From positions 87,351-151,350 of the forward strand of contig JAEIOD010000010.1 in the NCBI GenBank assembly GCA_016342415.1: DNA of 64,000 bases. Direction: 5' to 3'. The notes under the pieces are model-generated. The model saw nothing but the letters and a program-made list of their open reading frames with translations. It was not told where the DNA came from and ran no database searches. Both the position numbers and the translations under genes were made by a program. The DNA is from Clostridiales bacterium. GTDB taxonomy: Bacteria; Bacillota; Clostridia; Peptostreptococcales; Acidaminobacteraceae. The stretch's first letter is position 1. Every line of letters starts with the position of its first letter. Positions 1 through 64,000 of the stretch are shown one piece after another.

Positions 1-1500
1 TTTCTGCTGTCCTAATAAAAATTCATTATCTACCATCCAATCACAGAGTTCTTCTAAAGCATCAGTAGACATCGTTGCCTGAGTTTCCTCATCTGAAACC
101 ACAATCATCGCAATCCCTGTAAAGCTAAAACCAAACAACAATACTACAATCGTAATACTTCGTAAGATCGGAACTACTTCAATAGATTTTCCATTGATCA
201 CTTTTAAAATAATACAATCAAATAGAAGTACCACCGGGATCAGTGAAATCATTTGAAGATAGCCAATCCACCTGACTTGATACAGTGACAACATACCATA
301 GACAAACATACCAATGAACAGGAAAACATCGCCATGGTTATTTACATGTTTCCTATTTAGTATATTAAACAACAGATACAAACCACTCAGTATTGGCATA
401 CCAAGGTAAATCAGTAGTTTTCCTACTCCAATTAGACTCAAGTCAAACAACGGTTGTACTTCTTTGACATAATCAAGCCATATGGGTTTGATTGCAGGAT
501 TCACTCCTGCAAATGGACCTTTGATAAAATCTGGGAACAATACAACCATCAGAGTTGCACCAATTGTCCCAATAACCAATAGGTATAAACATCTAACAAA
601 TCTGATTTTACGCTCTTGATCTCCATTGTTATTTATTAAATAAAATCTAGTAAAAATTCTTTTAGTGATATAGAAAATAGAAGTTATAATCAGAAAAAAA
701 GCAAGATAGACTATAGATATCTTGTCATACTCAAAGATTGACAAGTCACTCAAGGGTTTTTCAATTAGAAGCAAAACACCTGTAAAAACCGTAAGCCATC
801 CCGATAATTTGATGCTTCTATCAAGATAAGTCATACCATATAAAATCCAGTGAACTGACATGACTAGAAAAACAAAAATCACTAACATGACCGACTCAAC
901 ACTTATCACCATAGCATAAGCCATGGTGAAACTGGTCAGCAGTAGTGTGTTTGTTTTAACTTCAGGTCGAACTACTCTAAGCATACATCCTATCAAAACA
1001 GCAAATGTTAATAATAATAGACTATGATGATCTGGTCGTCCAAAACCATAAATTTCTGTGAAAATTGGCTGTGATAAAAATACAAGAAATATGAGTGAGG
1101 TGTTCTCTTCCTTTAACACAGGCTTGAACATCCATATGAGTATGCATACCAAAACAACTCCCAACAAAGGGCTCAGTATGATACCAGCATATTGAAGTGC
1201 TTTGGGAAACGGAAAAATCAAGCTCAATCCTTTTGCCAGTCCTAACAAAATAATATCTAAAGCTCGTGTCCAGTGTAATTCATCTCCATAAGGAGCATTA
1301 CTCCTTTCTACAACTGAATCAAACCAGTCAAAGGTTTCGTTCAGTTCTTCTACTCGAACCAAACGCATAAAGGGATCGGTTCCGATTATTTCGACACCTT
1401 TTGACAGTGATGTCATATTATAAAAGGCTAATTGGATTATAAGAAAAGAAATCACAGCAATTAAAACCATAATCAGTTTTGTATTATGCCTTAAGGTCAT
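1..1500 (-). CDS. polytopic integral membrane protein, partial (C-terminal part lies beyond window position 1); possible GT-C-type glycosyl/galactofuranosyl transferase partner of the upstream Glf-like gene
   Basis: Reverse strand has ATG at 1500..1498 (MTLRHNTKLIMVLIAVISFLI...) and stays open through many hydrophobic helices to the window edge. Start overlaps the stop of 1502..3028 by 2 nt, suggesting translational coupling. Absent from the ORF track only because it runs off the window. Confidence 0.6.
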   Translation of the reverse strand, partial: MTLRHNTKLIMVLIAVISFLIIQLAFYNMTSLSKGVEIIGTDPFMRLVRVEELNETFDWFDSVVERSNAPYGDELHWTRALDIILLGLAKGLSLIFPFPKALQYAGIILSPLLGVVLVCILIWMFKPVLKEENTSLIFLVFLSQPIFTEIYGFGRPDHHSLLLLTFAVLIGCMLRVVRPEVKTNTLLLTSFTMAYAMVISVESVMLVIFVFLVMSVHWILYGMTYLDRSIKLSGWLTVFTGVLLLIEKPLSDLSIFEYDKISIVYLAFFLIITSIFYITKRIFTRFYLINNNGDQERKIRFVRCLYLLVIGTIGATLMVVLFPDFIKGPFAGVNPAIKPIWLDYVKEVQPLFDLSLIGVGKLLIYLGMPILSGLYLLFNILNRKHVNNHGDVFLFIGMFVYGMLSLYQVRWIGYLQMISLIPVVLLFDCIILKVINGKSIEVVPILRSITIVVLLFGFSFTGIAMIVVSDEETQATMSTDALEELCDWMVDNEFLLGQQK

Positions 1501-1501
1501 A

Positions 1502-3028
1502 TCAATTCACATCCTTCTTTTCCTCGTGGTATTCTTTTTCTCCATTGACTGCCCATATATTATCTTTGGTAATAATTTTTCCGCGAATATTGGCGACCGC
1601 CTCCAAAGCCGTCAACATGGAATGATCCATATTATTGTACCGGTGCATACCATTTCTTCCTATCATGAATAAGTTTGTTATCCCATCAAGATATTCACGT
1701 ACACTCTCAAAGTCATCATAAGAGCCGATATAAGAAGGGTATGCTTTGGGCATATACACTACCGTGCTATCTATAACATCCTTTCGTTCGATGGCATCGA
1801 TTGAAATTAACTCTTCAATAGAGAATTCTATTAAATCATCCTTTTCCATATTCCAAAAATGATCCCCTTCATTGCAAAAATATTCAAGACCAATCCAAAT
1901 GTTATCTCGATTCTTTACCATATACGGACTCCAGTTATTAAAGATCTGGATGCGACCCATTTTCACACTGTTTTCTTGTACGTAAATCCAATTATCCGGT
2001 ACTTTATAGTCACTATCGCCAGAGTTATTACCTAAGTTGAACCGTTTAAGCAAGAGTCCAACGGAGATAAAATCCCTGTATTTTAAATTTTTTGCTATCT
2101 GATGAACAGTATCAGGTACTTTAGGTTTCATCCCGATTACAAGTTCACGTACTGGCATTGTAGAAATAAAATAATCACACTCCAAAGCTTCTATCTCTTT
2201 TGTAAGTTGATCCTGTACAATAACTTTTTTCACTTTATTATCAGTATAATGAACTTCAATTATACTTTTGTTGAAATGAATCACACCACCCTTTTCAACA
2301 ACTTTTCTACCAACTTCATCCCACATTTGTCCAACACCATATTTCGGATAAAAAAATCGACTAATTAAACTTGTTTCTACATCTTTTTGGGCAATATCAC
2401 ATTTCTTATTGTGTATGATTAGTTTTGATCTGATTGCATGTTTGATAACTTCTTTAATAGAAATACCCTTTATGCGTTGAGCACCCCATTCAGGTTTGAT
2501 TTCAGAGCAGGGAACACCCCAAACTTTCTCAGTATAATCCTTAAAAAAAGTTAAATACAACTCTTTTCCAAATCTATTTATAAAAAAATCTTCCAGTGAC
2601 TTTTCGGTTCTAATTGGAAATATCATGCTTTTCAAATAACTGAAACCCATTCTTACTACTTTTCTTAATCCTAAATTCTTAAAGGTTTTAACATTTAATT
2701 GAATAGGATAATCAAAAAACTTCATCATATAAAAAATACGAGATACTCGATTTCTTATTATCATGACATTATCTGATTTAGTATTGCTGTCATCTTCAAT
2801 AGGCATGATATTATTCCACCAACCCATAATTCTATCAGATTTTGAGAAGAAGCGATGTCCCCCAATATCCATTCTGTTCTCCTTATAATTGATGGTTTTG
2901 GATATGCCACCTACGACATCAGACATTTCATAAATAACTGGCAATACATCTGTTGTTTCTAATAGTTCCATTGCAGCTGTTAATCCTGCTACACCAGCTC
3001 CTGCGATTATTGCAACTTGTTTTCCCAT
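1502..3028 (-). CDS. UDP-galactopyranose mutase (Glf)-family FAD-dependent oxidoreductase, unusually long (508 aa)
   Basis: N-terminal Rossmann motif IIGAGVAGL. Glf-like motifs [14 protein letters not shown] (compare Glf GYTEKQWG) and C-terminal [15 protein letters not shown] (compare Glf GRLAEYKYYDMHQVI). SD-like sequence upstream. Confidence 0.7.
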
Positions 3029-3654
3029 AGTATGTGCTCCTTTTAAAAACTTATTATATTTAAAATATGATTAAGATAGAATAACATGTATCGCTAAATC
3101 AGTAAGTATATCCAACAATACTTTCAGTATAAAGTATTGTCATTCATAATACTTTAGGACCTTTGTCCCTATTTTTGGTATTAAAGGATAAAAAACGAAG
3201 CATCAATAGCAGTATTGAATCTCTCAAATCAAAGTCGCGACTAACTGCACCAATAGATAGAAATATAATCTCTTCATACCCAAATACAAGATGCCTGAAC
3301 TGATATAATAAAATCCCAGTTTTCCATGATATGAGTTGAAGAATCCATTTATTGGTATAAATCTACAAAAATAATTCGTTTTGTCTTAACATAAATCCAG
3401 TTGGAAGACCTTTCACCATAAAATAACAGAAGAAACTCTCGGTGTGAAACTAACTCGCCTTTGCGGCACTTATATGACAAAGTCATTAATGATAAGTCTG
3501 AAAAGTACTTTTGTATTAGGTAAAATAATTATAGATAAATAAAACTTTTAAACTACAAAGTTCGCTCAAAAAAAAAAACAATATTTTTTTCTTTGAAGTT
3601 TAATATTTTAATGAAATGGGTATAATTGCCGTATTCCAATTGAAGGGTGTTTAT

Positions 3655-4275
3655 ATGAATAATATAGTAAATATGAAAAGTACAGCACCAAATCCATATC
3701 TATATTTATTTAACAAAAAACGGAAAGATGTTTCACAAAAGTATGTCACTAAAGATATGGCTCTAGTAAAAACTGAAAACTTAGAAGATGTTGCCATTAA
3801 AAATAAAATAGCTCAGCTTGCGATGCAAGAAAAAGCTATTATTAGTCATGAAAAAATGCATTTGATGGTAGGCGGGAATTTAGCAAGTGGTCCATCATAT
3901 ATATATACCACTGGACCAGATGGTAAAAGATATATCGCAGGTGGACAAGTAAATATGAAAATGCCGTCAGGAGGTAGTCTTGACAGTTTATTGAGTGGCT
4001 TAAAAAGAATAAAAAATGCCGCGACTGCAGTTGGAAATCCTTCTGGAACAGATTTAAACACAGCCGCTACTGCTGCGGCAATCGAATCTGCTGTTTTGAA
4101 GGAAATGGCTCTAAGAAAAATGAACGAAGCTTATAGCAAATCAAGAGAGCAAGCTAACGAACCTAAAATTGATAATAATATGACCCATATTGATATGTTG
4201 ATTGAAAAAAGTTATGTTTCAAAATTATCCACTATGAAATTCAGAGTCCTTTCGAAATTCGAATTACTAATATAG
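3655..4275 (+). CDS. hypothetical protein with HExxH motif (ISHEKMH), Gly/Ala-rich middle region
   Basis: ORF 3616..4275 in track. The second ATG (3655, MNNIVNMKS) has a better SD (GAAGGGTG) than the first. HEKMH is a zinc-metallopeptidase-type signature, but no family was recognised. Confidence 0.5.
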   Translation: MNNIVNMKSTAPNPYLYLFNKKRKDVSQKYVTKDMALVKTENLEDVAIKNKIAQLAMQEKAIISHEKMHLMVGGNLASGPSYIYTTGPDGKRYIAGGQVNMKMPSGGSLDSLLSGLKRIKNAATAVGNPSGTDLNTAATAAAIESAVLKEMALRKMNEAYSKSREQANEPKIDNNMTHIDMLIEKSYVSKLSTMKFRVLSKFELLI

Positions 4276-4377
4276 ACTTTCTATCATAACTGAAGTCAAA
4301 CTTCGACAAATCAAAATATTTGTTTCTTTGCAAACTAATAGGAAAGTAAATACCTTAACAAACAGCTGCATCAAGAT

Positions 4378-4926
4378 ATGGATAACATAAATAAATATAA
4401 AAATAATGGAGATGATGACGTGATTGTAAACGAATTACCTATAATTGATTTTTCGGATAATCCTACTGGATGTTGTCCTAAATTTCATCCGGAACCATGG
4501 GACGAGAAAATTTTCCGATTTAGGGATATGCTCTTTGCTCAAACGCAAACAAGAAGTTTTTTACACATGCCTTTGAATATTGGTAAAGTTATGACACAAT
4601 CACAGAAGTTAATCGATGCAGTAGATGGTTTCGATCCGAATTGCTATTTGATTCTGTCAAAGGACATTTCAAACTGGAAAACCTATCATTATTTTAAAGT
4701 GGTTAAAGATATTCCCGGTATGGAGATGACTCGTCTTAGTGGCACTTATATGACCAAAGTCTTTGATGCTTCTTTTAAAGAGTTTCCAAAACTTATCAGG
4801 AATTTTGAATCGTATGTTGAATCAAACGGTGCAACAATGAAGGAATTGTTAGTTTTTTACACAACCTGTCCCAAATGTGCTGAGACTTATCAACACAATT
4901 ATATGGTTTTCTTCGGTAGAATATAA
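4378..4926 (+). CDS. hypothetical protein (182 aa)
   Basis: Clean ORF followed by a hairpin terminator. No recognisable domain. Confidence 0.5.
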   Translation: MDNINKYKNNGDDDVIVNELPIIDFSDNPTGCCPKFHPEPWDEKIFRFRDMLFAQTQTRSFLHMPLNIGKVMTQSQKLIDAVDGFDPNCYLILSKDISNWKTYHYFKVVKDIPGMEMTRLSGTYMTKVFDASFKEFPKLIRNFESYVESNGATMKELLVFYTTCPKCAETYQHNYMVFFGRI

Positions 4927-4940
4927 ACCTTAGTATAATA

Positions 4941-4972
4941 AATGAGCTGATTCAATCAGCTCATTTATCATA
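4941..4972 (+). terminator. Rho-independent terminator-like hairpin after 4378..4926
   Basis: AATGAGCTGATT (4941-4952), 2-nt loop, AATCAGCTCATT (4955-4966), then a T-rich tail. Confidence 0.6.
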
Positions 4973-5049
4973 AGTTTATTCTTCTCCAACCCAAAATGAG
5001 TAAAACTACTTATCTAGATGTTTTATCTACAAGATATCTACTCAATATG

Positions 5050-5500
5050 ATTACACCTTATTCAATGACTCGCTTGTTGAGATGGGAAAATTCAATGATG
5101 ATCATATCCGCATCCTCTTCATAATTCACAAATTTCAAATAAATGCGTAACCCGGTATTGCGCCTCAAGTGTTCTGCTTAACGTTCCTAAATATATGATA
5201 CGTTTCGAATCAACTTGTTTCAAAGCATTTACAGCAACACCAGCCATCCTAAATTCAAGGTCATCTTCTATGATTATATGGTTAATTTTATTTGCATAGT
5301 CTGATAATTCTTTTCTTTAGTTTATTGATATATCCTCGAAGTGAAAATCCTCCGATTCGGATATTCCAGGTACAAAACTGATAAGATTACCATCCAATTT
5401 TTTATAATTATTCTCTATGGCTTCAGATTTTGAAACAGTTTCACTCGTCAAAATTACATTTTCTACGTAAGTGCCTTGACTCAATCATACTGATTATTTG
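5050..5500 (-). pseudogene. degraded gene fragment, response-regulator-like (receiver-type IIIEDDLEF segment), multiple frame breaks
   Basis: Reverse-strand translation gives protein-like segments (..VILTSETVSKSEAIENNYKKLDGNLISFVPGISESEDFHFEDISIN*, ..KINHIIIEDDLEFRMAGVAVNALKQVDSKRIIYLGTLSRTLEAQYRVTHLFEICEL*, ..IYLKFVNYEEDADMIIIEFSHLNKRVIE*) in three different frames. No long ORF in the track. Confidence 0.35.
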
Positions 5501-5856
5501 CTTATTGTCTCTTAATAGCATATACTTAACAAGATACACAATCTTTTCTTAGCGAATGAAATACTTTTATTAATGATCCAACTTCTAGAAATAAACTACT
5601 CCTTTCGATGTTTATTAATTACCCAACTTACACAAATAAATAACTCCTTTCAAGTAACAACACTCGTTGCGAAACATCAGCTTAGTATCGTTAACTATTG
5701 CATGGTGATGAATGAATGTGCTTTACACATTAGATTCAAAAGGTATTTTGAGTATGAATTTTGATTTTAAATCAATCATAACTCAATTTTTGTGCACCCA
5801 AAATTAAGTGGGTTAATCTGTTACACCCCTATTAGTAACAACGAAAGAAGGATAAA

Positions 5857-6843
5857 ATGAAAATTATCATCGTCACCACAGAAAATGAACAAATGAAGGA
5901 AACCGGTTTTGGTTTAATGAAATCATGTCTGTCCATGAAAGAAGCATTAGAAAGCAACTATAATAGTGTTACTATTAAAAGTTGTGCATCTGAACAAGAT
6001 TTAGAGGTCGTTGCTTTGTTATCGCCAGACATTGTTGTTCTAGCTGTTAAATACATTCATGGAGTTGATGATCAAAAAATCTGGTTGTCACAATATTTCG
6101 AAGATGCAGGTATCATCTACACTGGGTCAACAAGAGAAGTTCTGGAATACGATTCAGATAAGATTCTTGCTAAAAATCTTATATTAAAAAAGGGGATTCA
6201 AACTGCTGTTTTTACAACTGTTACTCCAGAGAGTTTACATTCAAAAATCAATGAAAGCATACCATATCCCCAATTCATCAAACCACTAAATGCTGCCAAT
6301 GGAAATGGTATAGATGATGATTCTGTTGTTTATAATTCTGATGACTTTATAAACAAAGCCAATAGCTTGTTTGCTAAATATGGTAATATAGCAATATCCG
6401 AAAAATACTTATCAGGAAGAGAATTTACAGTAGCTGTTCTTCATAATGCTGCTACAAATAAATATACTTCAGCACCTATAGAAATCATTCCACCATTAAA
6501 TGATAATAACATACGTATTCTCGGACAAAAGGTGAAAATCGAAGACAATGAGGGCTTCGCTGCAATCACCAACAAGAATGAGAGAAAACAATTGGAAAAA
6601 ATGGCGATCAAATGTTTCAAAGCCCTTGGTGTAAGGGACTTTGGTAGAGTTGATATTAAAATGGACGAAGACGGCGTCTGTAATTTTCTTGAAGTAAATC
6701 TAGTCCCGGGTATGACAAAAGGAACAAGCTACTTCCCTATCTGTTTCGAAATGGACAAACAATTAAGTTACGGAAAAATCATTTGTTCAGTAGTAGATAA
6801 TGCTGTTTCTAGAGCCTCTGTTTTATCTAAAAGTATCATATAA
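5857..6843 (+). CDS. D-alanine--D-alanine ligase-family ATP-grasp enzyme, divergent
   Basis: C-terminal Ddl signature EVNLVPGMT (Ddl EVNTxPGxT) and RDFGRVD. N-terminus (MKIIIVTTENEQ) lacks the Ddl GGxSxEHEVS motif and the Ser-rich ATP loop (here KPLNAANGNGID). Good SD AAGAAGGA. Confidence 0.65.
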   Translation: MKIIIVTTENEQMKETGFGLMKSCLSMKEALESNYNSVTIKSCASEQDLEVVALLSPDIVVLAVKYIHGVDDQKIWLSQYFEDAGIIYTGSTREVLEYDSDKILAKNLILKKGIQTAVFTTVTPESLHSKINESIPYPQFIKPLNAANGNGIDDDSVVYNSDDFINKANSLFAKYGNIAISEKYLSGREFTVAVLHNAATNKYTSAPIEIIPPLNDNNIRILGQKVKIEDNEGFAAITNKNERKQLEKMAIKCFKALGVRDFGRVDIKMDEDGVCNFLEVNLVPGMTKGTSYFPICFEMDKQLSYGKIICSVVDNAVSRASVLSKSII

Positions 6844-7068
6844 ATAAATATACAAAGAGCAAATTTCTACATTCAGTAGACGTTTGCTCTTTTAATTTTA
6901 TCCTCTCATTTTTGTAACTATCTTCAATACAAAATTAAAATGTATTTTTATATCATTATATGACTTATGAATTTACTCAAACAATGACACTCTGTAATTT
7001 TAGAGCATTCGTGTGTAAAGTCCTCTTCTAAGGGTACATTCATAATAGGAAAGAACGAAGGAGAAAAG

Positions 7069-7647
7069 ATGAGAGATTATAATTATGAACTTCTACCAGA
7101 AATAGTGAAAAGATGGTCGCCACGTGGCTTTTCCAGTCAATCCGTCCCCGAAGAATATTTATGGCAATTAATTGATGCTGCAAGATTTGCTCCAAGTTGC
7201 TTTAATGAACAACCCTATCGGTATGTGATATTTTCAACACCAGAGGAAGTTGCCTATGCCAAATCGCATTTAATGAAAGGCAATCAAGAATGGAACGATA
7301 AAGTACCAGCTTATATTGGTATTTTGTATCACAAGACATTTCAAAGAAATGGAAAAGATAATACTTGGGCAGCGTTTGATACAGGTACATCATGGGGACA
7401 TCTTAGTTTAGAGGCAGTACATTTGGGATTGGTGACCCATGCGATGGCTGGATTTGAACGTGTAGCCATCCGAGAAGGTTTAGGTATTTCAGATGAATTT
7501 GAGTTTATAACATTAGTAGCAGTAGGATATTATGCCAATGAAGAAGAATTAGCAGCATCTAATCATGTAGATGAACAACCCAATACGAGAGAACCTATCG
7601 ATTTTTTTGTATTCAACAGAAATGGGAAAAAAAATAATCATATTTAG
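7069..7647 (+). CDS. nitroreductase-family protein (FMN-dependent)
   Basis: N-terminal RWSPRGF motif typical of the nitroreductase fold, 192 aa, SD GAAGGAGAA. Confidence 0.7.
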   Translation: MRDYNYELLPEIVKRWSPRGFSSQSVPEEYLWQLIDAARFAPSCFNEQPYRYVIFSTPEEVAYAKSHLMKGNQEWNDKVPAYIGILYHKTFQRNGKDNTWAAFDTGTSWGHLSLEAVHLGLVTHAMAGFERVAIREGLGISDEFEFITLVAVGYYANEEELAASNHVDEQPNTREPIDFFVFNRNGKKNNHI

Positions 7648-7687
7648 GTTTTTCTCGTAAACGATACCGAAGGTCAATCACAATAAA

Positions 7688-7728
7688 AATAATACCAACA
7701 CCTTTATTGGTGTTGGTATTTATCATTT
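7688..7728. terminator. bidirectional Rho-independent terminator between convergent genes
   Basis: AATACCAACACC (7691-7702), loop TTTATT, GGTGTTGGTATT (7709-7720), flanked by an A-run upstream and T-rich sequence downstream. Confidence 0.75.
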
Positions 7729-7733
7729 AAAAC

Positions 7734-10700
7734 TTAAATATCAAATGAAAGAGTTTTTATTTCAAATGGCCCAAAAGTCAGTTTAAGCAACTGATTGTTC
7801 ATCTCAATGGACTCCTGTATTTCTTCTCTTAAGTTAACGATTTTTGAAGCCTTTAGTTTTGAAGATACCTTTAATTGAATATGAGTATAAGCATTTTTGT
7901 GTTCATGAAGTCTTACGATAACTCGATTGCCATCTTCCGATAGTTTGATGACATCTACAAACACATCTCCCTCAACTATATTTATAAGCGGTTCTGCAGA
8001 TTCATTAGGTGAGTTTATAACCGTTAATTCACTATTAAATCGTTCTGCCTGTTCAATAGTTTGAGCTTCAGACCACCTTTTAATGTGTGGGTAGATGGCA
8101 TAAGAATAGTGATGTTTACCGATATCAGCTGTTTTATTAGGATAAGTTCCTGACTTAATTAAAGACAAACCCATAACGCTCTGCTTAGCAGAATAACCGT
8201 ATTTAGACTCACTCATTAAAGATAAACCAACACCGTTATTGCCTAAATCCATCCACTTGTGCCCACAGGTTTCAAACTTTGCAAGATCCCATGAGTTGTT
8301 GTTTGTTGTTTCTCTTTCAACTGATCCAAACTGAATATCATAGGTTGCCTTATTTTGATAAATAGTCGTAGGAAATTGAGTTCTGAGCAACAAGTTGTTC
8401 TCTTGCCACTCCACATCATGTACAAATTCAATTCTAGGCAACGCCTTATAGAGATGAATTTTTTGTTTAATTACAGAGTTTCCCATTGTATGAATAGTTT
8501 CAATCGTCCACCTAACCGGTCCTGATTCTGTTAAGTACATTTCAGAAGTTTCAAACATATAAGGTTTTCTTTGATAGAATACATCTAAATCCCAGTTATC
8601 CCAATTTGCAGGTCGGTCCTCAAATGCAATAATCTGATTACCAACACCATTTATGTACTCATAATCAGTCAATTTTTCTGTTAAAGAAGTTACTTCGCCT
8701 TTACTGTTAAAACATACACTATAGTACTCGTTTTCAAAATCAAAATGAGTTATCAACTCTTTTGAATTAAGTTTCTTTTCCCCTTTAATAAATTCAAATG
8801 ACTTAAATCCAAATGCTGGTACATCATCCGCTATAAAAACAACTTCATCTTCAGCGATGTATTGAACGGGTTGATTTGAGTCCAAAGCTACAATATCATC
8901 TGTTTTTACAATCATTTTAACAACATCAGTACTATTAAAAGATAAATCATTAAATACAGTCACACTTGATTTTTCATGTTCCGTATTTAATAACGACTGA
9001 CCAATATCATAAGCCAACTGATATTCTTTCTCTGTCGTTTCATAAACTTCAGCTATACTTGTCCCTGGAATAATATCATGAAACTGATTTAATAAAATGA
9101 TATCCCATATCTGCTCAAGTGCTTCTTTGGGAACTTGAATACCTTTTTCAATGTAATCAATCACGGTTAAAATTTCTAGTTTCCTTACCATTATTTCCAG
9201 TTTACGATTCCATCTCTTCACAGAACCATTTGATGTCAGTGTACCTCTATGGTATTCAAAATAGAGTTCCCCATCCCACGTCGGAGTACTAGGTCCATCT
9301 TTTAATTTGTTATAAGCCATATCTAAATATGTGCTATTAAAAGAAGTTTCAATTCTTGGAATACCTGGTAAACCATACTTCAATCGCTTCTCGTTTTCAA
9401 GCATCTCTCGTGTTGGACCACCACCACCATCTCCAAACCCATAAAGCATTAAAGTGTCTTCAATGATATCTTTATTTTGGAAACGTTGATAAGTCCCAAG
9501 TGTCATATTAGGACCTAAGATTCCTGTATAGGTGGTTGTGTTTCTCGTATCTGTAAAACTGATATTCTTACCCAAATTCTTATTGTAATCCGTTGTAGTT
9601 GGCATAAAGGTAAACACTTCAGAGCCATCCAAACCTCTCCATTTAAACACATCATTAGGTAATTGATTATACTGATTCCAAGCCAATTTAGTTGTTACAA
9701 AATAAGGAATATCAAATTGCTTTAGAATTTGAGGCAATGCCGCACTGTAACCAAATACATCTGGTAACCACAACGTTTTACTTCTAACACCAAATTCTTC
9801 TTCAAAGAATCTTTCACCTTTAAGTAATTGTCTAACAAGAGATTCCCCCGATGGAATATTGCAGTCAGCCTCTAACCACATCCCGCCATCAACTTCCCAT
9901 TGTCCAGAACGTACTTTTTCTTTTACACGTTCATACAGATCAGGTTTTTGCTCTTTAACAAATTGATAGAGAATTGCCTGACTACCAATAAACTTGTAAT
10001 CCGGATATCGATCCATTAATTCTATCACAGTTGCATAACTTCGAAGTACTTTTTCTCTGGTCTGCTCTACTGTCCACAGCCAAGCAATATCAATATGAGT
10101 ATTTCCGATTGCATAAACAACCGGTTGATCACTGATATCAGAATAGAATGTTTTTTTCAACATATTTCTACAGTCTGCAATCATATCATAATAGTCTAAA
10201 GTATATGTTCTTCTTAGATCTAATCTATCCGCCACAGGATTTAAACCATTTATAAGCTTAATACGATTATAAGCATCTTTTTCATAGATTAGTTCCGCGG
10301 TTTCAATAGGCATCTTAAGATCATAATACAAGGCTTCAGTCTCAGAGTCCAGTACCATTAAATGACACTGTATCAATAGATCTTTACCTTCGGTGCCACC
10401 GTATGCAAGAAAAGCAATATCAAAAGATTCATTACGTTTTGCTGAATCTGTTAAGATAACTTCTCTATGATTTACATCACAGCCTTGTACAAGTCTCTCG
10501 TTTACATAAAACAAAAACTGAGGATTACATGCATCCCACTGCCCTTCTCGGCCTGTTGTTATCCTGAATACTACGGTTTCATCTGTATATTCTTCTGGTA
10601 ATACAATAGTCGTTTTAAACCATCTATAGGCATCTTCTGCCTTCCAGTTTTCACCTACTGTAAAATCATGCCATGATGAGGTATCCAATTCATAGCCATC

Positions 10701-10811
10701 CTGACGTTTATCATCTAGTATCTTAAAATTACCTATAGGCAGTTCAAACCTATAAATCATCTTTTGCAGATCCTCTAGCAGTCTCTTGAGTCTTAAAATA
10801 TCCAGTCTCAT
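7734..10811 (-). CDS. alpha-mannosidase, glycoside hydrolase family 38
   Basis: 1025 aa. GH38 N-terminal signature GNTHIDIAWLW and the overall size/architecture of bacterial GH38 mannosidases. Confidence 0.85.
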   Translation of the reverse strand: MRLDILRLKRLLEDLQKMIYRFELPIGNFKILDDKRQDGYELDTSSWHDFTVGENWKAEDAYRWFKTTIVLPEEYTDETVVFRITTGREGQWDACNPQFLFYVNERLVQGCDVNHREVILTDSAKRNESFDIAFLAYGGTEGKDLLIQCHLMVLDSETEALYYDLKMPIETAELIYEKDAYNRIKLINGLNPVADRLDLRRTYTLDYYDMIADCRNMLKKTFYSDISDQPVVYAIGNTHIDIAWLWTVEQTREKVLRSYATVIELMDRYPDYKFIGSQAILYQFVKEQKPDLYERVKEKVRSGQWEVDGGMWLEADCNIPSGESLVRQLLKGERFFEEEFGVRSKTLWLPDVFGYSAALPQILKQFDIPYFVTTKLAWNQYNQLPNDVFKWRGLDGSEVFTFMPTTTDYNKNLGKNISFTDTRNTTTYTGILGPNMTLGTYQRFQNKDIIEDTLMLYGFGDGGGGPTREMLENEKRLKYGLPGIPRIETSFNSTYLDMAYNKLKDGPSTPTWDGELYFEYHRGTLTSNGSVKRWNRKLEIMVRKLEILTVIDYIEKGIQVPKEALEQIWDIILLNQFHDIIPGTSIAEVYETTEKEYQLAYDIGQSLLNTEHEKSSVTVFNDLSFNSTDVVKMIVKTDDIVALDSNQPVQYIAEDEVVFIADDVPAFGFKSFEFIKGEKKLNSKELITHFDFENEYYSVCFNSKGEVTSLTEKLTDYEYINGVGNQIIAFEDRPANWDNWDLDVFYQRKPYMFETSEMYLTESGPVRWTIETIHTMGNSVIKQKIHLYKALPRIEFVHDVEWQENNLLLRTQFPTTIYQNKATYDIQFGSVERETTNNNSWDLAKFETCGHKWMDLGNNGVGLSLMSESKYGYSAKQSVMGLSLIKSGTYPNKTADIGKHHYSYAIYPHIKRWSEAQTIEQAERFNSELTVINSPNESAEPLINIVEGDVFVDVIKLSEDGNRVIVRLHEHKNAYTHIQLKVSSKLKASKIVNLREEIQESIEMNNQLLKLTFGPFEIKTLSFDI

Positions 10812-10814
10812 TAA

Positions 10815-11510
10815 TTATTCATCCTCCTCGTGGAAAGCTTTAATTTCATCTATCATCATCATGAATATCATATCATTGTAGTGTTTTGCTCTAAAGTGAT
10901 CACGAGTTACAATGGCTTCAAACATTTTTTCATGTAACGGAACCGTTTCAATAAATGGATCTTCTATACCGAGTGGAAAATCCCATAATTCATCAGTTAA
11001 GTAACCGAGTGAAATAATCAATTCTCTTAACACTTTATTCCGACAACATGCATACAAAGCATAATGAAACTGTTTATCTATTTCATTTTGCTGTTCCTTA
11101 TTGTTGTAACGAGTCATTAAAGTGGTGACAATCTCTTTAATAGGTTCCAGTTCATCGTCAGCGGCATGATGAATGATATTTCTAATTATTTCAGTTTCAA
11201 TGGCCCAACGGGATTCCAGTACATCAATCATACTTTCTTTCTTTTTTTTAAGCTCCATACCAGAAAGAAGATGATTCTTCTTCGGATCCTGAACAAACAT
11301 ACCTCTGCCATTTACGACTCTAATAATATTTTTGCCTTCTAGTTCCTTCACAGTTTCCCTTATTGTGGTTCTACTTATATTCAAAGTATTCACAATCTCT
11401 GCTTGTGTTGGCAGCTTGTCTCCTGCCAACAGATTATTAGACTTTATATAATCCAATATATACTTTACAACTTCTTCTTTTTTTGTGTTGCTACTCATAG
11501 ATTTCACCAT
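10815..11510 (-). CDS. GntR-family transcriptional regulator (FadR/FCD C-terminal domain type)
   Basis: N-terminal winged HTH (LPTQAEIVNTLNISRTTIRETVKELEGKNII). 4 nt upstream of and co-oriented with the mannosidase gene. Confidence 0.8.
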   Translation of the reverse strand: MVKSMSSNTKKEEVVKYILDYIKSNNLLAGDKLPTQAEIVNTLNISRTTIRETVKELEGKNIIRVVNGRGMFVQDPKKNHLLSGMELKKKKESMIDVLESRWAIETEIIRNIIHHAADDELEPIKEIVTTLMTRYNNKEQQNEIDKQFHYALYACCRNKVLRELIISLGYLTDELWDFPLGIEDPFIETVPLHEKMFEAIVTRDHFRAKHYNDMIFMMMIDEIKAFHEEDE

Positions 11511-11914
11511 TTTCTTTTCTTCTTTTTATTGTATAGGAATTATTCGAACCGACATTTATTGTCTAACTAAACATTCTAAAACTTGGGATAAACTTTACAT
11601 GTTCAAAAGCATTACCTCACCACTCATTCGAATTAAAGTCTAAATAACATAACCTACTTGACCAAAACTTTTAGTTTTTGAACTGATCTAAGTACTTTAT
11701 ACAGTATATGAAAAGAGCTATTTAATCCTATAACCTTTTACTAATACATCACAGCTATACTACACCTATTTGAATTCTGTGTCAATGTCTTGCCTAAAAA
11801 TCACTTTTGTTCGTAGCTATAATATAGATATTGAGTTGCATATAATTTATAATAACTTAAATAATAAGATAAACAACACTTGAACTGGCTAACTGAAAAA
11901 TCTGATTCCTTACC

Positions 11915-12290
11915 AGAATCCACACTTTTGAATAGCATTTTCTCTTTCAGAAATTACTGATACGCAGTTTAATCTAATTCACCATATAAGAGAAACTGAA
12001 AAAGCTACTATTACGAGCTTGACTCAATCACTTGAGCTTATAAAATCTACACTAACCACTGCAGTTAAGAAACTCATCAAAATGGAGTTGGTCCGAAAAA
12101 GAGCTTCTCTTGAGGATAAATGAGTTCAGTATATTGAACTCACGGATAAAATGAAAAAGTATTGAAAATTCAGAAATGAACGCTAAAGATGAATTTATTG
12201 ATGTCATGAATGAAAAACTAGGTGAGGATTTTGTAGCATTTGAAGCCATGTCAAAAAAATAATTGATGAAAAATAGTAATTAATAAAATT
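11915..12290 (+). pseudogene. MarR-family regulator pseudogene (in-frame TGA plus frameshift)
   Basis: The plus frame reads LSEITDTQFNLIHHIRETEKATITSLTQSLELIKSTLTTAVKKLIKMELVRKRASLEDK*, a classic MarR wHTH. The C-terminal tail (NSEMNAKDEFIDVMNEKLGEDFVAFEAMSKK*) continues in another frame. Confidence 0.5.
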
Positions 12291-12292
12291 AT

Positions 12293-12325
12293 AAGCCAGT
12301 AGAAATCTAATTCTACTGGCTTTAT
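12293..12325. terminator. hairpin between MarR pseudogene and DUF2785 gene
   Basis: AAGCCAGTAGAA / TTCTACTGGCTT with a 6-nt loop. Confidence 0.5.
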
Positions 12326-12331
12326 AGTATA

Positions 12332-13171
12332 CTAATATAAATATATGTTAAATTTCTTTTCTAGCTCAATAAGTGGATTCATATAGCCATCTGTGATATT
12401 CAAGTGTCTCATTCTGAAATACAGGCTTCTTAGGAAATGCTTCACATTAATCCTAACGGTGTACTTAAGTATCTTGTCTTCGATTTCAAAAACATCATTA
12501 AACTTCTCTAACCACATTTTGAAATCAGAAAGTGTAATCATTTTTTCACCTATATAACTATAGACAATGTTTGTAGCTAAACGTTCATCTTCCTCTCTAG
12601 CAAGAGGTGTATCAATACTCATGAGTTTTGTTTGAATTATATCAAGAACCTTCAAAGACATCTCTCTTGGTTCTTTCATTTCAAAAGTAAAGTAATAATT
12701 GGTATCACTCCAATGAGCAAATGCATGAGCCCAACCATGATTTTCGTCATAGCCTCTAAAATCATGCTCCTTTTCAATATACTCAATCATACGATTTCTA
12801 AAATGATCTAATTGGCCTTCTGTCAAAAAAGGTTCTGCTTCATGCGCTTCTAAAATTGGATTGAGTGTTAAAGTTGAAAAACTTCGTTTGTAAACAGAAG
12901 TATCATCTATTTGCCCTATATTATAGAATATATAATCCTCTGACAACAATGTATCAAATAAATGACTCATCGTGTTCTTGTCCATCATCTTCTTGATCTC
13001 AATCCATTGAACCATTGTCGGTAAAATAAGATGATCTCTAAGTACAGGATCAAGATCACCGATATGACACATCATGTGTTCCAAATAGTCACCAATCGTT
13101 TCACCTTGTACAAGCTCAAAATTGTTGTTTTTTATAATGATTAATTTTTCTCTTAACTGTAATCTTTCCAT
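12332..13171 (-). CDS. DUF2785-family protein (279 aa)
   Basis: Size and motifs (GYDENHGWAHAFAHWSD) resemble the Firmicutes DUF2785 family. This is from memory of the family and was not searched. Confidence 0.5.
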   Translation of the reverse strand: MERLQLREKLIIIKNNNFELVQGETIGDYLEHMMCHIGDLDPVLRDHLILPTMVQWIEIKKMMDKNTMSHLFDTLLSEDYIFYNIGQIDDTSVYKRSFSTLTLNPILEAHEAEPFLTEGQLDHFRNRMIEYIEKEHDFRGYDENHGWAHAFAHWSDTNYYFTFEMKEPREMSLKVLDIIQTKLMSIDTPLAREEDERLATNIVYSYIGEKMITLSDFKMWLEKFNDVFEIEDKILKYTVRINVKHFLRSLYFRMRHLNITDGYMNPLIELEKKFNIYLY

Positions 13172-13638
13172 TTTTCCTCCTAAGTAGTTTGAGTTATATG
13201 TATTGTTAGGATTTAAAATAAGGCATAACGTACCTCCTTATCAAATAATTAAGTACAATATATCATCAAAAAATAAACTTAGATAGGTAAAGAATGATTA
13301 TACCTACTTCGGTTTGTAAATAAGCTCTTTGTCCAATGGACAAACTAAAATTCAGGCATTTTCTATCTTTAATTTCATTGAAGCATGCTATAGATTCAAG
13401 TTAATTGTTAACAACACTTAACAGGTTTAGACAAAGAGAAAGTTGAGAACAATAAATTTGTCTGATTATTGCGTCATTTTAGTTGTTCCTGTAATAATTG
13501 TATTTACATTTCATTTATATGATAAGCTTAATTATAGGAATGACCAACATCATCAAGTCATATTGATGACTGAAATAATAAGGTAATCCAAGAGATAATT
13601 TTTTATACTAAAACATCAACAACTCAACTCGAAATGGA

Positions 13639-14022
13639 ATGGAAAGGAAAACGGATATGAAAAAAACTGGCAACAGTAATTTTAGTAGGACAAGTATGCA
13701 TTCTTGTATGCAGAAAAAAGGATTTATTAACGGTGCTGGTGAATGGGATAAACATACAAGGCATAACTGTATGCAACATAAAGGCTTTAGAAAAGATCAC
13801 TTATCAAATGATGACTTTTCAATAAAATCTTTTGTTATCCTAATGATATTAGGTATAATTGGCGGTATTGGAATATGGTATTTAAATACATCATTCGGCT
13901 TTTCGGAGTCCGGAACAACCATAGAAGCTATACAAATCTTGCCACTTCTGATATGTGTTATATTATTAATTGCAGGTATTTTTGGAATATATGATTTGAT
14001 TAAGAAAATTTTAAATCTGTAG
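13639..14022 (+). CDS. small membrane protein with duplicated H-x-C-M-Q-x-K-G-F motif and two C-terminal TM helices
   Basis: HSCMQKKGF and HNCMQHKGF repeats in the N-terminal cytoplasmic part, then two hydrophobic helices. Confidence 0.5.
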   Translation: MERKTDMKKTGNSNFSRTSMHSCMQKKGFINGAGEWDKHTRHNCMQHKGFRKDHLSNDDFSIKSFVILMILGIIGGIGIWYLNTSFGFSESGTTIEAIQILPLLICVILLIAGIFGIYDLIKKILNL

Positions 14023-14080
14023 ATGCCCTATTATAGATTGCTCTTCACAGGAATTGGATTGGATATACTTGTCCTTACAC

Positions 14081-14121
14081 TAGGCAGTTACAATAACTGC
14101 CTACTGTAAGGGCGTTTTTTG
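14081..14121 (+). terminator. hairpin plus T-run downstream of 13639..14022
   Basis: TAGGCAGTT ... AACTGCCTA stem, then GGGCGTTTTTTG. Confidence 0.5.
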
Positions 14122-14180
14122 TATTAGAACTGAGAGTATTTATTGTTGTAGCATATCCATTAACTACATTTAGGTACAAA

Positions 14181-14204
14181 AAAACACTTCAAAAGAAGTG
14201 TTTT
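14181..14204 (-). terminator. Rho-independent terminator of 14226..15371
   Basis: AAAACACTTC / GAAGTGTTTT stem with a 4-nt loop. On the minus strand it is followed by T7. Confidence 0.7.
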
Positions 14205-14225
14205 CATTTAACCAAACCTACAAAT

Positions 14226-15371
14226 CTATTGCACTAATTCAGCATTTTCTACTAAATAATCAAGAACAGTTTCTTGTAAGATTGAATTCTTCAAGTAAGG
14301 AAGACCATAAATTTCTTCAAATTCTTCATACTCTTCAGAACCGGTATATTTAATAAAATAAGCAGATAATGCTTCGTCTGTTACAGCAATACTTGCATCT
14401 TCAGCAATCGCTTGAATAACAAGAGCGAATTGAGATGACACGTCAAGCTGCTCAGCTGACGCTTCCATTAGAGCTTCTACAGAATCATAGCCAACATAAG
14501 ATGCTAAGAATTCCTCTAAAGTCATACCATATGAAACAGCAGACATTTTGTAATAGTTCTCCATAATTGTTTGTTGATATTGAAGTACTTCTTCAGGTAT
14601 TGATGATACAACTGTATTGGTTAAAAGATAATCTTGAATATAACCTTTCACAGCATTATCTTTAAGATCGCTCTTAACAAGTGTTCTTAATTCTTCTACA
14701 GTATTACTCTCATAAGTACTTGATAAATTCTCAGCTACAAACTCATCTGTTAATTCCGGAACAACAGTTTCACTAATATTGTTGATGGTAATAGCAAAGA
14801 TAGCATTCTTACCATTTAGATCTTCTGTACCATAATCTTCAGGAAATGTAACTTCTATATCAAAGCTTTCCCCTGGATTATGTCCAATAAGCTGCTCAAG
14901 AAAATCATCAATATAACTCGTTACACCAATTGTAACATTCGTACCATTTCCACCAGTACTGCCGCCTTCAAATTCAACACCGTCAACACTACCTACATAG
15001 TCAATGTTCACAGTGTCTCCGTCCACTACAGCACGGTCTGTCACTTCAGATGTTGTAGTAAAATTTGATAATATGTTATCTATATTTGCCTGAACAATAT
15101 CGTCTGGGATAATGTGTGCTTCACTTGGGACAGAGATTTTATCATACTCTACAAGTTCAACATAATCGACAGCTTTCAAGTTTGTGAAAAACCCATTTTC
15201 ATCAAGACCAGTAGAATAGTCTAAATCAAAATCCTCAATGGGGTTTACTGTATCTAGATTTTGAGATACATCATTATCAGTTATATTGGATTCATCCTTA
15301 GATGTACAACCAATTGCCAATAATGTTGTAGCTACAAGCATTAAAACAAATATTTTTTTTAGTTTTTTCAT
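14226..15371 (-). CDS. lipoprotein with FKBP-type (trigger-factor-like) peptidyl-prolyl isomerase domain
   Basis: Likely start MKKLKKIFVLMLVATTLLAIGCTS (lipobox LAIGC) with a GGAG SD. The track ORF starts 51 nt further upstream. PPIase core DGDTVNIDYVGSVDGVEFEGG matches the trigger-factor/FKBP domain. Confidence 0.7.
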   Translation of the reverse strand: MKKLKKIFVLMLVATTLLAIGCTSKDESNITDNDVSQNLDTVNPIEDFDLDYSTGLDENGFFTNLKAVDYVELVEYDKISVPSEAHIIPDDIVQANIDNILSNFTTTSEVTDRAVVDGDTVNIDYVGSVDGVEFEGGSTGGNGTNVTIGVTSYIDDFLEQLIGHNPGESFDIEVTFPEDYGTEDLNGKNAIFAITINNISETVVPELTDEFVAENLSSTYESNTVEELRTLVKSDLKDNAVKGYIQDYLLTNTVVSSIPEEVLQYQQTIMENYYKMSAVSYGMTLEEFLASYVGYDSVEALMEASAEQLDVSSQFALVIQAIAEDASIAVTDEALSAYFIKYTGSEEYEEFEEIYGLPYLKNSILQETVLDYLVENAELVQ

Positions 15372-15676
15372 GTCAATTCTCCATTTTCTAATTAAGTTAT
15401 AAACTATTGTAAAGTATAACACAGTAAGATTATTTTACTTTATTTAAGTGACAATTTGATGACAATTTAATATTTATCAAGTTAAACTATAATCAAATTC
15501 CACTACTTATGAAGTAAACTTTTAAGTTTTCCAACGATTATTTCGGCCTTTCGTATCAGATGAAATGGTTTTGCAACTGTTGACTGTCAAATGACGTTAT
15601 GCTACGCTTTTTATAAATTGATTTGTGTAACTTTCGCTGATATCACCTTAAAAACACGATAAGAGAGGACTCTATA

Positions 15677-16465
15677 TTGTATACTACCTACCAAGTAAAT
15701 TATGATGCTATTGAATTGATGAAAGTGAATTACTATAAAAATCTTACAGCACCTATGGATGATATGTGGGAGGAAGGAATTATCCCAGCTTGTGACTTTT
15801 ATATCATTAAATCAGATATTGATATTGGATACTTTGCACTTGACAAAGAAGGTGTTTTATTGGTATTTCATGTCGAAGAGGCAAAAAATGCTGACGAAAT
15901 TTTCGATTACATTCTGACTCACAAAAATATACAAAAGGCTTATGTTTCAACATATGATCCTATATTTTATTCACAATGTCTAAGATGCAAGAAGAGCATG
16001 TCCATAAATACTTTGTTGTACAAACAAAGTAAGGACATAAGCATATCAGCTCCTTTTCACAATATTGATGTGACACATGCTGAGTTGACTGATTTAGAGA
16101 GTACGGCGCGATTCTTTAGAGAAAAAGTAGATATCACTGGCGATTGGATCGAATCCTATCTTGAAAGACTTATCTCTAATGATGGTTTTATATTATTCAA
16201 ATATAACAATGATATTATCGGAACTGGTGGCATACGACCTAGCATCAGTAGTAAAGGTTATGTCAATATTGGTATGACCGTATCTAGAGATTATCGTCGA
16301 AGAGGTTTGGCGAGTTATATAGTTTGTACCATTAAGGAAATCTGCAAGAAAAATAATTATCAGACCATATGCTCTACAACAAATGACAATATCGGATCAC
16401 AAAAAACGCTAACACAATGTGGTTACGAATGTTACCATAAGATTTATACCGTTGATTTGAATTAA
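15677..16465 (+). CDS. GNAT-family N-acetyltransferase
   Basis: C-terminal acetyl-CoA motif RDYRRRGLASYIV...GYE. TTG start with strong SD AGAGAGGA. An in-frame ATG start 45 nt downstream is the alternative. Confidence 0.65.
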   Translation: MYTTYQVNYDAIELMKVNYYKNLTAPMDDMWEEGIIPACDFYIIKSDIDIGYFALDKEGVLLVFHVEEAKNADEIFDYILTHKNIQKAYVSTYDPIFYSQCLRCKKSMSINTLLYKQSKDISISAPFHNIDVTHAELTDLESTARFFREKVDITGDWIESYLERLISNDGFILFKYNNDIIGTGGIRPSISSKGYVNIGMTVSRDYRRRGLASYIVCTIKEICKKNNYQTICSTTNDNIGSQKTLTQCGYECYHKIYTVDLN

Positions 16466-16487
16466 AAGTAACATCATTAATATGCAA

Positions 16488-16520
16488 GAAAAAAGAGCAT
16501 TCATTCTGCTCTATTTTTAT
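16488..16520. terminator. bidirectional terminator between convergent genes
   Basis: AAAAGAGCA ... TGCTCTATTTT hairpin flanked by A-run and T-run. Confidence 0.55.
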
Positions 16521-16532
16521 TATTTGAGTTTA

Positions 16533-18941
16533 TTATAATGATAAATCTTTCCTAGAAACAATCCCTTTTCCGCCATATAGTACCACAACATCTCCGTCTT
16601 TCAGAATATCAGTTGCCCCAGCAACACCCCCAATGGCAGGTAGTCCATATTCTCTTGCTACTATTGCACCATGAGAGATTGGTCCTCCACTTTCCATAAT
16701 CAGTCCTTTTACTTTCAAGAACAAAGGTGTCCAAGACGGATCTGTATTGTGAGTAACAATAATATCTTCTTCGTTTAGGGTCACCCCAACTGGTGAACTG
16801 AGTATACGTACAACCCCAGTGACTTGGCCACTTGATAAAGGCATCCCAACAAGATCGTTTTCTCCAATCTTATCCGGTTCTGGTTGCTCGTAGGTTTCTC
16901 CATTGCTCAAGATAAATCTTGGAATCTTATTGTAACGGTTTTGTTGTTTATATGTTTCTTTTCTCATAGTCACTTCGTCAAGAAGATCAGTAGTATCATT
17001 TAAAGCCATCTCATCAACATACACATAAGCAATATCCTCTCTATTTTGAAGGCGTCCCTCTTCTACCATTTCATCCCCAATCTGAAGAAATATCTGCCTT
17101 AACAAATCAAGGGCTCTTACAGCTGTAAATTTAGGTAATTCTCTTACTCCTGCCAACAGTCTATAATTACGAAGATCACTTGTTATTTTCTTTGCTTTTT
17201 TTGCTGAAAAATCTTTTGTGACTCTCTCTTCAATATGTTTTATACAAAGTTCAGCATCTTCTTGTTGCTCTTTAAAACGCTCTACCATTTGATTGCATTT
17301 ATTGTCTTTCATATAACTTTGGATAAGATCAATAATATAATCCGGTTTTTCGTGCCAACGACTCCACCCCATATCGATATCGAGTTCTGATCTATGACCA
17401 TAAGCTTTAAGAAAACCCAGCAAAGCTTCATCGTCATAAGATGGGATTTTTTGTTCTTTGTTATACTCGCAAGCTAACTTGGCAAGGGCTATTCCCATCA
17501 TGGTTGTTGGATTATTTGGTAAGGCTAACCTCACTGGATTGATTGACAGCTCTTCTTCGTAATGCTTGTTCAACCATTTCTCATGGACTTCTATTTTCTT
17601 AAGTCCATATGCAGCATACATCACAATCTTAAATGCCAAAGTCAGCATCTCCTCATTTACTACTTCAAATAATGCCAAACGATCTTCTCGTGTTGTCGTT
17701 TTCTCTATTCTGTTTTTAAGTTCACTGATATATACATCACCCAAACTTGTTGCTTCTTCAAGACCTTTTGTAGGATTTTTTGCACTGATTTTCCCATACT
17801 TGTTCAGAGACAGTCCCCACCGAACAATACCCATGGACAACTTGAATTTACCACCTTGAGCCCTGAATGTCTTACCGTACTGTCCATATATGCTTTTTAA
17901 TAGGCGTCCACCTGCAGGATCTTTGCTATCAAGACTGCCATGCAACTTTCGTCCAATTATTTTTCTACCGATAACTTCTGTCAAATCATAATAGATCCGT
18001 CCATTGATCATTTTAATAAATCCCGGATACTGAATCTTTTTCTTGCCACTATAATAAATACTTGTATAACCTGAGAAAGTGGAACGCCAAAATTCATAAC
18101 CAAGAGGTGTAAACGGCGCTCTCATACCTTGTATTACAGTGTTGTAACACATATAAAGACTTAGTTTATCCGTGTTCAGTAAAGCCTCATCTATTGGGTA
18201 CAAGGTCGTTATATCTCTTGATTGAAGAATATAAAGGATATCTTTTGAATAAGTCCATTCAATATCCTGAGCGACTCCAAACAGTATTTCCAATTTCTTA
18301 CCCAGTGTTTTAAGTTCCTCGGACTGATCTTCTGTAAGACAGTCTGATACGTGTAAATCATCAATAAACGATAAAGGTACTCGTCCATCCACGACCGCAT
18401 CGCCATAACCTTTTGCACCATTGATCACTATATCATTTCTATTACCTGTAATCGGATTAGCAGTAAACATGACACCCGAGATTTCCGATGCTACCATCGA
18501 TTGAATGATAAGTGCAATACCTTTAATGACTTCGAGATTTTGTTCTTTTACATATGCCATAACATGTTCACTATTACTGGATAACAAACATTTTTTTATG
18601 GCTTCCAGCATCTGTTCAAAACTCTTAACATGTAATACCGTATCGTATAAACCTGCAAAACTTGTATCACCAAGATCCTCCATCAAAGCAGATGAACGTA
18701 CAGCCAACTCCTCATTATCAAACTTGTCATATATATGACGAAGGTTCTCAATCTCTGATGGCGTGAAAGTAAGCTCTCCCTCTTCACATCTCTCCATTAC
18801 TTTTACAGACCAGTCTGATGAAATAACGAGCCCCTTTGGTACATTGATGTTCTCATGAAGCATAAGACCGAGATTGACGGATTTGGTTCCATAGGTCGAT
18901 TTGTCATCTGATATAAGTTCATTGAGTAATTTATATTCCAT
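16533..18941 (-). CDS. PEP-utilizing enzyme family phosphotransferase (PEP synthase / rifampin-phosphotransferase-like architecture), paralog 1
   Basis: 802 aa. N-terminal PPDK_N-type ATP-grasp domain and C-terminal swivel His domain (GGPISHGAIVAREYGLPAIGG). SD AGGAGGTG. Divergent TetR gene immediately upstream. Confidence 0.75.
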   Translation of the reverse strand: MEYKLLNELISDDKSTYGTKSVNLGLMLHENINVPKGLVISSDWSVKVMERCEEGELTFTPSEIENLRHIYDKFDNEELAVRSSALMEDLGDTSFAGLYDTVLHVKSFEQMLEAIKKCLLSSNSEHVMAYVKEQNLEVIKGIALIIQSMVASEISGVMFTANPITGNRNDIVINGAKGYGDAVVDGRVPLSFIDDLHVSDCLTEDQSEELKTLGKKLEILFGVAQDIEWTYSKDILYILQSRDITTLYPIDEALLNTDKLSLYMCYNTVIQGMRAPFTPLGYEFWRSTFSGYTSIYYSGKKKIQYPGFIKMINGRIYYDLTEVIGRKIIGRKLHGSLDSKDPAGGRLLKSIYGQYGKTFRAQGGKFKLSMGIVRWGLSLNKYGKISAKNPTKGLEEATSLGDVYISELKNRIEKTTTREDRLALFEVVNEEMLTLAFKIVMYAAYGLKKIEVHEKWLNKHYEEELSINPVRLALPNNPTTMMGIALAKLACEYNKEQKIPSYDDEALLGFLKAYGHRSELDIDMGWSRWHEKPDYIIDLIQSYMKDNKCNQMVERFKEQQEDAELCIKHIEERVTKDFSAKKAKKITSDLRNYRLLAGVRELPKFTAVRALDLLRQIFLQIGDEMVEEGRLQNREDIAYVYVDEMALNDTTDLLDEVTMRKETYKQQNRYNKIPRFILSNGETYEQPEPDKIGENDLVGMPLSSGQVTGVVRILSSPVGVTLNEEDIIVTHNTDPSWTPLFLKVKGLIMESGGPISHGAIVAREYGLPAIGGVAGATDILKDGDVVVLYGGKGIVSRKDLSL

Positions 18942-19048
18942 AAAAGCACCTCCTAATACGAGACATTTGTCTCATATATACTTTTATGATATATTAAAAT
19001 AAAGCCATCGTCAACAGAACCAAAAGATAAGAGACAGGAGGGCCAACA

Positions 19049-19624
19049 ATGTATCATATCAAAGAAGATCAACGTTCAAAGTTCTCTGCCACACTCATTT
19101 ATGAAGGTCTTACCAAGTTAATGGTCAATAAAGTTTATGAGGAAATTAAAATCACAGAAATAGTCAATGCCGCGGGCGTAGGAAGAGCTACATTCTATAG
19201 AAACTTTGATAGTAAGATTGATATTCTAAGATACCAAAGCGACAAAATCTTTCAAGGTTTATTAGAACACCTCTTTGCATATCATAAAAAGACTCCAGTC
19301 AAACGAAGTTCCGAATTCCTAGTGCCTTTTCTTGAATATTTTGATGTGCATACAGATATCGTTAACTTGCTCATCAAGGCCAATCATGTTGATATTTTAG
19401 TCGACTCCATGAATCTACTATTCAAAGACATGTATGAGGCATATAAAACAAGCGCATCCCATCCCGATGAAACATGGTCCTATTTCATTGCAATAAGAAG
19501 TGGCATCACCATCAACATCCTAGTACAATGGATCAAAGACGGTAAAACGATACCACCAAAAAGACTTGGTGAACTCCTAGGTAATCAACTTGCCAATTCC
19601 TTCACTGTGGATCAATTCCTTTAG
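19049..19624 (+). CDS. TetR/AcrR-family transcriptional regulator
   Basis: N-terminal HTH ITEIVNAAGVGRATFYRNFDSKIDIL. Divergent from the PEP-utilizing paralog. Confidence 0.8.
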   Translation: MYHIKEDQRSKFSATLIYEGLTKLMVNKVYEEIKITEIVNAAGVGRATFYRNFDSKIDILRYQSDKIFQGLLEHLFAYHKKTPVKRSSEFLVPFLEYFDVHTDIVNLLIKANHVDILVDSMNLLFKDMYEAYKTSASHPDETWSYFIAIRSGITINILVQWIKDGKTIPPKRLGELLGNQLANSFTVDQFL

Positions 19625-19662
19625 ATTTGAGTTAAACACTCAGCATTTTAATTATTCCTACA

Positions 19663-19713
19663 AAAAAAATCATTTAATAGATATAAGAAAATACAATCTA
19701 TTAAATGATTTTA
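19663..19713. terminator. AT-rich 17-bp perfect hairpin, bidirectional terminator candidate
   Basis: AAAATCATTTAATAGAT, 13-nt loop, ATCTATTAAATGATTTT. Preceded by A8 and followed by T-rich sequence. Lies between convergent TetR (+) and histidine kinase (-). Confidence 0.6.
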
Positions 19714-19881
19714 CATTATCATAAAACCATATCGCAATAAAACTACTAAAAGCCAGTACGATTAAACCTCTAAATTGCAATTTGTCTAAATATTATAGGA
19801 CCGTATAGAAGTGATTATCACATACTTCATCAATTTTGTCAGATTCAACAAGTAATTTTCCTGTCTGAGTTTTGAAATAAT

Positions 19882-21384
19882 TTACATACTATTTGGTGGT
19901 TTCTTTATGGTAATATTAAATTTCAAACCACCCGATTCTGACGTTTCACAACTGATGGTACCATTTAAAGCTTGCACCACAAGGTTACTAACAATATACA
20001 ATCCTAAGCCAATATTGCCTTTGCTCTTCTTCGTCGTATAAAAAGGATCAAAAACATGCTCCAGATTTTCATTCGAGAATCCTACCCCATTATCCTCATA
20101 GAGTATGTTGATATGATGTTTCTGGTTTAACACTTTTATCTTAATAAGGTTGTTTTTATAATCAAGAAAAGCATGTGTTAAACTGTTCTGAATAAGATTT
20201 GAAAAAATCAATTCAAAAGCAATGGGATAACCACTGACGATAAGATCATCATCACATTCAAATTGAACGATACAATTGAACTTATTTAAATCCTCAGCCA
20301 AATTGTAAGTAATCAGATTGACTCTGTCTTTGAGTGAAAAATCAACTTCACCACCAAAAGAGTAACTGGAGTCAATCATTTTAAACGTCTGAACTATTTG
20401 AGAAATTTTCTCAAGATTAACCGATAGTATCTTGTTGGATTTTACAACATTCTCAGTATATTGCTCAAATTGTCGTTTTGAAAGTTTATTGGACTCATAA
20501 TTTAATATAAACTCCTGAGTTTGACTCTCTAAAAAGGAGTTGGAAGTAATGGCAGTCCCCAACGGTGTATTCAGTTCATGAGCAATGCCTGATACTAGTT
20601 TCCCAATCATAATGAATTTTTCTGACGAAATTAACTTTTCTTGTGTTTCTTTCAAGTCTTTTATTGAACGTTCAAGAGATCCAGTACGTTCTTCCACTTT
20701 TTTCTCTAAGCACCGATTAAGCTGTCGCAACTTATTTTCTGATTTTTTTACCATAACAACAAGCACCTGTAAACTCCAACCGATTAAAAAACATGATGCC
20801 AATATTATATAAACAGTATTGAATATGTCATTAAAAAATATGCCCTTAATAATATCTTTATCAATAATTGTAATCACTATTCTAATCACATTTATGCTAC
20901 CGAACAAAGCAAAAATGCTTAAAAGAATTTTATAACTATAATTAAAGTCACGAATGTTCACCCGCCAAACAACAACACCAATACAAAAAAAACATGTAAC
21001 AGCCAATGAGATGCTAAAAATTATTTTTCTTGAGTATAAACTTGGAATCATATAGATAAAAACTATATAAAGTATGACGATTAAAACCATAAATAATATA
21101 GTCGTTTTGATAGAGATCATTAGTTTTTCTGTATGAAGCATGACGACTGAATTAACAATAAGAATCAGCCCAAGTAAAAGAACTGAGTTAGGAACAACAT
21201 AAGCAATAAAATCTGGCAAATACTGCTGTAAAACAAATAAAACCAAACCGAGTGAAAACAGCATATTACCTAAACCAAAGTAATTTGCTTCTCTTGTTTT
21301 TAAACTTAAACTCAATAGAATTGTCAGAATTGCTACAATAACAGAAACCATCATTGAAGTAGCTATCATTGAATAGACATCCAT
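19882..21384 (-). CDS. sensor histidine kinase (multi-TM N-terminus, HisKA + HATPase_c), no cognate response regulator adjacent
   Basis: About 6 N-terminal TM helices, coiled coil, H-box IAHELNTPLG, ATP-lid DNGVGF...GLGLYIV. Confidence 0.8.
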   Translation of the reverse strand: MDVYSMIATSMMVSVIVAILTILLSLSLKTREANYFGLGNMLFSLGLVLFVLQQYLPDFIAYVVPNSVLLLGLILIVNSVVMLHTEKLMISIKTTILFMVLIVILYIVFIYMIPSLYSRKIIFSISLAVTCFFCIGVVVWRVNIRDFNYSYKILLSIFALFGSINVIRIVITIIDKDIIKGIFFNDIFNTVYIILASCFLIGWSLQVLVVMVKKSENKLRQLNRCLEKKVEERTGSLERSIKDLKETQEKLISSEKFIMIGKLVSGIAHELNTPLGTAITSNSFLESQTQEFILNYESNKLSKRQFEQYTENVVKSNKILSVNLEKISQIVQTFKMIDSSYSFGGEVDFSLKDRVNLITYNLAEDLNKFNCIVQFECDDDLIVSGYPIAFELIFSNLIQNSLTHAFLDYKNNLIKIKVLNQKHHINILYEDNGVGFSNENLEHVFDPFYTTKKSKGNIGLGLYIVSNLVVQALNGTISCETSESGGLKFNITIKKPPNSM

Positions 21385-21615
21385 AACATACCTTCTTTCA
21401 TACCAATATTATTAGAATACCCGTATGAAGGTGATTCAAACTTAATGGAAATACTTATGTTAGCGAATCTACTATTTCCTCATTTAAATAAAAATATAAA
21501 AAATGACAGAATGCTTTTAGGCTGAGCAGTTCTGTCTTTTTTCTATATCTATTATTATATTTTAAAGGTTTTATAGCTCTGAACCCTCTACTTACTGATA
21601 AGCCATTCACAAATA

Positions 21616-23010
21616 CTAATTTTCATCCTTCATTTCATACATCTTTTCATCTGCTTCTTTGATTAGTTCACTAAACGAATTCCCTATACATCTGTCACAA
21701 ACAATTCCTACACTGATTGAAACAAAAAGATCATGTTCTGGAATTTTAAACTCTGAATTGTATGTATCCAACAATCGAGCTTTTAATTTTTCCAACTCCT
21801 TTTGGTCATTTGCTTTTGGGATTACAATCAAAAATTCATCTCCACCAATTCTAAAGACAGATTCATTGCTCCTTGAGCATTTATCAATAATACGCGCTAC
21901 TTCTATAAGTACTAAATCACCAACATGATGGCCATAAGTATCATTGACACTTTTAAATTTATCAATATCAATAATCATCATTCCAACCATGCTAGCTTCA
22001 CGATCAGCAGTTGAGCAAACAACATCCTCATAAGTCTCTAAAAACTGACGATTCAAAAGACCTGTCAAAGAATCATGATTAGACCTATACTTGATATTCA
22101 AATACTTCAAAAAGAAATATACAAGCAAAGTAATCATAATTGCAGAAAGAAAACTGATAATCACACCGATACTCCATTGTTTTAGCGAACTAATCCAACC
22201 ACCTTCTTTTATTACCAATACATCCCAAATAATGGGTTCATCGATAAAACTAAAACTAACTGGATTTTGATCCCTAATCTTAGTATCACCATATATGATA
22301 TTTCCATCATCATCTTTTTCAAATATCATTACTTCTATATTTGCATCATCAGCCTTCGAGGATATGACTCCATAAATCTCATCAGCTTTCAGAACAATAC
22401 TTACTTGTCCCCAATACAAACCATTTGAACTTAACAAGGGTTGCCTTATTATAAATCCTTGTCCACCTTGAACCAGATTAATAGGACCTTGAAATCCCGA
22501 TTTTAACTCCGTCTTGGTTCTAAGCACAACTTCCCTTTATGTCTCAATCTGAGCTAAATCGATACCAAGAGATTCCTCATTCCCTTCAAGTGGATAATTA
22601 CACACTATTGATGTATCTTCAATTATCGCTATATTTCTGATGTACTTCATATTGTCTCTAGTTAAACTTCCGAGATATTCCAAAGTATCCATTTGATTGC
22701 TAAAGCCGTTAATCATCAAATATGCCTGATATCCTTCCAACAATGTCATTTGATTCTGTATCAAAGAATGTATATCGTTCTGAAATCGGAAATATCGTTC
22801 TGTGGTCTCATAACGTTCTTGTCTTTGAATATCTCTAATAACAATTGATGTAACCAACATGAAAATCAAAAAAATTATAAAACCAATAAATCCAGAATAT
22901 AAAAGCGCTTTTTTTCTACGAAACTTCTTAAATGAATACTTCATTAAATCCCCCCTATACTTATTATAGCCAGAGAGATACAACTCAACCAAATAAAAAT
23001 CATGCAACAC
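21616..23010 (-). pseudogene. sensor diguanylate cyclase (TM-dCache-TM-GGDEF) interrupted by a single in-frame TAA
   Basis: Track ORFs 22537..23010 and 21616..22527 are in the same frame, separated only by TAA (...GIDLAQIET * REV VLRTKTELK...). The downstream part carries a second TM and a GGDEF domain (RIGGDEF). Confidence 0.7.
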
Positions 23011-23087
23011 TAAATTTTAAACTTATGTACTTAAATTATTCTAATCTTCACATTTTCAGTTTTATTAGCATTAGTTTATTGAGCAAA

Positions 23088-24176
23088 TTATTCTACTTTT
23101 ACGCCATCTTTATAGTACTCTTCAACGATTATTCGACCGCCTGAAGAGTAAATGATGTATTTACCATCTAGTTTACCGTCTTTATAATTATCTTCCCTTA
23201 GTATTTGACCATTTTCATAGTAACCGATGGATTGACCATCTTCTAAACCAGCTTTATAGGCCCATTCATACTTTATTTGACCGCTTTCGTAATAAGTGAT
23301 GTACTTACCATCTTCTATTCCATCTTTATAGTTCTCTACCATTTCTATTTGACCATTTTCATAATAGCCGATGGATTTACCATCCAATTCACTAGCTTTA
23401 TAGTTCTCTTCCCTTTTTATATGACCGTTTTCATAATAGACAATGGATTTACCGTTCAATTCGCTTGCTTTATAGTTCTCTTCCCTCTTTATTTTACCGT
23501 TTTTATAATAGATGATGGATTTACCATCCAATTCTCCAACGATATAGTTCCTTTCCACTTCTATTTCACCGTTTTCATAATAGATGATATCCTTACCCTG
23601 CAATCGACCAGCTATATAGTTCTTTTCCCTCTCTATTTGACCATTTTCATAATAACTCATCACTGTCCCATCAAATGGTTTTAATTGATTAATTTCATAA
23701 AACAGCCCATCATCTCTTTGTTGTAATTTAGTGGAATCTATTATTTTAGATGTTTCCATTAGTTCTGATGTTTCTATGTTTTCTACTTTGCTATATTCTA
23801 GAACATTTCCATTTTCATCTATTAGTTTTAGAATATTATTTTTTACCAAATACTCAAAAATTAAATTATCATTACCACTTAAAGCAGTTGCTGTAATTTC
23901 ACCACCAAAATGCGAAAATAAATATAGCACTTTATCATTATTGGATTCATCAATGATTGTTGCATAATTTTTGTATATAATTAAATATTGTTCATTTCCA
24001 TACCATATACCAGTTGTTTCATAGTTATTCTTACTGAACTCAATATCTACAAATATCTCTTTAATATATTTTTCAGCATTGAGTTGACTTTCATCAACTT
24101 CTTCTTTATCAGAACTACAACTTGCCAAACCTATTAAAAATATCATTCCTATCATTACTATTATGATTTTTTTCAT
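23088..24176 (-). CDS. lipoprotein with 8 tandem MORN-variant (YwqK-like, MORN_2) repeats
   Basis: Signal/lipobox MKKIIIVMIGMIFLIGLASCSS. Repeats of YYENGQI(K/E)RE.NYK.G.L.GKSI with 69-nt periodicity at DNA level (23100-23650). Confidence 0.75.
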   Translation of the reverse strand: MKKIIIVMIGMIFLIGLASCSSDKEEVDESQLNAEKYIKEIFVDIEFSKNNYETTGIWYGNEQYLIIYKNYATIIDESNNDKVLYLFSHFGGEITATALSGNDNLIFEYLVKNNILKLIDENGNVLEYSKVENIETSELMETSKIIDSTKLQQRDDGLFYEINQLKPFDGTVMSYYENGQIEREKNYIAGRLQGKDIIYYENGEIEVERNYIVGELDGKSIIYYKNGKIKREENYKASELNGKSIVYYENGHIKREENYKASELDGKSIGYYENGQIEMVENYKDGIEDGKYITYYESGQIKYEWAYKAGLEDGQSIGYYENGQILREDNYKDGKLDGKYIIYSSGGRIIVEEYYKDGVKVE

Positions 24177-24289
24177 CTAATATCCCCTTAATGTTGGTAT
24201 ATTATATATCCATTAAAACAATAACCCAATCATATACCAATATTATAAGGTTATATCAAATAAATATCATTAAATAGTAAAGAAAACTA

Positions 24290-24470
24290 CTAATGTAGAT
24301 TAATCATCATCTCTGGTCTGGTAAGTCAGAGGAGTCGCCTCCTCGTCCTCCCATAAGAATCCGCGTGACACTTTCACGTCACTAGGCTCCAGTCACTTTC
24401 AACTAATGCCTCTCAGGCATTAGCAAGTCGTCGATTCCGGTAATACTCTTGGTGTTCTGGAAGTATGGAT
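24290..24470 (-). ncRNA. GC-rich hairpin-dense intergenic element, candidate structured RNA (class unassigned; group II intron domain V/VI-like motif on minus strand)
   Basis: About 50% GC against a ~30% background. Stable hairpins GAGGAG-TCGC-CTCCTC (24329-24344), GTGAC..GTCAC (24365-24381), AATGCC-TCTCA-GGCATT (24405-24421). On the minus strand 24390..24357 reads GGAGCCTAGTGACGTGAAAGTGTCACGCGGATTC, resembling domain V (GAGCC-stem-GAAA-stem-GGTTC) of group II introns. Confidence 0.3.
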
Positions 24471-24816
24471 TCGTATACAGTCTAATTAAAGTGACTAGAA
24501 AATCATATTCTAATCACAAATCTCTCAAACATGTCTCCACCTGTGAATGCTGCAACATGCTCAACTATATTGTTTTCCTTAGATTTAGTTTCACAACCAT
24601 TTCCATATGTTTGGATACACCCAAACTACACCCTAAATTTCATTATCTAATGGGGCTATTAAAACTTCTATCTTTCTGCCATTGTTTCTGCAATTGTAAC
24701 ATTTACATTCAATAATTACGTAACTTCACCAATTGGCTTCTCACATCAGTGTTACGAGATTTTGACTGGCATTATATTCAGCTTAATTGGTTAAGGGTTT
24801 TAAAAACAGGTTTAAT

Positions 24817-25150
24817 TCAACTCAATTTTTCCACTCTATTTCGACCATTTTCCTTCGCTTGATATAAAGCATCATCAACATCTTTAATCAATTGTTTCAA
24901 TGTATAATTTTTATTGTAGGTCGCAACACCAAAGCTCGCTGTTTTATGTCCAACATGTTCAAAGTGATAATTGTTTATGATGTCTTTTAATTCTTCTGCT
25001 TTCATGTATGTATCATCAATATTGGTTTCAGGCATAAGAATTATAAATTCCTCACCACCCCATCTACCGACAATATTCCGTTTGTAGAAATTGTCCCTTA
25101 GTATGTGATAAATTCAACTAACACATCTCCGCTTGATGACCATACGTAAT
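24817..25150 (-). pseudogene. C-terminal remnant of a GGDEF-domain gene
   Basis: Reads ...LRDNFYKRNIVGRWGGEEFIILMPETNIDDTYMKAEEL...YQAKENGRNRVEKLS* with an in-frame stop just upstream. No N-terminal part. Track shows only 24817..25035. Confidence 0.6.
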
Positions 25151-25198
25151 ATTAACATCCTTAATATAATTGATATCTACCTGTTTTATAAATCTTTG

Positions 25199-27763
25199 TT
25201 AAATTTCTTCAAGCAATCTGACAGTACCTCTATTTCCATCTACTTCAATGAGATCTCCATCTTTAATTAAATCCATAATCCCGACTAATCCACTAACGCA
25301 CGGTATCCCATACTCTCTTGCAATAATACTACCATGTTGTAATGGTCCACCTATTTCCATAACAACACCAGAAGCATTAGTAAAGATTGGTGTCCAAGAA
25401 GGTTCCGTTGCTCGTACAATCAGTATTTCACCTGGTATAATTGATTTTTCATATGGCGTGTGAAGTACTTTTGCCTTTCCGACTACTTTACCTGGCGCTA
25501 TTGAGTCACCAATAATATCACCGTTTTCAATCTTAATTTTTGCTTTATGGATTTTCCCACGGCTGTCAATTACAAGAGGCCATTGTGTTACTGATTCAAC
25601 AGTCTTATAACCTCTTAGATTCTTTTCTCTTGTAAACATCAAGTCGAATTTTTCATCTTTCTGAGCTTTTGTGATTTCCTCTATTGTTAAGTCAAATATA
25701 TGACAGGCCTCTTCAAGTCTGCCTTCTGTCACCCATTTTCCAGCAATCTCAAGACAGATTTTATGGAGAATTGAAAATGCATTAACAAGCATATATTTAG
25801 GATACTCTCTGTAACCAAAAGTTGCTTTTAATCTTTCAGCAGCTTTAATGAACTTCTTATCCTGACCTTTGTCTTTAGCGACTTGCAGAAGTTTATTATA
25901 TGCCTCTTCTCTCTTGGATTTAACAATTAGATTTTGATTCTCAGATGGATTGATTTGTATTAATCGGTCATATAGCATACCGACATCTTCATATATTCTT
26001 TTAGTAGCAACATCAATCTCTTTAAAACCACGCGACGAGTATAGTCTCATAAACTTACCATAATGAGTCATAAAACCGACAGGAAAATTATCTGTTTTAA
26101 TTTTTAATATAAAATGAGCTCTGGATTTTATTTCCCTAAACTCAGAAGAACATGCCATTAAAAATAGAAGATTGCCCATTTCACTTGTAGGATTTCCATC
26201 TAGATCCATATTCAAAGCAATGAGTTCAGTATCCAGATCATCATTCTTAAAGATTTTTTTTAACTTCTGCTGTGACAACATACCCGCAAATATCGGTGAT
26301 ACATTATCCATCAAAGTATCAAAAGCTGTCATGGTTTCATTTACCAATTCATCTATAGTTTTTTTACAGTCAAGATTCTCTATGACAGCAGTAAAGATAT
26401 CCACGCTTTTCAAATAATCTTTGACGATCCTTTCTTGATCTGAATAAACAGCTTTAAAAAGATCTGGTAGCATCAAGAGTGCTTTTTTTAGAGATCTTCC
26501 AATATACCCTTTTGTGCCCTCTGGTTTGCCTTCAAAAGAATGTGATTCAAGATCAATGTTCTCAAATATCTTCTTAATGTTCCCATCATAAGTATCCAAG
26601 GCTTTTCTACCTGTTTTTTTCCCAAGCACTTTCTGATATGCAGTGACACTCAAGTATTCTCGACCATTAACGACTGGAGCGGTTCCATTTATCTGGGTAC
26701 TGAGTAAACCACTCTTAGTTGAATAGATGAGTTTTTTCCATATATCCATACCCATAATGCTCATAGATTCGTCAATACCTTGAGTCATCATCAATAGATC
26801 AATATAAAATCTTTTTGTTTCTCCTGGTTCAGTCAGAAGTTCTTCGAAAAAAGGTAGGTGAGTTGTGATTGGTCTTGCTTGAAGAAGATACAGTTGATCT
26901 GCTTCATATGCCCATTCAACATCAACAGGAAAATTATAATGTTGCTCACACCTTTTGATCAATGAAGATAGTTCTATTATTTGTATCTCCAATAGAGCTG
27001 GTTGCTCTTTATTTATATTTTCTTTTTCCACCATGCCACCATTAGGATTTAACTGAAGTTCAATCTCTTTAATGTTGACTTTTTTCTCAATTATTTTCTT
27101 GTCAACTATGTCATAGATGTACATATCCGGTGTTACAATCCCCGATACAATTGCTTCTCCTAATCCGAAACTGGCATTGATAACGACTTCATCATAAGCA
27201 TTATTCAGTGGATTTAATGAAAAACCAACACCACTGACCTCAGACGCAATTTGTCTTTGAATAATGACTGCAATCGAAGTGTTTTCTAACGGAATGTCCT
27301 TTTGCTTTTTATAAGACATTACCCTGTAGTCGAAACAGGAAGAAAATGCCAAAGCAACAGTTTCTTCTAAATCTTCTATCTTCTTGCCTAAATACGTTTC
27401 ATACATACCTGCAAACGATACACCTTTTAAATCCTCTTCTGGAGATGATGAACGTACTGCAAAAAACTTGTCTTCTAAAATCATGATTTGATTGTCGAAC
27501 ATTTCTTTTTGTTGTTTATCAAATTTCAGAATCATTGCCAACGACTTTACTTTATCGCAATTTTCCTTAGTTGTATCTTTTAGTGTATTTAAAAATTGTT
27601 CAGATTCTTTGATTTCTGACAACCAAGACTCAAAAAAATCGACACTTAGAACAATGCCTTCCGGTACAGGAAAACCAGCCTTTTTTGTTTCGATTAGTAC
27701 TTTTGCCTTTCCACCGACTTGCAATATAGAAGGCACCTTTTTTACATCAAAACTATGAATCAT
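25199..27763 (-). CDS. PEP-utilizing enzyme family phosphotransferase (rifampin-phosphotransferase/PEP-synthase-like), paralog 2
   Basis: Track ORF 25199..27802. Likely start is the internal MIHSFDVKK at 27763, which has a strong SD AAGGAGG and overlaps the TetR stop by 11 nt. C-terminal swivel domain GGPLQHGSIIAREYGIPCVSG. Confidence 0.75.
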   Translation of the reverse strand: MIHSFDVKKVPSILQVGGKAKVLIETKKAGFPVPEGIVLSVDFFESWLSEIKESEQFLNTLKDTTKENCDKVKSLAMILKFDKQQKEMFDNQIMILEDKFFAVRSSSPEEDLKGVSFAGMYETYLGKKIEDLEETVALAFSSCFDYRVMSYKKQKDIPLENTSIAVIIQRQIASEVSGVGFSLNPLNNAYDEVVINASFGLGEAIVSGIVTPDMYIYDIVDKKIIEKKVNIKEIELQLNPNGGMVEKENINKEQPALLEIQIIELSSLIKRCEQHYNFPVDVEWAYEADQLYLLQARPITTHLPFFEELLTEPGETKRFYIDLLMMTQGIDESMSIMGMDIWKKLIYSTKSGLLSTQINGTAPVVNGREYLSVTAYQKVLGKKTGRKALDTYDGNIKKIFENIDLESHSFEGKPEGTKGYIGRSLKKALLMLPDLFKAVYSDQERIVKDYLKSVDIFTAVIENLDCKKTIDELVNETMTAFDTLMDNVSPIFAGMLSQQKLKKIFKNDDLDTELIALNMDLDGNPTSEMGNLLFLMACSSEFREIKSRAHFILKIKTDNFPVGFMTHYGKFMRLYSSRGFKEIDVATKRIYEDVGMLYDRLIQINPSENQNLIVKSKREEAYNKLLQVAKDKGQDKKFIKAAERLKATFGYREYPKYMLVNAFSILHKICLEIAGKWVTEGRLEEACHIFDLTIEEITKAQKDEKFDLMFTREKNLRGYKTVESVTQWPLVIDSRGKIHKAKIKIENGDIIGDSIAPGKVVGKAKVLHTPYEKSIIPGEILIVRATEPSWTPIFTNASGVVMEIGGPLQHGSIIAREYGIPCVSGLVGIMDLIKDGDLIEVDGNRGTVRLLEEI

Positions 27764-28373
27764 CAGAGCCTCCTTTATAAAAGTTGTTTTTAAGTATTTC
27801 ATAGTAACTATTACATTCTTCTTTTAGATTTAAAATATCTGTTTCACTTACAGTTACTTCAGGTTTTTCCAATAAATTTTTATATAAACCTCTGAAGGTC
27901 CACTTAATAATATGCAGCATTTTTTTTATCTCTAATTCATCTTTAAACAATGAATAATCAACGTTATGACTAAAAAACCTTTCTCTCCAATCACGGAGTT
28001 CTGTCGGATTTGCATATTTAAAAATATGGTCTTTGTATTTTTCACCGAACTCAATCATATAAGGATATTCAGCTATAACATCCAATCTGTATTTTGTGAG
28101 TTCACAAACTCTTTTAATGATATCGCTATTGTCCCAATCGATATAGTCGTTCACTTCACTAACACCCTTTTGCAAGGAGTAAAAATTAAGGTAATCAAAC
28201 AAGGTTTCCTTGTCCTTAAAATAATGGTAAAGAATACCTCTAGAGATTTTGGCTTTTTGAACAATCAAATTCGTTGATGCTTTTTTATACTCATTTTTGG
28301 AAAATACTTCAAATGATGTTTTTATGATATTTTTCACCATTTCATTACTTGTATCAATATGATCAAAGTCCAT
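27753..28373 (-). CDS. TetR/AcrR-family transcriptional regulator, co-transcribed with paralog 2
   Basis: HTH STNLIVQKAKISRGILYHYFKDKETLF. Likely start MDFDHIDTS (28373) with SD AAGGGAG. Track ORF extends further upstream. Confidence 0.75.
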   Translation of the reverse strand: MDFDHIDTSNEMVKNIIKTSFEVFSKNEYKKASTNLIVQKAKISRGILYHYFKDKETLFDYLNFYSLQKGVSEVNDYIDWDNSDIIKRVCELTKYRLDVIAEYPYMIEFGEKYKDHIFKYANPTELRDWRERFFSHNVDYSLFKDELEIKKMLHIIKWTFRGLYKNLLEKPEVTVSETDILNLKEECNSYYEILKNNFYKGGSDDS

Positions 28374-28403
28374 TTCTTCACTCCCTTTACTCAATATAAG
28401 TAT

Positions 28404-28457
28404 CATCGACAACTTCTGTCTATAATAATCATACATCCATCGACAGAAGTTGTCAAT
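28404..28457 (-). promoter_or_regulatory. candidate TetR operator pair plus promoter: inverted 13-bp repeats GACAACTTCTGTC / GACAGAAGTTGTC flanking a TATAAT-like element
   Basis: Seen in sequence at 28408-28420 and 28442-28454. Each half-site has palindromic GACA/TGTC ends. Lies 30-80 nt upstream of the tetR start. Confidence 0.5.
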
Positions 28458-28507
28458 GTGGATTTTTGTTAAGAATAGCAATCAAAAAGCACTTCATAGT
28501 GAAATGC

Positions 28508-29710
28508 TTAAGAATTAATTGTTTTTTTGAGATACCTTAAGTTCTTTTGTATTAACTGTTTTTTTATCCATGAAACAGTTTTAAAATAAGATTGTAAATA
28601 AACAGCGAGAAATGCTAAAAGACCAATGACTCTTATCCTTGAAAGAAAATATATCATTTCATTTATCGAGGTAGCATATGGCGAATTACCAGAAGAAAAC
28701 TCTTTAATAAACCATCTGTAAAAATCTCCGATGGACTCTATACTATACGATCCATCATAATAAACATCAATATAAAACTCAAATGATATGACTTTATAAA
28801 TTAACAGACTTAAAACAATCAAACTCATTAACTTAAGAAAACTTGATCTGACATTATACTCATTAAGACAACGCCACTGATGAATGTAGTGCTTGGTGTT
28901 AAAAAGCTTAAAATTTTTAATGAACTGTTTGTATTCATTCACCATTAATTTAACAAGCTCTATTATTATGAACACGCCCATAATGAAAAAAACTATTTTG
29001 ATCGTCATGGAAAACTGAGTTTTATAGTTTAAGGCATCACTCACTTCAAGGTTATTTATCATCAAACCTTCATCAGCCATTATATTTTCTAAAGCTTTTC
29101 TTTCCAGATTGATATCACTTCTTACTTCCCCATGTACAATCTTGTGTTCACTAAATATGTTTACGAATATGTCATTTGAGATAACAGCTACTTTTTCTAC
29201 ATCGTAAAACGGATTTACAATGAGAAGATCCTCATCTTCTATTACTCCAATTATTGTAAATTTCTTTTTTGAAATTTCTATTTCTTTTCCAATCACATCT
29301 GTACTATTAAACAAATCCTTTGTAATACTTTTACCAATTACTATATATCGTTCATAATCTTCCATATCACTTTTTAAGAAATACGATCCAGTTATTAAAG
29401 GGTATTTATTGAATCTGAAAAAATTCTCATCCGATCCATACAGATTTGCTCTTGTTGATCCATACTGACTTGTGATTGAAATTTTTTCCCTACTGTAAAA
29501 ATTGGCATCCAACTCACTGAACGTCTTATCAATAGTTTTAAACGGTATGCCTTCTACAACGCTTGTATCCTTATCCAAGTCTATAGACCAATGAAATTCC
29601 GATTTACCTACAGAATACTTATTGATATAAAAAGAACATACAATAACAATTAGAATCAGTAGAAGAAGAATCACTGCCCGAATTAGACCAAATAAAATTT
29701 TTTTATTCAT
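28508..29710 (-). CDS. MacB/FtsX-like membrane permease-type protein (N-terminal TM, ~230-aa extracytoplasmic domain, C-terminal TM bundle)
   Basis: Topology inferred from hydrophobicity. Start overlaps the HlyD stop by 8 nt. Assignment to the FtsX family is tentative. Confidence 0.45.
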   Translation of the reverse strand: MNKKILFGLIRAVILLLLILIVIVCSFYINKYSVGKSEFHWSIDLDKDTSVVEGIPFKTIDKTFSELDANFYSREKISITSQYGSTRANLYGSDENFFRFNKYPLITGSYFLKSDMEDYERYIVIGKSITKDLFNSTDVIGKEIEISKKKFTIIGVIEDEDLLIVNPFYDVEKVAVISNDIFVNIFSEHKIVHGEVRSDINLERKALENIMADEGLMINNLEVSDALNYKTQFSMTIKIVFFIMGVFIIIELVKLMVNEYKQFIKNFKLFNTKHYIHQWRCLNEYNVRSSFLKLMSLIVLSLLIYKVISFEFYIDVYYDGSYSIESIGDFYRWFIKEFSSGNSPYATSINEMIYFLSRIRVIGLLAFLAVYLQSYFKTVSWIKKQLIQKNLRYLKKTINS

Positions 29711-30992
29711 CTATAATCACCTTGTCGCCATCACTAAGGTCCCTTGAACTTGATGTTATGATTTTCTCGTTTCCATAAAGCCCATTGACAATACCAATGT
29801 TTACATCATCCGATTCCCCAAGCAGCACTTCCTGGAATTTTACTGTATACGACTTACCAAACGCAGTATCTTGTTCTATAAGAACAAATACATTCTCTAT
29901 TTGTGTCCTCGCATATATGGCCGATCTAGGAATCCTGACATCATAATCTCCATATTGCTTTCTCATAAACAAATCGCAGATTTCTCCACCCATTAGATCA
30001 TCATGTTCAATATCCAAAATCAAAGTTACGACTCCACTATAATCCGATTTTCTCTTTTCAATGACCACACCATTAACTACTTCACCCAACTCTTTTATTG
30101 TTACAGAAAACTTATCTCCTATACTTATGAATTTTGACGTTTCATTTTGAAAATCAGAATGTACTTCGTAACCGTCTTTATCACTACTTAAAATATACAA
30201 GGGTGTAGAAGAGTTTATCAACATACCTTCAGTGTACGGAAGCGCCTCGACGATTCCGTCTTCATTTGCTTTGACAATACAGGATTCTATATCTTCTTCA
30301 AGTGAAATGATATCTTCTTTTATCGTCATAATGGAGAGATTGTATTCTTTTATTTGTATTTCAATGCCAAGTATTTCGTTTTTAATTAGTTCATTATTTT
30401 TTAGGTTTGCCTCAACTTGTTTCTCATAATTTTCTTTTGCTGTATTATAACTATTTTCCCAATTCAAAAGCTCATTTTTTGAAATGCCTCCACTTTCATA
30501 AATAATCATTTGATTATCTAAATTTTCTTTTGATTGGTTTAATTCTCTGACCAATCTATCTAGTGATTCACTCTTTAATCCAAGAAGTGCATTATTTTTT
30601 GATATTTCCACCCTATTAAGTGCAAGATCTAATTTACTGAGTTCTGCATTCAGATTCTTTATTTGCTTCTCTAAAGGTGTTGTATCAAGAACCATGAGTA
30701 TGTCACCTTTGGTTACTTCATCGTACTTCTTCGTATGAAGCTCTAAAATTCTAACCGGAATATCATAATACAATTCAAATTTGCTCTTACGTAAAACTTG
30801 ACCTTCACTTCTCATGACTTTCAAGAGACTTCCTGAATCGACTTTCTCAACAGTCACTCTAGGTAAAGTCCATGCAAGAAAAGATTTTGAAAAAAAAGTG
30901 AAAATGAGTATAAATATTATAAATGCTATAAAAATAGTTTTAGCTCTATTTTTTCCGATTCTCATATAATCATTGATTTTCATTATTATCAT
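29703..30992 (-). CDS. HlyD-family membrane-fusion/periplasmic adaptor-like protein
   Basis: N-terminal TM, long coiled-coil segments (IKNLNAELSKLDLALNRVEI..., QVEANLKNNELIKNEILGIEIQIKEYNL), C-terminal beta-barrel-like region. ATGA overlap with the upstream permease. Confidence 0.65.
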   Translation of the reverse strand: MIIMKINDYMRIGKNRAKTIFIAFIIFILIFTFFSKSFLAWTLPRVTVEKVDSGSLLKVMRSEGQVLRKSKFELYYDIPVRILELHTKKYDEVTKGDILMVLDTTPLEKQIKNLNAELSKLDLALNRVEISKNNALLGLKSESLDRLVRELNQSKENLDNQMIIYESGGISKNELLNWENSYNTAKENYEKQVEANLKNNELIKNEILGIEIQIKEYNLSIMTIKEDIISLEEDIESCIVKANEDGIVEALPYTEGMLINSSTPLYILSSDKDGYEVHSDFQNETSKFISIGDKFSVTIKELGEVVNGVVIEKRKSDYSGVVTLILDIEHDDLMGGEICDLFMRKQYGDYDVRIPRSAIYARTQIENVFVLIEQDTAFGKSYTVKFQEVLLGESDDVNIGIVNGLYGNEKIITSSSRDLSDGDKVIIDE

Positions 30993-31867
30993 CCCTTTGT
31001 CGTTGAATTGGAAACACCTTCTACTAAATAATTTTCACCATATAAAAACATAATTATCAGTGGCAACAAGTATATGAATCCTGCTGTAAATAAAACGCCT
31101 ATCTCAGACTCACTAACACTAGAAAGATAAATTGATAATGGATGTTTGCTTATATCATCTAAGAAAATAAGTGGTTGTTCAACCATGTTCCAATTATCAA
31201 TAAATCCCAAAATGGCAAGAGATGCAATGCCACCTTTTGTTATCGGAAAAACAATTTTAAAGAATATGGTGAAAAGATTCGCCCCATCAATTTTTGCTGA
31301 TTCGATATAATCATTCGGTATCGACATCATAAATTGTCTCAATAAAAACACACCAAAGGCACTGAATATACCTGGTAGTATAATAGCCGCTCTTGTATCC
31401 AGAAGATTAAGCCAGTTCAATGTAAAATAATTTGGTACCAATGTAACTTGAAAAGGCATCATCATGATGATTATGTATGAAAAGAAAATAACTTCTCTGC
31501 CTCTAAACTGCACTTTGGCAAAAACAAAAGCAGCCATCGACGATATCAATACTTGACCCAATACGATTGGCACCACAAGAAATACAGAATTCCAAAACAT
31601 TTTCAGAAATTGCTGTGTTTCTACCAGAACCACATTGTAATTTGAAAGAGTAATTTTATTAGGAACAAATCTTAAAAAGAAGTACCCTATCATTTCAGGT
31701 ATAGAGTTATCCGTTTCAGAAAACTCATAATATTTTTCAGTAATTTCATCACTTGCCATAAATGAGCCGGTCATTGTTAGAATCAATGGTGAAATGAACA
31801 CAAACGCTATCATCATAAGAACAACTGCTAATACATGTTTCCTTTTTTTATTGCTCATTTTTATCAT
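30989..31867 (-). CDS. carbohydrate ABC transporter permease (CUT1, MalG-like)
   Basis: EAA motif ESAKIDGANLFTIFFKIVFPITKGG, 6 TM. Confidence 0.8.
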   Translation of the reverse strand: MIKMSNKKRKHVLAVVLMMIAFVFISPLILTMTGSFMASDEITEKYYEFSETDNSIPEMIGYFFLRFVPNKITLSNYNVVLVETQQFLKMFWNSVFLVVPIVLGQVLISSMAAFVFAKVQFRGREVIFFSYIIIMMMPFQVTLVPNYFTLNWLNLLDTRAAIILPGIFSAFGVFLLRQFMMSIPNDYIESAKIDGANLFTIFFKIVFPITKGGIASLAILGFIDNWNMVEQPLIFLDDISKHPLSIYLSSVSESEIGVLFTAGFIYLLPLIIMFLYGENYLVEGVSNSTTKG

Positions 31868-32736
31868 TCTCCAATAGCCTTACTAATTTTCTTTTGAACT
31901 ATAAACATCATAAAAACTATAACCGTCACAACAATCATCATTAGAATGGCAGCTGAGACAAGTTTATAATAATCCAGTTTACTAAATTGATTGTTCATAA
32001 AATGTTGAAGCATATAAACACTTTGATGGGGATATGCACCTGCAAGTATATATACTTCTCTGAACACTTTAAATGAATTCATTATTGAAATCACAAATAC
32101 AAAAAATGTAGTGGGCATCAAATAAATAAGTGTTATAAAACTGAACTGTTGAAATGAATTTGCACCATCAATACTGGCAGCCTCATAGTATTCAATTGGA
32201 ATGTTCTGAAGTCCTGCCCAAAACAGAATTATATTGTATCCCACATTTTTCCACACATATATAACCACAACTACTATCATTGTCTTATCAGAACTAAGCC
32301 AATTGACTCCTTCAATTCCAATTCTACTGGCTATGGCATTAATCAATCCACTGCCGTCAAATATCATTTCAAAAAAGAGAATAATTGAAGCAACAGGCAC
32401 AACAAGCGGTACAATAAACGCCGTTCTTAACTGTCTTTTCATTGGTAAGTTCTTATTAAGCATAAGTGCTATAAACAGAGATATGCCCATAATAAGTACA
32501 ACACTTATAATTGTAAATTTTGTGGTGTTGGCCGCTGCTAGTCTAAATGAACTGTTGGAGTACAACTGGACATAATTCCCTACTCCAAATTTTTCTCCAG
32601 TAGAGGTGAGTTGGCTAAAAGAAAGTTTTAACATCCAAATAAAAGGCAATACAAAGAATACTCCCATTCCCAATAAACTTGGAAGAATCAGAAAAAATGC
32701 TTCTTTTTTTTCTTTCGACTTTACATTAAGACTCAT
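31864..32736 (-). CDS. carbohydrate ABC transporter permease (CUT1, MalF-like)
   Basis: EAA motif EAASIDGANSFQQFSFITLIYLMPT, 6 TM. ATGA overlap with the next gene. Confidence 0.8.
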   Translation of the reverse strand: MSLNVKSKEKKEAFFLILPSLLGMGVFFVLPFIWMLKLSFSQLTSTGEKFGVGNYVQLYSNSSFRLAAANTTKFTIISVVLIMGISLFIALMLNKNLPMKRQLRTAFIVPLVVPVASIILFFEMIFDGSGLINAIASRIGIEGVNWLSSDKTMIVVVVIYVWKNVGYNIILFWAGLQNIPIEYYEAASIDGANSFQQFSFITLIYLMPTTFFVFVISIMNSFKVFREVYILAGAYPHQSVYMLQHFMNNQFSKLDYYKLVSAAILMMIVVTVIVFMMFIVQKKISKAIGE

Positions 32737-32781
32737 TGCTCACCTCAAATTCAAAGAGTTGCATTACCTTTTTTTTCAATT

Positions 32782-35007
32782 TTATTCATTGAGATATAAA
32801 GTAACCTTATTTTGAATTGTATCAATTACATCTTCAAGACTCTTCTCTCCATCAAGATAACTGAAGATCTCTTCTTTAATGGATTCATATAGAATATTTT
32901 CCATTAACATTTTATTACCAATCATCTTATCTAATTCTTCTAAAGCTGCCACTTCCTCATCTAAAATATATCTGGCATCAGGAAAGGTTGTCAATATGGC
33001 TTCAATACGTGTATTATACACATCCACCATGGTCGTTCTATAGTCATTGTTTATACTAAAGCCATTTAACTCACTAATTTCCTGTCCTTTAGGAGAAATT
33101 AGAAACTTGATAAATTCCCAACTCTCAACAGGATATTCCGTACTAGAGTTAATACCAACCTTTATAGCACCCATTCTTATGCCATCGTCTCCTGGAGACT
33201 TCCATATTTCAAATGAATCCTCAAACAACTCAAAGGGGGCATTTAAAGCATAATTCGCCAAATAAAATGGAAATACGATGATGTTATTTCTGCCTTCTCC
33301 TAAACCTTGAAAAGTAGTATAGATATTCACATCTTCATCAATGAAATCTCCATCTTTAATTCTTTTAGTAACTTCAAGACTTCTCTTGAACTTTTCATCA
33401 TTAAAACGAGCTACTTTATTTTCATAGTCAATGTACTTATCCAAATTAATTAGGAAAGTAGCCATGATGTCCCCTTGGAAATTTTGATCGAATACTTTTG
33501 CTTCTGATTCACTCGATTCAACTATATCAAGGACCGTCTCAAAATCATCAAGGTCCCAACTACTATCTACAGTTGCACCAAGTTCTTGTAACAGTTTTTG
33601 ATTTATCACATTTGCATAATAATAGTATCTAACAGGAAATACATACAGTTCATCATCAAGTCTTGAATTTTCAATGATATTTGCATTATAGTCGGTAATA
33701 TCAAATTCTGGATCGTTATTGATCATCTCATCTAAAGCAAGCAGATAACCTTTCTGAGAAAAAGTAACTTCAGGGAAATCAGACATAAAAATATCCGCTC
33801 CATCACCAGTCATCATTTTTAGATTTAACTTTTCTATATATTCTTTACTATCAACCTTGCCAAATTCCACTATTTCAATTTTTATGCCAGGGTTCTCTTT
33901 TTCAAATGCTGTAGCTGTTTTTCTATAAACGCCATTGAAATCAAGAAGCACTTGCATCGTTAACACGACTGAATCAACTTCATTTTCCCTGGCTGTTATT
34001 GTGGCTTCATCAGCATCTCCATAAAAAACGATTCTCATCTTGTCCGTTTTGTAAAGCATGGCATATATATTACTATTTTCAGTTATAACAAAGCCAAACG
34101 AAAATTGAAACTCGCTTAACTGGTTCATATCCAGAACCATCGCTTCATTTTCAAGTTCAGAATCGTAACTGTATATCGAACCTTCACTCAGCTGATATAT
34201 CCTGTCTGTATAAGAATCATAGACCAAAGAGGACAAGCCCAGTTTATCTTCAAATTTTAATTCGACTAATGTATCTCCAGTTTCCGGATTTATTTTTGTA
34301 ATGGCTGTGGTCGGAATATCAACATCTTCTAACCTTGAAAGATAAAAAATATCTCCCTCTTTATCAATTACAAAATCTGACGCACTTTGCTTATCATAAA
34401 TCATTTCAATGCCATATTCCCCATTGTATTTCTCAATGGCACCATTTGATTTAAGAAGGTATAAACTATCATCATCATACAACATTTTAACGATCATCTT
34501 GTCTTGAATGTCTTCAACAGTACCTTCAATCGTCATAAAAAAGTCTTGCTTTTCTGTTATTCCAGTCTCCAAATCCATCTTTACAAGTTGGTAACTCGCA
34601 TCTACAATCATTGACGATTCAATTGGTTTTATATCCAGTGTGAAAATATACATATTATCATCTTTATCTAAAGTAAAAACTTGCCCGCTACCTTCAAAAT
34701 CAACATCAATTGTCTTGATCAACTGACCATCACTGTCCAGTAAAAGATAACCTTTCTCATCTTTTAACTCATCTTCGTGATAGGCTATTACTTCACCTTT
34801 ACTGTTGACGATCATTGACTGAACAAATAATTCTGAAATGTCATCAGCAATTTTTATTTCCATATACTGTTTATCTTCAGTTGTATTAACTGCTTCAATG
34901 TCTTCATCTTCTTTTATATCTACTCCATCATCTTGTATGACGACATATATGATGACTACAATTGCAATTACAACCGCTATCACTATTAACATTTTACTAA
35001 GTTTCAT
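32782..35007 (-). CDS. membrane-anchored extracellular solute-binding protein (SBP family 1) with ~370-aa N-terminal extra domain
   Basis: Likely start MKLSKMLIVIAVVIAIVVIIYVV with SD GGAGGTG (ATG 35007). Track ORF starts at 35052. C-terminal half has the SBP_bac_1 pattern (TAFEKENPGIKIEIVEFGK...). N-terminal half is beta-rich with no recognised domain. Confidence 0.65.
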   Translation of the reverse strand: MKLSKMLIVIAVVIAIVVIIYVVIQDDGVDIKEDEDIEAVNTTEDKQYMEIKIADDISELFVQSMIVNSKGEVIAYHEDELKDEKGYLLLDSDGQLIKTIDVDFEGSGQVFTLDKDDNMYIFTLDIKPIESSMIVDASYQLVKMDLETGITEKQDFFMTIEGTVEDIQDKMIVKMLYDDDSLYLLKSNGAIEKYNGEYGIEMIYDKQSASDFVIDKEGDIFYLSRLEDVDIPTTAITKINPETGDTLVELKFEDKLGLSSLVYDSYTDRIYQLSEGSIYSYDSELENEAMVLDMNQLSEFQFSFGFVITENSNIYAMLYKTDKMRIVFYGDADEATITARENEVDSVVLTMQVLLDFNGVYRKTATAFEKENPGIKIEIVEFGKVDSKEYIEKLNLKMMTGDGADIFMSDFPEVTFSQKGYLLALDEMINNDPEFDITDYNANIIENSRLDDELYVFPVRYYYYANVINQKLLQELGATVDSSWDLDDFETVLDIVESSESEAKVFDQNFQGDIMATFLINLDKYIDYENKVARFNDEKFKRSLEVTKRIKDGDFIDEDVNIYTTFQGLGEGRNNIIVFPFYLANYALNAPFELFEDSFEIWKSPGDDGIRMGAIKVGINSSTEYPVESWEFIKFLISPKGQEISELNGFSINNDYRTTMVDVYNTRIEAILTTFPDARYILDEEVAALEELDKMIGNKMLMENILYESIKEEIFSYLDGEKSLEDVIDTIQNKVTLYLNE

Positions 35008-35607
35008 AGTTGCACCTCCATGATTGATTTCACTACTTGACTTACTTCTCATAAAACATAATACCCCATTATTAAAACTAAAAACTTCAATTCAATCCCC
35101 CCAAAACAACACCTGGGGATTTAGCTCTTTTAAACAAGTAGTCCATAAAACAAAATCATGGAACAATACATACGACCAGTTTGATCGATGTTTCCAGTGA
35201 AACATAATCTTATAACATCTCTAGGCTCCATCAGTTTTGAATTTATATTCATCATAAAAAGATTATAGAAATGCAACGTCTGATTTACAGCAATTATAAC
35301 AGTTTTAAGATTAATTTCCAGACTGTTTAGAAGTAGCTTTTTATGTAATACTTGCAAAAAAAAATAAGAAAAAGATTTTCTCTTTTTCTTATACACGTTT
35401 ACTTGTATTACCCGAACTTGGTACATTAATGACATTGAAACTATGATTTTATAATCAAAAGTATCATAAACATTATTATAAATATTGGAATGTTAAGCAT
35501 ATATACCATTTTTAAAAAATACTTCATGTATCTCTTAAAAAGATATCTGTTTCTTTCAATTTATTTTTTAAAAACATATGAGAATCGTGTGATAAAACAC
35601 CTAAACA

Positions 35608-35760
35608 TTATTTTACTTTAATGTTGAAGTATTTTTTGGACGCATTACTTGAAGCTATCATTTGATCAAACAACTTTTTATTTAGACTGACTTCAGTGCT
35701 TTGCACTCTTTTTTTTGAACCTTTATAATAGTCGTCATTATCCTTTAAATCAAATTCCAT
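35608..35760 (-). CDS. small Lys-rich ORF (50 aa), below the ORF-track length cutoff
   Basis: MEFDLKDNDDYYKGSKKRVQSTEVSLNKKLFDQMIASSNASKKYFNIKVK with SD AAGAGGA 8 nt upstream, just downstream of small paralog A. Confidence 0.3.
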   Translation of the reverse strand: MEFDLKDNDDYYKGSKKRVQSTEVSLNKKLFDQMIASSNASKKYFNIKVK

Positions 35761-35812
35761 ATTTTATTCCTCTTTACTATTCTTAATTGATTTAATAGAA
35801 TATCATATTCTA

Positions 35813-36106
35813 TTAGTTTACTATTCCTTCTTTTTTATTTTTTTGTAATATGCTATTTGCAAAAGCACATAAACGGCTGACTTTATTGCTGGCAGTATAT
35901 TTTTTTTGAAAGCTAGAATCTTGAAACTGATCATTCAAAAAAGCTGCAATTTCACGTACTTCATTTTCAAAAAGATCACTATTCTGATCACTGAGTAAAT
36001 CTAAGAAAACTTCAATATTATCATTATCAATGTCTTTTAAGGACGCTAAAATACTTTTCAATTCCTCATATTTGTAAACATTCATATTTATTTTCTCCTT
36101 CAACAT
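35813..36106 (-). CDS. small acidic helical protein, paralog A of a three-member tandem family
   Basis: 97 aa. Shares the pattern ..SIL..I...N.DFE.F.E.....D...E..I.FL... with 36594..36869 and 36897..37175. Confidence 0.5.
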   Translation of the reverse strand: MLKEKINMNVYKYEELKSILASLKDIDNDNIEVFLDLLSDQNSDLFENEVREIAAFLNDQFQDSSFQKKYTASNKVSRLCAFANSILQKNKKEGIVN

Positions 36107-36593
36107 GATTCAAGTCAATAATCAAATGTCACCTTATCGATTATGGAAACTAGCTATTCAAAAAAAGTAGTATCTAAAGATTGCAGAATCTCCCCTACAA
36201 TGCCATAAGGTTTTCATTCATCTTGGTATCTTATTTGTTAAAAACACACGGAGTGCAACTGAACAATTATCACAATTTGTCTTGTAACGTATCCAGTAAT
36301 GGTGTTTGTATTGTCAATTGACTGTTCATTTTTCGACTGCCGCATCCTTTCAATATTCTTTTAAAAACCACATAATGTATAATAATCGACAAATGTTTCA
36401 GTTCAAAACAAAATTTTGGGTACAAAAATAACATCACCCTATATGGTGAACTCAAATCCTCTTAACGAATATTTCGAAAAGTATTCAAGTACATTAATAA
36501 ATAGTAGCCATGCTCATTATTAGTATATGATTTTAATCATTTCCCATAAAGTTCTCCTTAATCAGTCTCTTTGCTGATAGGTTTATCATCAGT

Positions 36594-36869
36594 TTATTCT
36601 AATAAAACCCCTTGATAAGCATTTATAACTATATCATTCATACCGATAATAATTTCTTTTAATTTCGACTGAGGCAACTCAATTAATTCAGCATCACAGT
36701 TAATACCTAAATCAAGGATTAAGAAATCTAAAATATTATCTAGTGTGTCTTTAGTTACCCCAATTTTTATTGAGATAATCGCTTCTGCAAACGAGTCAAA
36801 ATCAAATATATTTTTTTCATCAACAACACTTAATATTTTATTAAATCTACGAGTTGTGATTTTACCCAC
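36594..36869 (-). CDS. small acidic helical protein, paralog B
   Basis: 91 aa. Aligns with paralog C: RRF / DFDSFAEAI~DFESFIEVM / LDNILDFLILDLGINCDAEL~IDEIIGFLSEEMGVESDADI / KEIIIGMNDIVINAY~KQLINFTNQIVENLY. Confidence 0.55.
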   Translation of the reverse strand: MGKITTRRFNKILSVVDEKNIFDFDSFAEAIISIKIGVTKDTLDNILDFLILDLGINCDAELIELPQSKLKEIIIGMNDIVINAYQGVLLE

Positions 36870-36896
36870 TAGATCACCTCACGTAATAAATAATAG

Positions 36897-37175
36897 CTAT
36901 TTTTCATCATACAAATTTTCAACAATTTGGTTAGTAAAATTTATTAATTGTTTGACTTCACCAACTGACATATTGCAAATATCTGCGTCACTCTCAACTC
37001 CCATTTCCTCTGATAAAAATCCTATAATCTCATCAATTTCCGAATCAAACAGAATATCAAAACGATTGTCCATGACTTCAATAAATGATTCGAAATCAAC
37101 ATTGTTTTCCTTATTTATATCCTTTAATATACTTCTAAACGTATCATGTGTAAATCTTCTCATTACAACCTCCAT
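36897..37175 (-). CDS. small acidic helical protein, paralog C
   Basis: 92 aa, see paralog B. Confidence 0.55.
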   Translation of the reverse strand: MEVVMRRFTHDTFRSILKDINKENNVDFESFIEVMDNRFDILFDSEIDEIIGFLSEEMGVESDADICNMSVGEVKQLINFTNQIVENLYDEK

Positions 37176-38147
37176 TAACTGCCATCAATTAATCCACCTG
37201 ATTAAAATAAGTCATCTCAAATGAACATAACAATCAAGTAAACATTTAAGCACTAATCTTAAAATAATATCAGCATCAACCATTATTCCCTTCTACTTGG
37301 TTTTTATCTGTAGGAAAATCTCCCTACTTCAATAACATTTAAAAACCAATTTCATTTCTTCAATATTTCTTAAGAGTATTATAATCCTGATTAATCCATT
37401 TGTAAATCTTTTTTTTTCAATAATTCAACTTATTTTTTTAAAAAAATTAAGTTCTTTGAAACCGTTGGTACAACATCATGACAACGTTTTCCTACATTTT
37501 TGTTTTTAAGTGTTTCATCTTCGAAATAAATACAAAAAAAAAATCTTATCATTCATGGATAATTGTACTTAATTAACATCTCCATCTGAATAATAATGGA
37601 TATTTCTCTGTGGATATGGTATCGTTACCCTATTTCTACAGATTGTTCTTATCTATAACTTCTGTAATCATGCTTTTGACATGATCAATATCGTCTTTAT
37701 AAATCGCCGATACTAGAAATGGCCAGTCTTGGTAAAAACGCTATTACATCATCAAGAAGTTTATCCATTGTTTACTCTTATTTTTGACAGTCAACTTTTA
37801 GTTTTTTCTACATATTACGAACTCTATATGCATTCGACTACCAAGAAAATATGACTATATCGCTCAGTATTGAAACCACATTACCTAATCTGATACTAGG
37901 AGGTCCATCAATAACTTAATATAAGCCTAAGAAAGAAATCAAAGAACATGATAACCGATGTTATTCATTTCCTTACTCAAATTATTGACAACCTCCTTAT
38001 GATATTAATTCTAACAGCGTTTTCTTATCTTTATCTATCAAATAATCCTTTCCTTTGTTTTACTGATATGGTCAATGGTTTTACCTTTTTTCCGATTTAC
38101 ATGGTTTTTATTTTTTTAAGTACACTGATATATTATTATCCAGTTGC

Positions 38148-38414
38148 TTATTCGAAACTGTCCTTTTCCTCTTTTAACACTTCTAATGTTTCTTCATCTA
38201 GTCCAAGTTCACTTTCCTTGTTCAGTTTCATAGTCTTTTTCTTAATAATGGCATGAATTTTCGGGAAAAGTTCCACCTTTTTTAGATTCTTTCCAAGTAG
38301 GGTCAAGAGAGCTCCTAGAGCTGCACCAATTGCAAATAATTTAACCCTTTTGCCTTTAATGTCTTTTTTCAGCACTTCATTTTCGATTTCAAGTTTTTTT
38401 ATTTTCTTCTTCAT
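38148..38414 (-). CDS. hypothetical single-TM Lys/Glu-rich protein (88 aa)
   Basis: Lys-rich N-terminus, TM LFAIGAALGALLTLLG, acidic C-terminus. Preferred over the overlapping antisense ORF 37948..38256. Confidence 0.4.
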   Translation of the reverse strand: MKKKIKKLEIENEVLKKDIKGKRVKLFAIGAALGALLTLLGKNLKKVELFPKIHAIIKKKTMKLNKESELGLDEETLEVLKEEKDSFE

Positions 38415-39071
38415 TGTTTACCTTCTTTCTCATTCATTTCAGCTATTTCCTCATTTAAACAATCAATTTCCTCAGCTAAATTTTTATTTCTTTTTTATTC
38501 CACCATTTTCACTCAATAAAGCATTATATCGCTTTTCATGCCCTTATGTGTATGTCTTTCCTTTCACCGGAAATCGTATCAATAGAGTAAACTATCACTA
38601 CACCAACTGAAATAGAAATTAGAATGAAAAAAGCTACAGAAATATCAACTTTTGCAATAATAAATCAATTGGTAATGCTGCATCATTCAGTATTGCAATA
38701 ACAGCAATTCTGATTGAAAACAATAGAGCTATTATAATTTATTTGCATACGCACCTCCACGTTTTTCTTACCCTGATAAAGCATTAAGAAACATTTGAAA
38801 AATACATTTTCAGATATTGATATATATCTTCAGTTTTATGACTTAAAAATATCTATCATATTCAACTTTTCACAACGAAGCTTTGAAAATTGAAGACAAT
38901 TGTTTGACAGTGTGTTTTTCATTTTCCGCTCATACGTCTTGTCTTATGAATATTCCCGAAAAAAAACCACTAATCCTAATTCCGATCAATGGTTATTTCT
39001 GTTTGCTATATAAAATTATAATAGATGTGCTTCTCATATTTGCCAATCGCTCTTTAATCTAATTGAGTATG

Positions 39072-39317
39072 CTACAGTGGCTTGTTATATTGATTGGCAC
39101 TGAAATAGTCCATTATGCGTAAAATCTCTTTATCAGTCAGCACGAGTATTTCAATATCAAGCTTAAGAAAATCTTTATCATCAGCGATATTCTTTATGCA
39201 TACTGAGTTTTCCTCTGACCGATTAAAGTGCTGTTCAATGATATTTTCTATATCATCAAGTAATTTTAGAGATTTATATGAAACACTTTCATTAAAATTT
39301 ATTTTTTTATACCTCAC
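39072..39317 (-). CDS. hypothetical protein (81 aa)
   Basis: ORF only. Confidence 0.3.
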   Translation of the reverse strand: MRYKKINFNESVSYKSLKLLDDIENIIEQHFNRSEENSVCIKNIADDKDFLKLDIEILVLTDKEILRIMDYFSANQYNKPL

Positions 39318-39472
39318 TTTGTTGTCTTAAGATTTGAAAAAAGCATGATTAATATTGTATGTTTTCTTTTATTAGACGAATTATATGATATTTAATTCTT
39401 CGTGTCAATCCATTTAAACAGATACTTTTTTTATATAAAAATATCAGTTTATAACTTATGTTCAAAAGATAT

Positions 39473-41080
39473 TTATTGGAAATTACTAAGCTCTCTACAT
39501 GTACACGACTTTATTTCTACCATCTTTTTTTGCGTCATAAACCGTTGATCAGCGGTATTTACGAGTTTTTCCAAACTTACTTTATCATGTGTTGTCGCCA
39601 AACCAAAACTCATGGTAACCGAAATCTCATTTCCCTCAAATGTCATGATAGTTTTTTCTAAAATCATACGTAGATTTTCTGCTGCTACCACAGCATGCTC
39701 TATTGTCGTGCTTCTCATAAGAATTAAAAATTCCTCTCCTCCCCATCGACAAATAAGATCACTTTCTCTTGTATTGTTCATCATACATTTTGATATTTCT
39801 TTCAACACAAAATCACCACAATTATGTCCATAAACATCATTGACACGTTTAAAATGGTCAATATCACATAAGATAACTGTAAGTGGAAAATCATGATGAT
39901 TCTTCTTCGTGTTTAGCTTATCATAAATTTTCATCATTGATCTTCGGTTATGCAGTTCTGTTAAAGTATCTCTTTCTGAATGCTTACGTAGATATGATTT
40001 GACTATTCTTTCACTATAGCGGTAATAATTAAGTAAGAAAACGAGAAGTATTACGATTACTATTACAGAGATAGATAAGGTTCTAGATATCAGATATCCT
40101 TGTAAGAAGTCCTTTTCAGGAACTACAATTCCAATTTTCCAAAAATCATTTTTAATGGTTTCCAAATCAGTGAATATAGTATAATACCATTTTCCATTAA
40201 CTTTAAATCTATACAGCTGTTTTATTGGTTTCTTAGCGTATTGAAATGTTTCCATAATGACTTCTTCATCAACAATGTTAACCTTAGTAGATCTAATAAT
40301 CTCATCGGAATTGATTAAATCATTGGTAGTTGTAAAAGCAACTATACTACTTTTATTATTTATAATAATCGCCTCACCATTGTCACTAATTTCAAGATTT
40401 TTTATGTAATCTGAAATGCCTTTCAGTTTAAAATCAAAACTAAAAGCACCAACGACTTCATTATCGATAATAATTGGCGTACCTACAGTAATACCCAAAT
40501 CCTGGTCAGTAAATAAAGTATAGACTGGCGTCCAAAAAATATCTTTTTTTGCCTTTGCTCCAACATACCATGGTCTGTTTCTAGGATCATATTCGTCTAA
40601 TGGTGAACTCGTTTCTTCAATTATCTCAAAATCATGATTATAATGCTTCCAAGTTATGTATGGAACCGATGAATCACGATAAATGGTTTTAACCGACAGC
40701 GTTTCATCTTCATTTTTCTTCAGCATGAAGAAATTTCCATTCTCATATCCAATGTTAAGTGCCCTAATCGATGCATAACGATTTAATATTTGTACACCTA
40801 ATTTTTCAAGTGTTTCATAATCTTTAATTTCATTTTGGTATGCATTTAAATAATCTTCAAAAAACATGTTGGCATTTACAACAGGATACAGGTAGACTTC
40901 AATTTTATTGTTCACAGAACTAGATGTTTTAAATAAAAACTCTTCCGCTAAACTCTTGGAAGTATCAAAAATGATCTTCAACCCATATATAGATGTGATG
41001 ATTACAATCAACAACATCAGCAATATGCTTGGTAAAAAAAACTTGTCCCTTGCTTGTTCAATATTCATAATAACCTCCAT
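39473..41080 (-). CDS. sensor diguanylate cyclase (TM-dCache_1-TM-GGDEF)
   Basis: N-terminal TM, ~280-aa extracytoplasmic Cache-like domain, second TM, then GGDEF with RWGGEEF. Confidence 0.8.
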   Translation of the reverse strand: MEVIMNIEQARDKFFLPSILLMLLIVIITSIYGLKIIFDTSKSLAEEFLFKTSSSVNNKIEVYLYPVVNANMFFEDYLNAYQNEIKDYETLEKLGVQILNRYASIRALNIGYENGNFFMLKKNEDETLSVKTIYRDSSVPYITWKHYNHDFEIIEETSSPLDEYDPRNRPWYVGAKAKKDIFWTPVYTLFTDQDLGITVGTPIIIDNEVVGAFSFDFKLKGISDYIKNLEISDNGEAIIINNKSSIVAFTTTNDLINSDEIIRSTKVNIVDEEVIMETFQYAKKPIKQLYRFKVNGKWYYTIFTDLETIKNDFWKIGIVVPEKDFLQGYLISRTLSISVIVIVILLVFLLNYYRYSERIVKSYLRKHSERDTLTELHNRRSMMKIYDKLNTKKNHHDFPLTVILCDIDHFKRVNDVYGHNCGDFVLKEISKCMMNNTRESDLICRWGGEEFLILMRSTTIEHAVVAAENLRMILEKTIMTFEGNEISVTMSFGLATTHDKVSLEKLVNTADQRFMTQKKMVEIKSCTCRELSNFQ

Positions 41081-41199
41081 CTCACTGCCTTCATCAGTGA
41101 CTCAAATAGGAATGAAAATGAGTTTAACGACGATAGTGGGTATATATATATCAAGTGAAGACAACTACAAAGCACGGTAAGGGGAGTTGTAGATTTCTT

Positions 41200-42700
41200 T
41201 TGATCAAAGCAGCATAATAACAGGTGTAAGAGTTATCTTTCAAGCACAAATGAGTGGTACTAGATACCGAACACTAATCCTTGTTTGAACAATTGTTTAA
41301 TGTGTGATAACTCAGTTAATGTCTTCGCTTACCTATGTAAGGAGGTCACCATGAAAGTTGTTTATCCTACTTGTTGTGGCATTGATGTACACAAGAGCTT
41401 TCTCGTTGCCACAGTAATCACTTCCGATAGCATTAAACCTAAATATTTTAAAAAGCGGTTTTCTACTTTTAACAATTCGCTCAAAAAATTAAAGGATTGG
41501 CTATTGGAATTTAACTGCCTCGATATCTGCATGGAATCTACAGGCAAGTATTGGATCCCCGTTTACAATATCCTAGAAGATACTTGCAACGTCACTATAG
41601 CCAATCCTAAATGGGTACGTGCCATTCAGGGTCAAAAAGACGACGTCAAAGACTCCAAGTGGATAGCTGAGCTATTCCGATTAGGACTTGTACCTGGTAG
41701 TTTTATACCCGAAAAACCGATTCGTATTCTAAGGGAATTCACTCGGTACAGATCTAAAATCACGAATTGCAACTGTAGCGAAAAAAATCGCTTCCAAAAT
41801 GCTTTTACCGTTTGTAATGTCGCACTTGATTCTGTTGTTTCCGATATGTTCGGTGTTTCTGCCAAAGCTATTACTAATTATCTCATTACGAGTGATACCT
41901 TCGATTCTGAAGTCTGCACTTCTCTTCTAAAAACATCTTTGAAAAAGAAAGCCGATATTGTACTCGATTCAATCCAAGGTTATTCTATGGAATCAGCTCA
42001 AAAAGACCGAATGCTACTTATTAGAAATCATCTCAATTACACCGAACAAATGCTTGAGATAATTGATTCGAAACTAGACGAATTAATTTTACCTTATGAA
42101 AATGCTATAAGCCTACTTTGCTCTATTCCAGGAGTGGGCAGACGTTCTGCCATAACGATTATCTCAGAAGTTGGGATTGATATGTCCTACTTTAGAAATT
42201 CAAAAAGATTATGTTCTTGGGCCGGATTAACTCCGAGTAACAACCAATCTGCTGGTAAAAAGAAGTCTGTTAAAGTCTCGCGTGCTGGTGTCTACCTCAA
42301 ACCAGCATTAGTCCAAGTGGCTCATGCTGCCGTGAGATCAAATCAGAATCCATATTATAAAATAAAATATAAACGAATTTCAAAACGTAGAGGTAAAAAA
42401 CGAGCAATTATAGCTATTGCAAGAATGTTACTTACCGCAATTTTTCACATGTTATTAACAGGTGAATTATTCAATCCATGTGATCTTTTTAAATTTGATA
42501 TGCCCGAAGAAATGCTTGAACGTCAAAAGAAAAAAGCAATTAACAATGCTATCAAATTATTGAACAGAGAAGGTCTCATTAATAATCTAGAAGCATTAGC
42601 TACTTAATAAGTAATTCTAAATCATTAAGGCTTATTTAAGTGCGCCTGAAATTGATTTTTTTGTATTGTTTTCACACTACTCTCCTTGTTAATTAAAATG
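41200..42700 (+). mobile_element. IS110-family insertion sequence (boundaries approximate; the family lacks clear terminal IRs)
   Basis: Contains a DEDD transposase gene. Flanked by a GGDEF gene start and an esterase remnant. Confidence 0.6.
41351..42607 (+). CDS. IS110-family transposase
   Basis: Likely start MKVVYPTCCGIDVHK with SD GGAGGTCA. The track ORF starts earlier at 41285. Typical IS110 N-terminal DEDD region and C-terminal domain. Confidence 0.8.
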   Translation: MKVVYPTCCGIDVHKSFLVATVITSDSIKPKYFKKRFSTFNNSLKKLKDWLLEFNCLDICMESTGKYWIPVYNILEDTCNVTIANPKWVRAIQGQKDDVKDSKWIAELFRLGLVPGSFIPEKPIRILREFTRYRSKITNCNCSEKNRFQNAFTVCNVALDSVVSDMFGVSAKAITNYLITSDTFDSEVCTSLLKTSLKKKADIVLDSIQGYSMESAQKDRMLLIRNHLNYTEQMLEIIDSKLDELILPYENAISLLCSIPGVGRRSAITIISEVGIDMSYFRNSKRLCSWAGLTPSNNQSAGKKKSVKVSRAGVYLKPALVQVAHAAVRSNQNPYYKIKYKRISKRRGKKRAIIAIARMLLTAIFHMLLTGELFNPCDLFKFDMPEEMLERQKKKAINNAIKLLNREGLINNLEALAT

Positions 42701-43015
42701 GTCAAGAGTTTTATATCCATCATATAACTGTATTTGAAGTCTTAATCCTACATTCAGTAATTACCCATTCAAGTTTGCTACAATCAGACAGACCTTAACA
42801 TGTGATATCAGAACATTTGTTACTCAAGATATTTTTGAGTCACCAATAGACAGGTGGATAACCAAAGCCATTTCAATCAACTGAGTATATTAATATGGTT
42901 ATCATGATTTTGTTTAAAATATCCACCTCACTCTTTCTTGTTTATATCTATAAGCTTGTAAATTAGCTGTCATTGGACATCATAACTCGTTACATCTCAT
43001 ATGATCATTCTCTTC

Positions 43016-43243
43016 TCATTTTTTATTTATTAAAACTTCTCTTAAACCTCTATTAAACGTTGCAGGTATAACCGACAAGTGTGTTTCATTATCAAAGATA
43101 TGAGTTGTTAAGTTTGATCCAGAATAGTTTTTCTCATTAAGTATTTTAGATAGGTCAACTACATTGTCCACCATTTTTGCAAACCCAGGTTCATCTATAG
43201 CTTCTAAAGCACCCGATGACATAAATACATTGGTATTCAACAT
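43016..43243 (-). pseudogene. C-terminal remnant of an alpha/beta-hydrolase (esterase-family) gene
   Basis: 75-aa ORF (..GALEAIDEPGFAKMVDNVV...THIFDNETHLSVIPATFNRGLREV) resembles the C-terminus of putative esterases. No N-terminal part between it and the next gene. Confidence 0.35.
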
Positions 43244-43411
43244 TTTTTTGATGACTATCCTGCTCCATTAAAGTATCATGTTATATTGCCCCAGTATTTT
43301 ATGACTTCTTAATTCATTGAATGATCTTCTATGTCATTATTTTTCTTCTAATTATATCTTCACAAAAAAGACCCAACAAGATTAATCATCTTATTGGATC
43401 TCTTATTGTAC

Positions 43412-46400
43412 TTATTTATTACCGAGTATATCTTTGATCATACCTAGGTTATCTGTAATATCACTTAGAACCACAACCGCCTTACCCATTGCATCATCAC
43501 CTTTAGTCAGCTTGTTCTTATTGTATAAACGTTTGATTTCATCAAATCTCTCTGACTCTTTCTGGCTCATGCAACCAACAAGTTCTTTCCACTTTAGAAT
43601 ATTGGATTCAGCGCCATTTGTAAGTGTTTGGCAGTCATTTTCATAACTGGCAAGAATCTGTTCAAACAGCTCTTCTTCGTTCATAGCAGATACAACTCGT
43701 TCTGCTATTTTATTCATATTTCTGTAAGAACCTTGAAGCTTAAACGATGGTTCATTTCTATATTCATCAGATTGTGCTGCCGAATAGATATAGGCCATAT
43801 TCACCTTTAACACAATATCTCTTACTTTACTCAGCTTTTGAATGACTTGAGTATATTCATTCAACTCATCCGCTGTATAACTGCTTTCCAAAGTTATCGT
43901 TTGACGATCAACACCATTAGCCATTTGAACCAAACCATAAACATCTGATTGACTGCGATTTGTCAACTTGGAAAGCACTGGATTTGAAGTTAAACTGTTC
44001 TCAATATAACTTAACTTAAAGGCTTCTTCATTTTCACGTAACATGTCTCCTAAATTGTATACATCAGCTCTATTGGCAAGCATATCCGGAATTTTGAATT
44101 TCTCGCCACTTTCGGTATATGGATTACCAGCCATAACAACTGCAATCTTTTTACCTCTGAGATCATAAGTCTGTCCAACATTATTGTAGACACCTTCAAT
44201 CTTTCTTTGTCCATCACATAAGGAGATGAATTTCTGTAAGAATTCAGGATGGCAATGTTGAATATCATCAATGTACAACATGATATTATTACCCATTTTT
44301 AATGCCAGATTCAATTTTCTCAGTTCTTCTCTAGCACTTGAGTGAGTCGCCTTTTCAGGGTCAAGTGACGTGACTTCGTTACCAAGAGAAGGTCCATTGA
44401 CTTTAACCAGAATAAATCCAAGTCGACTGGCAATATACTCCATCAACGTTGTTTTACCATAACCAGGAGGTGAAACCAACAACAATAGACCCATTAAATC
44501 TGTACGTTTATCATCACCGACCACACCCATTTGTTTTGCAAGATTGTCTCCAACCAAAGGTAAGTAAACATCATCAATCAATTTATTTCTTACAAAAGAT
44601 GTGAGTACATTAGGTTTGAAATCATCCATACGTAATTCAGCTTTGAAACTCTTTATCAATTCTTTTTTGATTTGTTGGTACTGAAGATAGTCCTTAACCA
44701 CCGTCTCACTATACACCTTAAGTTTTTGCATAAACTTCGTATAGGCCAACAGATATGACCCCTCTTCTATAACGCCATGTGAGCCAACCAGTCCGTCTAC
44801 AGTCGTTTTGGTCGGAAGCGGTACCACACTATTCATATTCACATCATCTTCCAACAGAAGTACAACAACTTCATCTAACACCCCTGACAGTTCTTCTTCA
44901 CTTATATCAAGGTGTCGATTTTCGTTATTTAACTGATCCAACCAATAAGCAGAAACCCATTCTTTGACCAGATAATATTGACCCTCAAGGTCATCACGAC
45001 AGTTTTTCAATGATACCTCAAATGCATCCAAAGCTTTTTTATCTCTAATATAAGCCATAAATCCATCATAAACCTGTTTTGCTTCTAGACTGATGACAAA
45101 AGGTCCACCTTGCATTAGCTCCTTACAAAGATATTCTGAAGCTTCCAAAATATCACTAGCCTCATAAAACGGAAACTCATCATAAGCCTGTTCAAACTTT
45201 TCAGCAATGAAAGGTAGATAATTTTCTAAGCTTGGTACTGAATCAAAGAAAGATTCTACCTTTGCCAAGTGATTCAAACGCGAACTCAATAATTTTTTTG
45301 TTGATGTGTCCACCAATCTATTCCAGAACAACCTTGCCATCGAACGCACTTCACTTCTGTAAATCAGTAGATTTACATTATGATACAGTTCCAGCAACGA
45401 CCGTAAAATCTTAGTCGCATCATTATCATGAACACCTTTAGTATAACCTTCTTGATACCTTGTCTCCATATACGTTCTGACAATCTCTGAAAGTTGAGAT
45501 TCAGACATGTTATAAAGTGTCGTCAAGTCTTCAATATGTTCGTGTTGAGACGCTCTGAAGATCGAATATGCTAGATACTCTCCTCTATAGACATCTGCAT
45601 TTTCAGATACCAAACTCTGCTCGAAAACATGTTGGTAACTGTTTATGCCCTCATGTATAACTTTATCCCAAAAATCAGTACCCGTTATATGATAATAGAG
45701 TTGTTTATCCTTTTGTACAATTGACAGATCAATGGCTTTTCTATTGACAGAAAAATGATGATTACCTAACTTAATAACATCCTGACCATGTAGGTACAAC
45801 TCCTGTTTGTCTTTTAACTGACGGATTGTATTCTCTTTGAGAGATTTTAACTTTGAACTGATTTCATCCGCTTTAACACTATCTCCCAATGCTCTCAGCT
45901 CTGATATGATATCTCTGACTTTCTCTGCCATAATATCAGTCGCCAAATAACCATTGATCATATCAAGTGATTCAAGTGTCATCAAACGATTGGAAATACC
46001 ACTAATAATACGTTCTGACGAATCGAATAACGCCACCAGTCTTTTGTTTAACTTATCAAGAAGGGCTTGTTTTCTAGATTCAAAAGCACTATAGATTTCT
46101 TCTCTTTTTTCATCAAGTTTGACCAAATACTCATCAAACTCAGAAAACTTGCCTTCTAACTCCTGTAGTTGTACCATTACTTTATTCAAGTAGTTGTCGC
46201 ATTTTTTTTCAGAATCCGAGATTTCAAGGTAATTGACTACAGCCTGACTCAACAGTTTCATCTGTGCGTTAAACTGAATCGTCATCTCTTTTTTCGTAAA
46301 CGCTTCAACCTTTGTTCTTAGTTTCGCTTTGGCGTTGTTTAAAAAAGAAAACAGTTCAGAAATCTTTTCAATGATCTTAGTGGTCACTGTTGGATCTTCA

Positions 46401-48298
46401 ATTTTAAAATTACTGACGATGTCCATAAGCAATTCCAGATCAAATGAAGTTTTGTCCATCTTTTCAGCTAAGTCATGTCCTTCTCGAGACTTCGTTACAA
46501 ATTCAATATTTGATTGCAACTCATTTACGGCTTCTTCATAAGGCTTAAGACCATCAGGACTGATTAGAAATGTAACACATTGATTAGAGAATATTTCATT
46601 TTTATCTTTAATACTGTTATCAAGAGCATCAACCATTTCTGGATCTGTAAACATTAAATCACCAAGAGATACAATTTTCCCTCTTAGATTTCTAATTTCT
46701 CCAAGCACATCCACATATTCGTTAACCGAATCAAATGTTCCGTATTCCAGCTTTTTTAGAAGTTCTTCAGTTTCTTCACTGACTTCCTGTATTTGCTTCT
46801 GTGTTGCATTCTTAATTCTTGTAACTTTTTCGAACTCACCAATAGCAAATGTGGATGTTTCCTTGATTTCTTTTATTACTTCTGCAAGATTGAAAGCTTC
46901 TTCTTTATTCACCCAGAAATATGAATCCAATATGCCTTGTGTTTCTTTTACGATATCCATATAAACACTTTGATAACTATCGCCTTTTTGAATCAGTTTA
47001 CCGACAGCTCTACAAGCAGCAATACAGTCCACGATATCTTTGTTACCAATCTTGTATAAAGCAGACTCGTTGTTGCTTGCGCTCTCAAAGTCTTTCCCTA
47101 CATAAGGTGTTTGCCATACCTGCAACGAATGATTTTTTCTAGGTTCATCTTCATGTCTGAAAACAATCATCTCACCATTGTTGAAATGCGAATAACCACT
47201 ACATACAATAGGCACTTCAATGGTTTGTTCAATCACATTATACGAGTACATCAGATAGGTACCGCTATCCATATTATAAAAGATATATTGATAGTCTTCC
47301 CCATTTGACGAACTGTTCAACTCATCAAAAACTGACTGTTCTACTGGCACATCAAATATTTTATATTCACCATTTTGCAAATAATAACCTTGTGGAAAAA
47401 TCAAGCCATGACCATTCGGTAAAAGCATACATGTATCTTCAATGGAATCAATTCTAATAACGTTTTTCAACTTGTCATTGAAGACAAAATACCGATAAGC
47501 CTTTTCTTTATAAGGCAGTATTTTAAGTATGATCAACTGACCCAAATCAACATAATAAATCTCTGAATCATCAAGAGTTTGATCTTTATCTTCCACATCC
47601 TCAGAGTAGATACCTTTACCTACATCCGTATTATCTTCTATTTTTATTGTTAGATCGCCACCGACTGTTTCTACAAACACTTTATCCAAAATAGACACAT
47701 GCGGATGAAGACCCGATCGTTGTTGGTCCCTTGTAACTTTTTCAAATTTAAAATCATTTCCTAACTTAAACTTGACTTCATGTTCACTTCTGTTGTCCAC
47801 ATAAGTTAAACGCTTGCCTTCAATATGCCATTTGAACACTTTGATGTCCGTCGCACTTTTCCCGGTCTGAAAAACCATATAAAAGTATGGTTCAACGATC
47901 GTAAATTTAGCAAAGAAGGTATTCTTGTAGTACAGATAAAGATCATCAAAATCCTTTTTGAATTGATCATCATTGATCAGCTCAAGGGATTCTTTTACAA
48001 ATCCCTCTTCACCATATCTATAAATCGAAAAAACATCTTGTAATTCAACTCTATGCTTTAAACCAATATGAACATTGTATCCAAATATAAAACAATCATC
48101 CACTGGTGCCATATCACGAGGGATACAGTTATTTTCAGTAATAATTCGTTCACTTGATAACAACTTCGTTTCAATCGAACCAAAAACTTCTTTTCTAACA
48201 GTATTTAATTGTTCTGCTTTGGATTTTAAGTCGACGCCTTGTTTTTCCAGACGACTTTTAATCACATCATAAGTTCCTGTATCCATTTTATTCTCCAA
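43412..48298 (-). CDS. giant (about 1625 aa) coiled-coil protein with C-proximal MoxR/AAA_5-type AAA+ ATPase domain, co-operonic with flotillin
   Basis: Walker A LLLLVSPPGYGKTTL, Walker B IMLYIDDIQ, sensor AVVMAGNP...R. Long central heptad-rich region (residues ~600-900). N-terminal ~450 aa is beta-rich. Likely start ATG at 48286 (SD GGAG), overlapping the flotillin stop. Confidence 0.8.
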   Translation of the reverse strand: MENKMDTGTYDVIKSRLEKQGVDLKSKAEQLNTVRKEVFGSIETKLLSSERIITENNCIPRDMAPVDDCFIFGYNVHIGLKHRVELQDVFSIYRYGEEGFVKESLELINDDQFKKDFDDLYLYYKNTFFAKFTIVEPYFYMVFQTGKSATDIKVFKWHIEGKRLTYVDNRSEHEVKFKLGNDFKFEKVTRDQQRSGLHPHVSILDKVFVETVGGDLTIKIEDNTDVGKGIYSEDVEDKDQTLDDSEIYYVDLGQLIILKILPYKEKAYRYFVFNDKLKNVIRIDSIEDTCMLLPNGHGLIFPQGYYLQNGEYKIFDVPVEQSVFDELNSSSNGEDYQYIFYNMDSGTYLMYSYNVIEQTIEVPIVCSGYSHFNNGEMIVFRHEDEPRKNHSLQVWQTPYVGKDFESASNNESALYKIGNKDIVDCIAACRAVGKLIQKGDSYQSVYMDIVKETQGILDSYFWVNKEEAFNLAEVIKEIKETSTFAIGEFEKVTRIKNATQKQIQEVSEETEELLKKLEYGTFDSVNEYVDVLGEIRNLRGKIVSLGDLMFTDPEMVDALDNSIKDKNEIFSNQCVTFLISPDGLKPYEEAVNELQSNIEFVTKSREGHDLAEKMDKTSFDLELLMDIVSNFKIEDPTVTTKIIEKISELFSFLNNAKAKLRTKVEAFTKKEMTIQFNAQMKLLSQAVVNYLEISDSEKKCDNYLNKVMVQLQELEGKFSEFDEYLVKLDEKREEIYSAFESRKQALLDKLNKRLVALFDSSERIISGISNRLMTLESLDMINGYLATDIMAEKVRDIISELRALGDSVKADEISSKLKSLKENTIRQLKDKQELYLHGQDVIKLGNHHFSVNRKAIDLSIVQKDKQLYYHITGTDFWDKVIHEGINSYQHVFEQSLVSENADVYRGEYLAYSIFRASQHEHIEDLTTLYNMSESQLSEIVRTYMETRYQEGYTKGVHDNDATKILRSLLELYHNVNLLIYRSEVRSMARLFWNRLVDTSTKKLLSSRLNHLAKVESFFDSVPSLENYLPFIAEKFEQAYDEFPFYEASDILEASEYLCKELMQGGPFVISLEAKQVYDGFMAYIRDKKALDAFEVSLKNCRDDLEGQYYLVKEWVSAYWLDQLNNENRHLDISEEELSGVLDEVVVLLLEDDVNMNSVVPLPTKTTVDGLVGSHGVIEEGSYLLAYTKFMQKLKVYSETVVKDYLQYQQIKKELIKSFKAELRMDDFKPNVLTSFVRNKLIDDVYLPLVGDNLAKQMGVVGDDKRTDLMGLLLLVSPPGYGKTTLMEYIASRLGFILVKVNGPSLGNEVTSLDPEKATHSSAREELRKLNLALKMGNNIMLYIDDIQHCHPEFLQKFISLCDGQRKIEGVYNNVGQTYDLRGKKIAVVMAGNPYTESGEKFKIPDMLANRADVYNLGDMLRENEEAFKLSYIENSLTSNPVLSKLTNRSQSDVYGLVQMANGVDRQTITLESSYTADELNEYTQVIQKLSKVRDIVLKVNMAYIYSAAQSDEYRNEPSFKLQGSYRNMNKIAERVVSAMNEEELFEQILASYENDCQTLTNGAESNILKWKELVGCMSQKESERFDEIKRLYNKNKLTKGDDAMGKAVVVLSDITDNLGMIKDILGNK

Positions 48299-50312
48299 GG
48301 ACAGTATCTACAAGTTTTGCTGGTAAACCAGCTACGCCAGCTTTATTGACTGTATCCAGTAATTTTGATAACATCGCTTGATCACTACCACCAGCCGTAT
48401 GCATCATTTTACCAATTGCTCCTGCAATAGACAGGTTCTTTAAGTCTTCTGAAGACAGATTGAATCTACCAACCAAAGTCTTTAATTGTTGTTGGAAATA
48501 ATCTGCGTCTCCAGTAATCAAGGTTTCTTTTATGTCAGTTAGAACATCACTGTTGTCTACCAATCGATCAATGGATTTACCTTGAGCGATTGAACCAATA
48601 ATCTTATCAAAGAACATAGACTCACCACCAACGATATCGATTTTAGCCGATTTAAGAGCTTCACGGATAACAGTCGCCTGAGCTTCTGCAATGTCCTTTT
48701 GAATACTGATGTTAGCCAGTTCAATTTCTTTTTCTTTATCCAGCTTAAGCTTGAATTCTTCATGACCTCTTCCGACTTCATCCAGTAATTTCATGCTGTT
48801 TGCTTTTTCTTTAATACCTTCAGCTTCAGAAAGATATCTTCTCTTAAGATTCTCAGCTGTAACAATTCCGTCTTTTTCTTTAACTTCTACTTTTGCTGTT
48901 TCACCTTTTGCTTCTGCCATTGCCTTAGCTTCAATAACCTTAGATTCTGCAATACCTTCTACGGAACCTTCTAGTACTCTAGCATCTACAATCACTTTAA
49001 TCGCTTCAGCTTCTTTTTGAGACGCTTTTAGATTTGCATCCGCATCAATAATTGTCTTTTCTGCTTGTTTTTCTGCTGCTTGTTTTGCAGATTCAGCTGT
49101 TTGTACTTCAAGTATCAGTTTAGTTTCAGCATCTTGTTCAGCTTTTCTAAGTGCTACATTCTTTGTACGATTAGCATCTGCAAGTGCACGTGTATCTTTT
49201 ATTTTTTCTTCTTCCACAACCGTATCTTTTTCAACGGTAACTCTCTCTCTTATCACTGACTGAATAGCTTTCTTTTCTACTTCTATCAGCTTCTCTTTAT
49301 CGATAATAGCCAGTTCAACAAGTTTTTCTTTCTCAGTTCTTTCAAGTAGTCTCTTTCTATCAACTCGTTCTGTTTCAACAGCTTCAGTACTTTCTTTTGA
49401 TTTTGCAGCAATGATGATCTGTCTATCTTTATTCTCTTCTGCAATACCGATTTCTTCTTCTGTTTTAACTCTGGCAAGTTCTGATTTGTATTTTTCTTCT
49501 TGCGCTACTTTTTCAGCTTCAGCTATTTCTCTAGAATTGATAATAGAAATCTCTCTCTTTTGTTTCGCTTCGGCTTCTGCATTTTGCTTTTCAAGTTCTA
49601 AAATCGCTTCTCTTGCAGCCACGTCTTGTTTCTTAATAGTTTTTTCTTTTTCTCTTGCAATTTCATTGGCTAGAATACTTTGCTGTGCTGTCAACTCAGT
49701 AATCTTCTTAATACCTTCCGAATCTAAAATATTATCAGCATTTAATAGATTAATATCTGTTTGCTCAAGATAATCAATAGCAGCATCATCTAATACATAA
49801 CCGTTTAGATCCGTACCAATAATTTGAAGAATCTCACTCTTGAAGATATCTCTTTCAGTATATAACTGAACAAAATCAAATTTCTTACCGACCGTTTTAA
49901 GTGCTTCTGAGAACTTCGCATCAAAGAAAGCCATTAGAGTTTCAGTATCCGATGCTTTCTGACAGCCCAATAGTTGTGCAACTTTAAGAACATCTTCTGT
50001 TGTTTGATTCACTCTTACGAAGAATGCAACACGAATATCCGCTCTTAAGTTGTCTTTACAAATCAATCCGTCTTTACCTTCTCTGGCAATTTCAACACGT
50101 TTGATAGAAATATCCATTTCCTCATATCTATGAATAATTGGAACAACAAAGATACCGCCAAAACAAACCACTTGATTACCAACACCGTTTCTGATGATAA
50201 CTTTAGATTGCTCTACTTTGTGATAAAATTTTCCGAACAATGCCAATAAACCTATGGTGATGACTACTATTGCTCCCACTGTTACAAATGTTACTTGTGA
50301 TAAAAACCCCAT
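48288..50312 (-). CDS. flotillin / SPFH (band 7) family protein with extended Glu/Ala/Lys-rich coiled coil
   Basis: N-terminal TM, then SPFH domain (VIIRNGVGNQVVCFGGIFVVPIIHRYEEMDISIKRVEI...), EA-rich heptads (NAEAEAKQKREI...). 674 aa is longer than typical FloT. Confidence 0.85.
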   Translation of the reverse strand: MGFLSQVTFVTVGAIVVITIGLLALFGKFYHKVEQSKVIIRNGVGNQVVCFGGIFVVPIIHRYEEMDISIKRVEIAREGKDGLICKDNLRADIRVAFFVRVNQTTEDVLKVAQLLGCQKASDTETLMAFFDAKFSEALKTVGKKFDFVQLYTERDIFKSEILQIIGTDLNGYVLDDAAIDYLEQTDINLLNADNILDSEGIKKITELTAQQSILANEIAREKEKTIKKQDVAAREAILELEKQNAEAEAKQKREISIINSREIAEAEKVAQEEKYKSELARVKTEEEIGIAEENKDRQIIIAAKSKESTEAVETERVDRKRLLERTEKEKLVELAIIDKEKLIEVEKKAIQSVIRERVTVEKDTVVEEEKIKDTRALADANRTKNVALRKAEQDAETKLILEVQTAESAKQAAEKQAEKTIIDADANLKASQKEAEAIKVIVDARVLEGSVEGIAESKVIEAKAMAEAKGETAKVEVKEKDGIVTAENLKRRYLSEAEGIKEKANSMKLLDEVGRGHEEFKLKLDKEKEIELANISIQKDIAEAQATVIREALKSAKIDIVGGESMFFDKIIGSIAQGKSIDRLVDNSDVLTDIKETLITGDADYFQQQLKTLVGRFNLSSEDLKNLSIAGAIGKMMHTAGGSDQAMLSKLLDTVNKAGVAGLPAKLVDTVLGE

Positions 50313-50975
50313 CTAAAACTCCTCCATCTCCTTAAAACTAAATTCTTCCTTCATTAACGATTTTGCTATATAATAAATATCTTGTTCTTTATCCTTACTG
50401 AATACAAATGCGACCTCACCCTTTTTAAATGACTCCTCTTCAAATAGCGTTTTAACATTAATCACTATTGAAGCACCTTTTTGTTTCAGTGATGCTTGAC
50501 CGAGTCTCCCATGTTCCAAATCACATAATAATGTGCATCTTCTGGTCAACACTTTATGATCAACGTCATCATGATTTTTTCTGTCAGGAAAAACCTTTCT
50601 CAGTGGAACCATTTCCGCTTTTGTGATGTATATACTCCCTATTACAGCAGGTAACAACATCAAGCCAGCAATGACACCGCCTGCTTCGATTGGTAGAAAA
50701 TACGTCAGCATCATAATGATCCAAAAATTCAGTACAAACAAACTGAACACCAGTGCAGCAGGTACCTTGCCAATGTTAATAAAAACGGCAATTGCACTTA
50801 TTGGTCCAACACTTTCAGCACCTTCAAGATCTACATCGATATCGAAAAAATCAAAGTCAAAAAGACCTGTAATCGCAATCAACCAATAGCACTGCATTAA
50901 AATAAGTATTACCGTCGGAATAACATTTACTCCTTTGAATGCAAATCTTAGTAATTCCGTTAGAATCCCCTCCAT
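50313..50975 (-). CDS. NfeD-like (YuaF/YqiJ-type) membrane protein with C-terminal OB-fold
   Basis: Multi-TM N-terminal part, C-terminal soluble OB-like segment (GRLGQASLKQKGASIVINV...GEVAFVF). Directly abuts the flotillin start, the canonical nfeD-flotillin pairing. Confidence 0.7.
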   Translation of the reverse strand: MEGILTELLRFAFKGVNVIPTVILILMQCYWLIAITGLFDFDFFDIDVDLEGAESVGPISAIAVFINIGKVPAALVFSLFVLNFWIIMMLTYFLPIEAGGVIAGLMLLPAVIGSIYITKAEMVPLRKVFPDRKNHDDVDHKVLTRRCTLLCDLEHGRLGQASLKQKGASIVINVKTLFEEESFKKGEVAFVFSKDKEQDIYYIAKSLMKEEFSFKEMEEF

Positions 50976-51335
50976 CTCTTATAATAGTTAACTTAATTAA
51001 ATTTGACACTATGCTTATAACTATTAATAACTCAACTGCATTTGAAACATAAGCTTAGTAAAATTCAAATAAACATCTCCCAGTATTTACTATTATAGCA
51101 AAAAAGACCTACGGAAGAACATAATAAAAGAAGAATTAATCTATATTAAATATGAGTTAATATTTGTGTTCTCTCATAATACAATGAGAGCTTTTTATGT
51201 ATAGAAATTAAGGAAAAGTTAATATTTCAATAGAAGAAGCGTATGTCATATAATCAAAAAAATATCCCGCTTTTGAAAAGGGGATATTGATTCTTCACTT
51301 TATCATATTTTTTATGACCAATAAAAGATTTTAAT

Positions 51336-51824
51336 CTAAACTAGAAAGTTCTGAAGATCTTTTATAAACTGTAATGCCTCATCTTCGATTAAATCTGTCA
51401 AAGAAGTTAACTCATCGAAGTTCGGATTTTCAGCTAATATGTGTTCAATAATGGAATCTACGCCATTTAGAGTTGAATTGATTTCATATTTATCAAAGTC
51501 ACCATTTCTAAACAGGTGCCAATATTTCTTTTGAACCTGTTTATTATTTCCTGCTAACCAGACTTCAAATCTGATTGTCTCATGAACAAAAACAATCGCT
51601 ATTTTCAGTTTTCTTTTTTTTAGAAAATCCGGAGTAAACGAAAAATACGACATGTCCATATACCCAGAATAAACACTTCCAGATACAAAGTAATCTGGAT
51701 ACTTGCTTTTGAAATGACTTCTCAAACTCATTATATATTCCATTAAACCTATATAGGCTTTTTTTATATCGCCCTTTTCCAATTGATTTTTATATTCCAA
51801 AACGTACTCATTTAGTGAGTCCAT
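51336..51824 (-). CDS. hypothetical cytoplasmic protein (162 aa)
   Basis: ORF only. Confidence 0.45.
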   Translation of the reverse strand: MDSLNEYVLEYKNQLEKGDIKKAYIGLMEYIMSLRSHFKSKYPDYFVSGSVYSGYMDMSYFSFTPDFLKKRKLKIAIVFVHETIRFEVWLAGNNKQVQKKYWHLFRNGDFDKYEINSTLNGVDSIIEHILAENPNFDELTSLTDLIEDEALQFIKDLQNFLV

Positions 51825-51887
51825 AACTTAATGCTCCTCCACTAATTTGGTCAAATCCAATTTCCTCTGTGATAATGCGTTAAGACG

Positions 51888-53243
51888 TTATTCAGGCTTC
51901 TGATCTTTTCTTCTTCTCTTCACCACAATAAATAAGATTACAATGACAACAAGAACAACCACTGCTATAAGTATTACGACTATATAACCAGATGAAGAGT
52001 TATCTTCTGATGTTTCGGATTGACTTGCATTTGATTTTTCACTCAAGTCCGTTGTTGCAGTCACATCTGTTGATTCTTCATCTTCAGCAGTTGTGTTTTC
52101 TGCTTGAAATTCACCATACGCCATTATTAAAATATGTCCGTCCTGCCTTGAATCCGGTAAAAGCACAAACGGGTTGTTGTCTTCATCCATGCCTGCAAAC
52201 ACAATGTTGGAACTTTCTTTTGTAAAACCTCTTTGACCCATTTCAATCCATGTTTCACCATTGTATCTCATTGAAGTGATTCTGTTTTCATAGTCACTGT
52301 CATTAAAAAATACAACCGGCCATCCATCTGAATCCATTACCACCGAAAAGGTTTTGATCATCATCGGTGAAAACGGATGTGGCTCCATATACTCCCATGT
52401 TTCATTGTTATAGATCATACCGACGGTCTTCCATTCCAGACCTGTATCCATATAGATTAAAATAGGTCTGTCTCCATTACCCATTTCCAGTCTTACCCAT
52501 AACGGGTATTCTGATTCAAAACCACTGTCGTCGGTCATTTCCCAACCACTATTTGAAGAGTATCTCCATACTTCAAGATTACTTCTTTCAACTATCACTG
52601 CAGCATAGACATATTGGTTGTTGCGATCAACCAACAAACTGATATAATTGGCTGTAACTTCTGTAAATCCCCGTTCGCCTAATGCTATCCACTGACCATC
52701 CGTATAAACCTTGGATGTTATTTTGCCATCTTCTTCAATGTCAACATAGGCAATCACTAAAGAGCCATCACTCATCACTTGAAAATCATAATAGATGTAC
52801 TGAGGATCAATTCGAAGCAATCTTCCAGCAGTCGTCAGTGCCTGCCATTTTTCATCTAGATATTCATAGATATGAATGACACCATCAATCGTAATAAAGC
52901 CTACATACAGCCGCTCTGATGAATCATCGTATCTTACAATGAATTGACCACCGCTTTTATCAGAAATAAAGCCTGATCCCAACTCCGTCCACGACGTACC
53001 ATCATACATTTTTGCTTTAGGAAATGGTAATATTTCACCCGTCGGATCATCAATCGAATAAACAACATAAATATTGCCGTCATTGTCAATAGAGAAAGAG
53101 TGTACTTTAGTTGTTTCATCTGAAAACCCTAAAACATCTCTTTCTTGCCAATCATCAGTTGCTGCTTTTGTCATTGAAAAGCTCAAAAGGTAGATAATAC
53201 TTATACAAAATATTATAATCGCCCTGAGTCCTATTTGCTTCAT
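51888..53243 (-). CDS. type-I membrane/surface protein with six Trp-containing ~60-aa repeats (beta-propeller-like), acidic S/T linker and C-terminal TM anchor
   Basis: Signal peptide MKQIGLRAIIIFCISIIYLLSFSMTKA. Repeats GTSWTELGSGF / DEKWQALTTAG / DGQWIALGERGFT / NSGWEMTDDSGF / GETWIEMGQRGFT. C-terminal TM VVILIAVVVLVVIVILFIVV followed by KRRRKDQKPE. Confidence 0.6.
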   Translation of the reverse strand: MKQIGLRAIIIFCISIIYLLSFSMTKAATDDWQERDVLGFSDETTKVHSFSIDNDGNIYVVYSIDDPTGEILPFPKAKMYDGTSWTELGSGFISDKSGGQFIVRYDDSSERLYVGFITIDGVIHIYEYLDEKWQALTTAGRLLRIDPQYIYYDFQVMSDGSLVIAYVDIEEDGKITSKVYTDGQWIALGERGFTEVTANYISLLVDRNNQYVYAAVIVERSNLEVWRYSSNSGWEMTDDSGFESEYPLWVRLEMGNGDRPILIYMDTGLEWKTVGMIYNNETWEYMEPHPFSPMMIKTFSVVMDSDGWPVVFFNDSDYENRITSMRYNGETWIEMGQRGFTKESSNIVFAGMDEDNNPFVLLPDSRQDGHILIMAYGEFQAENTTAEDEESTDVTATTDLSEKSNASQSETSEDNSSSGYIVVILIAVVVLVVIVILFIVVKRRRKDQKPE

Positions 53244-53559
53244 CCCAACCTCCTTCTTTCAATTTGTTATGAATTAAGGTCAAAAACATTCCATTTTCTA
53301 TATACCCTGCATATCAAAAAATCAGCAAAAAACATTAAATTTACTTCACCACACTCAAGTTATAACATAACTCTCTTAATTACAGTCGTTAGAAAAAGCT
53401 CCACCCACACCCCCGCGATCACTCTCTTAGAGGTTCAGTTCATACGCACCAAAACTACCGATTAGGCTGGTATATGGTCAAATATGACACCTAAATTATC
53501 TCAGCATGCATTTTTTATTATGTCCATTTAAAATGTGCTTTTTTTCATTTTATTAAGTG

Positions 53560-53568
53560 TGATATAAT
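53560..53568 (+). promoter_or_regulatory. extended -10 promoter element TGATATAAT upstream of the GGDEF gene
   Basis: Perfect TGnTATAAT match, 27 nt upstream of the start codon with SD AAAGGGGTG. Confidence 0.45.
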
Positions 53569-53594
53569 AATAGAATGTAGAGGATTAGAAAGGG

Positions 53595-54680
53595 GTGAAA
53601 AACATTAACCTTCTGAATACAATTGGATACTCTAAAAAACTCAATTACAAAGACAAACTTCTTTATCTAATGGTACTAAGCACTATACTTGTTGCAGGTT
53701 TTTACTTAACCATTTATTTTTTATTTATTCCATTTCAACATGCCATTATTACACATCTTATATATATTTCAGTGAGTATCTCTTTATTTTATTTTCTGAA
53801 AATAAAAAAATATACATTTGTTAAATTTTCTATGATAATTTTTCATATGATTCAATTAACACTGGCAGTATTTGTTTGGTTCCCAATAACAACCGGCTAT
53901 AATCTATATTATTTTTTAGTCCCTATGGCCTCGTTTCTAATGATGCAATATGACAACGTCAAAGAAAGAGTTTTCTTAACGATACTGTCGATACTATCAG
54001 CCTGTCTTTATCTTTTAAGCGCCATTTTGCCATTAAATAACTACATGTTTCAAACAAGTGATGTCATGAATAGATTTCTGAGCGGAATGAGTATCATATC
54101 AATCATGTTTCCCATGATTGTAATATTGACTAAGTTTACTAAGGAGTTGTATTTAAGCCATGCTACTCTAAGAAAAATAGCAAATACAGATGCTTTAACA
54201 CAGATAATAAATCGAAAAGCATTATATGAACAAGGCATTCATGAATTTGAGCAGGCTGACAATTACCCAAAAGACTTTACACTTCTTCTTTTTGACATTG
54301 ATCATTTTAAAAATATCAACGATCAATTTGGACATCCTGTTGGAGATAAATTGTTGCAAGAGCTCACATCATTAGTCCAAAAACATATTAGAGCGGAAGA
54401 TATTTTTGCAAGATACGGTGGTGAGGAATTTGCAATCTTACTTCGCAATACCAACTACAGTACAGGTCTTGAAATTGCAGAAAAACTGTTGTTGATCATC
54501 AGTCAGGCCTCTTTTTCGATTGATCAAATATCAATTCGTATATCAGTAAGTATTGGTGTCGCACAATACTCAAAGGCACTTAAGGACTTTGATCATATGA
54601 TCGAGGTAGTAGATCAAGCGTTATACGAAGCAAAAAACAGCGGGAGAAACCAGGTAGTCTCAGCCAAACACATTACTTAA
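53595..54680 (+). CDS. membrane-anchored diguanylate cyclase (about 6 TM then GGDEF)
   Basis: Hydrophobic N-terminal half, then GGDEF with RYGGEEF. Confidence 0.8.
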   Translation: MKNINLLNTIGYSKKLNYKDKLLYLMVLSTILVAGFYLTIYFLFIPFQHAIITHLIYISVSISLFYFLKIKKYTFVKFSMIIFHMIQLTLAVFVWFPITTGYNLYYFLVPMASFLMMQYDNVKERVFLTILSILSACLYLLSAILPLNNYMFQTSDVMNRFLSGMSIISIMFPMIVILTKFTKELYLSHATLRKIANTDALTQIINRKALYEQGIHEFEQADNYPKDFTLLLFDIDHFKNINDQFGHPVGDKLLQELTSLVQKHIRAEDIFARYGGEEFAILLRNTNYSTGLEIAEKLLLIISQASFSIDQISIRISVSIGVAQYSKALKDFDHMIEVVDQALYEAKNSGRNQVVSAKHIT

Positions 54681-54719
54681 TCATTAATGAGTTAAAATCT
54701 CATTGATGATTTTTTTATA
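54681..54719 (+). terminator. Rho-independent terminator
   Basis: TCATTAATGAG / CTCATTGATGA stem, then T7. Confidence 0.75.
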
Positions 54720-54991
54720 ATGAATGACAAACTATGATATTTTTAACCACAAGTATTTCTACATGTTCCTACATACACATGGGTCAAAAAAGTAGAGTGT
54801 TTCCCTTTTATTTATTGTACAATGATATTACTTCAAGAAGATTATTTAAGGTCAGTTTTTAATCACTATGAATTCATTCAATGAGACACGGTGATTTAGA
54901 ATCACCATCAAAAGACCTAAATTTAATAAGTATTCATATATAAACTATAATAAAGAATTTTATATTTGACTAGATACGGAGAGTAACCACT

Positions 54992-56170
54992 ATGAGAAAC
55001 CCACATTTTAAGGATGTAAAAAAAATAATCAACAAAGGTAAAAGTCCAGACAGTTGGTATACTGGACTATACGGTTTATCTCCATATATAGCTTGTGAAC
55101 ACGGCTGTTTATACTGCGATGGACGTGCTGAAAGATATCGTATAGAAGGTGATTTTGAAAAGGATATCGTCGTTAAAGGCAACACGATCGATCTGTTAAA
55201 AAAGGTATTACCTAAACTAAGAGAATATGGCACGATTGCTCTTTCTTCAGGCATTAGCGATTCATATCAGCCTTTGGAGAAAGATCTTGAAATTACTAGA
55301 GAAGCTCTAAAACTCATTAGAGATATTAAGTATCCAGTAACCCTACTTACAAAATCAACGCTTATCAAAAGAGATATTGATATATTTAAGGAAATGAAAG
55401 AATATGCCAATATCCATGTTCACTTCACTTTAACCACTCTCGATGAAAATATCAGCTCAATTTTTGAACCCAATGCTCCTAGTGTTTCAGAAAGGCTTGA
55501 GGCTATAAAGCTACTAAAATCAAATGAAATCGGCGTTGGCATATCAGCTATGCCTTATCTGCCATATATAACTGAAACAAAGGATAATATCGTCGACTTA
55601 CTAGATAAATTAAAAGAAATAGATGTTGATTTTTTAGTCCCAATGGTACTGGCACTGCGTCCAGGTCGACTCAAAGAACTATATTTCAAAGTCATCGCAA
55701 AAAATTATCCGCATCTACTAAAAAAATATGAGGATCTATACTCAAACAATACGGAGTACGGTGGACCAAGATATAACAATTACAATCTTTATAAGAATAT
55801 AAGAGAATACATGGACACAATTGGTCTAGCACAAAGACTGCCTTTAAAATATTATAGAACACAACTTAATAATTATCACACAATAGAACTCCTATTAGAT
55901 CATATGATGACACTTTATAGAAATAAGAATATTGATATTTCAAGATTAAAAGAAGCCAATCAAAATTACATGTCATGGCTTAACAATGAAAGAAGTTATA
56001 TAGCCAGAAGAAGAAATATGAATTTTGATGAACTAGATAGTAAACTAGATTCAATGCTGAGAAATGATGAATTCGGTGAAATAATCAAAAATAAAAAACT
56101 CTCCCATTTCATGAGAGAGATTATAATTGATGGTGCAGATTATGATTATTGTACTCTTAAACTAAAATAA
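54992..56170 (+). CDS. radical SAM protein, SPL/DNA-photolyase-related (SplB-like) family
   Basis: CEHGCLYCDG (Cx3Cx2C) about 40 aa from the N-terminus, preceded by LSPYIAC. SD GGAGAG. Confidence 0.65.
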   Translation: MRNPHFKDVKKIINKGKSPDSWYTGLYGLSPYIACEHGCLYCDGRAERYRIEGDFEKDIVVKGNTIDLLKKVLPKLREYGTIALSSGISDSYQPLEKDLEITREALKLIRDIKYPVTLLTKSTLIKRDIDIFKEMKEYANIHVHFTLTTLDENISSIFEPNAPSVSERLEAIKLLKSNEIGVGISAMPYLPYITETKDNIVDLLDKLKEIDVDFLVPMVLALRPGRLKELYFKVIAKNYPHLLKKYEDLYSNNTEYGGPRYNNYNLYKNIREYMDTIGLAQRLPLKYYRTQLNNYHTIELLLDHMMTLYRNKNIDISRLKEANQNYMSWLNNERSYIARRRNMNFDELDSKLDSMLRNDEFGEIIKNKKLSHFMREIIIDGADYDYCTLKLK

Positions 56171-56221
56171 CAAGTAACAACCATCATAGATTGACTCTAA
56201 CGATCTGCAGTCTCATTTATC

Positions 56222-56270
56222 AAACCTAGTCATATTTTCAAGAACTGATTATGACTAGGTTTCATTTTTT
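56222..56270 (+). terminator. hairpin terminator after radical SAM gene
   Basis: AAACCTAGTCAT ... ATGACTAGGTTT with a 17-nt loop, then CATTTTTT. Confidence 0.55.
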
Positions 56271-56397
56271 ATACATACTATTTAATCAAGGCAGATCTAT
56301 ATATGAAGTCAATGATAATTCGATATTGTGTCTAGGTTTAATTACTTGTTCCACCGATTTTTATTATTATTTCCATAATCTTTTACAGGCAATTACA

Positions 56398-56799
56398 TCA
56401 TCGACTATCATGTTTTCTTAAATTGTGATTCACTTCTAAAAAGCCGATTATATATACAATAGCTATAATTAACCATAATGTTATGTAGCCTCTCTGGGGA
56501 ATATCAAAAGGATCAATAATTAACCAAATCAATAAAGAAGTTGCTCCACAGAAGTTTATTATTATAGCGCCAGCTAATCCAAGACCTCGGATATTTCTTG
56601 ATTTACCTTGTGCTTCAATAAGCAAGGCTATACCAATTCCTAGAATAACCGCTCCAAGAATTGTTGGATAGAAATATGTGTTTGACGATGGTAACCCTAG
56701 TGTTTTATCAATTCCAAAAGGAAATAGTAACAGCAAAATTCCAATAATTACATTCACTATCCCATCAATAAGCAATAAAATATGATGGTTATTTTTCAT
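56398..56799 (-). CDS. small 4-TM membrane protein (133 aa)
   Basis: Four hydrophobic helices. No family assigned. Confidence 0.5.
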   Translation of the reverse strand: MKNNHHILLLIDGIVNVIIGILLLLFPFGIDKTLGLPSSNTYFYPTILGAVILGIGIALLIEAQGKSRNIRGLGLAGAIIINFCGATSLLIWLIIDPFDIPQRGYITLWLIIAIVYIIGFLEVNHNLRKHDSR

Positions 56800-57075
56800 A
56801 ATTTTTCTCCCCCTATCAACGTCTATTCACAGTTATTCAAACTAGGCAATTTCCCCTAACTTAAATATTCCTGACATTAAATACTACTGATTACAGTTTA
56901 TCATAACAAATTACCATATAAGTACATAAAATTGAAAAGAGTCATTTTTAAAATTGACTTCCCTATACATCAGAAGTTCGATGGCTCTAAATAACATCAT
57001 ATTTCAGCTTATTATTACATATAAAAAAGAGCTACATCATAATACAATGAAATACCTCTTAATGATTATTTTAAT

Positions 57076-57275
57076 GTGAGTAGTGAGCAACACCCCCATG
57101 TGTGGACCCTCCACTAACTACCCTCAGTAATAAGAAAAAGGTGTTTTAACAGCAAAACACCTTCAATTAACACTAATTTATTATGAGTGACGAGTAACAC
57201 TCGACATGTTCAGAATAGGACAACACTGTAAATTTCATGGACCAGATCAAAGAACTCAAGTGATGAGTAAATTGA
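57076..57275. repeat. three copies of an ~18-nt motif (GTGAGTAGTGAGCAACAC / ATGAGTGACGAGTAACAC / AAGTGATGAGTAAATTG) flanking a hairpin
   Basis: Copies at 57076-57094, 57183-57200 and 57258-57275. Hairpin AAGGTGTTTT..AAAACACCTT at 57138-57165 with a T-run on the minus strand. Confidence 0.4.
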
Positions 57276-57735
57276 TAAATATGGTATAAAGGAGTATTAT
57301 AGAATTAGATACAGAATAAAACTATATAGTAGGAAAGGAAGATGTTTTATGAAGGCAAAGGGTTTGGCTAAAATGTTAGGAATCATCAACCGATATAGTT
57401 ATGAAGGTGCATTGTATAATCACGACCACATGAAAAATCGAAAAAAGGACTTTTTGGAGGAAACAAAACTTCCTACAAGAGAAGGTCATTTGGAATGAGC
57501 TATTAGATCGTATAGGAGTGGGTTACTCTAAAACTGATGGCATTCATACTTAAAATCATACTCAATATTACAAAGTTCATATATTTATAAAAATAACACA
57601 TTTCATAAAGAAATGTGTTATTTTGATTCATGGTAGTATATCAAAACGACTTAATCACTTTGATTTAAAAGATTGACATCATTTTACACTAGTATTCATT
57701 TCTGTTTAGAATATAAGTCTAGAGAACTTTCATAT

Positions 57736-58206
57736 CTAAGCGGCGTGTTTCAAATCATTTAATTGGTCTTCCTGATGATCAATTTTAAGATTGTAAAGGA
57801 AACCAGCGATGACCAAACACCCTCCCAATATTTTTCCAGTAGATATTGTTTGAGTGACAAAATAATCAATTAACACACCTGTTGCCAGTTGACCTAGAAA
57901 TATAAGCAAGGTTAAATAGAATGCTGAAACTTTATGTGTCAAATAACTAGATAAAACAACTATCCCGATACCAAGTATACCCCCTAAATATGCCCAAAGA
58001 GGGATGCCCATAAATTGTTCATGTGAAAATATTAAATATTCTCTCATCACAAGTGTCAAGAGGATTGAAATGATTAATCCGGCTATATAATTGATTAATG
58101 CACCTTGAAACAGTCCCATTTTTTCTGCCATTTTTGAGTTGAATATTCTGCCAAAGACAACGAAAACACCTGCCAAAACTGATACTATTATTGCTATGAT
58201 AACCAT
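57736..58206 (-). CDS. small DMT-superfamily half-transporter (DUF606/YdcZ-like), second of a tandem pair
   Basis: 156 aa, 4-5 TM. Paired with the adjacent 140-aa paralog-like gene. Confidence 0.5.
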   Translation of the reverse strand: MVIIAIIVSVLAGVFVVFGRIFNSKMAEKMGLFQGALINYIAGLIISILLTLVMREYLIFSHEQFMGIPLWAYLGGILGIGIVVLSSYLTHKVSAFYLTLLIFLGQLATGVLIDYFVTQTISTGKILGGCLVIAGFLYNLKIDHQEDQLNDLKHAA

Positions 58207-58217
58207 ATTTGATCTCC

Positions 58218-58640
58218 TTAATATATTGTCATTATTACAATGCCAATAATTATAATTGTTAACCCTACCAATTTTCTTTTGTTAAATTTTACAACGGTTA
58301 AATTAAACAAACCATAATGATCTACAACAATGGATGTAACAGATTGACCGAGTAGTCCTAGTGCCAATGTGATAGATACCCCTAATACTGTAAAGCTTAT
58401 GTTGTTAAATAAGATCGGGAGCACCCCAATAACACCTGCACTATAGGCATACAAGGGTACAGATTTGTGTATCTTGATCTTTGATTTTCTTACAAGTAAT
58501 ACGACCATAATGCCAATTAAACCTATAAAATGCACAATAACTGTTGACTGATAATTGCCTAGTACGTTTGCTAGTGTTCCATTAAACAAAATCATTATAG
58601 CGATTAATCCACCTACAAATGTTGATGATAATTTATTCAT
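58218..58640 (-). CDS. small DMT-superfamily half-transporter (DUF606/YdcZ-like), first of a tandem pair
   Basis: 140 aa, 4 TM. Confidence 0.5.
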   Translation of the reverse strand: MNKLSSTFVGGLIAIMILFNGTLANVLGNYQSTVIVHFIGLIGIMVVLLVRKSKIKIHKSVPLYAYSAGVIGVLPILFNNISFTVLGVSITLALGLLGQSVTSIVVDHYGLFNLTVVKFNKRKLVGLTIIIIGIVIMTIY

Positions 58641-58780
58641 GTCTACATCTCCTTAATATCTTTATCTTTAATCTAACACAGTTTATTTGATACACGTTAT
58701 GACATATGTCATAATAAAACAAATAACTTCAAATAAATTATTCAGTCAAGTAAACCACATAAAACGTAAAGAGGTCCCTA

Positions 58781-59475
58781 TGAAATTAATCAATAACGAT
58801 ACAAAACTGCAGTCCTACATTCAACATTATAAGATCAACGATAATTTTAGTACTGATGTATCAATGCATATGAAATTGTTTCATTTTGTACAAGGTGAGT
58901 ATATTTACCAAGAGGGAGATGAACTAAACTACTTTTACTTTTTTGTAGAAGGTAAAGCAAAAGTTTTTAGCTCATTGGCTAATGGTAAATCCCTTCTTCT
59001 GAGTTTTTATGAACCTTTAAAAATATTAGGTGATGCGGAAATTATAAACGATGATTTGGTTACTGTTAACGTTAAGGTTATTTCAGATGCTTATTGTATT
59101 GGCATTCCGACTAATTATATTAAAAAGCACTTGCTTACCGATACAATATTTTTACAGTTTCTGTGTTCTGATTTAGGTAAAAAATTAAATAGATGTTCCA
59201 AGAACAGTTCAATTAATCTGCTTTACCCTCTAGAAAACAGATTAGCCAGTTATATTCTTGCTATTGAAACAAAGGAATTTACAACAAGTAATACCCTGAC
59301 ATTTTACGACTCTTTGACCGAAATCTCTGAACTTTTAGGAACAAGCTATAGGCATTTATTAAGAACCATAAATGCTTTTGTAGAAAAAGAGATTCTAAAA
59401 AAAGGCATTAAAGGTTATGAAGTTATCAATAGAATACCATTACAAGAAATGGCAAGTGATTTATATTCACACTAA
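58781..59475 (+). CDS. Crp/Fnr-family transcriptional regulator
   Basis: cNMP-binding-type beta-roll (FHFVQGEYIYQEGDELNYFYFFVEGKAKV) and C-terminal HTH (ISELLGTSYRHLLRTINAF). Likely start MKLINND with SD AAGAGG. Track ORF starts at 58687. Confidence 0.75.
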
Positions 59476-59606
59476 AAAAAGATTGTTTTACAACACTCTT
59501 AAGCTATATACAATAGATCTCAAAATCCTTACTGACAGCTGTATTTTGATTAACAAGTTAGGGTAATGATTTAACATCAATCAATCGTATTGTATAATCT
59601 GAAAAC

Positions 59607-59650
59607 AAAATAAGTTCTGAGAATTTTTCTCAGAACTTATTTTGCTGTTT
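59607..59650. terminator. bidirectional hairpin terminator
   Basis: AAATAAGTTCTGAG, loop AATTTTT, CTCAGAACTTATTT. Confidence 0.6.
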
Positions 59651-59798
59651 TGTATCTATAAGTTTTATCAAAGTCTTCACATGTCAGGTAAATAAACTTT
59701 TACTTGTATGAAAATTCTTTGATTCTTTATAATACCTTGCTCCAATCCAATCCATTATCTTCAAGATAATTTGATTCAACTGTGAGTTTATTTAACAA

Positions 59799-60496
59799 CT
59801 ATTTCTCAATTGATTGCCTATGATTAGTAAACTCAATAAAGCCTTCTATATCTGCAATTCTATGATGCCTTCCATAAGGAGTAGCCGCTACATAATCTAC
59901 TACTCTATCAATCCACACATCCTGTCTCTCTTGATGTTTTGGTCTTCTCTGTTCTGCGACATGACAAATCGCCTGCTCCACAGAATCAGGTGACAGGTAA
60001 TGTATAATCGGTGACATCTCTTGAATGATCTCTCTAAACTCATCAACTGAGTAATATGATTTTGAAGAAGTACACACTCAAAAATATAGACTGTATTTGA
60101 ATCAGCACGACTTACAAACTTCTTCCACCTTGTTGGATGAGCTTGTTTAAAAGTCTCCAAATCAGCATCAATGCTGTAGATTTCATGTCCTTCTAAATAC
60201 TGATATAACTCTGAGTCACGATTTATATCAAGTAATGTATATGCAGTAATTGCCAAACCATCCTCTAATACAGTATTGTCCGTAAGTTTCTTCTCATAAT
60301 CCGGATACATTAATAACAAGGTTTCATATTCATGTTCCTTTAATATTGATTGCCATGATAGATCAGCAGGATGAGATTCACCTTCATTTTAATGCTCGAA
60401 TTTAACACCAGCATCTAGTAACGCTTCATAGAGTAATCTTGACGTAGTCGTCTTGCCCGAACCCGGTATTCCTTCAATCAAATGTAATCTATGCAT
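59799..60496 (-). pseudogene. P-loop NTPase (kinase-like) pseudogene: in-frame TAA plus one frameshift
   Basis: Reads MHRLHLIEGIPGSGKTTTSRLLYEALLDAGVKFEH*NEGESHPADLSWQ...MLLMYPDYEK... then shifts frame near 60075 into ...SYYSVDEFREIIQEMSPIIHY... Confidence 0.6.
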
Positions 60497-60885
60497 GTAT
60501 GCCCTCCTTTCACTTCAGCAATGATATACCAAATATGGTTCACTTAAATATATCATGAACTGAATCAAGTATCTTTTGCAATATTATTTCACCTTATGAA
60601 CAAAGGATCTGAGAATAAACACACTCAGAACAACACTATTACATTTTAATTAATAGTGATAAACTCTGCACTCCACTGCCATACATTTTTTAAAAATCAT
60701 TTTATCACCATCTATTGATTCCTTATAATGATCACTTGTGGTAATATGGTGTCATGTCTTCATATTTATTCTGTTCCGCTTAATTAGGACAATCTGATTA
60801 ATAGGTAGACAATTCATCTATGAGAATAAATCAACCAAGGAGATATTGTTACTTCAAAGAATTAGGTTTAATATAGTGTTCAACT

Positions 60886-61206
60886 TTGAAATCAGAATGC
60901 TTTCAATTGAAAAGGAGAAAACCATTGAAATGGATTAAAAACATGATTTTGTTTTTTAGAAGCCTATTAAGCAAAGACGAAAAAAGACTACTACAACGCT
61001 CACTAAACTCATATAAGGAAGGTAATGGTTACAAGATAAGGAACTATAATGAATGCAGAAGATTTGTTAAAATTGGATATAAACTCAATTATAGAATGGA
61101 TTACTTATGTAACAAGGGAAAATTGCAATCTAAAGAATATGAAGACACTAAATACACTAACCAATGTGTTAATGCAATAATTAAAGATTATTCTTTATCC
61201 ACATAA
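60886..61206 (+). CDS. hypothetical basic protein (about 92-106 aa)
   Basis: ORF only. Possible TTG start after SD AAAGGAGAA. Confidence 0.3.
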   Translation: MKSECFQLKRRKPLKWIKNMILFFRSLLSKDEKRLLQRSLNSYKEGNGYKIRNYNECRRFVKIGYKLNYRMDYLCNKGKLQSKEYEDTKYTNQCVNAIIKDYSLST

Positions 61207-61810
61207 TCCGAAGTTAAAACTCGCAGGCCCAGATGAGAATTCGTTTTAAAAATGTACATTATCCACTGTAAAATAACATTGTGAAAATTCGATTTTCCCA
61301 CAAAAGTTTTTAAGCCACCTTTTTCCGATTTGCATGAGAGTTAGCATTTAATCACATTTCCTAGTTTCTAACTTCTATGTCATAATAAGTATCAAAACTA
61401 TGTGTCATTATTTCATAGTATAGTTGTATATAAAGCATAAGAAACTCGTCTACTACACCCAACAAATCAGAACAAATATGGTTCTTACTTATCGACACGA
61501 TGGTTTCTTGAACTGGTACATGTGTCTATCATCCAACCGAATGATAACTCAAGGCGGATCAGTTTATTCAGTGGTATAGTCTAGAACGTGAAGATGGTTC
61601 AGTTTGCTCCGAGAGAGTGGCTCTATTTTTTTTAACGGTGGTTCTCAATCTCCGAAATACTCACTCAAGTTTACTAATATTTATTATGATTATCTGCTTT
61701 TAAGTTGCAATATAATTCATTTGTTAGTAGATGTAATTGTTTTAATTATCAGGAGTAAATATTTTATTATAGGCACTGTTAAACTTATGTGTTACATTAC
61801 TATAAAAAAA

Positions 61811-61834
61811 TTGGAGGTGAAATTTCACCTCCAA
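61811..61834 (-). terminator. perfect 24-nt palindrome hairpin terminator for 61838..62071
   Basis: TTGGAGGTGAAA/TTTCACCTCCAA immediately after the stop. T7 follows on the minus strand. Confidence 0.75.
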
Positions 61835-61837
61835 TTA

Positions 61838-62071
61838 CTATTTATCAAGTAAATACATTATTGTCGGACCAACCATTATCAATGTAATGATGATTAATCC
61901 TATAGTGCTTGTGATTCGTCTTGTAACAAAATATGTTTTAGAAGGTTCACTTGTTGCCTTCCAACTCTCAAATTTCTTCCAAAAAAATCTCGGATTCACT
62001 GCATTGGCCAACAAAACTCCAAAAATACTAAGATAAAACAACCAATACATTATTGTAATAGATACATGCAT
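61838..62071 (-). CDS. small 2-TM membrane protein (77 aa)
   Basis: Two hydrophobic helices. The terminator directly downstream supports expression. Confidence 0.45.
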   Translation of the reverse strand: MHVSITIMYWLFYLSIFGVLLANAVNPRFFWKKFESWKATSEPSKTYFVTRRITSTIGLIIITLIMVGPTIMYLLDK

Positions 62072-62454
62072 ATTATATCCCTCTCTTTTCTAACATATAC
62101 TTTTATTCGATTATACCATAAAGATCTTATATAAAGATGGCTTACCATGTCGAGTATTGGTCTATCTTTTTATGACATCGTTCTATTAATCTGGCAAACA
62201 CCTTATCTTAATGAATTTTTCACTCACTTAGAGCCACCATCTCGGAATTAACGGAGCTATTAGCTCACTCATAACGGTGCCATCCTCTCGCACAAGATGG
62301 AGCTGATGATCCGAAGTATGAAAACCACTGAATGTGAATGATATTATAAAAGTGTACCACTTGAGACCATTTCGATACTGAAAAAGTTTACCACCTTACA
62401 ACGATATCCTATAAAATTGAATTGACAAATTTTATAGGAGGTTAAGAAAGGTCG

Positions 62455-63933
62455 ATGATTGAAATGGATATTTATAAAGAAATTCGACACAGCTATCTTC
62501 GAGGCGAATCTCAGCGATCAATCGCAGCTCGCTTAGGAATAGCACGTCAAACCGTAGCCAAATATTCTAAAGGTGAAACACACCCAGAAAATCGAAAACA
62601 ATATGAACGAAGCGGTAATGTTATAACGCTAGAAGTTGTTGAATTTATCAAAGCTTGCTTCAGACTAGACGAACAAGAAAATTTGAAAAAGCAACAACAT
62701 ACTGCAAAACGAATATATGACCGACTCGTGGATGAAAAAGACTTCATTGGTAGTGAATCTACCATCCGTAAAGCAGTAAGAGAAATACGTCGTGAATTTA
62801 GTGTACCTCCAGAGTCTAATGTGCCACTATCTTATGAACCTGGCGAAGCGATACAAATAGATTGGGGTGAATTCACTTGCTACCTTGACGGTGTTAAAAC
62901 AAAGATATATCTCTTTTGTGGAAGACTTTGTTATAGTTGCGATATCTTTGTTCAAGCATTCAAAAGTGCTAACCAAGAGAGTTTTCTTGAAGCACAACAA
63001 CTCATGTTCGATTACTTTGCTGGTATCCCCGAAAGGCTAATATTTGACAATGCTAAAGTAGCTGTCAAAGAAGGTTTCGGCTCTCATGCCAAACCACAAA
63101 AAAGATACGCTTCTTTTGGAGCACACTATGCTGTAGAATTAACATTCTGCAATCCAGCTAAAGGTAATGAAAAGTCTTTAGTTGAAAATCTTGTTGGTTA
63201 TGCCAGAAGAAATTTTCTGGTACCAGCACCAAAAGTATCTAGCATCGAAGTGCTTAACAACAGGCTTTGGAAAGATTGTTTAACTTATCGTGCAAAGCAC
63301 AAAGTCCAAAAGCGATCTAATTCAGTTAGTATCATGTATGAAGAAGAATTGTCGCTTTTAAAAACAATTCCAACTTACCAATTTGATACAAGCAAAACAT
63401 TAATTGCATCAGTAAATGATTTCTCAACCATACGATTTGATAAAAACCAATACTCAGTACCAGTTAAATATCTAAGAAAACATGTGACTGTTAAAGGTTA
63501 TGGAAATCATATAAGTATTTTGTATAAAGGGTCTGAAATAGCCAATTACTCAAGAAATTACGGCTCACATCAAACCCAATATAAACTTGAGCATTATCTA
63601 GATTTGTTAGAACGAAAACCTCGTTCAATCTACAACGCGAAACCTGTAAAAGAAAACATCTCTAAATCCCTACTTGATTGGGGCCGAAGATTACCAGGTG
63701 GTAATAAGGAGATGGTCAAACTCTTACGTCTCTGTGTAGATTATGGTGAAGAACGCATTCTAACAATTAAGGATAAAATACCTAGTCATATCGTTCCAAC
63801 AGTAGATATGATAAGGAGTCACTTAAACGAACCTACGGAAACGCGAGTAGTTTACTTAGCTCAGGATGAAGTTCCAATAGAACCTGTGGATCTTACAAAA
63901 TACGATAAAAAATACGGAATGGCGGTGCAATAA
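62455..63933 (+). CDS. istA: IS21-family transposase IstA
   Basis: N-terminal HTH (GESQRSIAARLGIARQTVAKYSKG), DDE core, 492 aa. SD TAGGAGGTT. Confidence 0.85.
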   Translation: MIEMDIYKEIRHSYLRGESQRSIAARLGIARQTVAKYSKGETHPENRKQYERSGNVITLEVVEFIKACFRLDEQENLKKQQHTAKRIYDRLVDEKDFIGSESTIRKAVREIRREFSVPPESNVPLSYEPGEAIQIDWGEFTCYLDGVKTKIYLFCGRLCYSCDIFVQAFKSANQESFLEAQQLMFDYFAGIPERLIFDNAKVAVKEGFGSHAKPQKRYASFGAHYAVELTFCNPAKGNEKSLVENLVGYARRNFLVPAPKVSSIEVLNNRLWKDCLTYRAKHKVQKRSNSVSIMYEEELSLLKTIPTYQFDTSKTLIASVNDFSTIRFDKNQYSVPVKYLRKHVTVKGYGNHISILYKGSEIANYSRNYGSHQTQYKLEHYLDLLERKPRSIYNAKPVKENISKSLLDWGRRLPGGNKEMVKLLRLCVDYGEERILTIKDKIPSHIVPTVDMIRSHLNEPTETRVVYLAQDEVPIEPVDLTKYDKKYGMAVQ

Positions 63934-64000
63934 TGGATCAATTAAATTTAAATAAAGAAACAATCGCATTTTATGCCAAACGACTTAAAATGCCTACACT
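63933..64000 (+). CDS. istB: IS21-family helper ATPase IstB, N-terminal 22 codons only
   Basis: ATG overlaps the istA stop (TAATG). MDQLNLNKETIAFYAKRLKMPT... Position and overlap are canonical for istB. Confidence 0.5.
   Translation, partial: MDQLNLNKETIAFYAKRLKMPT

Follow-up and report, generated by a model that had tools for sequence, protein, structure and literature searches.

A GC-rich hairpin island upstream of a MORN lipoprotein gene in an uncultured Clostridiales genome is probably an inactive 3′-terminal fragment of a group II intron

Introduction

Why does a short, GC-rich and hairpin-dense island lie between two protein-coding loci of an AT-rich Clostridiales genome: is it a regulatory RNA of its neighbours, or something that a mobile element has left behind? 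A sequence-only reading of this DNA favoured a remnant of group II intron domains V and VI (DV and DVI) on the minus strand and gave, as an alternative, a c-di-GMP-linked cis-regulatory RNA of the adjacent MORN gene. Here both are weighed by computational analysis, along with other readings that the locus invites. "The window" denotes the whole stretch of DNA that was analysed, 64 kb long, and positions are those of the window unless another locus is named.

Composition and folding of the island

The GC peak of the window is a 120-nt stretch inside 24289-24470, with 0.52 GC vs a mean of 0.329 and a 99.9th percentile of 0.483; in 100-nt windows, GC over 24300-24449 is up to 0.48-0.50. Repeat search and folding both return the stem-loops described earlier, namely DV, GAGGAG-GCGA-CTCCTC at 24344-24329 and CTAATGCCT/AGGCATTAG at 24403-24423, so that 24290-24470 is indeed a GC-rich, hairpin-dense island holding the GC maximum of the window. 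Compared with shuffled sequences, its folding stability gave z = −1.4 on the minus strand and −1.7 on the plus strand, and z = −2.9 when the segment was extended to 24290-24500. Since predicted stability is only modestly above that of shuffled controls, hairpin density is not significant by itself. It is in matching the group II DV/DVI model, rather than in thermodynamic stability, that the island stands above chance.

The DV-like 33-nt segment, GAGCCTAGTGACGTGAAAGTGTCACGCGGATTC (24357-24389, minus strand), has no second copy within the 64-kb window with up to 3 mismatches allowed, and the intron-like element is likewise single-copy there.

Domains V and VI on the minus strand

Three features define the element:

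24316-24391, minus strand: match to RF00029 (group II intron DV+DVI) by Infernal, model positions 1-77 of 77, 34.0 bits
24357-24389, minus strand: domain V, 33 nt, with AGC triad, GAAA tetraloop and 5-bp upper stem intact and lower stem damaged
24319-24353, minus strand: domain VI, intact, by sequence reading, Infernal alignment and repeat search

An Infernal search of both strands against Rfam, the check that accompanied the sequence-only reading, thus aligns RF00029 over its full length on the minus strand (24391-24316), where DV/DVI had been proposed. The match has an E-value of 1.2e-4 when 1.2 kb is searched and of 0.0064 when the entire window is scanned against all 4227 Rfam families, among which it is the top match anywhere in the window. 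The curated gathering score of RF00029 is 40 bits. Because the element falls below it at 34.0 bits, an Rfam scan of the window at default thresholds returns zero matches, and RF00029 is seen only with E-value thresholds. A weak CRISPR-DR53-like Rfam match lies at 14177-14213, with no repeat array at that site.

A second line of evidence comes from an nhmmer profile built from 73 intron 3′ tails, whose sole significant site in the window is 24397-24320 (E=3.2e-7). The DV portion of this profile is partly circular, because the loci were picked with a pattern derived from the element's own DV; the DVI part was absent from that pattern. A DVI-only profile has its best match in the window at 24356-24320, which is not significant by sequence alone (E=3.8).

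The GAGGAG-GCGA-CTCCTC hairpin, assigned earlier to the place of domain VI, proves to be the distal stem of that domain (GAGGAG-GCGA-CUCCUC, 24344-24329). It follows an internal loop and is enclosed by a basal stem, UGGGAG/CUU(A)CCA, from which A24322 bulges 6 nt ahead of the 3′ end. Group II introns typically have their bulged branch-point A in DVI, 7-8 nt ahead of the 3′ splice site, and A24322 corresponds to it; the former intron would have ended at 24316 (...CCAGAC).

Related introns in other genomes

A degenerate DV pattern, based on the element's own DV, was scanned over species-representative genomes and returned at least 119 loci of this DV type, a broad intron family with members in Vibrio, Shewanella, Photobacterium, cyanobacteria, Methanobrevibacter and a Bacilli MAG. 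Among the matches listed there is neither the source MAG nor a near-identical copy. The relatives share the layout GAGCCNAGUG-4-GAAA-4-CACGCUNGGUUC, then UUAGGRG...(DVI)...CUAYCCGAC, and, where checked, have GUGCGAC 5′ ends about 2.1-2.6 kb upstream. In an Rfam scan of eight of these loci, each gave at least one RF00029 match (50.6-62.2 bits). Intron architecture (GUGCGAC, intron protein, CUAYCCGAC end) was read directly in a few loci and deduced by pattern or ORF criteria in about 50; where checked, the related loci are genuine introns.

Beyond species representatives, a tighter DV+DVI pattern found one unrelated remnant in metagenomes (L122), and DV pattern scans of viral sequences gave one distant match in one scan and none in another. 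A blastn search of the 541-nt region against plasmids and phages returned nothing relevant.

Some relatives merit description in their own right. A Methanobrevibacter MAG (L017, 4104-4949 of that locus) carries two DV/DVI matches 770 nt apart. There, beyond the 3′ end of a first intron, come the C-terminal portion of another intron protein and then a second DV/DVI: one intron sits within another, in a nested, twintron-like insertion. In L003, L006, L007, L014 and other Vibrio, Photobacterium and Shewanella loci, the 3′ exons show GTTAG/GTTAC-like motifs a few nt after the intron end; their resemblance to integron attC core sites suggests IIC-attC introns, a class mentioned in PMC4424553. Many copies of the multi-copy Vibrio, Photobacterium and Shewanella introns sit at contig ends, as expected for repeats.

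Lesions in domain V

The DV hairpin of the element has its 5′ AGC triad, an unpaired dinucleotide in the 3′ strand and a GNRA tetraloop (GAGCC...GAAA...CACG at 24389-24357); the triad and the loop, here GAAA, had been recognised from the letters, as had an imperfect lower stem. Comparison with the relatives specifies that imperfection. DV is 34 nt long in 117 of the 119 relatives listed and 33 nt in the element, whose 3′ strand reads CACGC-GGAUUC vs CACGCUGGGUUC in the relatives. One base is absent opposite A7, leaving A7 without a partner. In addition, a G-to-A change makes C4, the C of the triad, face an A, at a position that is G in all 119 relatives listed. In place of a fully paired 9-bp lower helix that includes the partner of the triad C, the element has at best 7 of 9 pairs, vs 9 of 9 in 115 of the 117 relatives with a 34-nt DV.

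The sole 33-nt DVs among the 119 relatives listed are those of L061 (a Vibrio MAG) and L070 (Shewanella benthica KT99). Each has a single base absent from the 3′ strand, and the two are probably decayed copies as well.

With two lesions in the catalytic lower stem of DV, the fragment would be unable to splice or move. The RF00029 match, the layout shared with relatives and the DV lesions together uphold the earlier main reading of a DV/DVI intron remnant on the minus strand, and we regard it as very probable that the element is an inactive 3′-terminal fragment of a group II intron retroelement.

Absence of the upstream intron domains

If the element is such a fragment, which parts of the intron are left? 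A group II intron begins with GUGYG and carries domains I-III upstream of domain IV. By sequence reading, the GUGYG motif is absent from 24392-24830, at E<=10 the Rfam group-II-D1D4 families match no part of the window, and an nhmmer profile of 34 intron 5′ regions found nothing in it. The Rfam D1D4 negative is weak alone, because 7 of the 8 Rfam-scanned relatives also have no D1D4 match at the gathering threshold.

The reverse transcriptase/maturase ORF that a mobile group II intron carries in domain IV is missing as well, in agreement with the earlier claim that there is no RT ORF. No RT/maturase remnant was found in 24392-24830 by blastx, a family HMM or Pfam (three minus-strand frames, stop-masked). 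A tblastn search with 210 ORFs (380 aa or longer) of the related loci, among them intron proteins, located no intron protein in the 64-kb window. No minus-strand ORF of at least 50 aa exists in 24392-24816.

Upstream of DV, the following features were recorded:

24403-24423, minus strand: perfect 9-bp hairpin CUAAUGCCU-GAG-AGGCAUUAG, by repeat search and folds, immediately 5′ of DV
24388-24399 with 24488-24499, minus strand: 12-nt inverted repeat, 92% complementary, by repeat search and fold
24413-24481, minus strand: putative C-terminal trace of an intron-encoded protein (IEP), TVYESILPEHQEYYRNRRLANA plus a stop at 24415-24413, about 22 codons
24482-24816, minus strand: spacer of 335 nt, 33% GC, between the GGDEF stop codon and the fragment

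The spacer shows no ORF, intron 5′ motif or protein-family signal. Class IIC introns insert downstream of an intrinsic terminator or attC stem-loop, with short IBS1/IBS3 recognition. In the present case the fragment lies downstream of the GGDEF stop (24817) with its 5′ junction lost, and scanning from 24816 to the fragment revealed no hairpin of terminator type.

A possible trace of the intron protein

A small hairpin directly ahead of DV is also found in relatives, and the one at 24403-24423 is probably the 3′ part of the former domain IV. A candidate remnant stop codon overlaps its loop and the adjoining stem base. This stop lies 23 nt ahead of DV; the stops of the relatives' intron proteins lie 13-55 nt ahead. 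The codons before it, TVYESILPEHQEYYRNRRLANA, resemble the TPYD(P/S)QHQEYLAKRK tail of En-less intron proteins, and position and frame fit.

The remnant search upstream of DV combined blastx, a family HMM, Pfam on stop-masked frames, and tblastn with a reversed control. Its sole match at the expected position was PEHQEYYRNRR/TVYES. IWKW, TKSK and ERFVIRI were dropped as protein-remnant matches, not being colinear with family spacing. By score the trace is not significant (19.6 bits vs 19.2 for the reversed-sequence control), and a mini-profile ranks its site 4th in the window; the resemblance of some 22 C-terminal codons is all that speaks for a domain IV protein. Judged by resemblance, TVYESILPEHQEYYRNRRLANA is thus suggestive of a remnant of the intron protein C-terminus.

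A compact intron as an unlikely alternative

As folded, the 12-nt inverted repeat could hold together a roughly 100-nt unit that resembles domain IV. Because its 3′ arm takes in the first DV bases, closure of the repeat and folding of DV compete. Such a repeat is unexpected for a randomly truncated fragment, which makes an ORF-less derivative possible instead of simple 5′ truncation.

Taken further, this would make the element a group II intron that is complete though compact and ORF-less, about 450-500 nt long (24316 to ~24800) and still spliced with the help of an intron protein encoded elsewhere. ORF-less bacterial introns are known, e.g. C.te.I1 in a Clostridium (PMC4424553, PMC3919590), and a UAUGG...CUAAG pair resembling a GAAA-tetraloop receptor stands about 200 nt upstream of the GAAA-capped DV. 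We nevertheless hold such an intron to be very unlikely. The 5′ motif, D1D4 and 5′-region searches described above all came out empty, the predicted stability of the entire 541-nt region does not exceed that of shuffled sequences (z=-1.6), D1-D3 would have to fit into about 320 nt at most vs about 550 nt in relatives, and the lower stem of DV is damaged. The receptor-like motif itself (24570-24606, minus strand), UAUGG...(GGUU-GUGA-AACU hairpin)...UCUAAGG, resembles the 11-nt GAAA-tetraloop receptor with its strands in reversed order relative to the relatives: domain I of five Vibrio-type introns has CUAAG...UAUGG. We therefore discarded it as a tetraloop receptor; with the strand order wrong for the family, the likeness is probably due to chance.

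Genomic neighbourhood

The intron fragment lies on the minus strand between a decayed GGDEF gene fragment and a MORN lipoprotein gene, in the orientation of both. Further upstream is a complete Rph/PEP-synthase-like gene of 867 aa (25199-27802, minus strand; P0001, JEZ08_11850). The GGDEF remnant (24817-25198, minus strand) follows in frame right after its stop codon, without an N-terminal/sensor part and with two frameshifts (~25128 and ~25100). Its ORF comprises the last 87 codons only (Pfam GGDEF positions 74-161, E=2.3e-17), and the remnant could be a pseudogene or an error of the MAG assembly. On the other side, DVI is followed by 139 nt at about 20% GC and then by the MORN_2 lipoprotein gene (Pfam E=2.6e-32), with its start codon at 24176 and its own signal peptide. 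Past 24316, each of the three frames meets a stop within 8 codons, and a TAG stands in frame directly ahead of the MORN ATG. Between the fragment and the MORN start there is one further feature:

24242-24270, minus strand: promoter-like site ATGATA-17-TATAAT, 10/12, by consensus scan only

Conservation of this arrangement was followed through the PEP-synthase homologues, whose best non-self match has 69% identity. Only the TetR-PEP synthase pair is kept among them, downstream genes differ, and no homologous intergenic region was found. Exact-product look-ups for the MORN protein and the PEP synthase (P0001) found no record. The TetR gene of the pair (27753-28481) precedes the 25199-27802 gene, and the pairing is kept in distant relatives. 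The latter gene also has a paralogue in the window: 16533-18941 and 25199-27802, both on the minus strand and 6 kb apart, are two PPDK_N plus PEP-utilizers (rifampin-phosphotransferase-like) genes. The MORN_2 gene carries seven tandem 72-nt (24-aa) repeats of 71-75% identity at 23149-23655.

With its neighbours in place, a role in cis can be considered. The remnant, or an unrelated DV/DVI-like RNA, might have been co-opted as a leader or attenuator of the MORN gene or as a 3′ stabiliser or terminator of the upstream transcript, as the common orientation and the GC-rich helices kept in a 33% GC genome would allow. The evidence renders this very unlikely: at E<=10 Rfam gives no riboswitch or leader family, a scan of DV, DVI and the 3′ flank revealed no site resembling a terminator (G+C-rich stem plus T run), the promoter-like site of the MORN gene comes only after the element, and the upstream gene is a frameshifted, putative pseudogene fragment. 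The c-di-GMP-linked regulatory RNA put forward earlier fares no better. The Rfam models of the c-di-GMP-I and c-di-GMP-II riboswitches have no match at E<=10 on either strand, and the sole promoter-like site (24270-24242) is downstream.

Could DV and DVI, inert on their own, act together with distant domains I-IV? Alternative splicing in C. tetani draws on extra DV/DVI copies that lie upstream of surface-protein ORFs and have no D1-D4 of their own (PMC3919590). The present element, which precedes a lipoprotein ORF of a Clostridiales genome and has DVI and its branch A intact, might by analogy be an orphan alternative 3′ splice module (C.te.I1-like) or the 3′ half of a trans-splicing intron. 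A C.te.I1-type module consists of several near-identical DV/DVI, one D1-D4 and ORFs open through the splice site; here there is one DV in 64 kb, D1-D4 is not detected on either side, and DV bears two lesions. Moreover, the stops after 24316, the TAG before the MORN ATG, and the MORN gene's own signal peptide and promoter-like site leave no exon fusion possible. An orphan module is accordingly hardly credible. Equally hard to credit is DV/DVI as the live 3′ half of a fragmented intron, trans-splicing or distantly cis-acting, with D1-D4 outside the 64-kb window; the C.A mismatch and bulged A of DV would then be tolerated variants, not lesions.

Order alone recalls a last possibility, a circularly permuted (CP) group II ribozyme. 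In such a ribozyme D1-D4 stand behind D5-D6, separated from them by a short linker that is released as an RNA circle. D5-D6 without upstream D1-D4 is the order found at the 5′ end of CP group II RNAs (PMC8637638). D1-D4 should then lie directly 3′ of D6, where the element has the 139-nt AT-rich stretch and the MORN_2 lipoprotein gene; neither D1-D4 nor a GGGCG-type 5′ splice-site region was found in 22400-24420 at E<=5. The CP arrangement is effectively refuted, and its probability is negligible.

A probable decayed 3′-terminal intron fragment

We return to the reading as an inactive 3′-terminal fragment. The surviving parts would be domain V, domain VI and probably the end of domain IV, in which a trace of the intron protein's C-terminus would be kept. 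Domains I-III, with the exon-binding sites and scaffold, and the reverse transcriptase/maturase would have been lost, whether because cDNA synthesis stopped short at insertion (5′ truncation) or because they were deleted later. The high GC of the element is explained by G+C-rich helices of the ribozyme core that have not yet drifted to the AT-rich composition of the host. Functional domains I and V are required for catalysis (PMC4496777), and bacterial group II intron copies are mostly truncated or inactivated (PMC4424553).

Identification as an intron remnant accounts for the GC-rich island, which need not be mistaken for a riboswitch or sRNA. It also illustrates that remnants with a damaged DV can drop just under the Rfam gathering score and be missed by default annotation. 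With a frameshifted GGDEF fragment adjoining the intron remnant, this stretch appears to be a zone of gene decay. The lineage would host, or once have hosted, an En-less group II intron with relatives in Vibrio, Shewanella and Methanobrevibacter. Decayed group II intron fragments are common, ordinary genomic debris in bacteria, and the element would be one more of them, in an uncultured Clostridiales MAG.

Comparison with known systems

CP group II ribozymes (PMC8637638) and the element have in common D5-D6 without preceding D1-D4; in the element a protein-coding gene follows, not D1-D4. The C.te.I1 locus of Clostridium tetani, an ORF-less intron with extra downstream DV/DVI (PMC3919590, PMC4024640), comes closer in that its host is clostridial too and that its modules likewise place DV/DVI, with no adjacent D1-D4, upstream of a cell-surface protein gene. 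The element differs from it in being single-copy, with no upstream D1-D4, no frame across the 3′ splice site and a damaged DV.

The nearest intact counterparts are the En-less bacterial and archaeal introns of Vibrio, Shewanella, Photobacterium, Methanobrevibacter and the Bacilli MAG (among them L003, L004, L017 and L060). Relative to these, the element scores 34 vs 51-62 bits, has one deletion and a C.A mismatch in the lower stem of DV, and is without D1-D3, the GUGCGAC 5′ end and the IEP ORF; its intron class (e.g. IIC) is not assignable from DV/DVI alone. Both have a DV of the type GAGCCNAGUG-4-GAAA-4-CACGC..GGUUC with J5/6 UUA, a bulged A in DVI 6-7 nt ahead of a ...CC(C/A)GAC 3′ end, and a small hairpin and stop codon some tens of nt ahead of DV; a P(Y/F)D..QEY...R protein tail is possibly common to both.

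In its state of preservation, the element belongs beside the truncated and inactivated bacterial group II introns (PMC4424553; RmInt1 decay, PMC4496777). It departs from those cases in that no intact parent copy is visible in the 64 kb; the studies cited in PMC4496777 stress loss of the 3′ terminus, whereas in the element the 3′ terminus survives. Like them, it is partial, non-autonomous and located outside housekeeping genes, adjoins other decayed DNA (the frameshifted GGDEF fragment) and carries point lesions in the ribozyme core.

What the first reader, a model, noticed from the sequence alone, without database searches (positions are those of the whole stretch)
25199..28481. Duplicated TetR-linked PEP-utilizing (rifampin-phosphotransferase-like) modules
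Two paralogs (802 and ~855 aa) have the ATP-grasp + swivel-His architecture shared by PEP synthase and antibiotic (rifamycin) phosphotransferases. Each sits next to a TetR regulator. One TetR is divergent (16533-19624). The other is co-transcribed with an 11-nt overlap and a strong SD on the corrected start (27763). TetR control is typical for xenobiotic/antibiotic-responsive genes, not central metabolism. These are therefore candidate small-molecule (antibiotic?) phosphotransferases rather than PpsA.
Basis: partly seen in the sequence, partly recalled or inferred. Interest (0 to 1): 0.55.

Follow-up and report, generated by a model that had tools for sequence, protein, structure and literature searches.

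The report
Two TetR-controlled RPH-family small-molecule dikinases
The window carries two distantly related enzymes of the rifampin-phosphotransferase type, mis-named "PEP synthase" in databases, each with its own TetR repressor and conserved operator; they most likely phosphorylate unknown foreign small molecules, probably not rifamycin, and are new members of a known enzyme family.

Summary
Two ORFs (A: 16533-18941, 802 aa; B: 25199-27763, 854 aa) have the ATP-grasp, central helical domain and C-terminal swivel-His architecture of rifampin phosphotransferase (RPH). Neither has the PEP/pyruvate TIM barrel of PpsA. Both AlphaFold models match full-length RPH-Lm (TM 0.72-0.77), while PEP synthase matches only about a third of each model.

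All catalytic and phosphate-handling residues are invariant in both clades. Rifamycin specificity is not supported:
- Identity to RPH-Lm is 29% (A) and 26% (B).
- NCBIfam RPH scores are 348 and 336 bits against a cut-off of 999; an annotated Listeria rph copy used as control scores 1448.
- Several rifampin contacts are changed or deleted.

The two modules are not duplicates of each other. The enzymes share 26% identity, and the two TetRs show no significant similarity.

TetR linkage is conserved and strongly enriched. All 5 A orthologs examined have the divergent 191-193 aa TetR, and 23 of 65 upstream neighbours of B relatives are TetR. Each module has a conserved operator at its promoter. Relatives often add an MFS or MatE pump.

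Best reading: ligand-induced xenobiotic-modifying dikinases, substrate unknown. New members of a known kind; moderate-low interest.

The parts
25199..27763 (-). Dikinase B, 854 aa: ATP-grasp, RPH-type central domain and C-terminal swivel-His domain.
   Evidence: ORF and start. An identical 854-aa protein, P0001, is in the database. Pfam. AF2 model pLDDT 86.8, with best PDB match RPH-Lm 5hv1 at TM 0.76/0.77.
25334..25336 (-). Codon of the predicted phospho-carrier His810 of B (motif LQHGS).
   Evidence: Aligns with RPH-Lm His825 and is invariant in 29 B-clade sequences.
27753..28373 (-). tetR-B, 206 aa. Its stop overlaps the dikinase B start by 11 nt, which suggests translational coupling.
   Evidence: TetR_N E 1.9e-11. 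Start ATG 28373 with an AAGGGAG SD. Orthologs sit beside the dikinase gene in related loci: upstream within 0-90 nt in most, about 320-360 nt in L003 and L014, behind an intervening MFS gene in L002 and L017, and downstream in L004 and L006.
28428..28456 (-). Promoter of the tetR-B/dikinase-B operon: TTGACA, 17 nt, TATGAT.
   Evidence: Matches 11 of 12 consensus positions. A promoter of the same layout, framed by the two operator boxes, is found in the orthologous loci.
28442..28454 (-). Operator box O1, GACAACTTCTGTC, overlapping the -35 hexamer.
   Evidence: Exact copy. At up to 1 mismatch, 0.01 matches are expected per window. The box pair with 34-nt spacing is conserved in 10 related loci, with a variant 37-nt spacing in L026.
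28408..28420 (+). Operator box O2, an inverted copy of O1 that starts 8 nt downstream of the -10 hexamer.
28487..28509 (-). Terminator-like hairpin of the upstream MacB-like gene; it marks the 5' boundary of module B.
   Evidence: 10-bp stem followed by a T-run.
16533..18941 (-). Dikinase A, 802 aa: same three-domain architecture, with a shortened ATP-grasp domain.
   Evidence: P0121 is 100% identical. AF2 model pLDDT 88.2, with best PDB match RPH-Lm at TM 0.76/0.72. The deletions are shown.
16671..16673 (-). Codon of the predicted phospho-carrier His757 of A (motif ISHGA).
18986..19014 (-). Promoter of dikinase A: TTGACG, 17 nt, TATCAT.
   Evidence: Matches 10 of 12 consensus positions. Both hexamers are largely conserved in 6 orthologous intergenic regions.
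18956..18977 (.). Operator palindrome ATACGAGACA-tt-TGTCTCATAT. It lies between the -10 hexamer and the SD of dikinase A and overlaps the -35 of tetR-A.
   Evidence: Inverted repeat, 90% complementary. Conserved in L080, L082, L083, L085 and L086.
18967..18995 (+). Promoter-like site for tetR-A: TTGTCT, 17 nt, TATATT, with TG before the second hexamer.
   Evidence: Matches 9 of 12 consensus positions. This is a weak consensus match only.
19049..19624 (+). tetR-A, 191 aa (TetR_N plus TetR_C_8), divergent from dikinase A.
   Evidence: A divergent 191-193 aa TetR is present in all 5 A orthologs examined.
16494..16512 (.). Bidirectional terminator-like hairpin at the 3' end of dikinase A. With it, A reads as a monocistronic unit.

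Best explanation
Each module is a self-contained, ligand-inducible detoxification unit built around a small-molecule dikinase of the RPH superfamily.

Enzyme mechanism (inferred from homology). [quoted passage not shown] The swivel domain then carries the beta-phosphate to the central helical domain. There the conserved Gln / Arg-Glu-x-x-Lys network transfers it to a hydroxyl (or comparable oxygen) of a bound small molecule. The net reaction is ATP + substrate + H2O -> AMP + Pi + substrate-phosphate.

Regulation (inferred from sequence and conservation). Without inducer, the cognate TetR dimer sits on its operator.
- Module B has two GACAACTTCTGTC boxes that bracket the -35 and +1 of the shared tetR-dikinase promoter.
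- Module A has one 22-bp palindrome between the -10 and the SD of the dikinase, which also overlaps the divergent tetR promoter.
Binding of the substrate, or a related compound, to TetR would release repression.

Substrate. The central domains of A and B share only 18% identity and the TetRs are unrelated, so A and B probably act on different compounds. Neither compound is likely to be rifamycin. The recurrent MFS_3 or MatE pumps in relatives suggest a toxic xenobiotic or natural product that is modified and/or exported. A phenolic or polyketide-like compound is my guess.

Shown: architecture, fold, conserved catalytic residues, synteny, conserved operators and promoters. Inferred: catalysis, repression and induction, the detoxification role, the substrate class.

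The confidence of 0.75 applies to 'TetR-controlled RPH-family small-molecule dikinases that are neither PpsA nor rifamycin-specific'. I put the narrower claim that their role is detoxification or resistance, rather than catabolism or biosynthesis, at about 0.55.
For: Architecture and fold:
- PPDK_N plus C-terminal PEP-utilizers, no TIM barrel.
- PF27448 Rph_4th in both clades.
- Foldseek best hit is RPH-Lm over about 850-900 aligned columns, TM 0.72-0.77. PEP synthase 2ols reaches TMq of only 0.26-0.32.

Catalytic residues. The equivalents of RPH-Lm K22, R117, T136, E297, Q337, T523, R666, E667, K670 and H825 are invariant in 16 A-clade and 29 B-clade sequences. Their roles are described in PMC4844700.

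TetR linkage:
- All 5 A orthologs examined have it.
- The closest B relatives, at 69% and 64% identity, have it.
- TetR_N occurs in 23 of 65 upstream neighbours; the next most frequent family, MFS_1, occurs in 4.
- 27 of the 30 TetR-like ORFs in the flanks lie adjacent to the dikinase or in its operon.

Operators:
- The B box pair at a fixed 34-nt spacing occurs in the window and in 10 loci across several Clostridia families. At up to 1 mismatch the box is almost absent elsewhere in 1.04 Mb of related loci.
- The A palindrome and promoter are conserved in 6 loci.

Pumps. In L002, L017 and L026 an MFS gene lies in the same box-controlled operon. In more distant relatives an MFS or MatE gene lies downstream and a TetR is divergent. 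L082 has a MatE gene next to an A ortholog.

Both modules are bounded by terminators and have their own promoters.
Against: - There is no biochemical or expression evidence, and the substrate is unknown.
- The window itself has no pump inside either module. The MacB-like and HlyD-like genes upstream of module B are separated from it by a terminator.
- About half of the B relatives lack an adjacent TetR.
- TetR regulators also control catabolic and biosynthetic genes, so TetR linkage does not by itself prove detoxification.
- The ATP-grasp domain of A has lost about 60 residues, including a beta-hairpin. Full ATP-dependent activity of A is therefore less certain, although the shortened form is conserved across its clade.
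Confidence: 0.75

Rival explanations
1. They are true rifamycin phosphotransferases. They would inactivate rifamycins by phosphorylating C21-OH, and the TetRs would sense rifamycin.
For: RPH-Lm is the closest solved structure by both sequence and fold. The phosphate-handling residues Q337, R666, E667 and K670 are conserved. A keeps T354, P356, L387 and F479. The rifampin pocket is mostly hydrophobic and tolerant of change: V368T/E and Y351F had small effects (PMC4844700).
Against: - Identity to RPH-Lm is 29.4% (A) and 26.3% (B), and 22% and 19% in the rifampin-binding domain. All validated RPHs are more than 42% identical to RPH-Lm.
- The NCBIfam RPH equivalog NF041857 scores 348 and 336 bits against a cut-off of 999. 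An annotated L. monocytogenes rph copy (NCTC7974) scores 1448 and Bacillus velezensis Pps 1504.
- Gln336, one of only two H-bond donors to rifampin, is Ile/Val in A and Thr in B. V368 is Tyr in A. L478/F479 are deleted in B. Both proteins carry a 12-18 aa insertion inside the 351-359 contact loop.
- A Clostridium difficile homologue from a distant clade did not confer rifampin resistance.
- The rph of L. monocytogenes and the pps of B. velezensis have no TetR neighbour.
Confidence: 0.07
2. They are catabolic kinases that activate a phenolic growth substrate for anaerobic degradation. This would resemble phenylphosphate synthase PpsAB, CreHI or HpeHI/AcvAB, with the TetR acting as the pathway regulator.
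For: The characterised non-RPH relatives PpsAB, CreHI and HpeHI phosphorylate phenolic hydroxyls to start catabolism (PMC12167813). HpeI is a structural match to the ATP-grasp domain (9goj). The host is an anaerobic Clostridia MAG.
Against: - No carboxylase (UbiD-like or AcvCDE-like), phosphatase or CoA-ligase gene is next to either module or anywhere in the ORFs I scanned.
- Both modules are two-gene units bounded by terminators.
- The recurrent partner genes in relatives are exporters (MFS_3, MatE), not catabolic enzymes.
- Those catabolic kinases are two-subunit enzymes, whereas A and B are fused like RPH.
Confidence: 0.12
3. They are biosynthetic ATP-dependent ligases or activators like PigC, RedH or HapC, which activate an oxygen by phosphorylation to drive a condensation in a natural-product pathway.
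For: They belong to the same superfamily. The NCBIfam PigC and RedH models hit at E 1e-70 to 1e-83. A split homologue lies inside an NRPS cluster on a B. thuringiensis plasmid.
Against: Scores of 236-279 bits fall far below the cut-offs of 1300-1350. There are no biosynthetic genes around either module in the window or in the orthologous loci inspected.
Confidence: 0.03
4. They are what the databases call them: phosphoenolpyruvate synthases (pyruvate, water dikinases) of central metabolism.
For: Source annotations read 'pyruvate, water dikinase' or 'phosphoenolpyruvate synthase'. The ATP-grasp and swivel domains are shared with PpsA.
Against: - There is no PEP-utilizers_C TIM barrel, and the swivel His domain is C-terminal rather than central.
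- The PEP_synth models score 185-259 bits against cut-offs of 598-740.
- The fold match to PEP synthase or PPDK covers only the shared domains, with TMq of 0.32 or less.
- RPH enzymes do not phosphorylate pyruvate (PMC4844700).
Confidence: 0.01

Closest known systems
Rifampin phosphotransferase RPH (Listeria monocytogenes RPH-Lm; PDB 5FBS/5FBT/5FBU, 5HV1)
   Same: The three-domain order is the same: ATP-grasp, central helical substrate domain, C-terminal swivel His. The full-length fold matches at TM 0.72-0.77. All residues shown by mutagenesis to drive the two phosphotransfer steps are conserved. The dikinase mechanism is therefore presumably the same.
   Different: Overall identity is only 26-29%, and 19-22% in the substrate domain. 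Both proteins score far below the NCBIfam RPH cut-off. Rifampin-contact residues are changed or deleted, and there is an insertion in the contact loop. A has a shortened ATP-grasp domain. Both are TetR-linked, whereas Listeria rph and Bacillus pps are not.
Flavonoid phosphate synthetase FpsC/YvkC of Bacillus subtilis (Hsu et al. 2023, as cited in PMC10221552 and PMC13099321)
   Same: It is a single-chain RPH homologue that uses ATP to phosphorylate a broad range of non-antibiotic small molecules (flavonoid hydroxyls), giving AMP + Pi. This is the kind of xenobiotic-modifying role I propose here.
   Different: I could not obtain its sequence, so relatedness was not measured. If NCBIfam NF004880 (837 positions) is its family, which is my guess, then A and B score only 325 and 284 bits against a cut-off of 972.
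Two-component phenolic kinases: phenylphosphate synthase PpsAB, CreHI, HpeHI/AcvAB
   Same: They use the same ATP-grasp, swivel-His and RPH-like substrate-domain chemistry on small aromatic hydroxyls (PMC12167813). HpeI (9goj) matches the ATP-grasp domains structurally.
   Different: They are split into two polypeptides and are embedded in catabolic operons with carboxylases and phosphatases. A and B are fused and stand alone with a TetR.
Prodiginine-condensing enzymes PigC / RedH / HapC
   Same: Same superfamily and domain order. ATP-dependent activation through the swivel His.
   Different: They are biosynthetic ligases located within pigment clusters. A and B score far below the family cut-offs and have no cluster context.
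TetR-repressed drug-response operons (TetR/TetA, QacR/QacA type)
   Same: An HTH TetR_N regulator is encoded beside its target. Palindromic operators overlap the promoter. In module B, autoregulation would follow from co-transcription, and in relatives efflux pumps share the operon.
   Different: The regulated gene is a modifying enzyme rather than, or in addition to, a pump. Neither TetR has a close characterised relative (best PDB E about 1e-8, all structural-genomics entries). Their ligands are unknown.

Membership tests
RPH-type small-molecule dikinase superfamily (Stogios et al. 2016; Pfam PPDK_N + Rph_4th + PEP-utilizers) | Domain order: N-terminal ATP-grasp, central helical substrate domain, C-terminal swivel phosphohistidine domain. 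| tested here: met
   Pfam. PF27448 Rph_4th precomputed for P0001, P0121 and the orthologs. Foldseek full-length match to RPH-Lm at TM 0.72-0.77.
RPH-type small-molecule dikinase superfamily | Catalytic residues: ATP-site K22/R117/T136/E297, block-9 R666-E667-x-x-K670, Q337, and the swivel H825 (RPH-Lm numbering). | tested here: met
   All are present in A and B and invariant in 16 A-clade and 29 B-clade sequences. The numbering was checked against the residues named in PMC4844700.
RPH-type small-molecule dikinase superfamily | ATP-dependent dikinase activity (AMP + Pi + phospho-product) through a phosphohistidine. | not testable with these tools
   Needs an enzyme assay.
Rifamycin-inactivating phosphotransferase proper (NCBIfam NF041857; clade A of Stogios et al.) | Score above the curated equivalog cut-off, and more than 42% identity to RPH-Lm. 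| tested here: not met
   A scores 347.8 and B 336.5 bits against a cut-off of 999. Controls: an annotated L. monocytogenes rph copy 1448, B. velezensis Pps 1504. Identity 29.4% and 26.3%.
Rifamycin-inactivating phosphotransferase proper | Conserved rifampin-contact residues (Q336, Y351, T354, P356, A357, M359, V368, L387, L478, F479, M673). | tested here: not met
   Q336 is I/V in A and T in B. Y351 is W in both. V368 is Y in A. In B, P356 and L478/F479 fall in gaps. There is a 12-18 aa insertion after position 354 in both. A keeps T354, P356, L387 and F479. This is a sequence-level test only, because the pocket is hydrophobic and tolerant.
Rifamycin-inactivating phosphotransferase proper | Confers rifamycin resistance and forms rifampin-phosphate. 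| not testable with these tools
   Needs MIC and product assays.
Phosphoenolpyruvate synthase PpsA (TIGR01418 / NF005057) | C-terminal PEP/pyruvate-binding TIM barrel (PF02896) with the swivel His domain in the middle. | tested here: not met
   No PF02896 hit, and the swivel domain occupies the last ~80 residues. Scores of 185-259 bits against cut-offs of 598-740. The fold match is limited to the shared domains.
Prodiginine ligases PigC / RedH (NF052631 / NF052632) | Score above the equivalog cut-off, and location in a pigment biosynthetic cluster. | tested here: not met
   Scores of 236-279 bits against cut-offs of 1300-1350. No biosynthetic neighbours.
Flavonoid phosphate synthetase FpsC/YvkC | Sequence orthology to B. 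subtilis YvkC; flavonoid phosphorylation. | not tested
The activity needs an assay.
TetR-family repressors | N-terminal TetR_N helix-turn-helix domain. | tested here: met
   TetR-B scores 44.0 bits and TetR-A 28.4 bits against a cut-off of 24. TetR-A also hits TetR_C_8.
TetR-family repressors | Palindromic operator at the regulated promoter, conserved with the regulator. | tested here: met
   For B, the two GACAACTTCTGTC boxes sit at the promoter, and the pair is conserved at 34-nt spacing in 10 loci. For A, the 22-bp palindrome is conserved in 6 loci. Binding itself was not tested.
TetR-family repressors | Ligand-induced release from DNA. | not testable with these tools
   Needs EMSA or a reporter assay with candidate ligands.

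The most novel reading that the evidence does not exclude
A and B are founding members of two uncharacterised clades of xenobiotic- or antibiotic-inactivating dikinases. Each clade is hard-wired to a dedicated ligand-sensing TetR and, in relatives, to an MFS or MatE exporter. That would make them a widespread 'sense, phosphorylate, export' resistance module in anaerobic and marine bacteria against natural products other than rifamycin. The conserved TetR/operator pairs would then serve as ready-made biosensors for finding the substrates.
Probability: 0.3. Interest if true: 0.6.

Novelty: new member of a known kind. Interest (0 to 1): 0.33.

Why it matters
RPH-like proteins are common in genomes and are routinely mis-annotated as PEP synthase. 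Stogios et al. (2016) predicted that most of them phosphorylate unknown small molecules, and very few have since been assigned a substrate.

This work shows that two such clades carry intact catalytic machinery. Each travels with its own TetR and a conserved operator, and relatives often carry an exporter. That points to inducible modification of foreign compounds.

It also gives a practical handle: the TetR/operator pairs can be used as reporters to screen for the inducing, and probably the substrate, molecules. If a substrate proved to be an antibiotic, these would be new resistance determinants in environmental anaerobes. As it stands, this is an annotation correction plus a testable lead, not a new principle.

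Tried and rejected
- **Single-protein scan of genome contigs with B.** It found nothing. The profile-based scan worked.
- **Rfam scan of the whole window.** No RNA family was found, so there is no riboswitch control.
- **PADLOC.** No defence-system hit for any of the four proteins.
- **Plasmid collection.** There is no near-identical or module-level match. Only distant family members were found, including true rph and pps genes without a TetR and a split homologue in an NRPS cluster. I therefore have no evidence for plasmid carriage.
- **Look-up of P0001 in the assembly index.** Not on record, so the source annotation of tetR-B could not be read.
- **Literature searches.** Searches for yvkB/yvkA and for TetR-linked 'PEP synthase' induction by phenolics found nothing useful. 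MarK turned out to belong to an unrelated family (UPF0261) and was dropped as a comparator.
- **PDB search with the two TetRs.** No characterised close relative was found, so no ligand can be inferred.
- **Recent module duplication.** Considered and rejected: the enzymes are 26% identical and the TetRs are unrelated.
- **Cross-regulation of A by TetR-B.** There is a 1-mismatch B-type box inside gene A. I consider real cross-regulation unlikely. The box encodes the conserved peptide DLTEVIG and is lost in the more distant A orthologs.

Full report
**What is there**

The window is low-GC (about 0.29-0.37). Its two large proteins are 100% identical to proteins of a Clostridiales MAG (P0001 and P0121).

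Dikinase A is 16533-18941 (-), 802 aa. Dikinase B is 25199-27763 (-), 854 aa. Both carry an N-terminal PPDK_N ATP-grasp domain and a C-terminal PEP-utilizers swivel domain. Neither has the PEP-utilizers_C TIM barrel of PEP synthase or PPDK.

B starts at ATG 27763, behind an AAAGGAGG SD. That start overlaps by 11 nt the stop of an upstream TetR gene. The TetR ORF listed to TTG 28481 runs across its own promoter. Its real start is most likely ATG 28373 (206 aa; AAGGGAG SD; N-terminus as in the orthologs).

A is divergent from a 191-aa TetR (19049-19624), with 107 nt between them.

**Not PpsA, and RPH-like in architecture**

By sequence, the best solved relative of both proteins is Listeria monocytogenes rifampin phosphotransferase (E 9e-73 and 3e-78).

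AlphaFold models are confident: B has pLDDT 86.8 and pTM 0.83, A has 88.2 and 0.85. Both match full-length RPH-Lm at TM 0.72-0.77 over about 850-900 aligned columns. PEP synthase (2ols) and PPDK match only the shared domains, with TMq of 0.32 or less.

The precomputed Pfam family PF27448 (Rph_4th) is present in both proteins and in their relatives.

**Catalytic machinery**

I rebuilt the RPH-Lm sequence (residues 18-866) from the HMMER alignments. Its numbering reproduces every residue named by Stogios et al. (PMC4844700).

I then aligned it with 16 A-clade and 29 B-clade sequences. The following are invariant in both clades:
- the ATP-site residues K22, R117, T136 and E297;
- the phosphate-transfer residues Q337, T523, R666, E667 and K670;
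- the carrier His825.

The His codons are 16671-16673 in A and 25334-25336 in B. The two-step dikinase mechanism is therefore very likely retained.

**Not rifamycin-specific**

- Identity to RPH-Lm is 29.4% (A) and 26.3% (B), and 22% and 19% in the rifampin-binding domain. Validated RPHs are all more than 42% identical to RPH-Lm.
- The NCBIfam RPH equivalog gives 348 and 336 bits against a cut-off of 999. An annotated L. monocytogenes rph copy (strain NCTC7974) and Bacillus velezensis Pps, used as positive controls, give 1448 and 1504.
- Among the rifampin contacts, Q336 becomes I/V (A) or T (B), Y351 becomes W, V368 becomes Y in A, and L478/F479 are deleted in B. Both proteins have a 12-18 residue insertion inside the 351-359 contact loop.
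- In a neighbour-joining tree, the A clade, the B clade and RPH-Lm with its actinobacterial relatives form separate deep groups.
- Stogios et al. already showed that a distant Clostridium difficile homologue gives no rifampin resistance. They proposed that most of the family acts on other molecules.

**Two old paralogs, not a duplicated module**

A and B share 25.6% identity overall and 18% in the central domain. The two TetRs show no significant pairwise similarity. TetR-A belongs to the TetR_C_8/DhaS-like group, while TetR-B has no recognised C-terminal family. Different substrates and different inducers are therefore likely.

**The TetR linkage is conserved**

For A, the five orthologs examined (42-79% identity, each in an otherwise different neighbourhood) all have the divergent 191-193 aa TetR.

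For B:
- The closest relatives (69% and 64% identity) have a 200-202 aa TetR ending 2-6 nt before the dikinase.
- Among 79 loci from species-representative genomes, TetR_N is by far the commonest upstream neighbour: 23 of 65, with MFS_1 next at 4.
- Of 30 TetR-like ORFs among 711 ORFs in the flanks, 27 are adjacent to the dikinase or in its operon.

A Bacillus outgroup of the A clade also has an overlapping co-directional TetR. By contrast, the rph of L. monocytogenes and the pps of B. velezensis have no TetR neighbour (only two cases).

**Operators and promoters**

Module B is bounded upstream by a terminator-like hairpin (28487-28509). It has an 11/12 sigma-70-type promoter: TTGACA starting at 28456, a 17-nt spacer, and TATGAT ending at 28428.

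Two exact copies of GACAACTTCTGTC in inverted orientation bracket this promoter. One overlaps the -35 (28442-28454). The other begins 8 nt after the -10 (28408-28420). At up to 1 mismatch, 0.01 copies are expected per window.

The same box pair, at the same 34-nt spacing and the same position relative to the promoter, is found in L002, L003, L009, L015, L017, L021, L022, L090 and L091. In L026 the spacing is 37 nt. These loci come from several families (Tissierellales, Eubacteriales, Lachnospiraceae, Clostridium boliviensis, Peptostreptococcaceae), with dikinases only 44-69% identical to B. In L009 the two boxes are direct rather than inverted. That fits each GACA-N5-TGTC box being a site in its own right.

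Other B-family loci carry a second type of TetR with GACCGTACGGTC-like palindromes.

Module A has a promoter (TTGACG starting at 19014, a 17-nt spacer, TATCAT ending at 18986) followed by a 22-bp palindrome (18956-18977). The palindrome lies between the -10 and the SD and overlaps a weak tetR-A promoter. A bidirectional terminator closes the gene at 16494-16512. The promoter, the palindrome and further half-site-like elements around the tetR-A start are conserved in six loci.

These footprints are strong sequence evidence that each TetR controls its dikinase. Binding itself has not been tested.

**Clues to function**

In L002 and L017 an MFS_3-type transporter sits between the TetR and the dikinase. 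In L026 the boxes precede MFS, dikinase, TetR and a second dikinase, in that order.

In more distant relatives (35-37% identity; Chloroflexota, an Acidaminobacter MAG and others) the pattern is a divergent TetR, the dikinase, and then an MFS or MatE gene. An A ortholog has a MatE gene downstream.

No catabolic or biosynthetic partner recurs, and none is present in the window. Characterised non-RPH relatives phosphorylate flavonoids (FpsC/YvkC) or simple phenolics (PpsAB, CreHI, HpeHI), or act as biosynthetic ligases (PigC, RedH, HapC).

I therefore favour inducible modification of a toxic foreign small molecule, with export in many relatives. Catabolic activation is the main rival.

**Novelty and score**

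The enzyme family, its mechanism and its mis-annotation as PEP synthase are known. So is the idea that most members have non-rifamycin substrates. What is added here:
- the placement of two uncharacterised clades;
- their strict TetR coupling;
- two conserved operator architectures;
- the recurrent exporter.

This makes them new members of a known kind with a clear route to substrate discovery. Interest is moderate-low at 0.33.

Noticed in passing
window 24817-25190 (-): A decayed GGDEF (diguanylate cyclase) gene fragment lies directly after the stop codon of dikinase B. It keeps the GGEEF motif and the C-terminus, but it has at least two frameshifts and no N-terminal part. It is only 31% identical to the intact GGDEF gene at 21616-22527. 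This suggests a past rearrangement or insertion at the 3' edge of module B.
   Followed up: partly
window 17970-17982 (inside dikinase A), with a promoter-like site at 17956-17984 (-): A one-mismatch copy of the module-B operator box (GATAACTTCTGTC) overlaps an 11/12 promoter-like TTGACA-17-AATAAT inside the coding sequence of A. Chance expectation is 0.01 per window. It encodes the conserved peptide DLTEVIG. It is kept in the 79%-identical ortholog (L080) but not in L082, L083, L085 or L086, so it is probably a coding coincidence rather than cross-regulation.
   Followed up: partly
dikinase A residues ~50-60 and ~189-199 (window ~18345-18375 and ~18760-18790): The A clade has lost a ~25-aa helical insert and a ~34-aa beta-hairpin of the ATP-grasp domain (roughly RPH-Lm 226-262). 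The loss is stepwise across the clade: the 846-855 aa members keep the segments and the ~800 aa members lack them. The AF2 model has a low-confidence loop at 180-197. The effect on ATP use is unknown.
   Followed up: partly
L083 (TARA ocean metagenome scaffold) 3321-10412: In a related organism the A-type module (divergent 191-aa TetR plus an 803-aa dikinase) is followed about 700 nt later by a TetR (241 aa) and an 872-aa dikinase, with no gene called between. The two kinds of module therefore co-occur and can sit side by side.
   Followed up: no
L012, L026, L031, L037, L039, L041: There are tandem arrays of two or three RPH-family dikinase genes, for example L041 with 944, 867 and 881 aa, and L026 with MFS, an 841-aa dikinase, TetR and an 863-aa dikinase behind one box pair. 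This suggests repeated local expansion of the family.
   Followed up: partly
L008, L013, L014, L020, L040, L043 (upstream of their TetR genes): A second TetR type is associated with B-family dikinases. It has different palindromes (GACCGTACGGTC-like, for example TATACCGACCGTACGGTATA in L013). The same enzyme family has thus been placed under at least two distinct TetR/operator systems.
   Followed up: no
window 19020-19060: The tetR-A start-codon region (ATGTATCATAT, reverse complement ATATGATACAT) and a TGTCTCTTAT element just upstream of its SD are invariant in six loci. They resemble the two half-sites of the main palindrome split by 13 nt. This may be a second TetR-A site for autoregulation, or simply conservation of the coding sequence and the SD.
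   Followed up: partly
window 41285-50975 and 62455-63933: An IS110-family transposase lies at 41285-42607. Next to it is a three-gene cluster on the minus strand: a 1628-aa DUF3686 + AAA ATPase, a 674-aa SPFH/Band-7 protein and a 220-aa ORF. A Mu-transposase-C-domain protein is encoded at the window's end. None of these was examined further.
   Followed up: no
window 28508-30992 (-): A MacB_PCD-type permease-like gene (400 aa) and a HlyD/membrane-fusion-like gene (429 aa) lie immediately upstream of module B on the same strand. A terminator-like hairpin and the module's own promoter separate them from it. I saw no ABC ATPase next to them.
   Followed up: no
L084 (Bacillus thuringiensis plasmid NZ_CP032614.1): A split RPH-family dikinase (an ATP-grasp protein of 332 aa plus a 'PEP-utilizing enzyme' of 538 aa) sits between an NRPS gene and alpha/beta-hydrolase and PPTase genes. 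This is an example of the family in a biosynthetic setting.
   Followed up: no

Follow-up and report, generated by a model that had tools for sequence, protein, structure and literature searches.

A widely conserved cassette of CUT1-type importer genes with an HlyD/YknX-type adaptor and a MacB-derived membrane protein

Gene layout and the importer core

In the window, by which we mean the whole 64-kb stretch of DNA analyzed here, five tightly packed, co-oriented genes run along the minus strand from position 35007 to position 28508, as had been described in an earlier note on this DNA. In order, they encode a substrate-binding protein (SBP), two permeases (A and B), an HlyD/YknX-type adaptor, and a MacB-like protein of 400 amino acids (aa). 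Overlaps of 4 to 8 nt had been claimed at every junction, and this description needs to be amended. The SBP and permease A genes are separated by a 45-nt gap, and the remaining three junctions overlap by 4, 4, and 8 nt only when the longest-ORF starts are used; the supported starts turn the two 4-nt overlaps into 5-nt gaps, matching the gene calls at the closely related locus L001. The existing annotations of these genes include "sugar ABC transporter permease," "hypothetical protein," and "ABC transporter permease," and the link between the genes is thereby hidden.

A sigma-70-type promoter match lies upstream of the cassette at 35293..35320 on the minus strand (TGGAAA-16-TATAAT with a TG extension; a consensus match only). 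Because promoter-like sites in the scan were not in excess of those in shuffled sequence, this site is a candidate only. At the other end, a terminator-like hairpin (28487..28509, minus strand) begins at the stop codon of the MacB-like gene, with a 10-bp stem followed by TTTGATTGCT; the transcription unit ends here. No convincing terminator was found inside the cassette; a terminator-like site at 34121-34092 within the SBP ORF was dismissed as a chance occurrence, having three GC pairs, an 8-nt loop, and a poor T tail. The tight packing, the terminal hairpin, and the lack of a convincing internal terminator all agree with the earlier proposal of a single unit. A search of positions 27000-40000 against Rfam identified no RNA family, which leaves no riboswitch or leader to account for the locus.

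The SBP gene (32782..35007, minus strand; NCBI MBI9012923.1, "carbohydrate ABC transporter substrate-binding protein") encodes 741 aa. Its longest ORF begins at 35052 (32782-35052), and the supported start is M16 at 35007, which is backed by homologues and the NCBI record and is preceded by GGAGGTG 7 nt upstream. The N terminus is a signal-anchor helix that lacks a lipobox cysteine. The ligand-binding domain (33079..33918, minus strand) belongs to the family-1, CUT1-type SBP_bac_1 group (PF01547, aa 379 to 658, E value of 2.5e-20, 74 bits against a cutoff of 26), and the closest solved structures are sugar-binding proteins, namely, 9ry2 (1.2e-15), CbpC (7x0o), and YesO (5z6b). While these findings uphold the earlier description of a membrane-anchored family-1 SBP, that description had missed an additional N-terminal domain of ~300 aa. 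This domain is an NHL/PknD-like β-propeller at 33988..34875 on the minus strand (approximate limits, ~aa 60 to 355 in longest-ORF numbering): when a profile of 14 sequences was compared with the PDB, it matched Pizza6 (4.5e-7), the Brat NHL domain (1e-5), and the PknD sensor domain (1rwi, 2.6e-5). Weak Pfam matches to SBBP, Reg_prop, and NHL were detected for the propeller in orthologues, and none was detected in the window's own SBP.

Permease A (290 aa; 31864..32736, minus strand) is a MalF/UgpA/SugA-type type I importer transmembrane domain (TMD) with the EAA loop EYYEAASIDGA, and permease B (292 aa; 30989..31867, minus strand) is a MalG/UgpE-type TMD with the EAA loop ESAKIDGA; in homologues, permease B starts at M4 (31858), giving 289 aa. 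BPD_transp_1 (PF00528) was matched in both proteins with 58.6 and 55.6 bits, respectively, against a cutoff of 26.4, so the claim of two CUT1 permeases with EAA loops stands. Their top NCBIfam matches were UgpA/UgpE and MalF/MalG, and the permease A profile matched PDB entry 7cad chain A ("ABC sugar transporter, permease component"; 5e-29) as well as AlgM1 and MalF. The EAA residues are invariant in permease A of seven divergent cassettes. Of 76 permease B sequences, 72 had a recognizable EAA-type loop, as did the permease A sequences that were inspected. An apparent loss of the EAA loop from many permease A sequences was an artifact of a strict regular expression, since inspection revealed ETAxxEGAG variants. 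Judged by sequence, then, the core of the cassette is a CUT1-type binding-protein-dependent ABC importer consisting of an anchored SBP with a β-propeller and two MalF/MalG-like permeases whose EAA loops are intact.

The adaptor and the MacB-derived protein

The adaptor gene (29703..30992, minus strand) encodes an HlyD/YknX-type membrane-fusion protein of 429 aa, or 426 aa from M4 at 30983, the start used in homologues and in the NCBI record. A precomputed match to PF25989 (YknX_C) was available for this protein. Its matches to HlyD_D23, HlyD_3, and Biotin_lipoyl_2 in Pfam were all subthreshold, as were those to RND_mfp, EmrA, type_I_hlyD, and MacA in NCBIfam; the orthologue at locus L019 scored above the cutoffs for HlyD_D23 (54.2 versus 30 bits) and HlyD_3 (39.3 versus 22.2 bits). 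Profile searches support the HlyD-like identity that had been assigned from the letters alone. In the predicted layout, an N-terminal transmembrane (TM) anchor is followed by two lipoyl halves (~aa 82 to 103 and ~aa 240) that flank an α-hairpin of ~136 aa, read from the sequence and turning at a GG near aa 166, and then by a β-barrel and the YknX_C domain. The hairpin varies across the family from ~136 aa here to ~430 aa in Lachnospiraceae and Oscillospiraceae, lengths that we estimate would span roughly 9 to 30 nm.

The last gene (28508..29710, minus strand) encodes a 400-aa MacB-fold membrane protein (PF12704 MacB_PCD, 52 bits against a cutoff of 27). A hydropathy scan placed TM helices at ~aa 5 to 23, 239 to 257, 290 to 308, and 352 to 370, in agreement with the helices of an AlphaFold2 (AF2) model, giving a plan of TM1, a Porter/Sabre-type extracytoplasmic domain of ~215 aa, and three C-terminal TM helices. 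The outer loop between TM3 and TM4 is ~45 aa long and bears the family motif FxFYIDVYYDG, and most relatives have one or two additional C-terminal helices. The AF2 model, built from a 33-sequence alignment, had a pLDDT of 83.5; an earlier model made with only 7 close homologues was unusable (pLDDT of 44). Structural prediction followed by a Foldseek search yielded a MacB fold, with top matches that included MacB (5gko, 1.6e-13), the MacB periplasmic domain (3ftj, TM score of 0.71), the YknZ domain (5f9q, TM score of 0.75), Spr0695 (5xu1, a full-length alignment), HrtB, and LolC/E.

The resemblance to MacB is confined to part of the protein. The sequence profile matched only the periplasmic domain in the PDB, and the membrane part was placed by profile-profile and fold searches; hhalign aligned the protein with canonical MacB-type permeases at 99.8% over aa 1 to 293 only, ending before TM3. 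The FtsX Pfam domain (PF02687) was absent from this protein and from ten relatives, and the coupling-helix motif ERTREIGxRKAxGA of the canonical permease alignment had no counterpart in the 33-sequence alignment of MacB-like proteins. In the AF2 model, the TM2-TM3 loop holds just a 4-residue helix, at lower confidence. The MacB/FtsX-like topology proposed in the earlier note is therefore right as to the MacB fold and the four TM helices and wrong as to the FtsX domain, and its ~230-aa extracytoplasmic domain is closer to ~215 aa. These data show that the protein is MacB derived, having kept TM1, the Porter/Sabre domain, and TM2 while losing the FtsX signature and the coupling-helix motif. In MacB-type permeases, a major coupling helix between TM2 and TM3 engages the ATPase (PMC5985334). 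Since this conserved ATPase-contacting element is missing, the MacB-like protein probably does not act as an ABC membrane domain by itself.

Recurrence, neighbors, and ATPase genes of the cassette

Relatives of the MacB-like protein were found in the same gene context at all 13 loci read, with the full cassette present wherever the sequence sufficed. Seven of these loci carry close relatives (L001 to L007), and six carry distant MacB-like relatives (L008 to L012, L093, and L094, with the flanking genes varying among all of them). Relative to the distant cassettes, the permeases are 49 to 59% identical, the adaptor 29 to 34%, the SBP 26 to 28%, and the MacB-like protein 24 to 26%; by these identities, the five proteins codiverge and constitute one coinherited unit. 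Scanning the genome collection with the MacB-like alignment gave no matches. A pattern scan of species-representative genomes with the well-conserved permease A alignment matched >600 stretches, of which 571 were confirmed and 80 loci were kept.

This set gave a strongly positive answer to the synteny search suggested in the earlier note. When genes were labeled by HMMs, the permease-permease-adaptor arrangement was found at 78 of the 80, with the adaptor next to permease B; an SBP was present at at least 70 and the MacB-like gene at ~37. In about 40 cassettes the adaptor is present and the MacB-like gene is missing and, since these make up roughly half of the total, the adaptor's constant partners are the importer permeases. 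The cassette is thus real and widely conserved in spore-forming Gram-positive bacteria, with a synteny far beyond chance, and the operon does combine importer parts with an adaptor and a MacB-fold protein, as had been noticed. The data show two envelope proteins attached to this importer clade, an HlyD/YknX-type adaptor nearly always and a MacB-derived protein often. Full-text literature searches returned no description of the cassette; a Bifidobacterium paper dealing with PF12704 concerns ordinary MacB-type pumps that have their own ATPase.

An OmpR-type two-component system was found at 51 of the 80 permease-scan loci and, from its adjacent position, probably controls expression of the cassette in most lineages. 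None adjoins the cassette of the window, and no kinase adjoins those of its close relatives. The neighboring kinases have an extracytoplasmic loop of their own of ~130 aa. No glycoside hydrolase or sugar-catabolic gene was consistently adjacent to the cassette, which is unusual for CUT1 uptake loci. A Peptidase_S11 D,D-carboxypeptidase gene adjoins the cassette at about five loci, L093 has BlaI/BlaR1-like genes nearby, and L012 has a Bce-like ATPase and an FtsX permease with a kinase. Directly upstream of the cassette at L005 are CcpM radical-SAM and TIGR04066 RiPP maturation genes; because these were found at a single locus, a RiPP maturase was rejected as the general key to cassette function. 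Some loci hold several paralogous SBPs. A PADLOC analysis of neighboring large-ATPase genes gave no match.

No Walker A and LSGGQ pair was detected in any frame of the 64-kb window, in line with the claim that the locus has no ATPase. The further framing, as two systems that each lack their ATPase here, fared less well. Six orthologous loci carry a cassette-internal ATPase of 365 to 382 aa directly after the MacB-like gene (one is incomplete at a contig end). The three that were scanned with Pfam have ABC_tran, OB_MalK, and TOBE_2 domains, and one scored 478.7 bits against the UgpC subfamily cutoff of 432. In contrast, a MacB/YknY-type ATPase was inside none of the ~50 labeled cassettes that have a MacB-like gene. 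Short ABC ATPases (221 to 227 aa) were seen near the cassette at L012/L013 and L064. Moreover, CUT1 importers of Firmicutes have a multitask ATPase, MsmX/MsmK, in common (PMC7658222 and PMC5730181), and the absence of an ATPase gene is nothing out of the ordinary for such an importer. Given that orthologous cassettes carry a MalK-like ATPase and that MsmX-type sharing occurs in Firmicutes, we infer that the importer is powered by a MalK/MsmX/UgpC-type ATPase dimer, which binds at the EAA loops and is encoded outside the window.

Related systems and possible functions

The closest known systems each share only some of these parts. CUT1 type I importers, such as MalEFGK2, mycobacterial LpqY-SugABC, and the MsmX-dependent importers of B. 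subtilis, have the same family-1 SBP, the same pair of six-helix BPD_transp_1 permeases with EAA loops, and the same MalK/UgpC-type ATPase (OB_MalK and TOBE) where the cassette encodes one; their ATPase gene is likewise often outside the operon and shared, as with MsmX (PMC7658222). To these elements the cassette adds a near-invariable HlyD-type adaptor (78 of 80 loci), a MacB-fold protein at about half of the loci, and, in many SBPs, an N-terminal TM anchor with an NHL-type β-propeller, and its usual neighbor is an OmpR-type two-component system rather than a LacI- or AraC-type sugar regulator or glycosidases. YknWXYZ of Bacillus and Spr0693-0694-0695 of S. pneumoniae, also from monoderm bacteria, share the membrane-anchored adaptor with YknX_C and the MacB-topology partner with its Porter/Sabre domain. 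In contrast to these systems, the cassette lies within an importer operon and lacks a YknY/Spr0694-type ATPase, the FtsX Pfam signature, and the ERTREIG motif; its TM3-TM4 outer loop is ~45 aa long rather than a short "shoulder," and most members of the MacB-like family have one or two extra C-terminal helices. In BceAB-BceRS, a MacB-fold protein is genetically linked to a histidine kinase and its OmpR-family regulator, as it is in most cassette lineages (albeit not in the window's copy). However, BceB is an FtsX-domain permease of 10 helices that has BceA as its dedicated ATPase and lacks both an SBP and an adaptor, and BceS is an intramembrane-sensing kinase, whereas the cassette kinases have the ~130-aa outer loop. 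LolCDE-LolA, which pairs a MacB-fold periplasmic domain with a soluble or tethered carrier, offers a parallel for how the MacB-like protein might touch the SBP, although LolCDE is powered by a dedicated ATPase, LolD, and works in the outward direction as a lipoprotein extractor.

We favor, as the somewhat more probable account, the view that the five genes specify one CUT1-type importer that is served in trans by a shared MsmX/MalK-type ATPase and carries two envelope accessory proteins, rather than two ABC systems. Such an importer might work as follows, each step being proposed with low confidence. The SBP would capture a carbohydrate-like ligand outside the membrane, with the propeller possibly helping to hold a polymer or a wall-associated substrate. 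The permeases would then carry the ligand inward through an alternating-access cycle powered by the ATPase supplied in trans. By analogy with MacA on MacB, the adaptor may sit on two copies of the MacB-like protein paired as a dimer, together forming a wall-zone scaffold or duct beside or over the permeases; this assembly could give the ligand or the SBP access through the wall or relay the conformational cycle of the transporter to the envelope. Outside this cassette, adaptors and MacB-fold proteins are known solely as parts of exporters, extractors, and mechanotransducers (PMC5985334), and for this reason we give the inward direction of the whole assembly only as a proposal. Some observations run against the importer reading: there is no ATPase in the window, and the trans-ATPase step is one that we infer; consistent sugar-catabolic neighbors are lacking, and some neighbors, the two-component system among them, point more to stress on the envelope or from peptides than to nutrition.

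The same observations bear on the other ways of reading the cassette. An envelope defense or extraction machine, resembling BceAB-BceRS or YknWXYZ, would remove or sense an envelope-active compound such as a lipopeptide, glycolipid, bacteriocin, or antibiotic; the SBP would be its receptor or acceptor, the adaptor and MacB-like protein would perform the extracytoplasmic work, and the importer TMDs with a MalK-type ATPase would be a recruited motor. The OmpR-type regulator and histidine kinase at 51 of the 80 loci, the exporter/extractor lineage of both the adaptor and the MacB fold, the sporadic envelope or peptide-stress neighbors (Peptidase_S11, BlaI/BlaR1-like, Bce-like, and RiPP maturation genes), and the lack of a conserved sugar-catabolic context are all consistent with such a machine. 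Nevertheless, a type I importer fold, an SBP, and a MalK-type ATPase with a regulatory domain are hallmarks of uptake, the stress-type neighbors each occur at only a few loci, and a two-component system is missing next to the cassette of the window, so we consider this function unlikely. We know of no established SBP-dependent exporter of the MalFG type. If the complex were instead a ligand sensor or cosensor for the adjoining kinase, comparable to BceAB-BceS or to SBP-kinase pairs and with little or no net transport, then the two-component systems at 51 of 80 loci, the likeness of the SBP propeller to PknD and "Reg_prop" sensor propellers, and the multiple paralogous SBPs at some loci would be accounted for. 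This seems highly improbable, since no kinase adjoins the cassette in the window or in its close relatives, the kinases that do occur elsewhere have their own ~130-aa extracytoplasmic loop, and the conserved EAA loops, together with a complete MalK-type ATPase where one is present, argue for an active transport cycle.

The cassette could also be two independent systems that are merely cotranscribed, a sugar importer and a MacAB/YknXYZ-like exporter whose YknY-type ATPase is encoded elsewhere. Each half does resemble a known separate system, orphan ATPases exist in Firmicutes, and the window has no ATPase of either kind. Against this stand the shared gene context at 13 of 13 MacB-like loci, the adaptor at 78 of 80 loci of the permease clade, and the roughly half of related cassettes (~40) that have an adaptor and no MacB-like gene, as well as the loss of the FtsX signature and coupling-helix motif from the 400-aa protein and the finding of MalK/UgpC-type ATPases in six cassettes and of a MacB-type ATPase in none. 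Together, these findings make the separation into two systems highly improbable.

Within the single-importer reading, we tentatively raise the possibility, which we hold to be rather doubtful, that the cassettes represent an unrecognized class of adaptor-dependent ABC importers in monoderm Firmicutes, in which the adaptor would act as a wall-spanning duct or scaffold and the ATPase-less MacB relic as its base. If so, tripartite efflux pumps would have a mirror-image counterpart among importers. What role adaptors play in bacteria that have no outer membrane is acknowledged to be an open question (PMC5985334). Should the parts form one complex, they would widen the repertoire of ABC importer architectures and provide a case of a MacB fold working without an ATPase of its own. 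Culturable Paenibacillus species and Geosporobacter ferrireducens are among the carriers of the cassette and could serve as experimental systems.

Gene layout and spread of the cassette

The five cassette genes lie on the minus strand and encode an SBP (32782-35052 as the longest ORF, with SBP_bac_1 at aa 379-658), permease A (31864-32736), permease B (30989-31867), an adaptor (29703-30992), and a 400-aa MacB-like protein (28508-29710). Both permeases matched BPD_transp_1 in Pfam, and their best NCBIfam matches were UgpA/UgpE and MalF/MalG. The adaptor has YknX_C as a precomputed Pfam domain and weakly matched HlyD, EmrA, RND_mfp, and MacA, with all scores under the respective Pfam and NCBIfam cut-offs, while MacB_PCD was the sole Pfam/NCBIfam assignment for the 400-aa protein. 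An earlier note had described the five genes as linked by 4- to 8-nt overlaps. This holds for the last three junctions (4, 4, and 8 nt, given longest-ORF starts) but not for the first, where a 45-nt gap separates the SBP gene from that of permease A. Homologues and the NCBI record favored later starts for the SBP (M16, 35007, 741 aa) and the adaptor (M4, 30983, 426 aa), and permease B homologues start at M4 (31858); with these starts, the cassette genes are still packed, with gaps of ≤5 nt. A sequence scan for an internal terminator, a feature raised by that note, found nothing convincing between the five genes, and a terminator-like hairpin (28509-28487, minus strand; 10-bp stem, T-rich tail) starts at the final stop codon of the cassette. 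No Rfam elements were found.

The five-gene synteny recurs in other genomes. Only about a dozen close homologues each of the 400-aa protein and the adaptor were present in a large protein collection, and every locus read for the 400-aa protein had the same gene context. Among these related loci, L001, L002, and L004 have the complete order, L005 has permease-permease-adaptor-MacB-like with the SBP missing, L006 has SBP-adaptor-MacB-like without permease genes in between, and in L007 the adaptor and MacB-like genes come after the end of permease B; neighbors outside the cassette vary from locus to locus. A full HMMER search returned a wider set of 400- to 490-aa proteins with MacB_PCD only, and all six distant members looked up (L009-L012, L093, and L094) were in cassette context. 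Identities to distant cassettes were 49-59% for the permeases, 29-34% for the adaptor, 24-26% for the MacB-like protein, and 26-28% for the SBP; judged from their sequences, the five strictly co-inherited proteins co-diverge.

Two permease A peptide patterns, scanned over species-representative genomes, matched >600 stretches, 571 of which were confirmed. The loci counted are the best 80 of these 571, labeled with our own HMMs built on the cassette proteins, the thresholds of which were self-set rather than curated. Many are from Paenibacillus, with Geosporobacter, Anaerovirgula, Desulfotomaculum, Desulfocucumis, and Candidatus Formimonas among the rest, together with MAGs of Lachnospiraceae, Oscillospiraceae, and other Clostridia. 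Complete genomes with the cassette include those of Geosporobacter ferrireducens IRF9, Paenibacillus sp. H1-7, and P. amylolyticus. Within these best 80 of 571, the adaptor gene adjoins that of permease B in 78, an SBP is encoded in at least 70, a MacB-like gene is found in ~37, and the window-type order (long SBP-permease A-permease B-adaptor-MacB-like) is found in 7. Since many Paenibacillus cassettes run permease-permease-adaptor-SBP and have no room for a MacB-like gene (e.g., L018), it is the importer permeases that constantly accompany the adaptor.

Eight Paenibacillus cassettes also encode a conserved secreted protein of ~720 aa 3' of the SBP gene (L018:12366-14531 among them), at a median distance of ~100 nt (29 nt in L018); it matched no Pfam or NCBIfam family. 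Typical Firmicutes-type cassettes were found on contigs labeled as a Caulobacteraceae MAG (L014, JBLNDG010000084.1) and a Niabella MAG (L023, DASVMC010000347.1); both contigs may have been mis-binned and so may not represent genuine cases outside Bacillota.

The MacB-like protein and the missing ATPase

The earlier note had called the 400-aa protein MacB/FtsX-like, with a TM helix, a ~230-aa extracytoplasmic domain, and a C-terminal TM bundle. A hydropathy scan reproduced this topology (TM1, an outer domain, and three further TM helices), albeit with an outer domain closer to 215 aa. A 33-member family profile matched canonical MacB_PCD + FtsX permeases at 99.8% probability in an hhalign comparison, with the alignment limited to aa 1-293, from TM1 through the outer domain and TM2 into the cytoplasmic loop. 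With the 33-sequence alignment as input, AF2 gave a confident model (pLDDT 83.5, pTM 0.73), which Foldseek matched to MacB (5gko, 1.6e-13), the outer domains of MacB (3ftj, TM 0.71) and YknZ (5f9q, TM 0.75), Spr0695 (5xu1), and, further down, HrtB, LolC/E, and YbbP. While the MacB fold was thus upheld, the FtsX signature was not: the FtsX Pfam model was unmatched by the window's protein and by ten relatives. Moreover, the ERTREIGxRKAxGA motif in the cytoplasmic loop of canonical permeases has no counterpart in the 33-sequence alignment, a loss affecting the region of the major coupling helix that joins MacB to its ATPase (PMC5985334). Unlike canonical MacB-type permeases, the family has a long, conserved TM3-TM4 outer loop (FxFYIDVYYDG in the window, YIxPxxIPxD in relatives), and most members have one or two additional C-terminal helices. 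On these grounds, the 400-aa protein is MacB-derived and probably no longer an ABC membrane domain.

The earlier note's observation that the cassette has no ATPase was confirmed, as no Walker A plus LSGGQ pair was found in any frame of the whole 64-kb window. In six other cassettes, an ATPase gene lies directly 3' of the MacB-like gene; five of the products are 365-382 aa long, and the sixth (309 aa) is cut by the contig end. ABC_tran, OB_MalK, and TOBE_2 were present in all three of the six that were scanned, and one exceeded the UgpC subfamily cut-off (478.7 versus 432 bits). By domain content, the ATPase encoded in cis in these lineages is of the importer type rather than the MacB/YknY type. 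Of 76 permease B sequences, 72 had a recognizable EAA-type loop, as did the permease A sequences inspected. Given that Firmicutes CUT1 importers commonly have no ATPase gene of their own and share MsmX/MsmK (PMC7658222, PMC5730181), the missing ATPase is ordinary for the importer half; its absence for the MacB-like half fits the lost coupling element. The earlier picture of two systems, each without its ATPase, was therefore not supported, since the cassette-borne ATPases are MalK/UgpC-type and the MacB-like protein has no coupling motif.

Proposed working of the cassette and alternatives

With the identities of its components established, we class the cassette as a CUT1-type ABC importer into which an adaptor and a MacB relic have been integrated as subunits. 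Database names for these proteins are generic ("carbohydrate ABC transporter substrate-binding protein," "sugar ABC transporter permease," "hypothetical protein," "ABC transporter permease"), and a full-text literature search, which covered few subscription-journal papers, found no published adaptor or MacB-like protein within a binding-protein-dependent importer.

The nearest solved structures to the C-terminal half of the SBP are the sugar-binding proteins 9ry2, CbpC, YesO, and Lmo0181. The SBP starts with a hydrophobic anchor that has no lipobox cysteine, and the profile of the ~300-aa domain between anchor and SBP_bac_1 matched NHL-type six-bladed propellers (Pizza designs, 4.5e-7; Brat, 1e-5; PknD sensor domain, 2.6e-5). 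SBBP, Reg_prop, and NHL matched weakly in SBP orthologues in Pfam, and none matched the window's own SBP. In Brassicibacter mesophilus (L010:1-6872), genes for an S8 peptidase and for three long, mutually paralogous SBPs (~735 aa each) lie directly upstream of the cassette, which suggests that several ligands feed one transporter there.

Adaptors are 363-447 aa long at most loci and 520-726 aa in Lachnospiraceae and Oscillospiraceae. Because the added residues sit between the lipoyl halves and are rich in Glu, Lys, Gln, Ala, and Leu, with 3-4% Pro plus Gly, the hairpin arms would range from ~60 to ~210 residues, or ~9 to 30 nm, which suggests a structure extending into or through the wall. Three adaptors of 630-726 aa from Oscillospiraceae, Lachnospiraceae, and Clostridiales (L087:9728-11908, L075:6864-9038, and L085:10136-12034) have ~330-430 coiled-coil-like residues between the lipoyl halves, and their α-hairpins are, by estimate, several times longer than that of MacA.

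In the working that we propose, a MalK/MsmX-type dimer supplied in trans would drive the permeases, and the SBP would deliver a carbohydrate-like ligand. By analogy to MacA on MacB and Spr0693 on Spr0695, the adaptor may sit on the MacB-like protein and could form an importer-associated extracytoplasmic scaffold or duct, with ligand access, SBP positioning, or mechanical coupling to the envelope as candidate accessory roles. That two independent systems merely share an operon is disfavored by the conserved shared context, the co-divergence, the adaptor's presence in 78 of the best 80 of 571 loci, the MalK-type ATPases, and the lost coupling motif. A two-component system could instead point to signaling: an OmpR-type regulator and a histidine kinase, recognized by clustering neighbor genes and then scanning representatives, were found in 51 of the best 80 of 571 loci, adjoining the cassette in 46 of those 51. 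A purely signaling role is nevertheless disfavored, since no kinase accompanies the cassette in the window's lineage and the hallmarks of transport are retained. The same two-component system, together with sporadic neighbors, makes it plausible that the cassette is an envelope-defense or extraction machine; these neighbors are a D,D-carboxypeptidase at about five loci, BlaI/BlaR1-like genes at L093, a Bce-like module at L012, and a CcpM/TIGR04066 RiPP maturase at L005. The absence of a conserved sugar-catabolic context at cassette loci also fits this reading.

In L021, L071 (6577-7551), and L072, the Peptidase_S11 D,D-carboxypeptidase gene separates the two-component system from the cassette; in L090, it is found downstream of the cassette. 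At L093 (6609-9003), a BlaI/MecI-like repressor and a BlaR1-like M56 sensor directly follow the cassette. The metagenomic L005 (3-1461) encodes a RiPP cluster comprising the CcpM radical-SAM maturase for a Cys-rich peptide (TIGR04068) and the TIGR04066 peptide-maturation protein, with the SBP-less cassette 200 nt downstream.

Neighboring genes in the window

The next gene after the cassette encodes a TetR-family regulator (27753-28481, minus strand) and overlaps the gene for an 867-aa PEP-utilizing enzyme (25199-27802, minus strand), which is rifamycin-phosphotransferase/PEP-synthase-like and under all equivalog cut-offs. The regulator gene has its own promoter (TTGACA-17-TATGAT, 28456-28428, minus strand), bracketed by a 13-bp inverted repeat (GACAACTTCTGTC, 28454-28442; GACAGAAGTTGTC, 28420-28408) that looks like a TetR operator. 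Translation of the regulator probably begins at the ATG at 28373, 3' of AAGGGAG, rather than at the TTG at 28481. A second, 802-aa PEP-utilizing enzyme (16533-18941, minus strand) has the same two Pfam domains (PPDK_N and PEP-utilizers) and may be a paralogue of the first.

Just upstream of the cassette, small acidic ORFs of ~80-97 aa (35813-36106, 36594-36869, and 36897-37175, minus strand), with a possible further one at 39072-39317, look paralogous by eye, having RRF..., DF(D/E)SF, and (L/M)G(I/V)..DA in common; apart from one weak DUF6984 match, they had no Pfam family. Farther away (43412-51824, minus strand), a string of genes encodes a 1628-aa DUF3686/AAA+ ATPase, a 674-aa SPFH/Band-7 protein, a 220-aa family-less protein, and a DUF7000 protein. 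PADLOC matched no member of this string, which adjoins an IS110-family transposase gene (41285-42607).

Follow-up and report, generated by a model that had tools for sequence, protein, structure and literature searches.

Does the giant ATPase gene that follows an NfeD-type gene and a flotillin gene in this Clostridiales genome belong with them, and what might its product do? The three genes lie on the minus strand of the window, by which we mean the whole 64 kb stretch of DNA analysed. A sequence-only reading of the window had noted the arrangement as one it did not recognise. However, a YqiJ-flotillin-ATPase operon has been published by Ravi et al. (mSystems 2024, PMC11237479) in the context of a comparative genomic study of the membrane-stress (Psp) response. 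That description is purely computational, covers an abbreviated form of the operon that lacks PspA and gives Dokdonia donghaensis ANH61663.1 as an example. No experimental work on the operon was found in the literature. The arrangement is already known and is not a discovery, and as an uncharacterised system it is a good target for study.

Organisation of the operon

The three minus-strand ORFs (50975..50313, 50312..48288 and 48298..43412, encoding 220, 674 and 1628 aa) were all recovered as first reported, and their tight coupling was confirmed. As had been claimed, the NfeD stop abuts the flotillin start, with the TAG of gene 1 at 50315-50313 contiguous with the flotillin ATG at 50312. At the second junction, the flotillin stop had been said to overlap the start of the 1628-aa ORF. 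The 1628-aa length comes from extending the ORF mechanically as far as a TTG at 48298, inside the flotillin gene. An ATG at 48286, 1 nt past the flotillin TAA, is the likelier start because GGAG is found upstream of it, the closest orthologues (P0001 and P0002, 94 and 91% identical) are both 1624 aa long, and P0001 and P0004 start at the corresponding Met (MDTGTY/MDSGTY). The coupling is tight under either start, though the likelier one leaves a 1-nt gap and not an overlap. The gaps between the genes are 0 nt and 1 nt, and there is a Shine-Dalgarno sequence at both junctions. Amino acid positions in the ATPase are given throughout in the 1628-aa frame. The features of the operon are as follows.

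51092..51100, minus strand: candidate extended -10 element (TGcTATAAT), about 115 nt 5' of gene 1, a consensus match read from the sequence
50313..50975, minus strand: gene 1, YqiJ/YuaF-type (NfeD-like) membrane protein, a 220-aa ORF
48288..50312, minus strand: gene 2, flotillin, 674 aa, with a transmembrane (TM) segment, SPFH/Band_7 domain, coiled coil and C-terminal region
43412..48286, minus strand: gene 3, giant soluble AAA+ ATPase of the DUF3686 family, 1624 aa from the ATG at 48286
43358..43404, minus strand: terminator-like hairpin and U-run, beginning 8 nt past the ATPase stop codon

The -10 element sits in the 360-nt intergenic region between the upstream gene and gene 1. It stays a candidate because a generic promoter scan of the 5' region found a number of sites that was not above that in shuffled sequence. 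The hairpin (-20.8 kcal/mol, z = -5.9, RNA fold) was equalled by none of 200 shuffles and marks the end of the operon. The region is a single three-gene operon, tightly linked.

The first two genes encode a YqiJ/YuaF-type protein and a flotillin

Hydropathy indicated about three TM segments in the product of gene 1, followed by a soluble C-terminal domain. Alone, this protein matched Pfam YqiJ_N only below threshold; an HMM built from 39 orthologues of gene 1 at ATPase loci matched E. coli YqiJ from end to end (residues 3-193 of 209; 36 bits, E 2e-13). When these 39 orthologues and E. coli YqiJ were scanned, 13 of the 40 sequences matched YqiJ_N. Gene 1 encodes a 3TM protein of the YqiJ/YuaF type found in the operon of Ravi et al.

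The product of gene 2 scored 29.2 bits against Pfam Band_7 (cut-off 23.6) and shared 29% identity with E. coli YqiK over 438 aa (BLASTP, E 6e-42). The SPFH domain, the similarity to YqiK and the abutting NfeD-type gene upstream place it with the flotillin/SPFH2 proteins (YqiK, FloT), and it corresponds to the flotillin of the Ravi et al. operon. The Band_7 score above cut-off, the YqiK similarity and the YqiJ-matching orthologue profile together bear out the NfeD-SPFH pair that had been recognised earlier.

A single TM segment was found within aa 1-33 of the flotillin (hydropathy), and aa 200-560 make up a coiled coil rich in E, A and K (46% of residues combined). The protein is conserved along its entire length, including the C-terminal flotillin-type block, and is 37-55% identical over the full length to the ATPase-linked flotillins of nine other phyla. 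Set against the 29% identity to YqiK, these values show the ATPase-linked flotillins to be a separate, highly conserved subfamily. At 674 aa the flotillin had been called atypically long, which does not hold within this subfamily, where lengths range from 643 to 725 aa.

The third gene encodes an ATPase of the DUF3686 family

The product of gene 3 matched Pfam DUF3686 (PF12458) over all 448 profile positions (1-448) with 581.7 bits (cut-off 25), and DUF7902 (PF25472) with 81.8 bits (cut-off 26). Matches to AAA and AAA_5 were also present. The sequence-only reading had allowed that the giant protein might turn out to belong to a well-characterised family with a role unrelated to flotillins; it does not, and the family to which it belongs is DUF3686. 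More than 3600 homologues were found, including 266 representatives matching at E<1e-30 in a representative library of 1.84 billion proteins, and a scan of species-representative genomes found relatives in 584 or more of them. As predicted earlier, no TM segment was detected in the protein, the highest 19-residue hydropathy being 1.13. Its domains, encoded in the order listed, are as follows.

46916..48232, minus strand: N-terminal helix and beta-propeller-like domain (DUF3686 core), aa 23-461, from Pfam and the AlphaFold model
45794..46915, minus strand: helical bundles and coiled-coil stalk, aa 462-835, including DUF7902 (aa 583-664)
44585..45793, minus strand: five-strand small beta domain, then a conserved helical domain, aa 836-1238
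43904..44584, minus strand: single AAA+ module, aa 1239-1465
43412..43903, minus strand: C-terminal helical extension, aa 1466-1628, then the stop codon, from the alignment and the model

In the AlphaFold model the N-terminal domain (pLDDT 87) has about 26 strands over aa 45-396 by DSSP, and the first third of the protein is indeed beta-rich, as had been proposed. A Foldseek search of the PDB with this domain returned beta-propeller proteins exclusively (E 4e-7 to 1e-4, TM-score at most 0.32), and on these low-TM matches it is described here as beta-propeller-like. We propose that it is a docking or substrate-recognition module. According to the model secondary structure, the protein is helical from aa 413 to about 835. 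A coiled-coil core of about 300 residues had been suggested, and its helical character stands; its size does not, as the helical stretch of aa 413 to about 835 is succeeded by the beta domain and by a helical domain that runs to about aa 1238. No Pfam match was found within aa 836-1238, and in an alignment of 31 sequences from many phyla G845, E899, R905, G955, H957 and D960 of this region are invariant.

The AAA+ module contains a Walker A motif (SPPGYGKTT, 1276-1284), a Walker B motif (DDIQH, 1344-1348), a beta-hairpin ahead of sensor 1 (about 1366-1379), the sensor-1 residue N1392 and a putative Arg finger, R1410. In the 31 sequences, which go as low as 27% identity, no variation occurs at either Walker motif, at sensor 1 or at the putative Arg finger. 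The three motifs cited in the earlier assignment to the MoxR/AAA_5 type (SPPGYGKTT, LYIDDIQH and VVMAGNP) are all found here and do not vary within the family. Structural comparison confirmed the AAA+ fold, and the closest folds are those of the MoxR-type remodellers CbbQ and NorQ, with midasin and dynein also found. That assignment was upheld, the module falling in the MoxR/AAA_5 clade by its motifs and nearest structural neighbours. An irregular segment of 18 residues between strand 2 and helix 2 (aa 1302-1319), a candidate for the beta-hairpin of the helix-2 insert typical of the clade, was read from the model secondary structure only. The C-terminal extension carries an invariant block, YxxSAAQ ... 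R..EPxFxLQGSYRNM. On the predicted structure, gene 3 appears to encode the AAA+ protein with an N-terminal beta-propeller and coiled coil that completes the operon of Ravi et al.

Conservation and neighbourhood of the three genes

Linkage was counted over the 65 loci for which 3.2 kb or more of DNA upstream was available. They came from seven or more phyla (Bacillota, Bacteroidota, Planctomycetota, Verrucomicrobiota, Desulfobacterota, Kiritimatiellota and Chitinispirillaceae). In 62 of the 65 a flotillin orthologue precedes the ATPase gene on the same strand, and gene 1 orthologues were found upstream in 58; in three loci the ATPase gene had no adjoining flotillin. Annotated triads are also found on Pseudomonas, Deinococcus and Streptomyces replicons (Pseudomonadota, Deinococcota and Actinomycetota). 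Because it recurs in 62 of 65 loci, the linkage is far above chance. The adjacency of flotillin and ATPase, which might have been unique to this genome, is not fortuitous, and the three genes have been passed on together in many phyla.

This bears on the name 'DNA repair ATPase' or 'ATPase involved in DNA repair' that the family carries at NCBI and Pfam, according to which the protein would be a RuvB-like repair enzyme with an incidental flotillin neighbour. There are weak P-loop matches to RuvB, and a divergently transcribed LexA-family regulator is found at Bacteroidota loci. The RuvB similarity, however, covers only about 35-46 residues around Walker A and reaches 19-20 bits, where the NCBIfam cut-offs are 282-299. 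Pfam revealed no domain for DNA binding, no helicase and no nuclease, and among the papers searched none ties the DUF3686 family to DNA repair. As the linkage to membrane proteins is almost universal, the flotillin adjacency is not incidental. A role in DNA repair is highly improbable, and the NCBI name, for which no support was found, is probably misleading.

The genes flanking the triad vary from locus to locus, and no fourth gene conserved in all loci was found. In the window, an IS110-family transposase gene lies just 3' of the operon. In 18 loci, all from Bacteroidota according to their record titles, PspA is encoded directly upstream on the same strand, and in 17 of these 18 a CesT_Tir_1 protein is also encoded. 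In the Pseudomonas plasmid pQBR103 the triad comes after a PspA-polyamine operon, and LiaF-like and LytTR genes adjoin it in C. intestinale and Hymenobacter. The repeated joining of the triad to PspA operons fits the membrane-remodelling role that had been guessed at. A phmmer search of the ORFs of the 64 kb window (E<=10) detected neither PspA nor CesT/Tir homologues, and the window therefore holds the abbreviated form.

The sequence-only reading had also considered a membrane-surveillance or defence module. In an anti-phage system of this kind, the flotillin and NfeD-type protein would detect the disturbance of the membrane by phage, with the giant ATPase as effector or switch. The triad is patchily distributed across genomes, some copies are carried on megaplasmids, and the transposase gene downstream of the operon could be taken in the same sense. 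Against this, none of the three proteins was matched by PADLOC, tblastn against 50,697 phage records found no homologue, and Pfam showed no nuclease, protease, toxin or any other effector domain in them. The recurrent neighbours are envelope-stress genes (PspA, CesT/Tir and LiaF-like) and not defence genes, and the sequences are highly conserved, unlike those of fast-evolving defence genes. A defence function is very unlikely.

Relationship to known systems

The window shares with the operon of Ravi et al. (PMC11237479) the same three proteins, with the same domain architectures, order and orientation. It differs from their full operon, which the Bacteroidota loci retrieved here reproduce (CesT/Tir, PspA, YqiJ, flotillin and ATPase), in that a CesT/Tir-PspA dyad is absent from the 64 kb, and a phospholipase D gene is lacking too. 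E. coli yqiJ-yqiK and B. subtilis yuaF-floT(yuaG)-yuaI are NfeD-flotillin operons of the SPFH2 group (Hinderhofer et al. 2009, PMC2636767). As in the window, a small YqiJ/NfeD-type TM protein is encoded directly 5' of the flotillin in both, and the flotillins are alike in having a TM segment, an SPFH domain and an EA-rich coiled coil. However, neither operon includes a giant ATPase, and the flotillin in the window is about 120-165 aa longer than theirs.

The ATPase, at about 1,625 aa, differs from the MoxR-family proteins CbbQ, NorQ and RavA in that its single AAA+ module is preceded by domains totalling about 1,240 residues. Its sequence similarity to MoxR-family, midasin and dynein modules is marginal, and its Walker B motif has DD where the MoxR family has DE. 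Canonical MoxR ATPases operate with VWA-domain partners. No VWA family was found with Pfam among the operon proteins and nearby neighbours, or in the Pfam lists of three orthologous neighbourhoods.

There are also systems with a comparable logic. HflK/C cages enclose the AAA+ protease FtsH, PspF controls PspA, and Vps4 disassembles ESCRT-III. The principle is the one seen here, an AAA+ ATPase tied genetically to a membrane scaffold or polymer.

Possible function of the ATPase

The reading we prefer, at a probability of roughly 0.55, is that the operon encodes a membrane-associated machine, in which the ATPase docks on flotillin/NfeD assemblies at the membrane in envelope stress and works there as an ATP-driven remodeller or chaperone. 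The flotillin and the NfeD-type protein would form an oligomeric scaffold, or a cage, on the cytoplasmic side of the membrane. The ATPase, which lacks a membrane anchor of its own, would be recruited to this scaffold, probably via the propeller and stalk, and would probably oligomerise via its AAA+ module. ATP hydrolysis could then drive the assembly, disassembly or remodelling of the flotillin assembly (together with PspA where it is present), or of clients held by it, in a response that deals with envelope stress or maintains the membrane. The operon studied here is of the abbreviated form, and a PspA partner, if there is one, would have its gene elsewhere in the genome.

We infer this mechanism from gene context and fold resemblance, and Ravi et al. 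(PMC11237479) reached the same inference from gene context. In its favour, both partners of the ATPase are membrane proteins and the ATPase has no TM segment. Against it, the window has no PspA within 64 kb and three of the 65 loci have no adjoining flotillin, well-studied flotillins such as E. coli YqiK function without such an ATPase, and the VWA-domain partner usual for MoxR ATPases was not found.

The ATPase might instead act as other MoxR-family proteins do and help one specific membrane protein complex to mature or be inserted. The flotillin and NfeD-type protein would then serve only to concentrate this client, and the target of the ATPase would be the client and not flotillin or PspA polymers. 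The compact structural matches are best to the MoxR-type CbbQ and NorQ, and the beta-propeller-like head and the middle domain with its invariant polar residues could bind a specific client. However, no candidate client gene is conserved beside the triad, the usual VWA-domain adaptor is missing from the genes searched, and the very high conservation of the flotillin across phyla suggests that the flotillin itself is the constrained interactor. We regard a dedicated client chaperone as rather unlikely, and favour remodelling of the flotillin assembly.

A more specific form of the remodelling role would make the DUF3686 ATPase the missing bacterial counterpart of Vps4, a dedicated machine docked on flotillin and disassembling or recycling flotillin cages and PspA/ESCRT-III polymers where the membrane is damaged. 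According to a 2025 review (PMC7619361), a Vps4-like ATPase 'appears absent in bacteria'. The Vps4-type (classical clade) combination of an MIT domain and a classical-clade AAA module was not found in the ATPase. This idea is doubtful and is offered tentatively; if true, it would explain how flotillin and PspA assemblies are regulated in bacteria that lack Vps4.

Significance

The molecular role of bacterial flotillins, though much studied, is still debated, and the turnover of bacterial ESCRT-III (PspA) polymers without Vps4 is an open question. With a fully conserved catalytic site and a dedicated flotillin adjoining it in about 95% of the loci examined, the ATPase described here is an obvious candidate for the energy-consuming part of such a flotillin/PspA system. 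The value of the finding lies in drawing attention to an uncharacterised system and not in the novelty of the arrangement. The operon is a concrete, tractable target for genetics, cryo-EM and biochemistry, and its hosts include culturable members of Clostridium, Flavobacteriia, Hymenobacter, Proteus, Vibrio, Streptomyces and Deinococcus.

Organization of the operon

The triad consists of three closely packed genes:

50975–50313, minus strand, gene 1, YqiJ/NfeD-type protein, ORF of 220 aa
50312–48288, minus strand, gene 2, flotillin, ORF of 674 aa
48298–43412, minus strand, gene 3, giant AAA+ ATPase, mechanical ORF of 1628 aa

These ORFs and coordinates agree with the sequence-only reading. The ATG of the flotillin gene directly adjoins the stop codon of gene 1. 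The 1628-aa ORF is present as had been proposed, but its first codon, a TTG within the flotillin gene, probably reflects mechanical ORF calling and not the true start. An alternative ATG at 48286, preceded by GGAG, lies 1 base past the flotillin TAA. The two nearest orthologues, P0001 and P0002 (94% and 91% identical to the ATPase) are 1624 aa long, and the two sequences read at this point (P0001 and P0004) start at a Met matching this ATG (MDTGTY or MDSGTY). A TGcTATAAT element was found in the 360-nt intergenic region 5' of gene 1, and RNA folding predicted a 17-bp hairpin with a U-run 3' of gene 3 (-20.8 kcal/mol, z -5.9). Together with the abutting junctions, these features indicate a compact three-gene operon.

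Upstream on the same strand, 360 nt away, are genes for a DUF7000 protein (51336–51824, minus) and a 451-aa protein (51888–53243, minus) that has a TM anchor at its C-terminus and weakly matches a beta-propeller repeat (SBBP); in Fusibacter (L001) this pair is not kept beside the triad. On the other side, a transposase gene of the IS110 family (DEDD_Tnp_IS110 and Transposase_20; 41285–42607, plus) lies immediately downstream of the triad. The 75-aa ORF between the transposase gene and the operon (43016–43243, minus) is an orphan that matches no Pfam family; it resembles the leftover C-terminal part of a larger gene, which the IS110 insertion may have disrupted. Two GGDEF diguanylate cyclase genes (39473–41080, minus; 53595–54680, plus) flank the operon at a distance of a few kb, with no sign that either is part of it; one of the products has a dCache sensor domain, the other several TM segments in its N-terminal region.

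The encoded proteins

The predicted anatomy of an NfeD-type protein, a flotillin and a giant with beta-rich, helical and AAA+ parts and no TM segment was borne out by Pfam, TM analysis and AlphaFold. The gene 2 product is a flotillin, with a Band_7 score exceeding the Pfam threshold, a single N-terminal TM segment and 29% identity to Escherichia coli YqiK over 438 residues (E 6e-42). The flotillins linked to the ATPase across phyla are 37–55% identical to it over their full length, far above YqiK, and form a dedicated subfamily of 643–725 aa. Gene 1 alone gave only sub-threshold YqiJ_N matches. A profile built from 39 orthologues aligned end to end with E. coli YqiJ (E 2e-13), and 13 of the 40 sequences (the orthologues and E. 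coli YqiJ itself) matched YqiJ_N. Its product is a 3-TM YqiJ/YuaF-type NfeD homologue.

In the giant ATPase (numbered in the 1628-aa frame), a DUF3686 match spans the whole Pfam model (582 bits, aa 23–461), DUF7902 matches at aa 583–664, and weaker AAA, AAA_22 and AAA_5 matches lie around aa 1270–1396. Two AlphaFold models from a 43-sequence alignment (mean pLDDT 87.3 and 87.6) have an N-terminal helix followed by about 26 beta strands (aa 45–396). Helical bundles and coiled coil continue up to about aa 835 and lead into a small domain of five strands and a helical domain that is conserved, ahead of one AAA+ module (aa ~1239–1465) with a helical C-terminal extension. The Foldseek matches of the beta domain were beta-propeller proteins (E down to 4e-7), with low TM-scores.

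The best matches of aa 1–700 (46199–48298), namely IFT-A, clathrin heavy chain, Vps18 and a nuclear-pore scaffold protein, pair a propeller with a helical solenoid, the layout of membrane-coat and tether proteins. As TM-scores were low, this likeness is a lead rather than a finding.

In a 31-sequence alignment reaching down to 27% identity, the Walker A (SPPGYGKTT) and Walker B (DDIQH) motifs, AGNPYT and R1410 are invariant, from which catalytic activity would be expected. Further invariant residues fall in the C-terminal block and the unassigned middle domain. The latter (aa 836–1238; 44585–45793, minus) has no Pfam family, contains the motifs KLGxHRFxVN, VYRAEYLA and YxEGYxKGVHDxDA (G845, E899, R905, G955, H957, D960), invariant across phyla, and may serve in binding or even in catalysis.

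Distribution and linkage to flotillin

The ATPases form a large, uniform family. More than 3600 homologues were found, called 'DNA repair ATPase' wherever they are named; 266 sequences of the representative library match with E<1e-30, and at least 584 species-level genomes contain relatives. Full-length members are about 1590 to 2040 aa, mostly 1600–1900. The nearest relatives are metagenomic proteins 94% and 91% identical and a Fusibacter protein (79%). A role as a DNA repair enzyme is highly improbable, the likeness to RuvB being limited to the P-loop.

The ORFs of 84 loci were searched with the three window proteins, and the 65 with at least 3.2 kb upstream were counted. A flotillin orthologue (E 1e-77 to 0) was upstream on the same strand in 62 of the 65, a strongly positive outcome of the synteny check set by the sequence-only reading, and a small gene 1-type protein was also present in 58. 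The loci belong to Bacillota, Bacteroidota, Planctomycetota, Verrucomicrobiota, Desulfobacterota, Kiritimatiellota and Fibrobacterota-like Chitinispirillaceae. Annotated gene tables include the triad in Pseudomonas, Streptomyces and Deinococcus replicons, and records from Proteus, Vibrio, Photobacterium, Halomonas and Nonomuraea include an ATPase homologue.

The genes flanking the triad vary from locus to locus. In some loci mutually unrelated genes separate flotillin from ATPase, so strict translational coupling is not universal. Such inserts, 0.5–2.4 kb of small genes, were seen in Bacteroidota and Verrucomicrobiota (L012, L026, L045, L046, L052, L062 and L079) and, judged by eye from N-terminal sequences, include lipoprotein-like and transposase-like ORFs. 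In three loci (L028, L031 and L060) the ATPase was present with no flotillin or YqiJ-type gene in the 8 kb upstream; in L028 a putative cytosine-methyltransferase ORF, identified by eye, is nearby. In Fusibacter L001 a GNAT acetyltransferase gene (13054–13536) immediately 3' of the ATPase gene, not conserved at the other loci, recalls yuaI after floT in Bacillus subtilis.

Association with PspA

Clustering the ORFs of the loci revealed PspA/IM30 and CesT_Tir_1 genes directly upstream of the triad, together with a divergent HTH regulator. In 18 loci, every one Bacteroidota by record title, PspA was upstream on the strand of the triad; in a 19th (L025) it was downstream on the opposite strand. 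An annotated Hymenobacter plasmid (L087; upstream part 1577–3687) repeats this layout, with genes for a LexA-family regulator and then Tir chaperone, PspA, DUF1449, flotillin and ATPase. The divergent LexA-family/XRE-HTH regulator ahead of CesT_Tir_1, PspA and triad in this full form (L010 1909–4112; L087; ~18 Bacteroidota loci) suggests repressor-controlled, stress-induced expression. Both PspA and CesT/Tir homologues are absent from the window.

In pQBR103, a 425-kb environmental plasmid of Pseudomonas fluorescens SBW25 (L086 1–12184), the triad follows a PspA-rhomboid-DUF2491-DUF350-DUF1190-glutathionylspermidine synthase operon, uniting two PspA operon classes kept separate by Ravi et al. 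LytTR and LiaF-like genes are upstream of the triad in C. intestinale (L002 3990–5157), and LytTR-type regulator and histidine kinase genes lie beside it in Hymenobacter (L087 11891–13358). The LytTR-type genes, directly beside the triad in two unrelated phyla, hint at cell-envelope-stress regulation.

Proposed role

The arrangement, one that the sequence-only reading did not recognise, is not new. The system was already described by Ravi et al. (mSystems 2024; preprint 2020; PMC11237479), whose supplementary table includes a Dokdonia example with identical gene order. Comparative genomics had thus already brought the arrangement to light, and what the window contains is an ordinary member in the abbreviated form, the triad without PspA. 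The literature search found no mention of DUF3686, no tie of 'DNA repair ATPase' to flotillin or MoxR, no mention of the giant ATPase in the recent SPFH-protein work found, and no experimental work on the triad. According to a 2025 review, a Vps4-like ATPase 'appears absent in bacteria' (PMC7619361).

The analysis established the structure of the operon, the domain anatomy of its proteins, the invariance of the catalytic residues, an almost obligate link to a dedicated pair of flotillin and YqiJ, and the repeated joining of the triad to PspA operons. For the role of the operon we propose a model to which we give a probability of roughly 0.55. The flotillin/NfeD pair would form a membrane scaffold on which the ATPase, lacking an anchor, would dock via its propeller and stalk. 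It would oligomerise via the AAA+ module and, under envelope stress, drive ATP-dependent remodelling of flotillin (and PspA) assemblies or their clients. This logic parallels HflK/C-FtsH, PspA-PspF and ESCRT-III-Vps4 by analogy, not family membership. That the ATPase is instead a variant MoxR-style client chaperone is possible and distinctly less probable. Of the two functions suggested earlier, membrane remodelling was judged the right one, as a putative part of this model; a defence system is improbable, with PADLOC matches, phage homologues and an effector domain all absent.

The operon does not represent a new type of system. Experiments on it would be worthwhile, and 'DNA repair ATPase' is a database name in need of correction.
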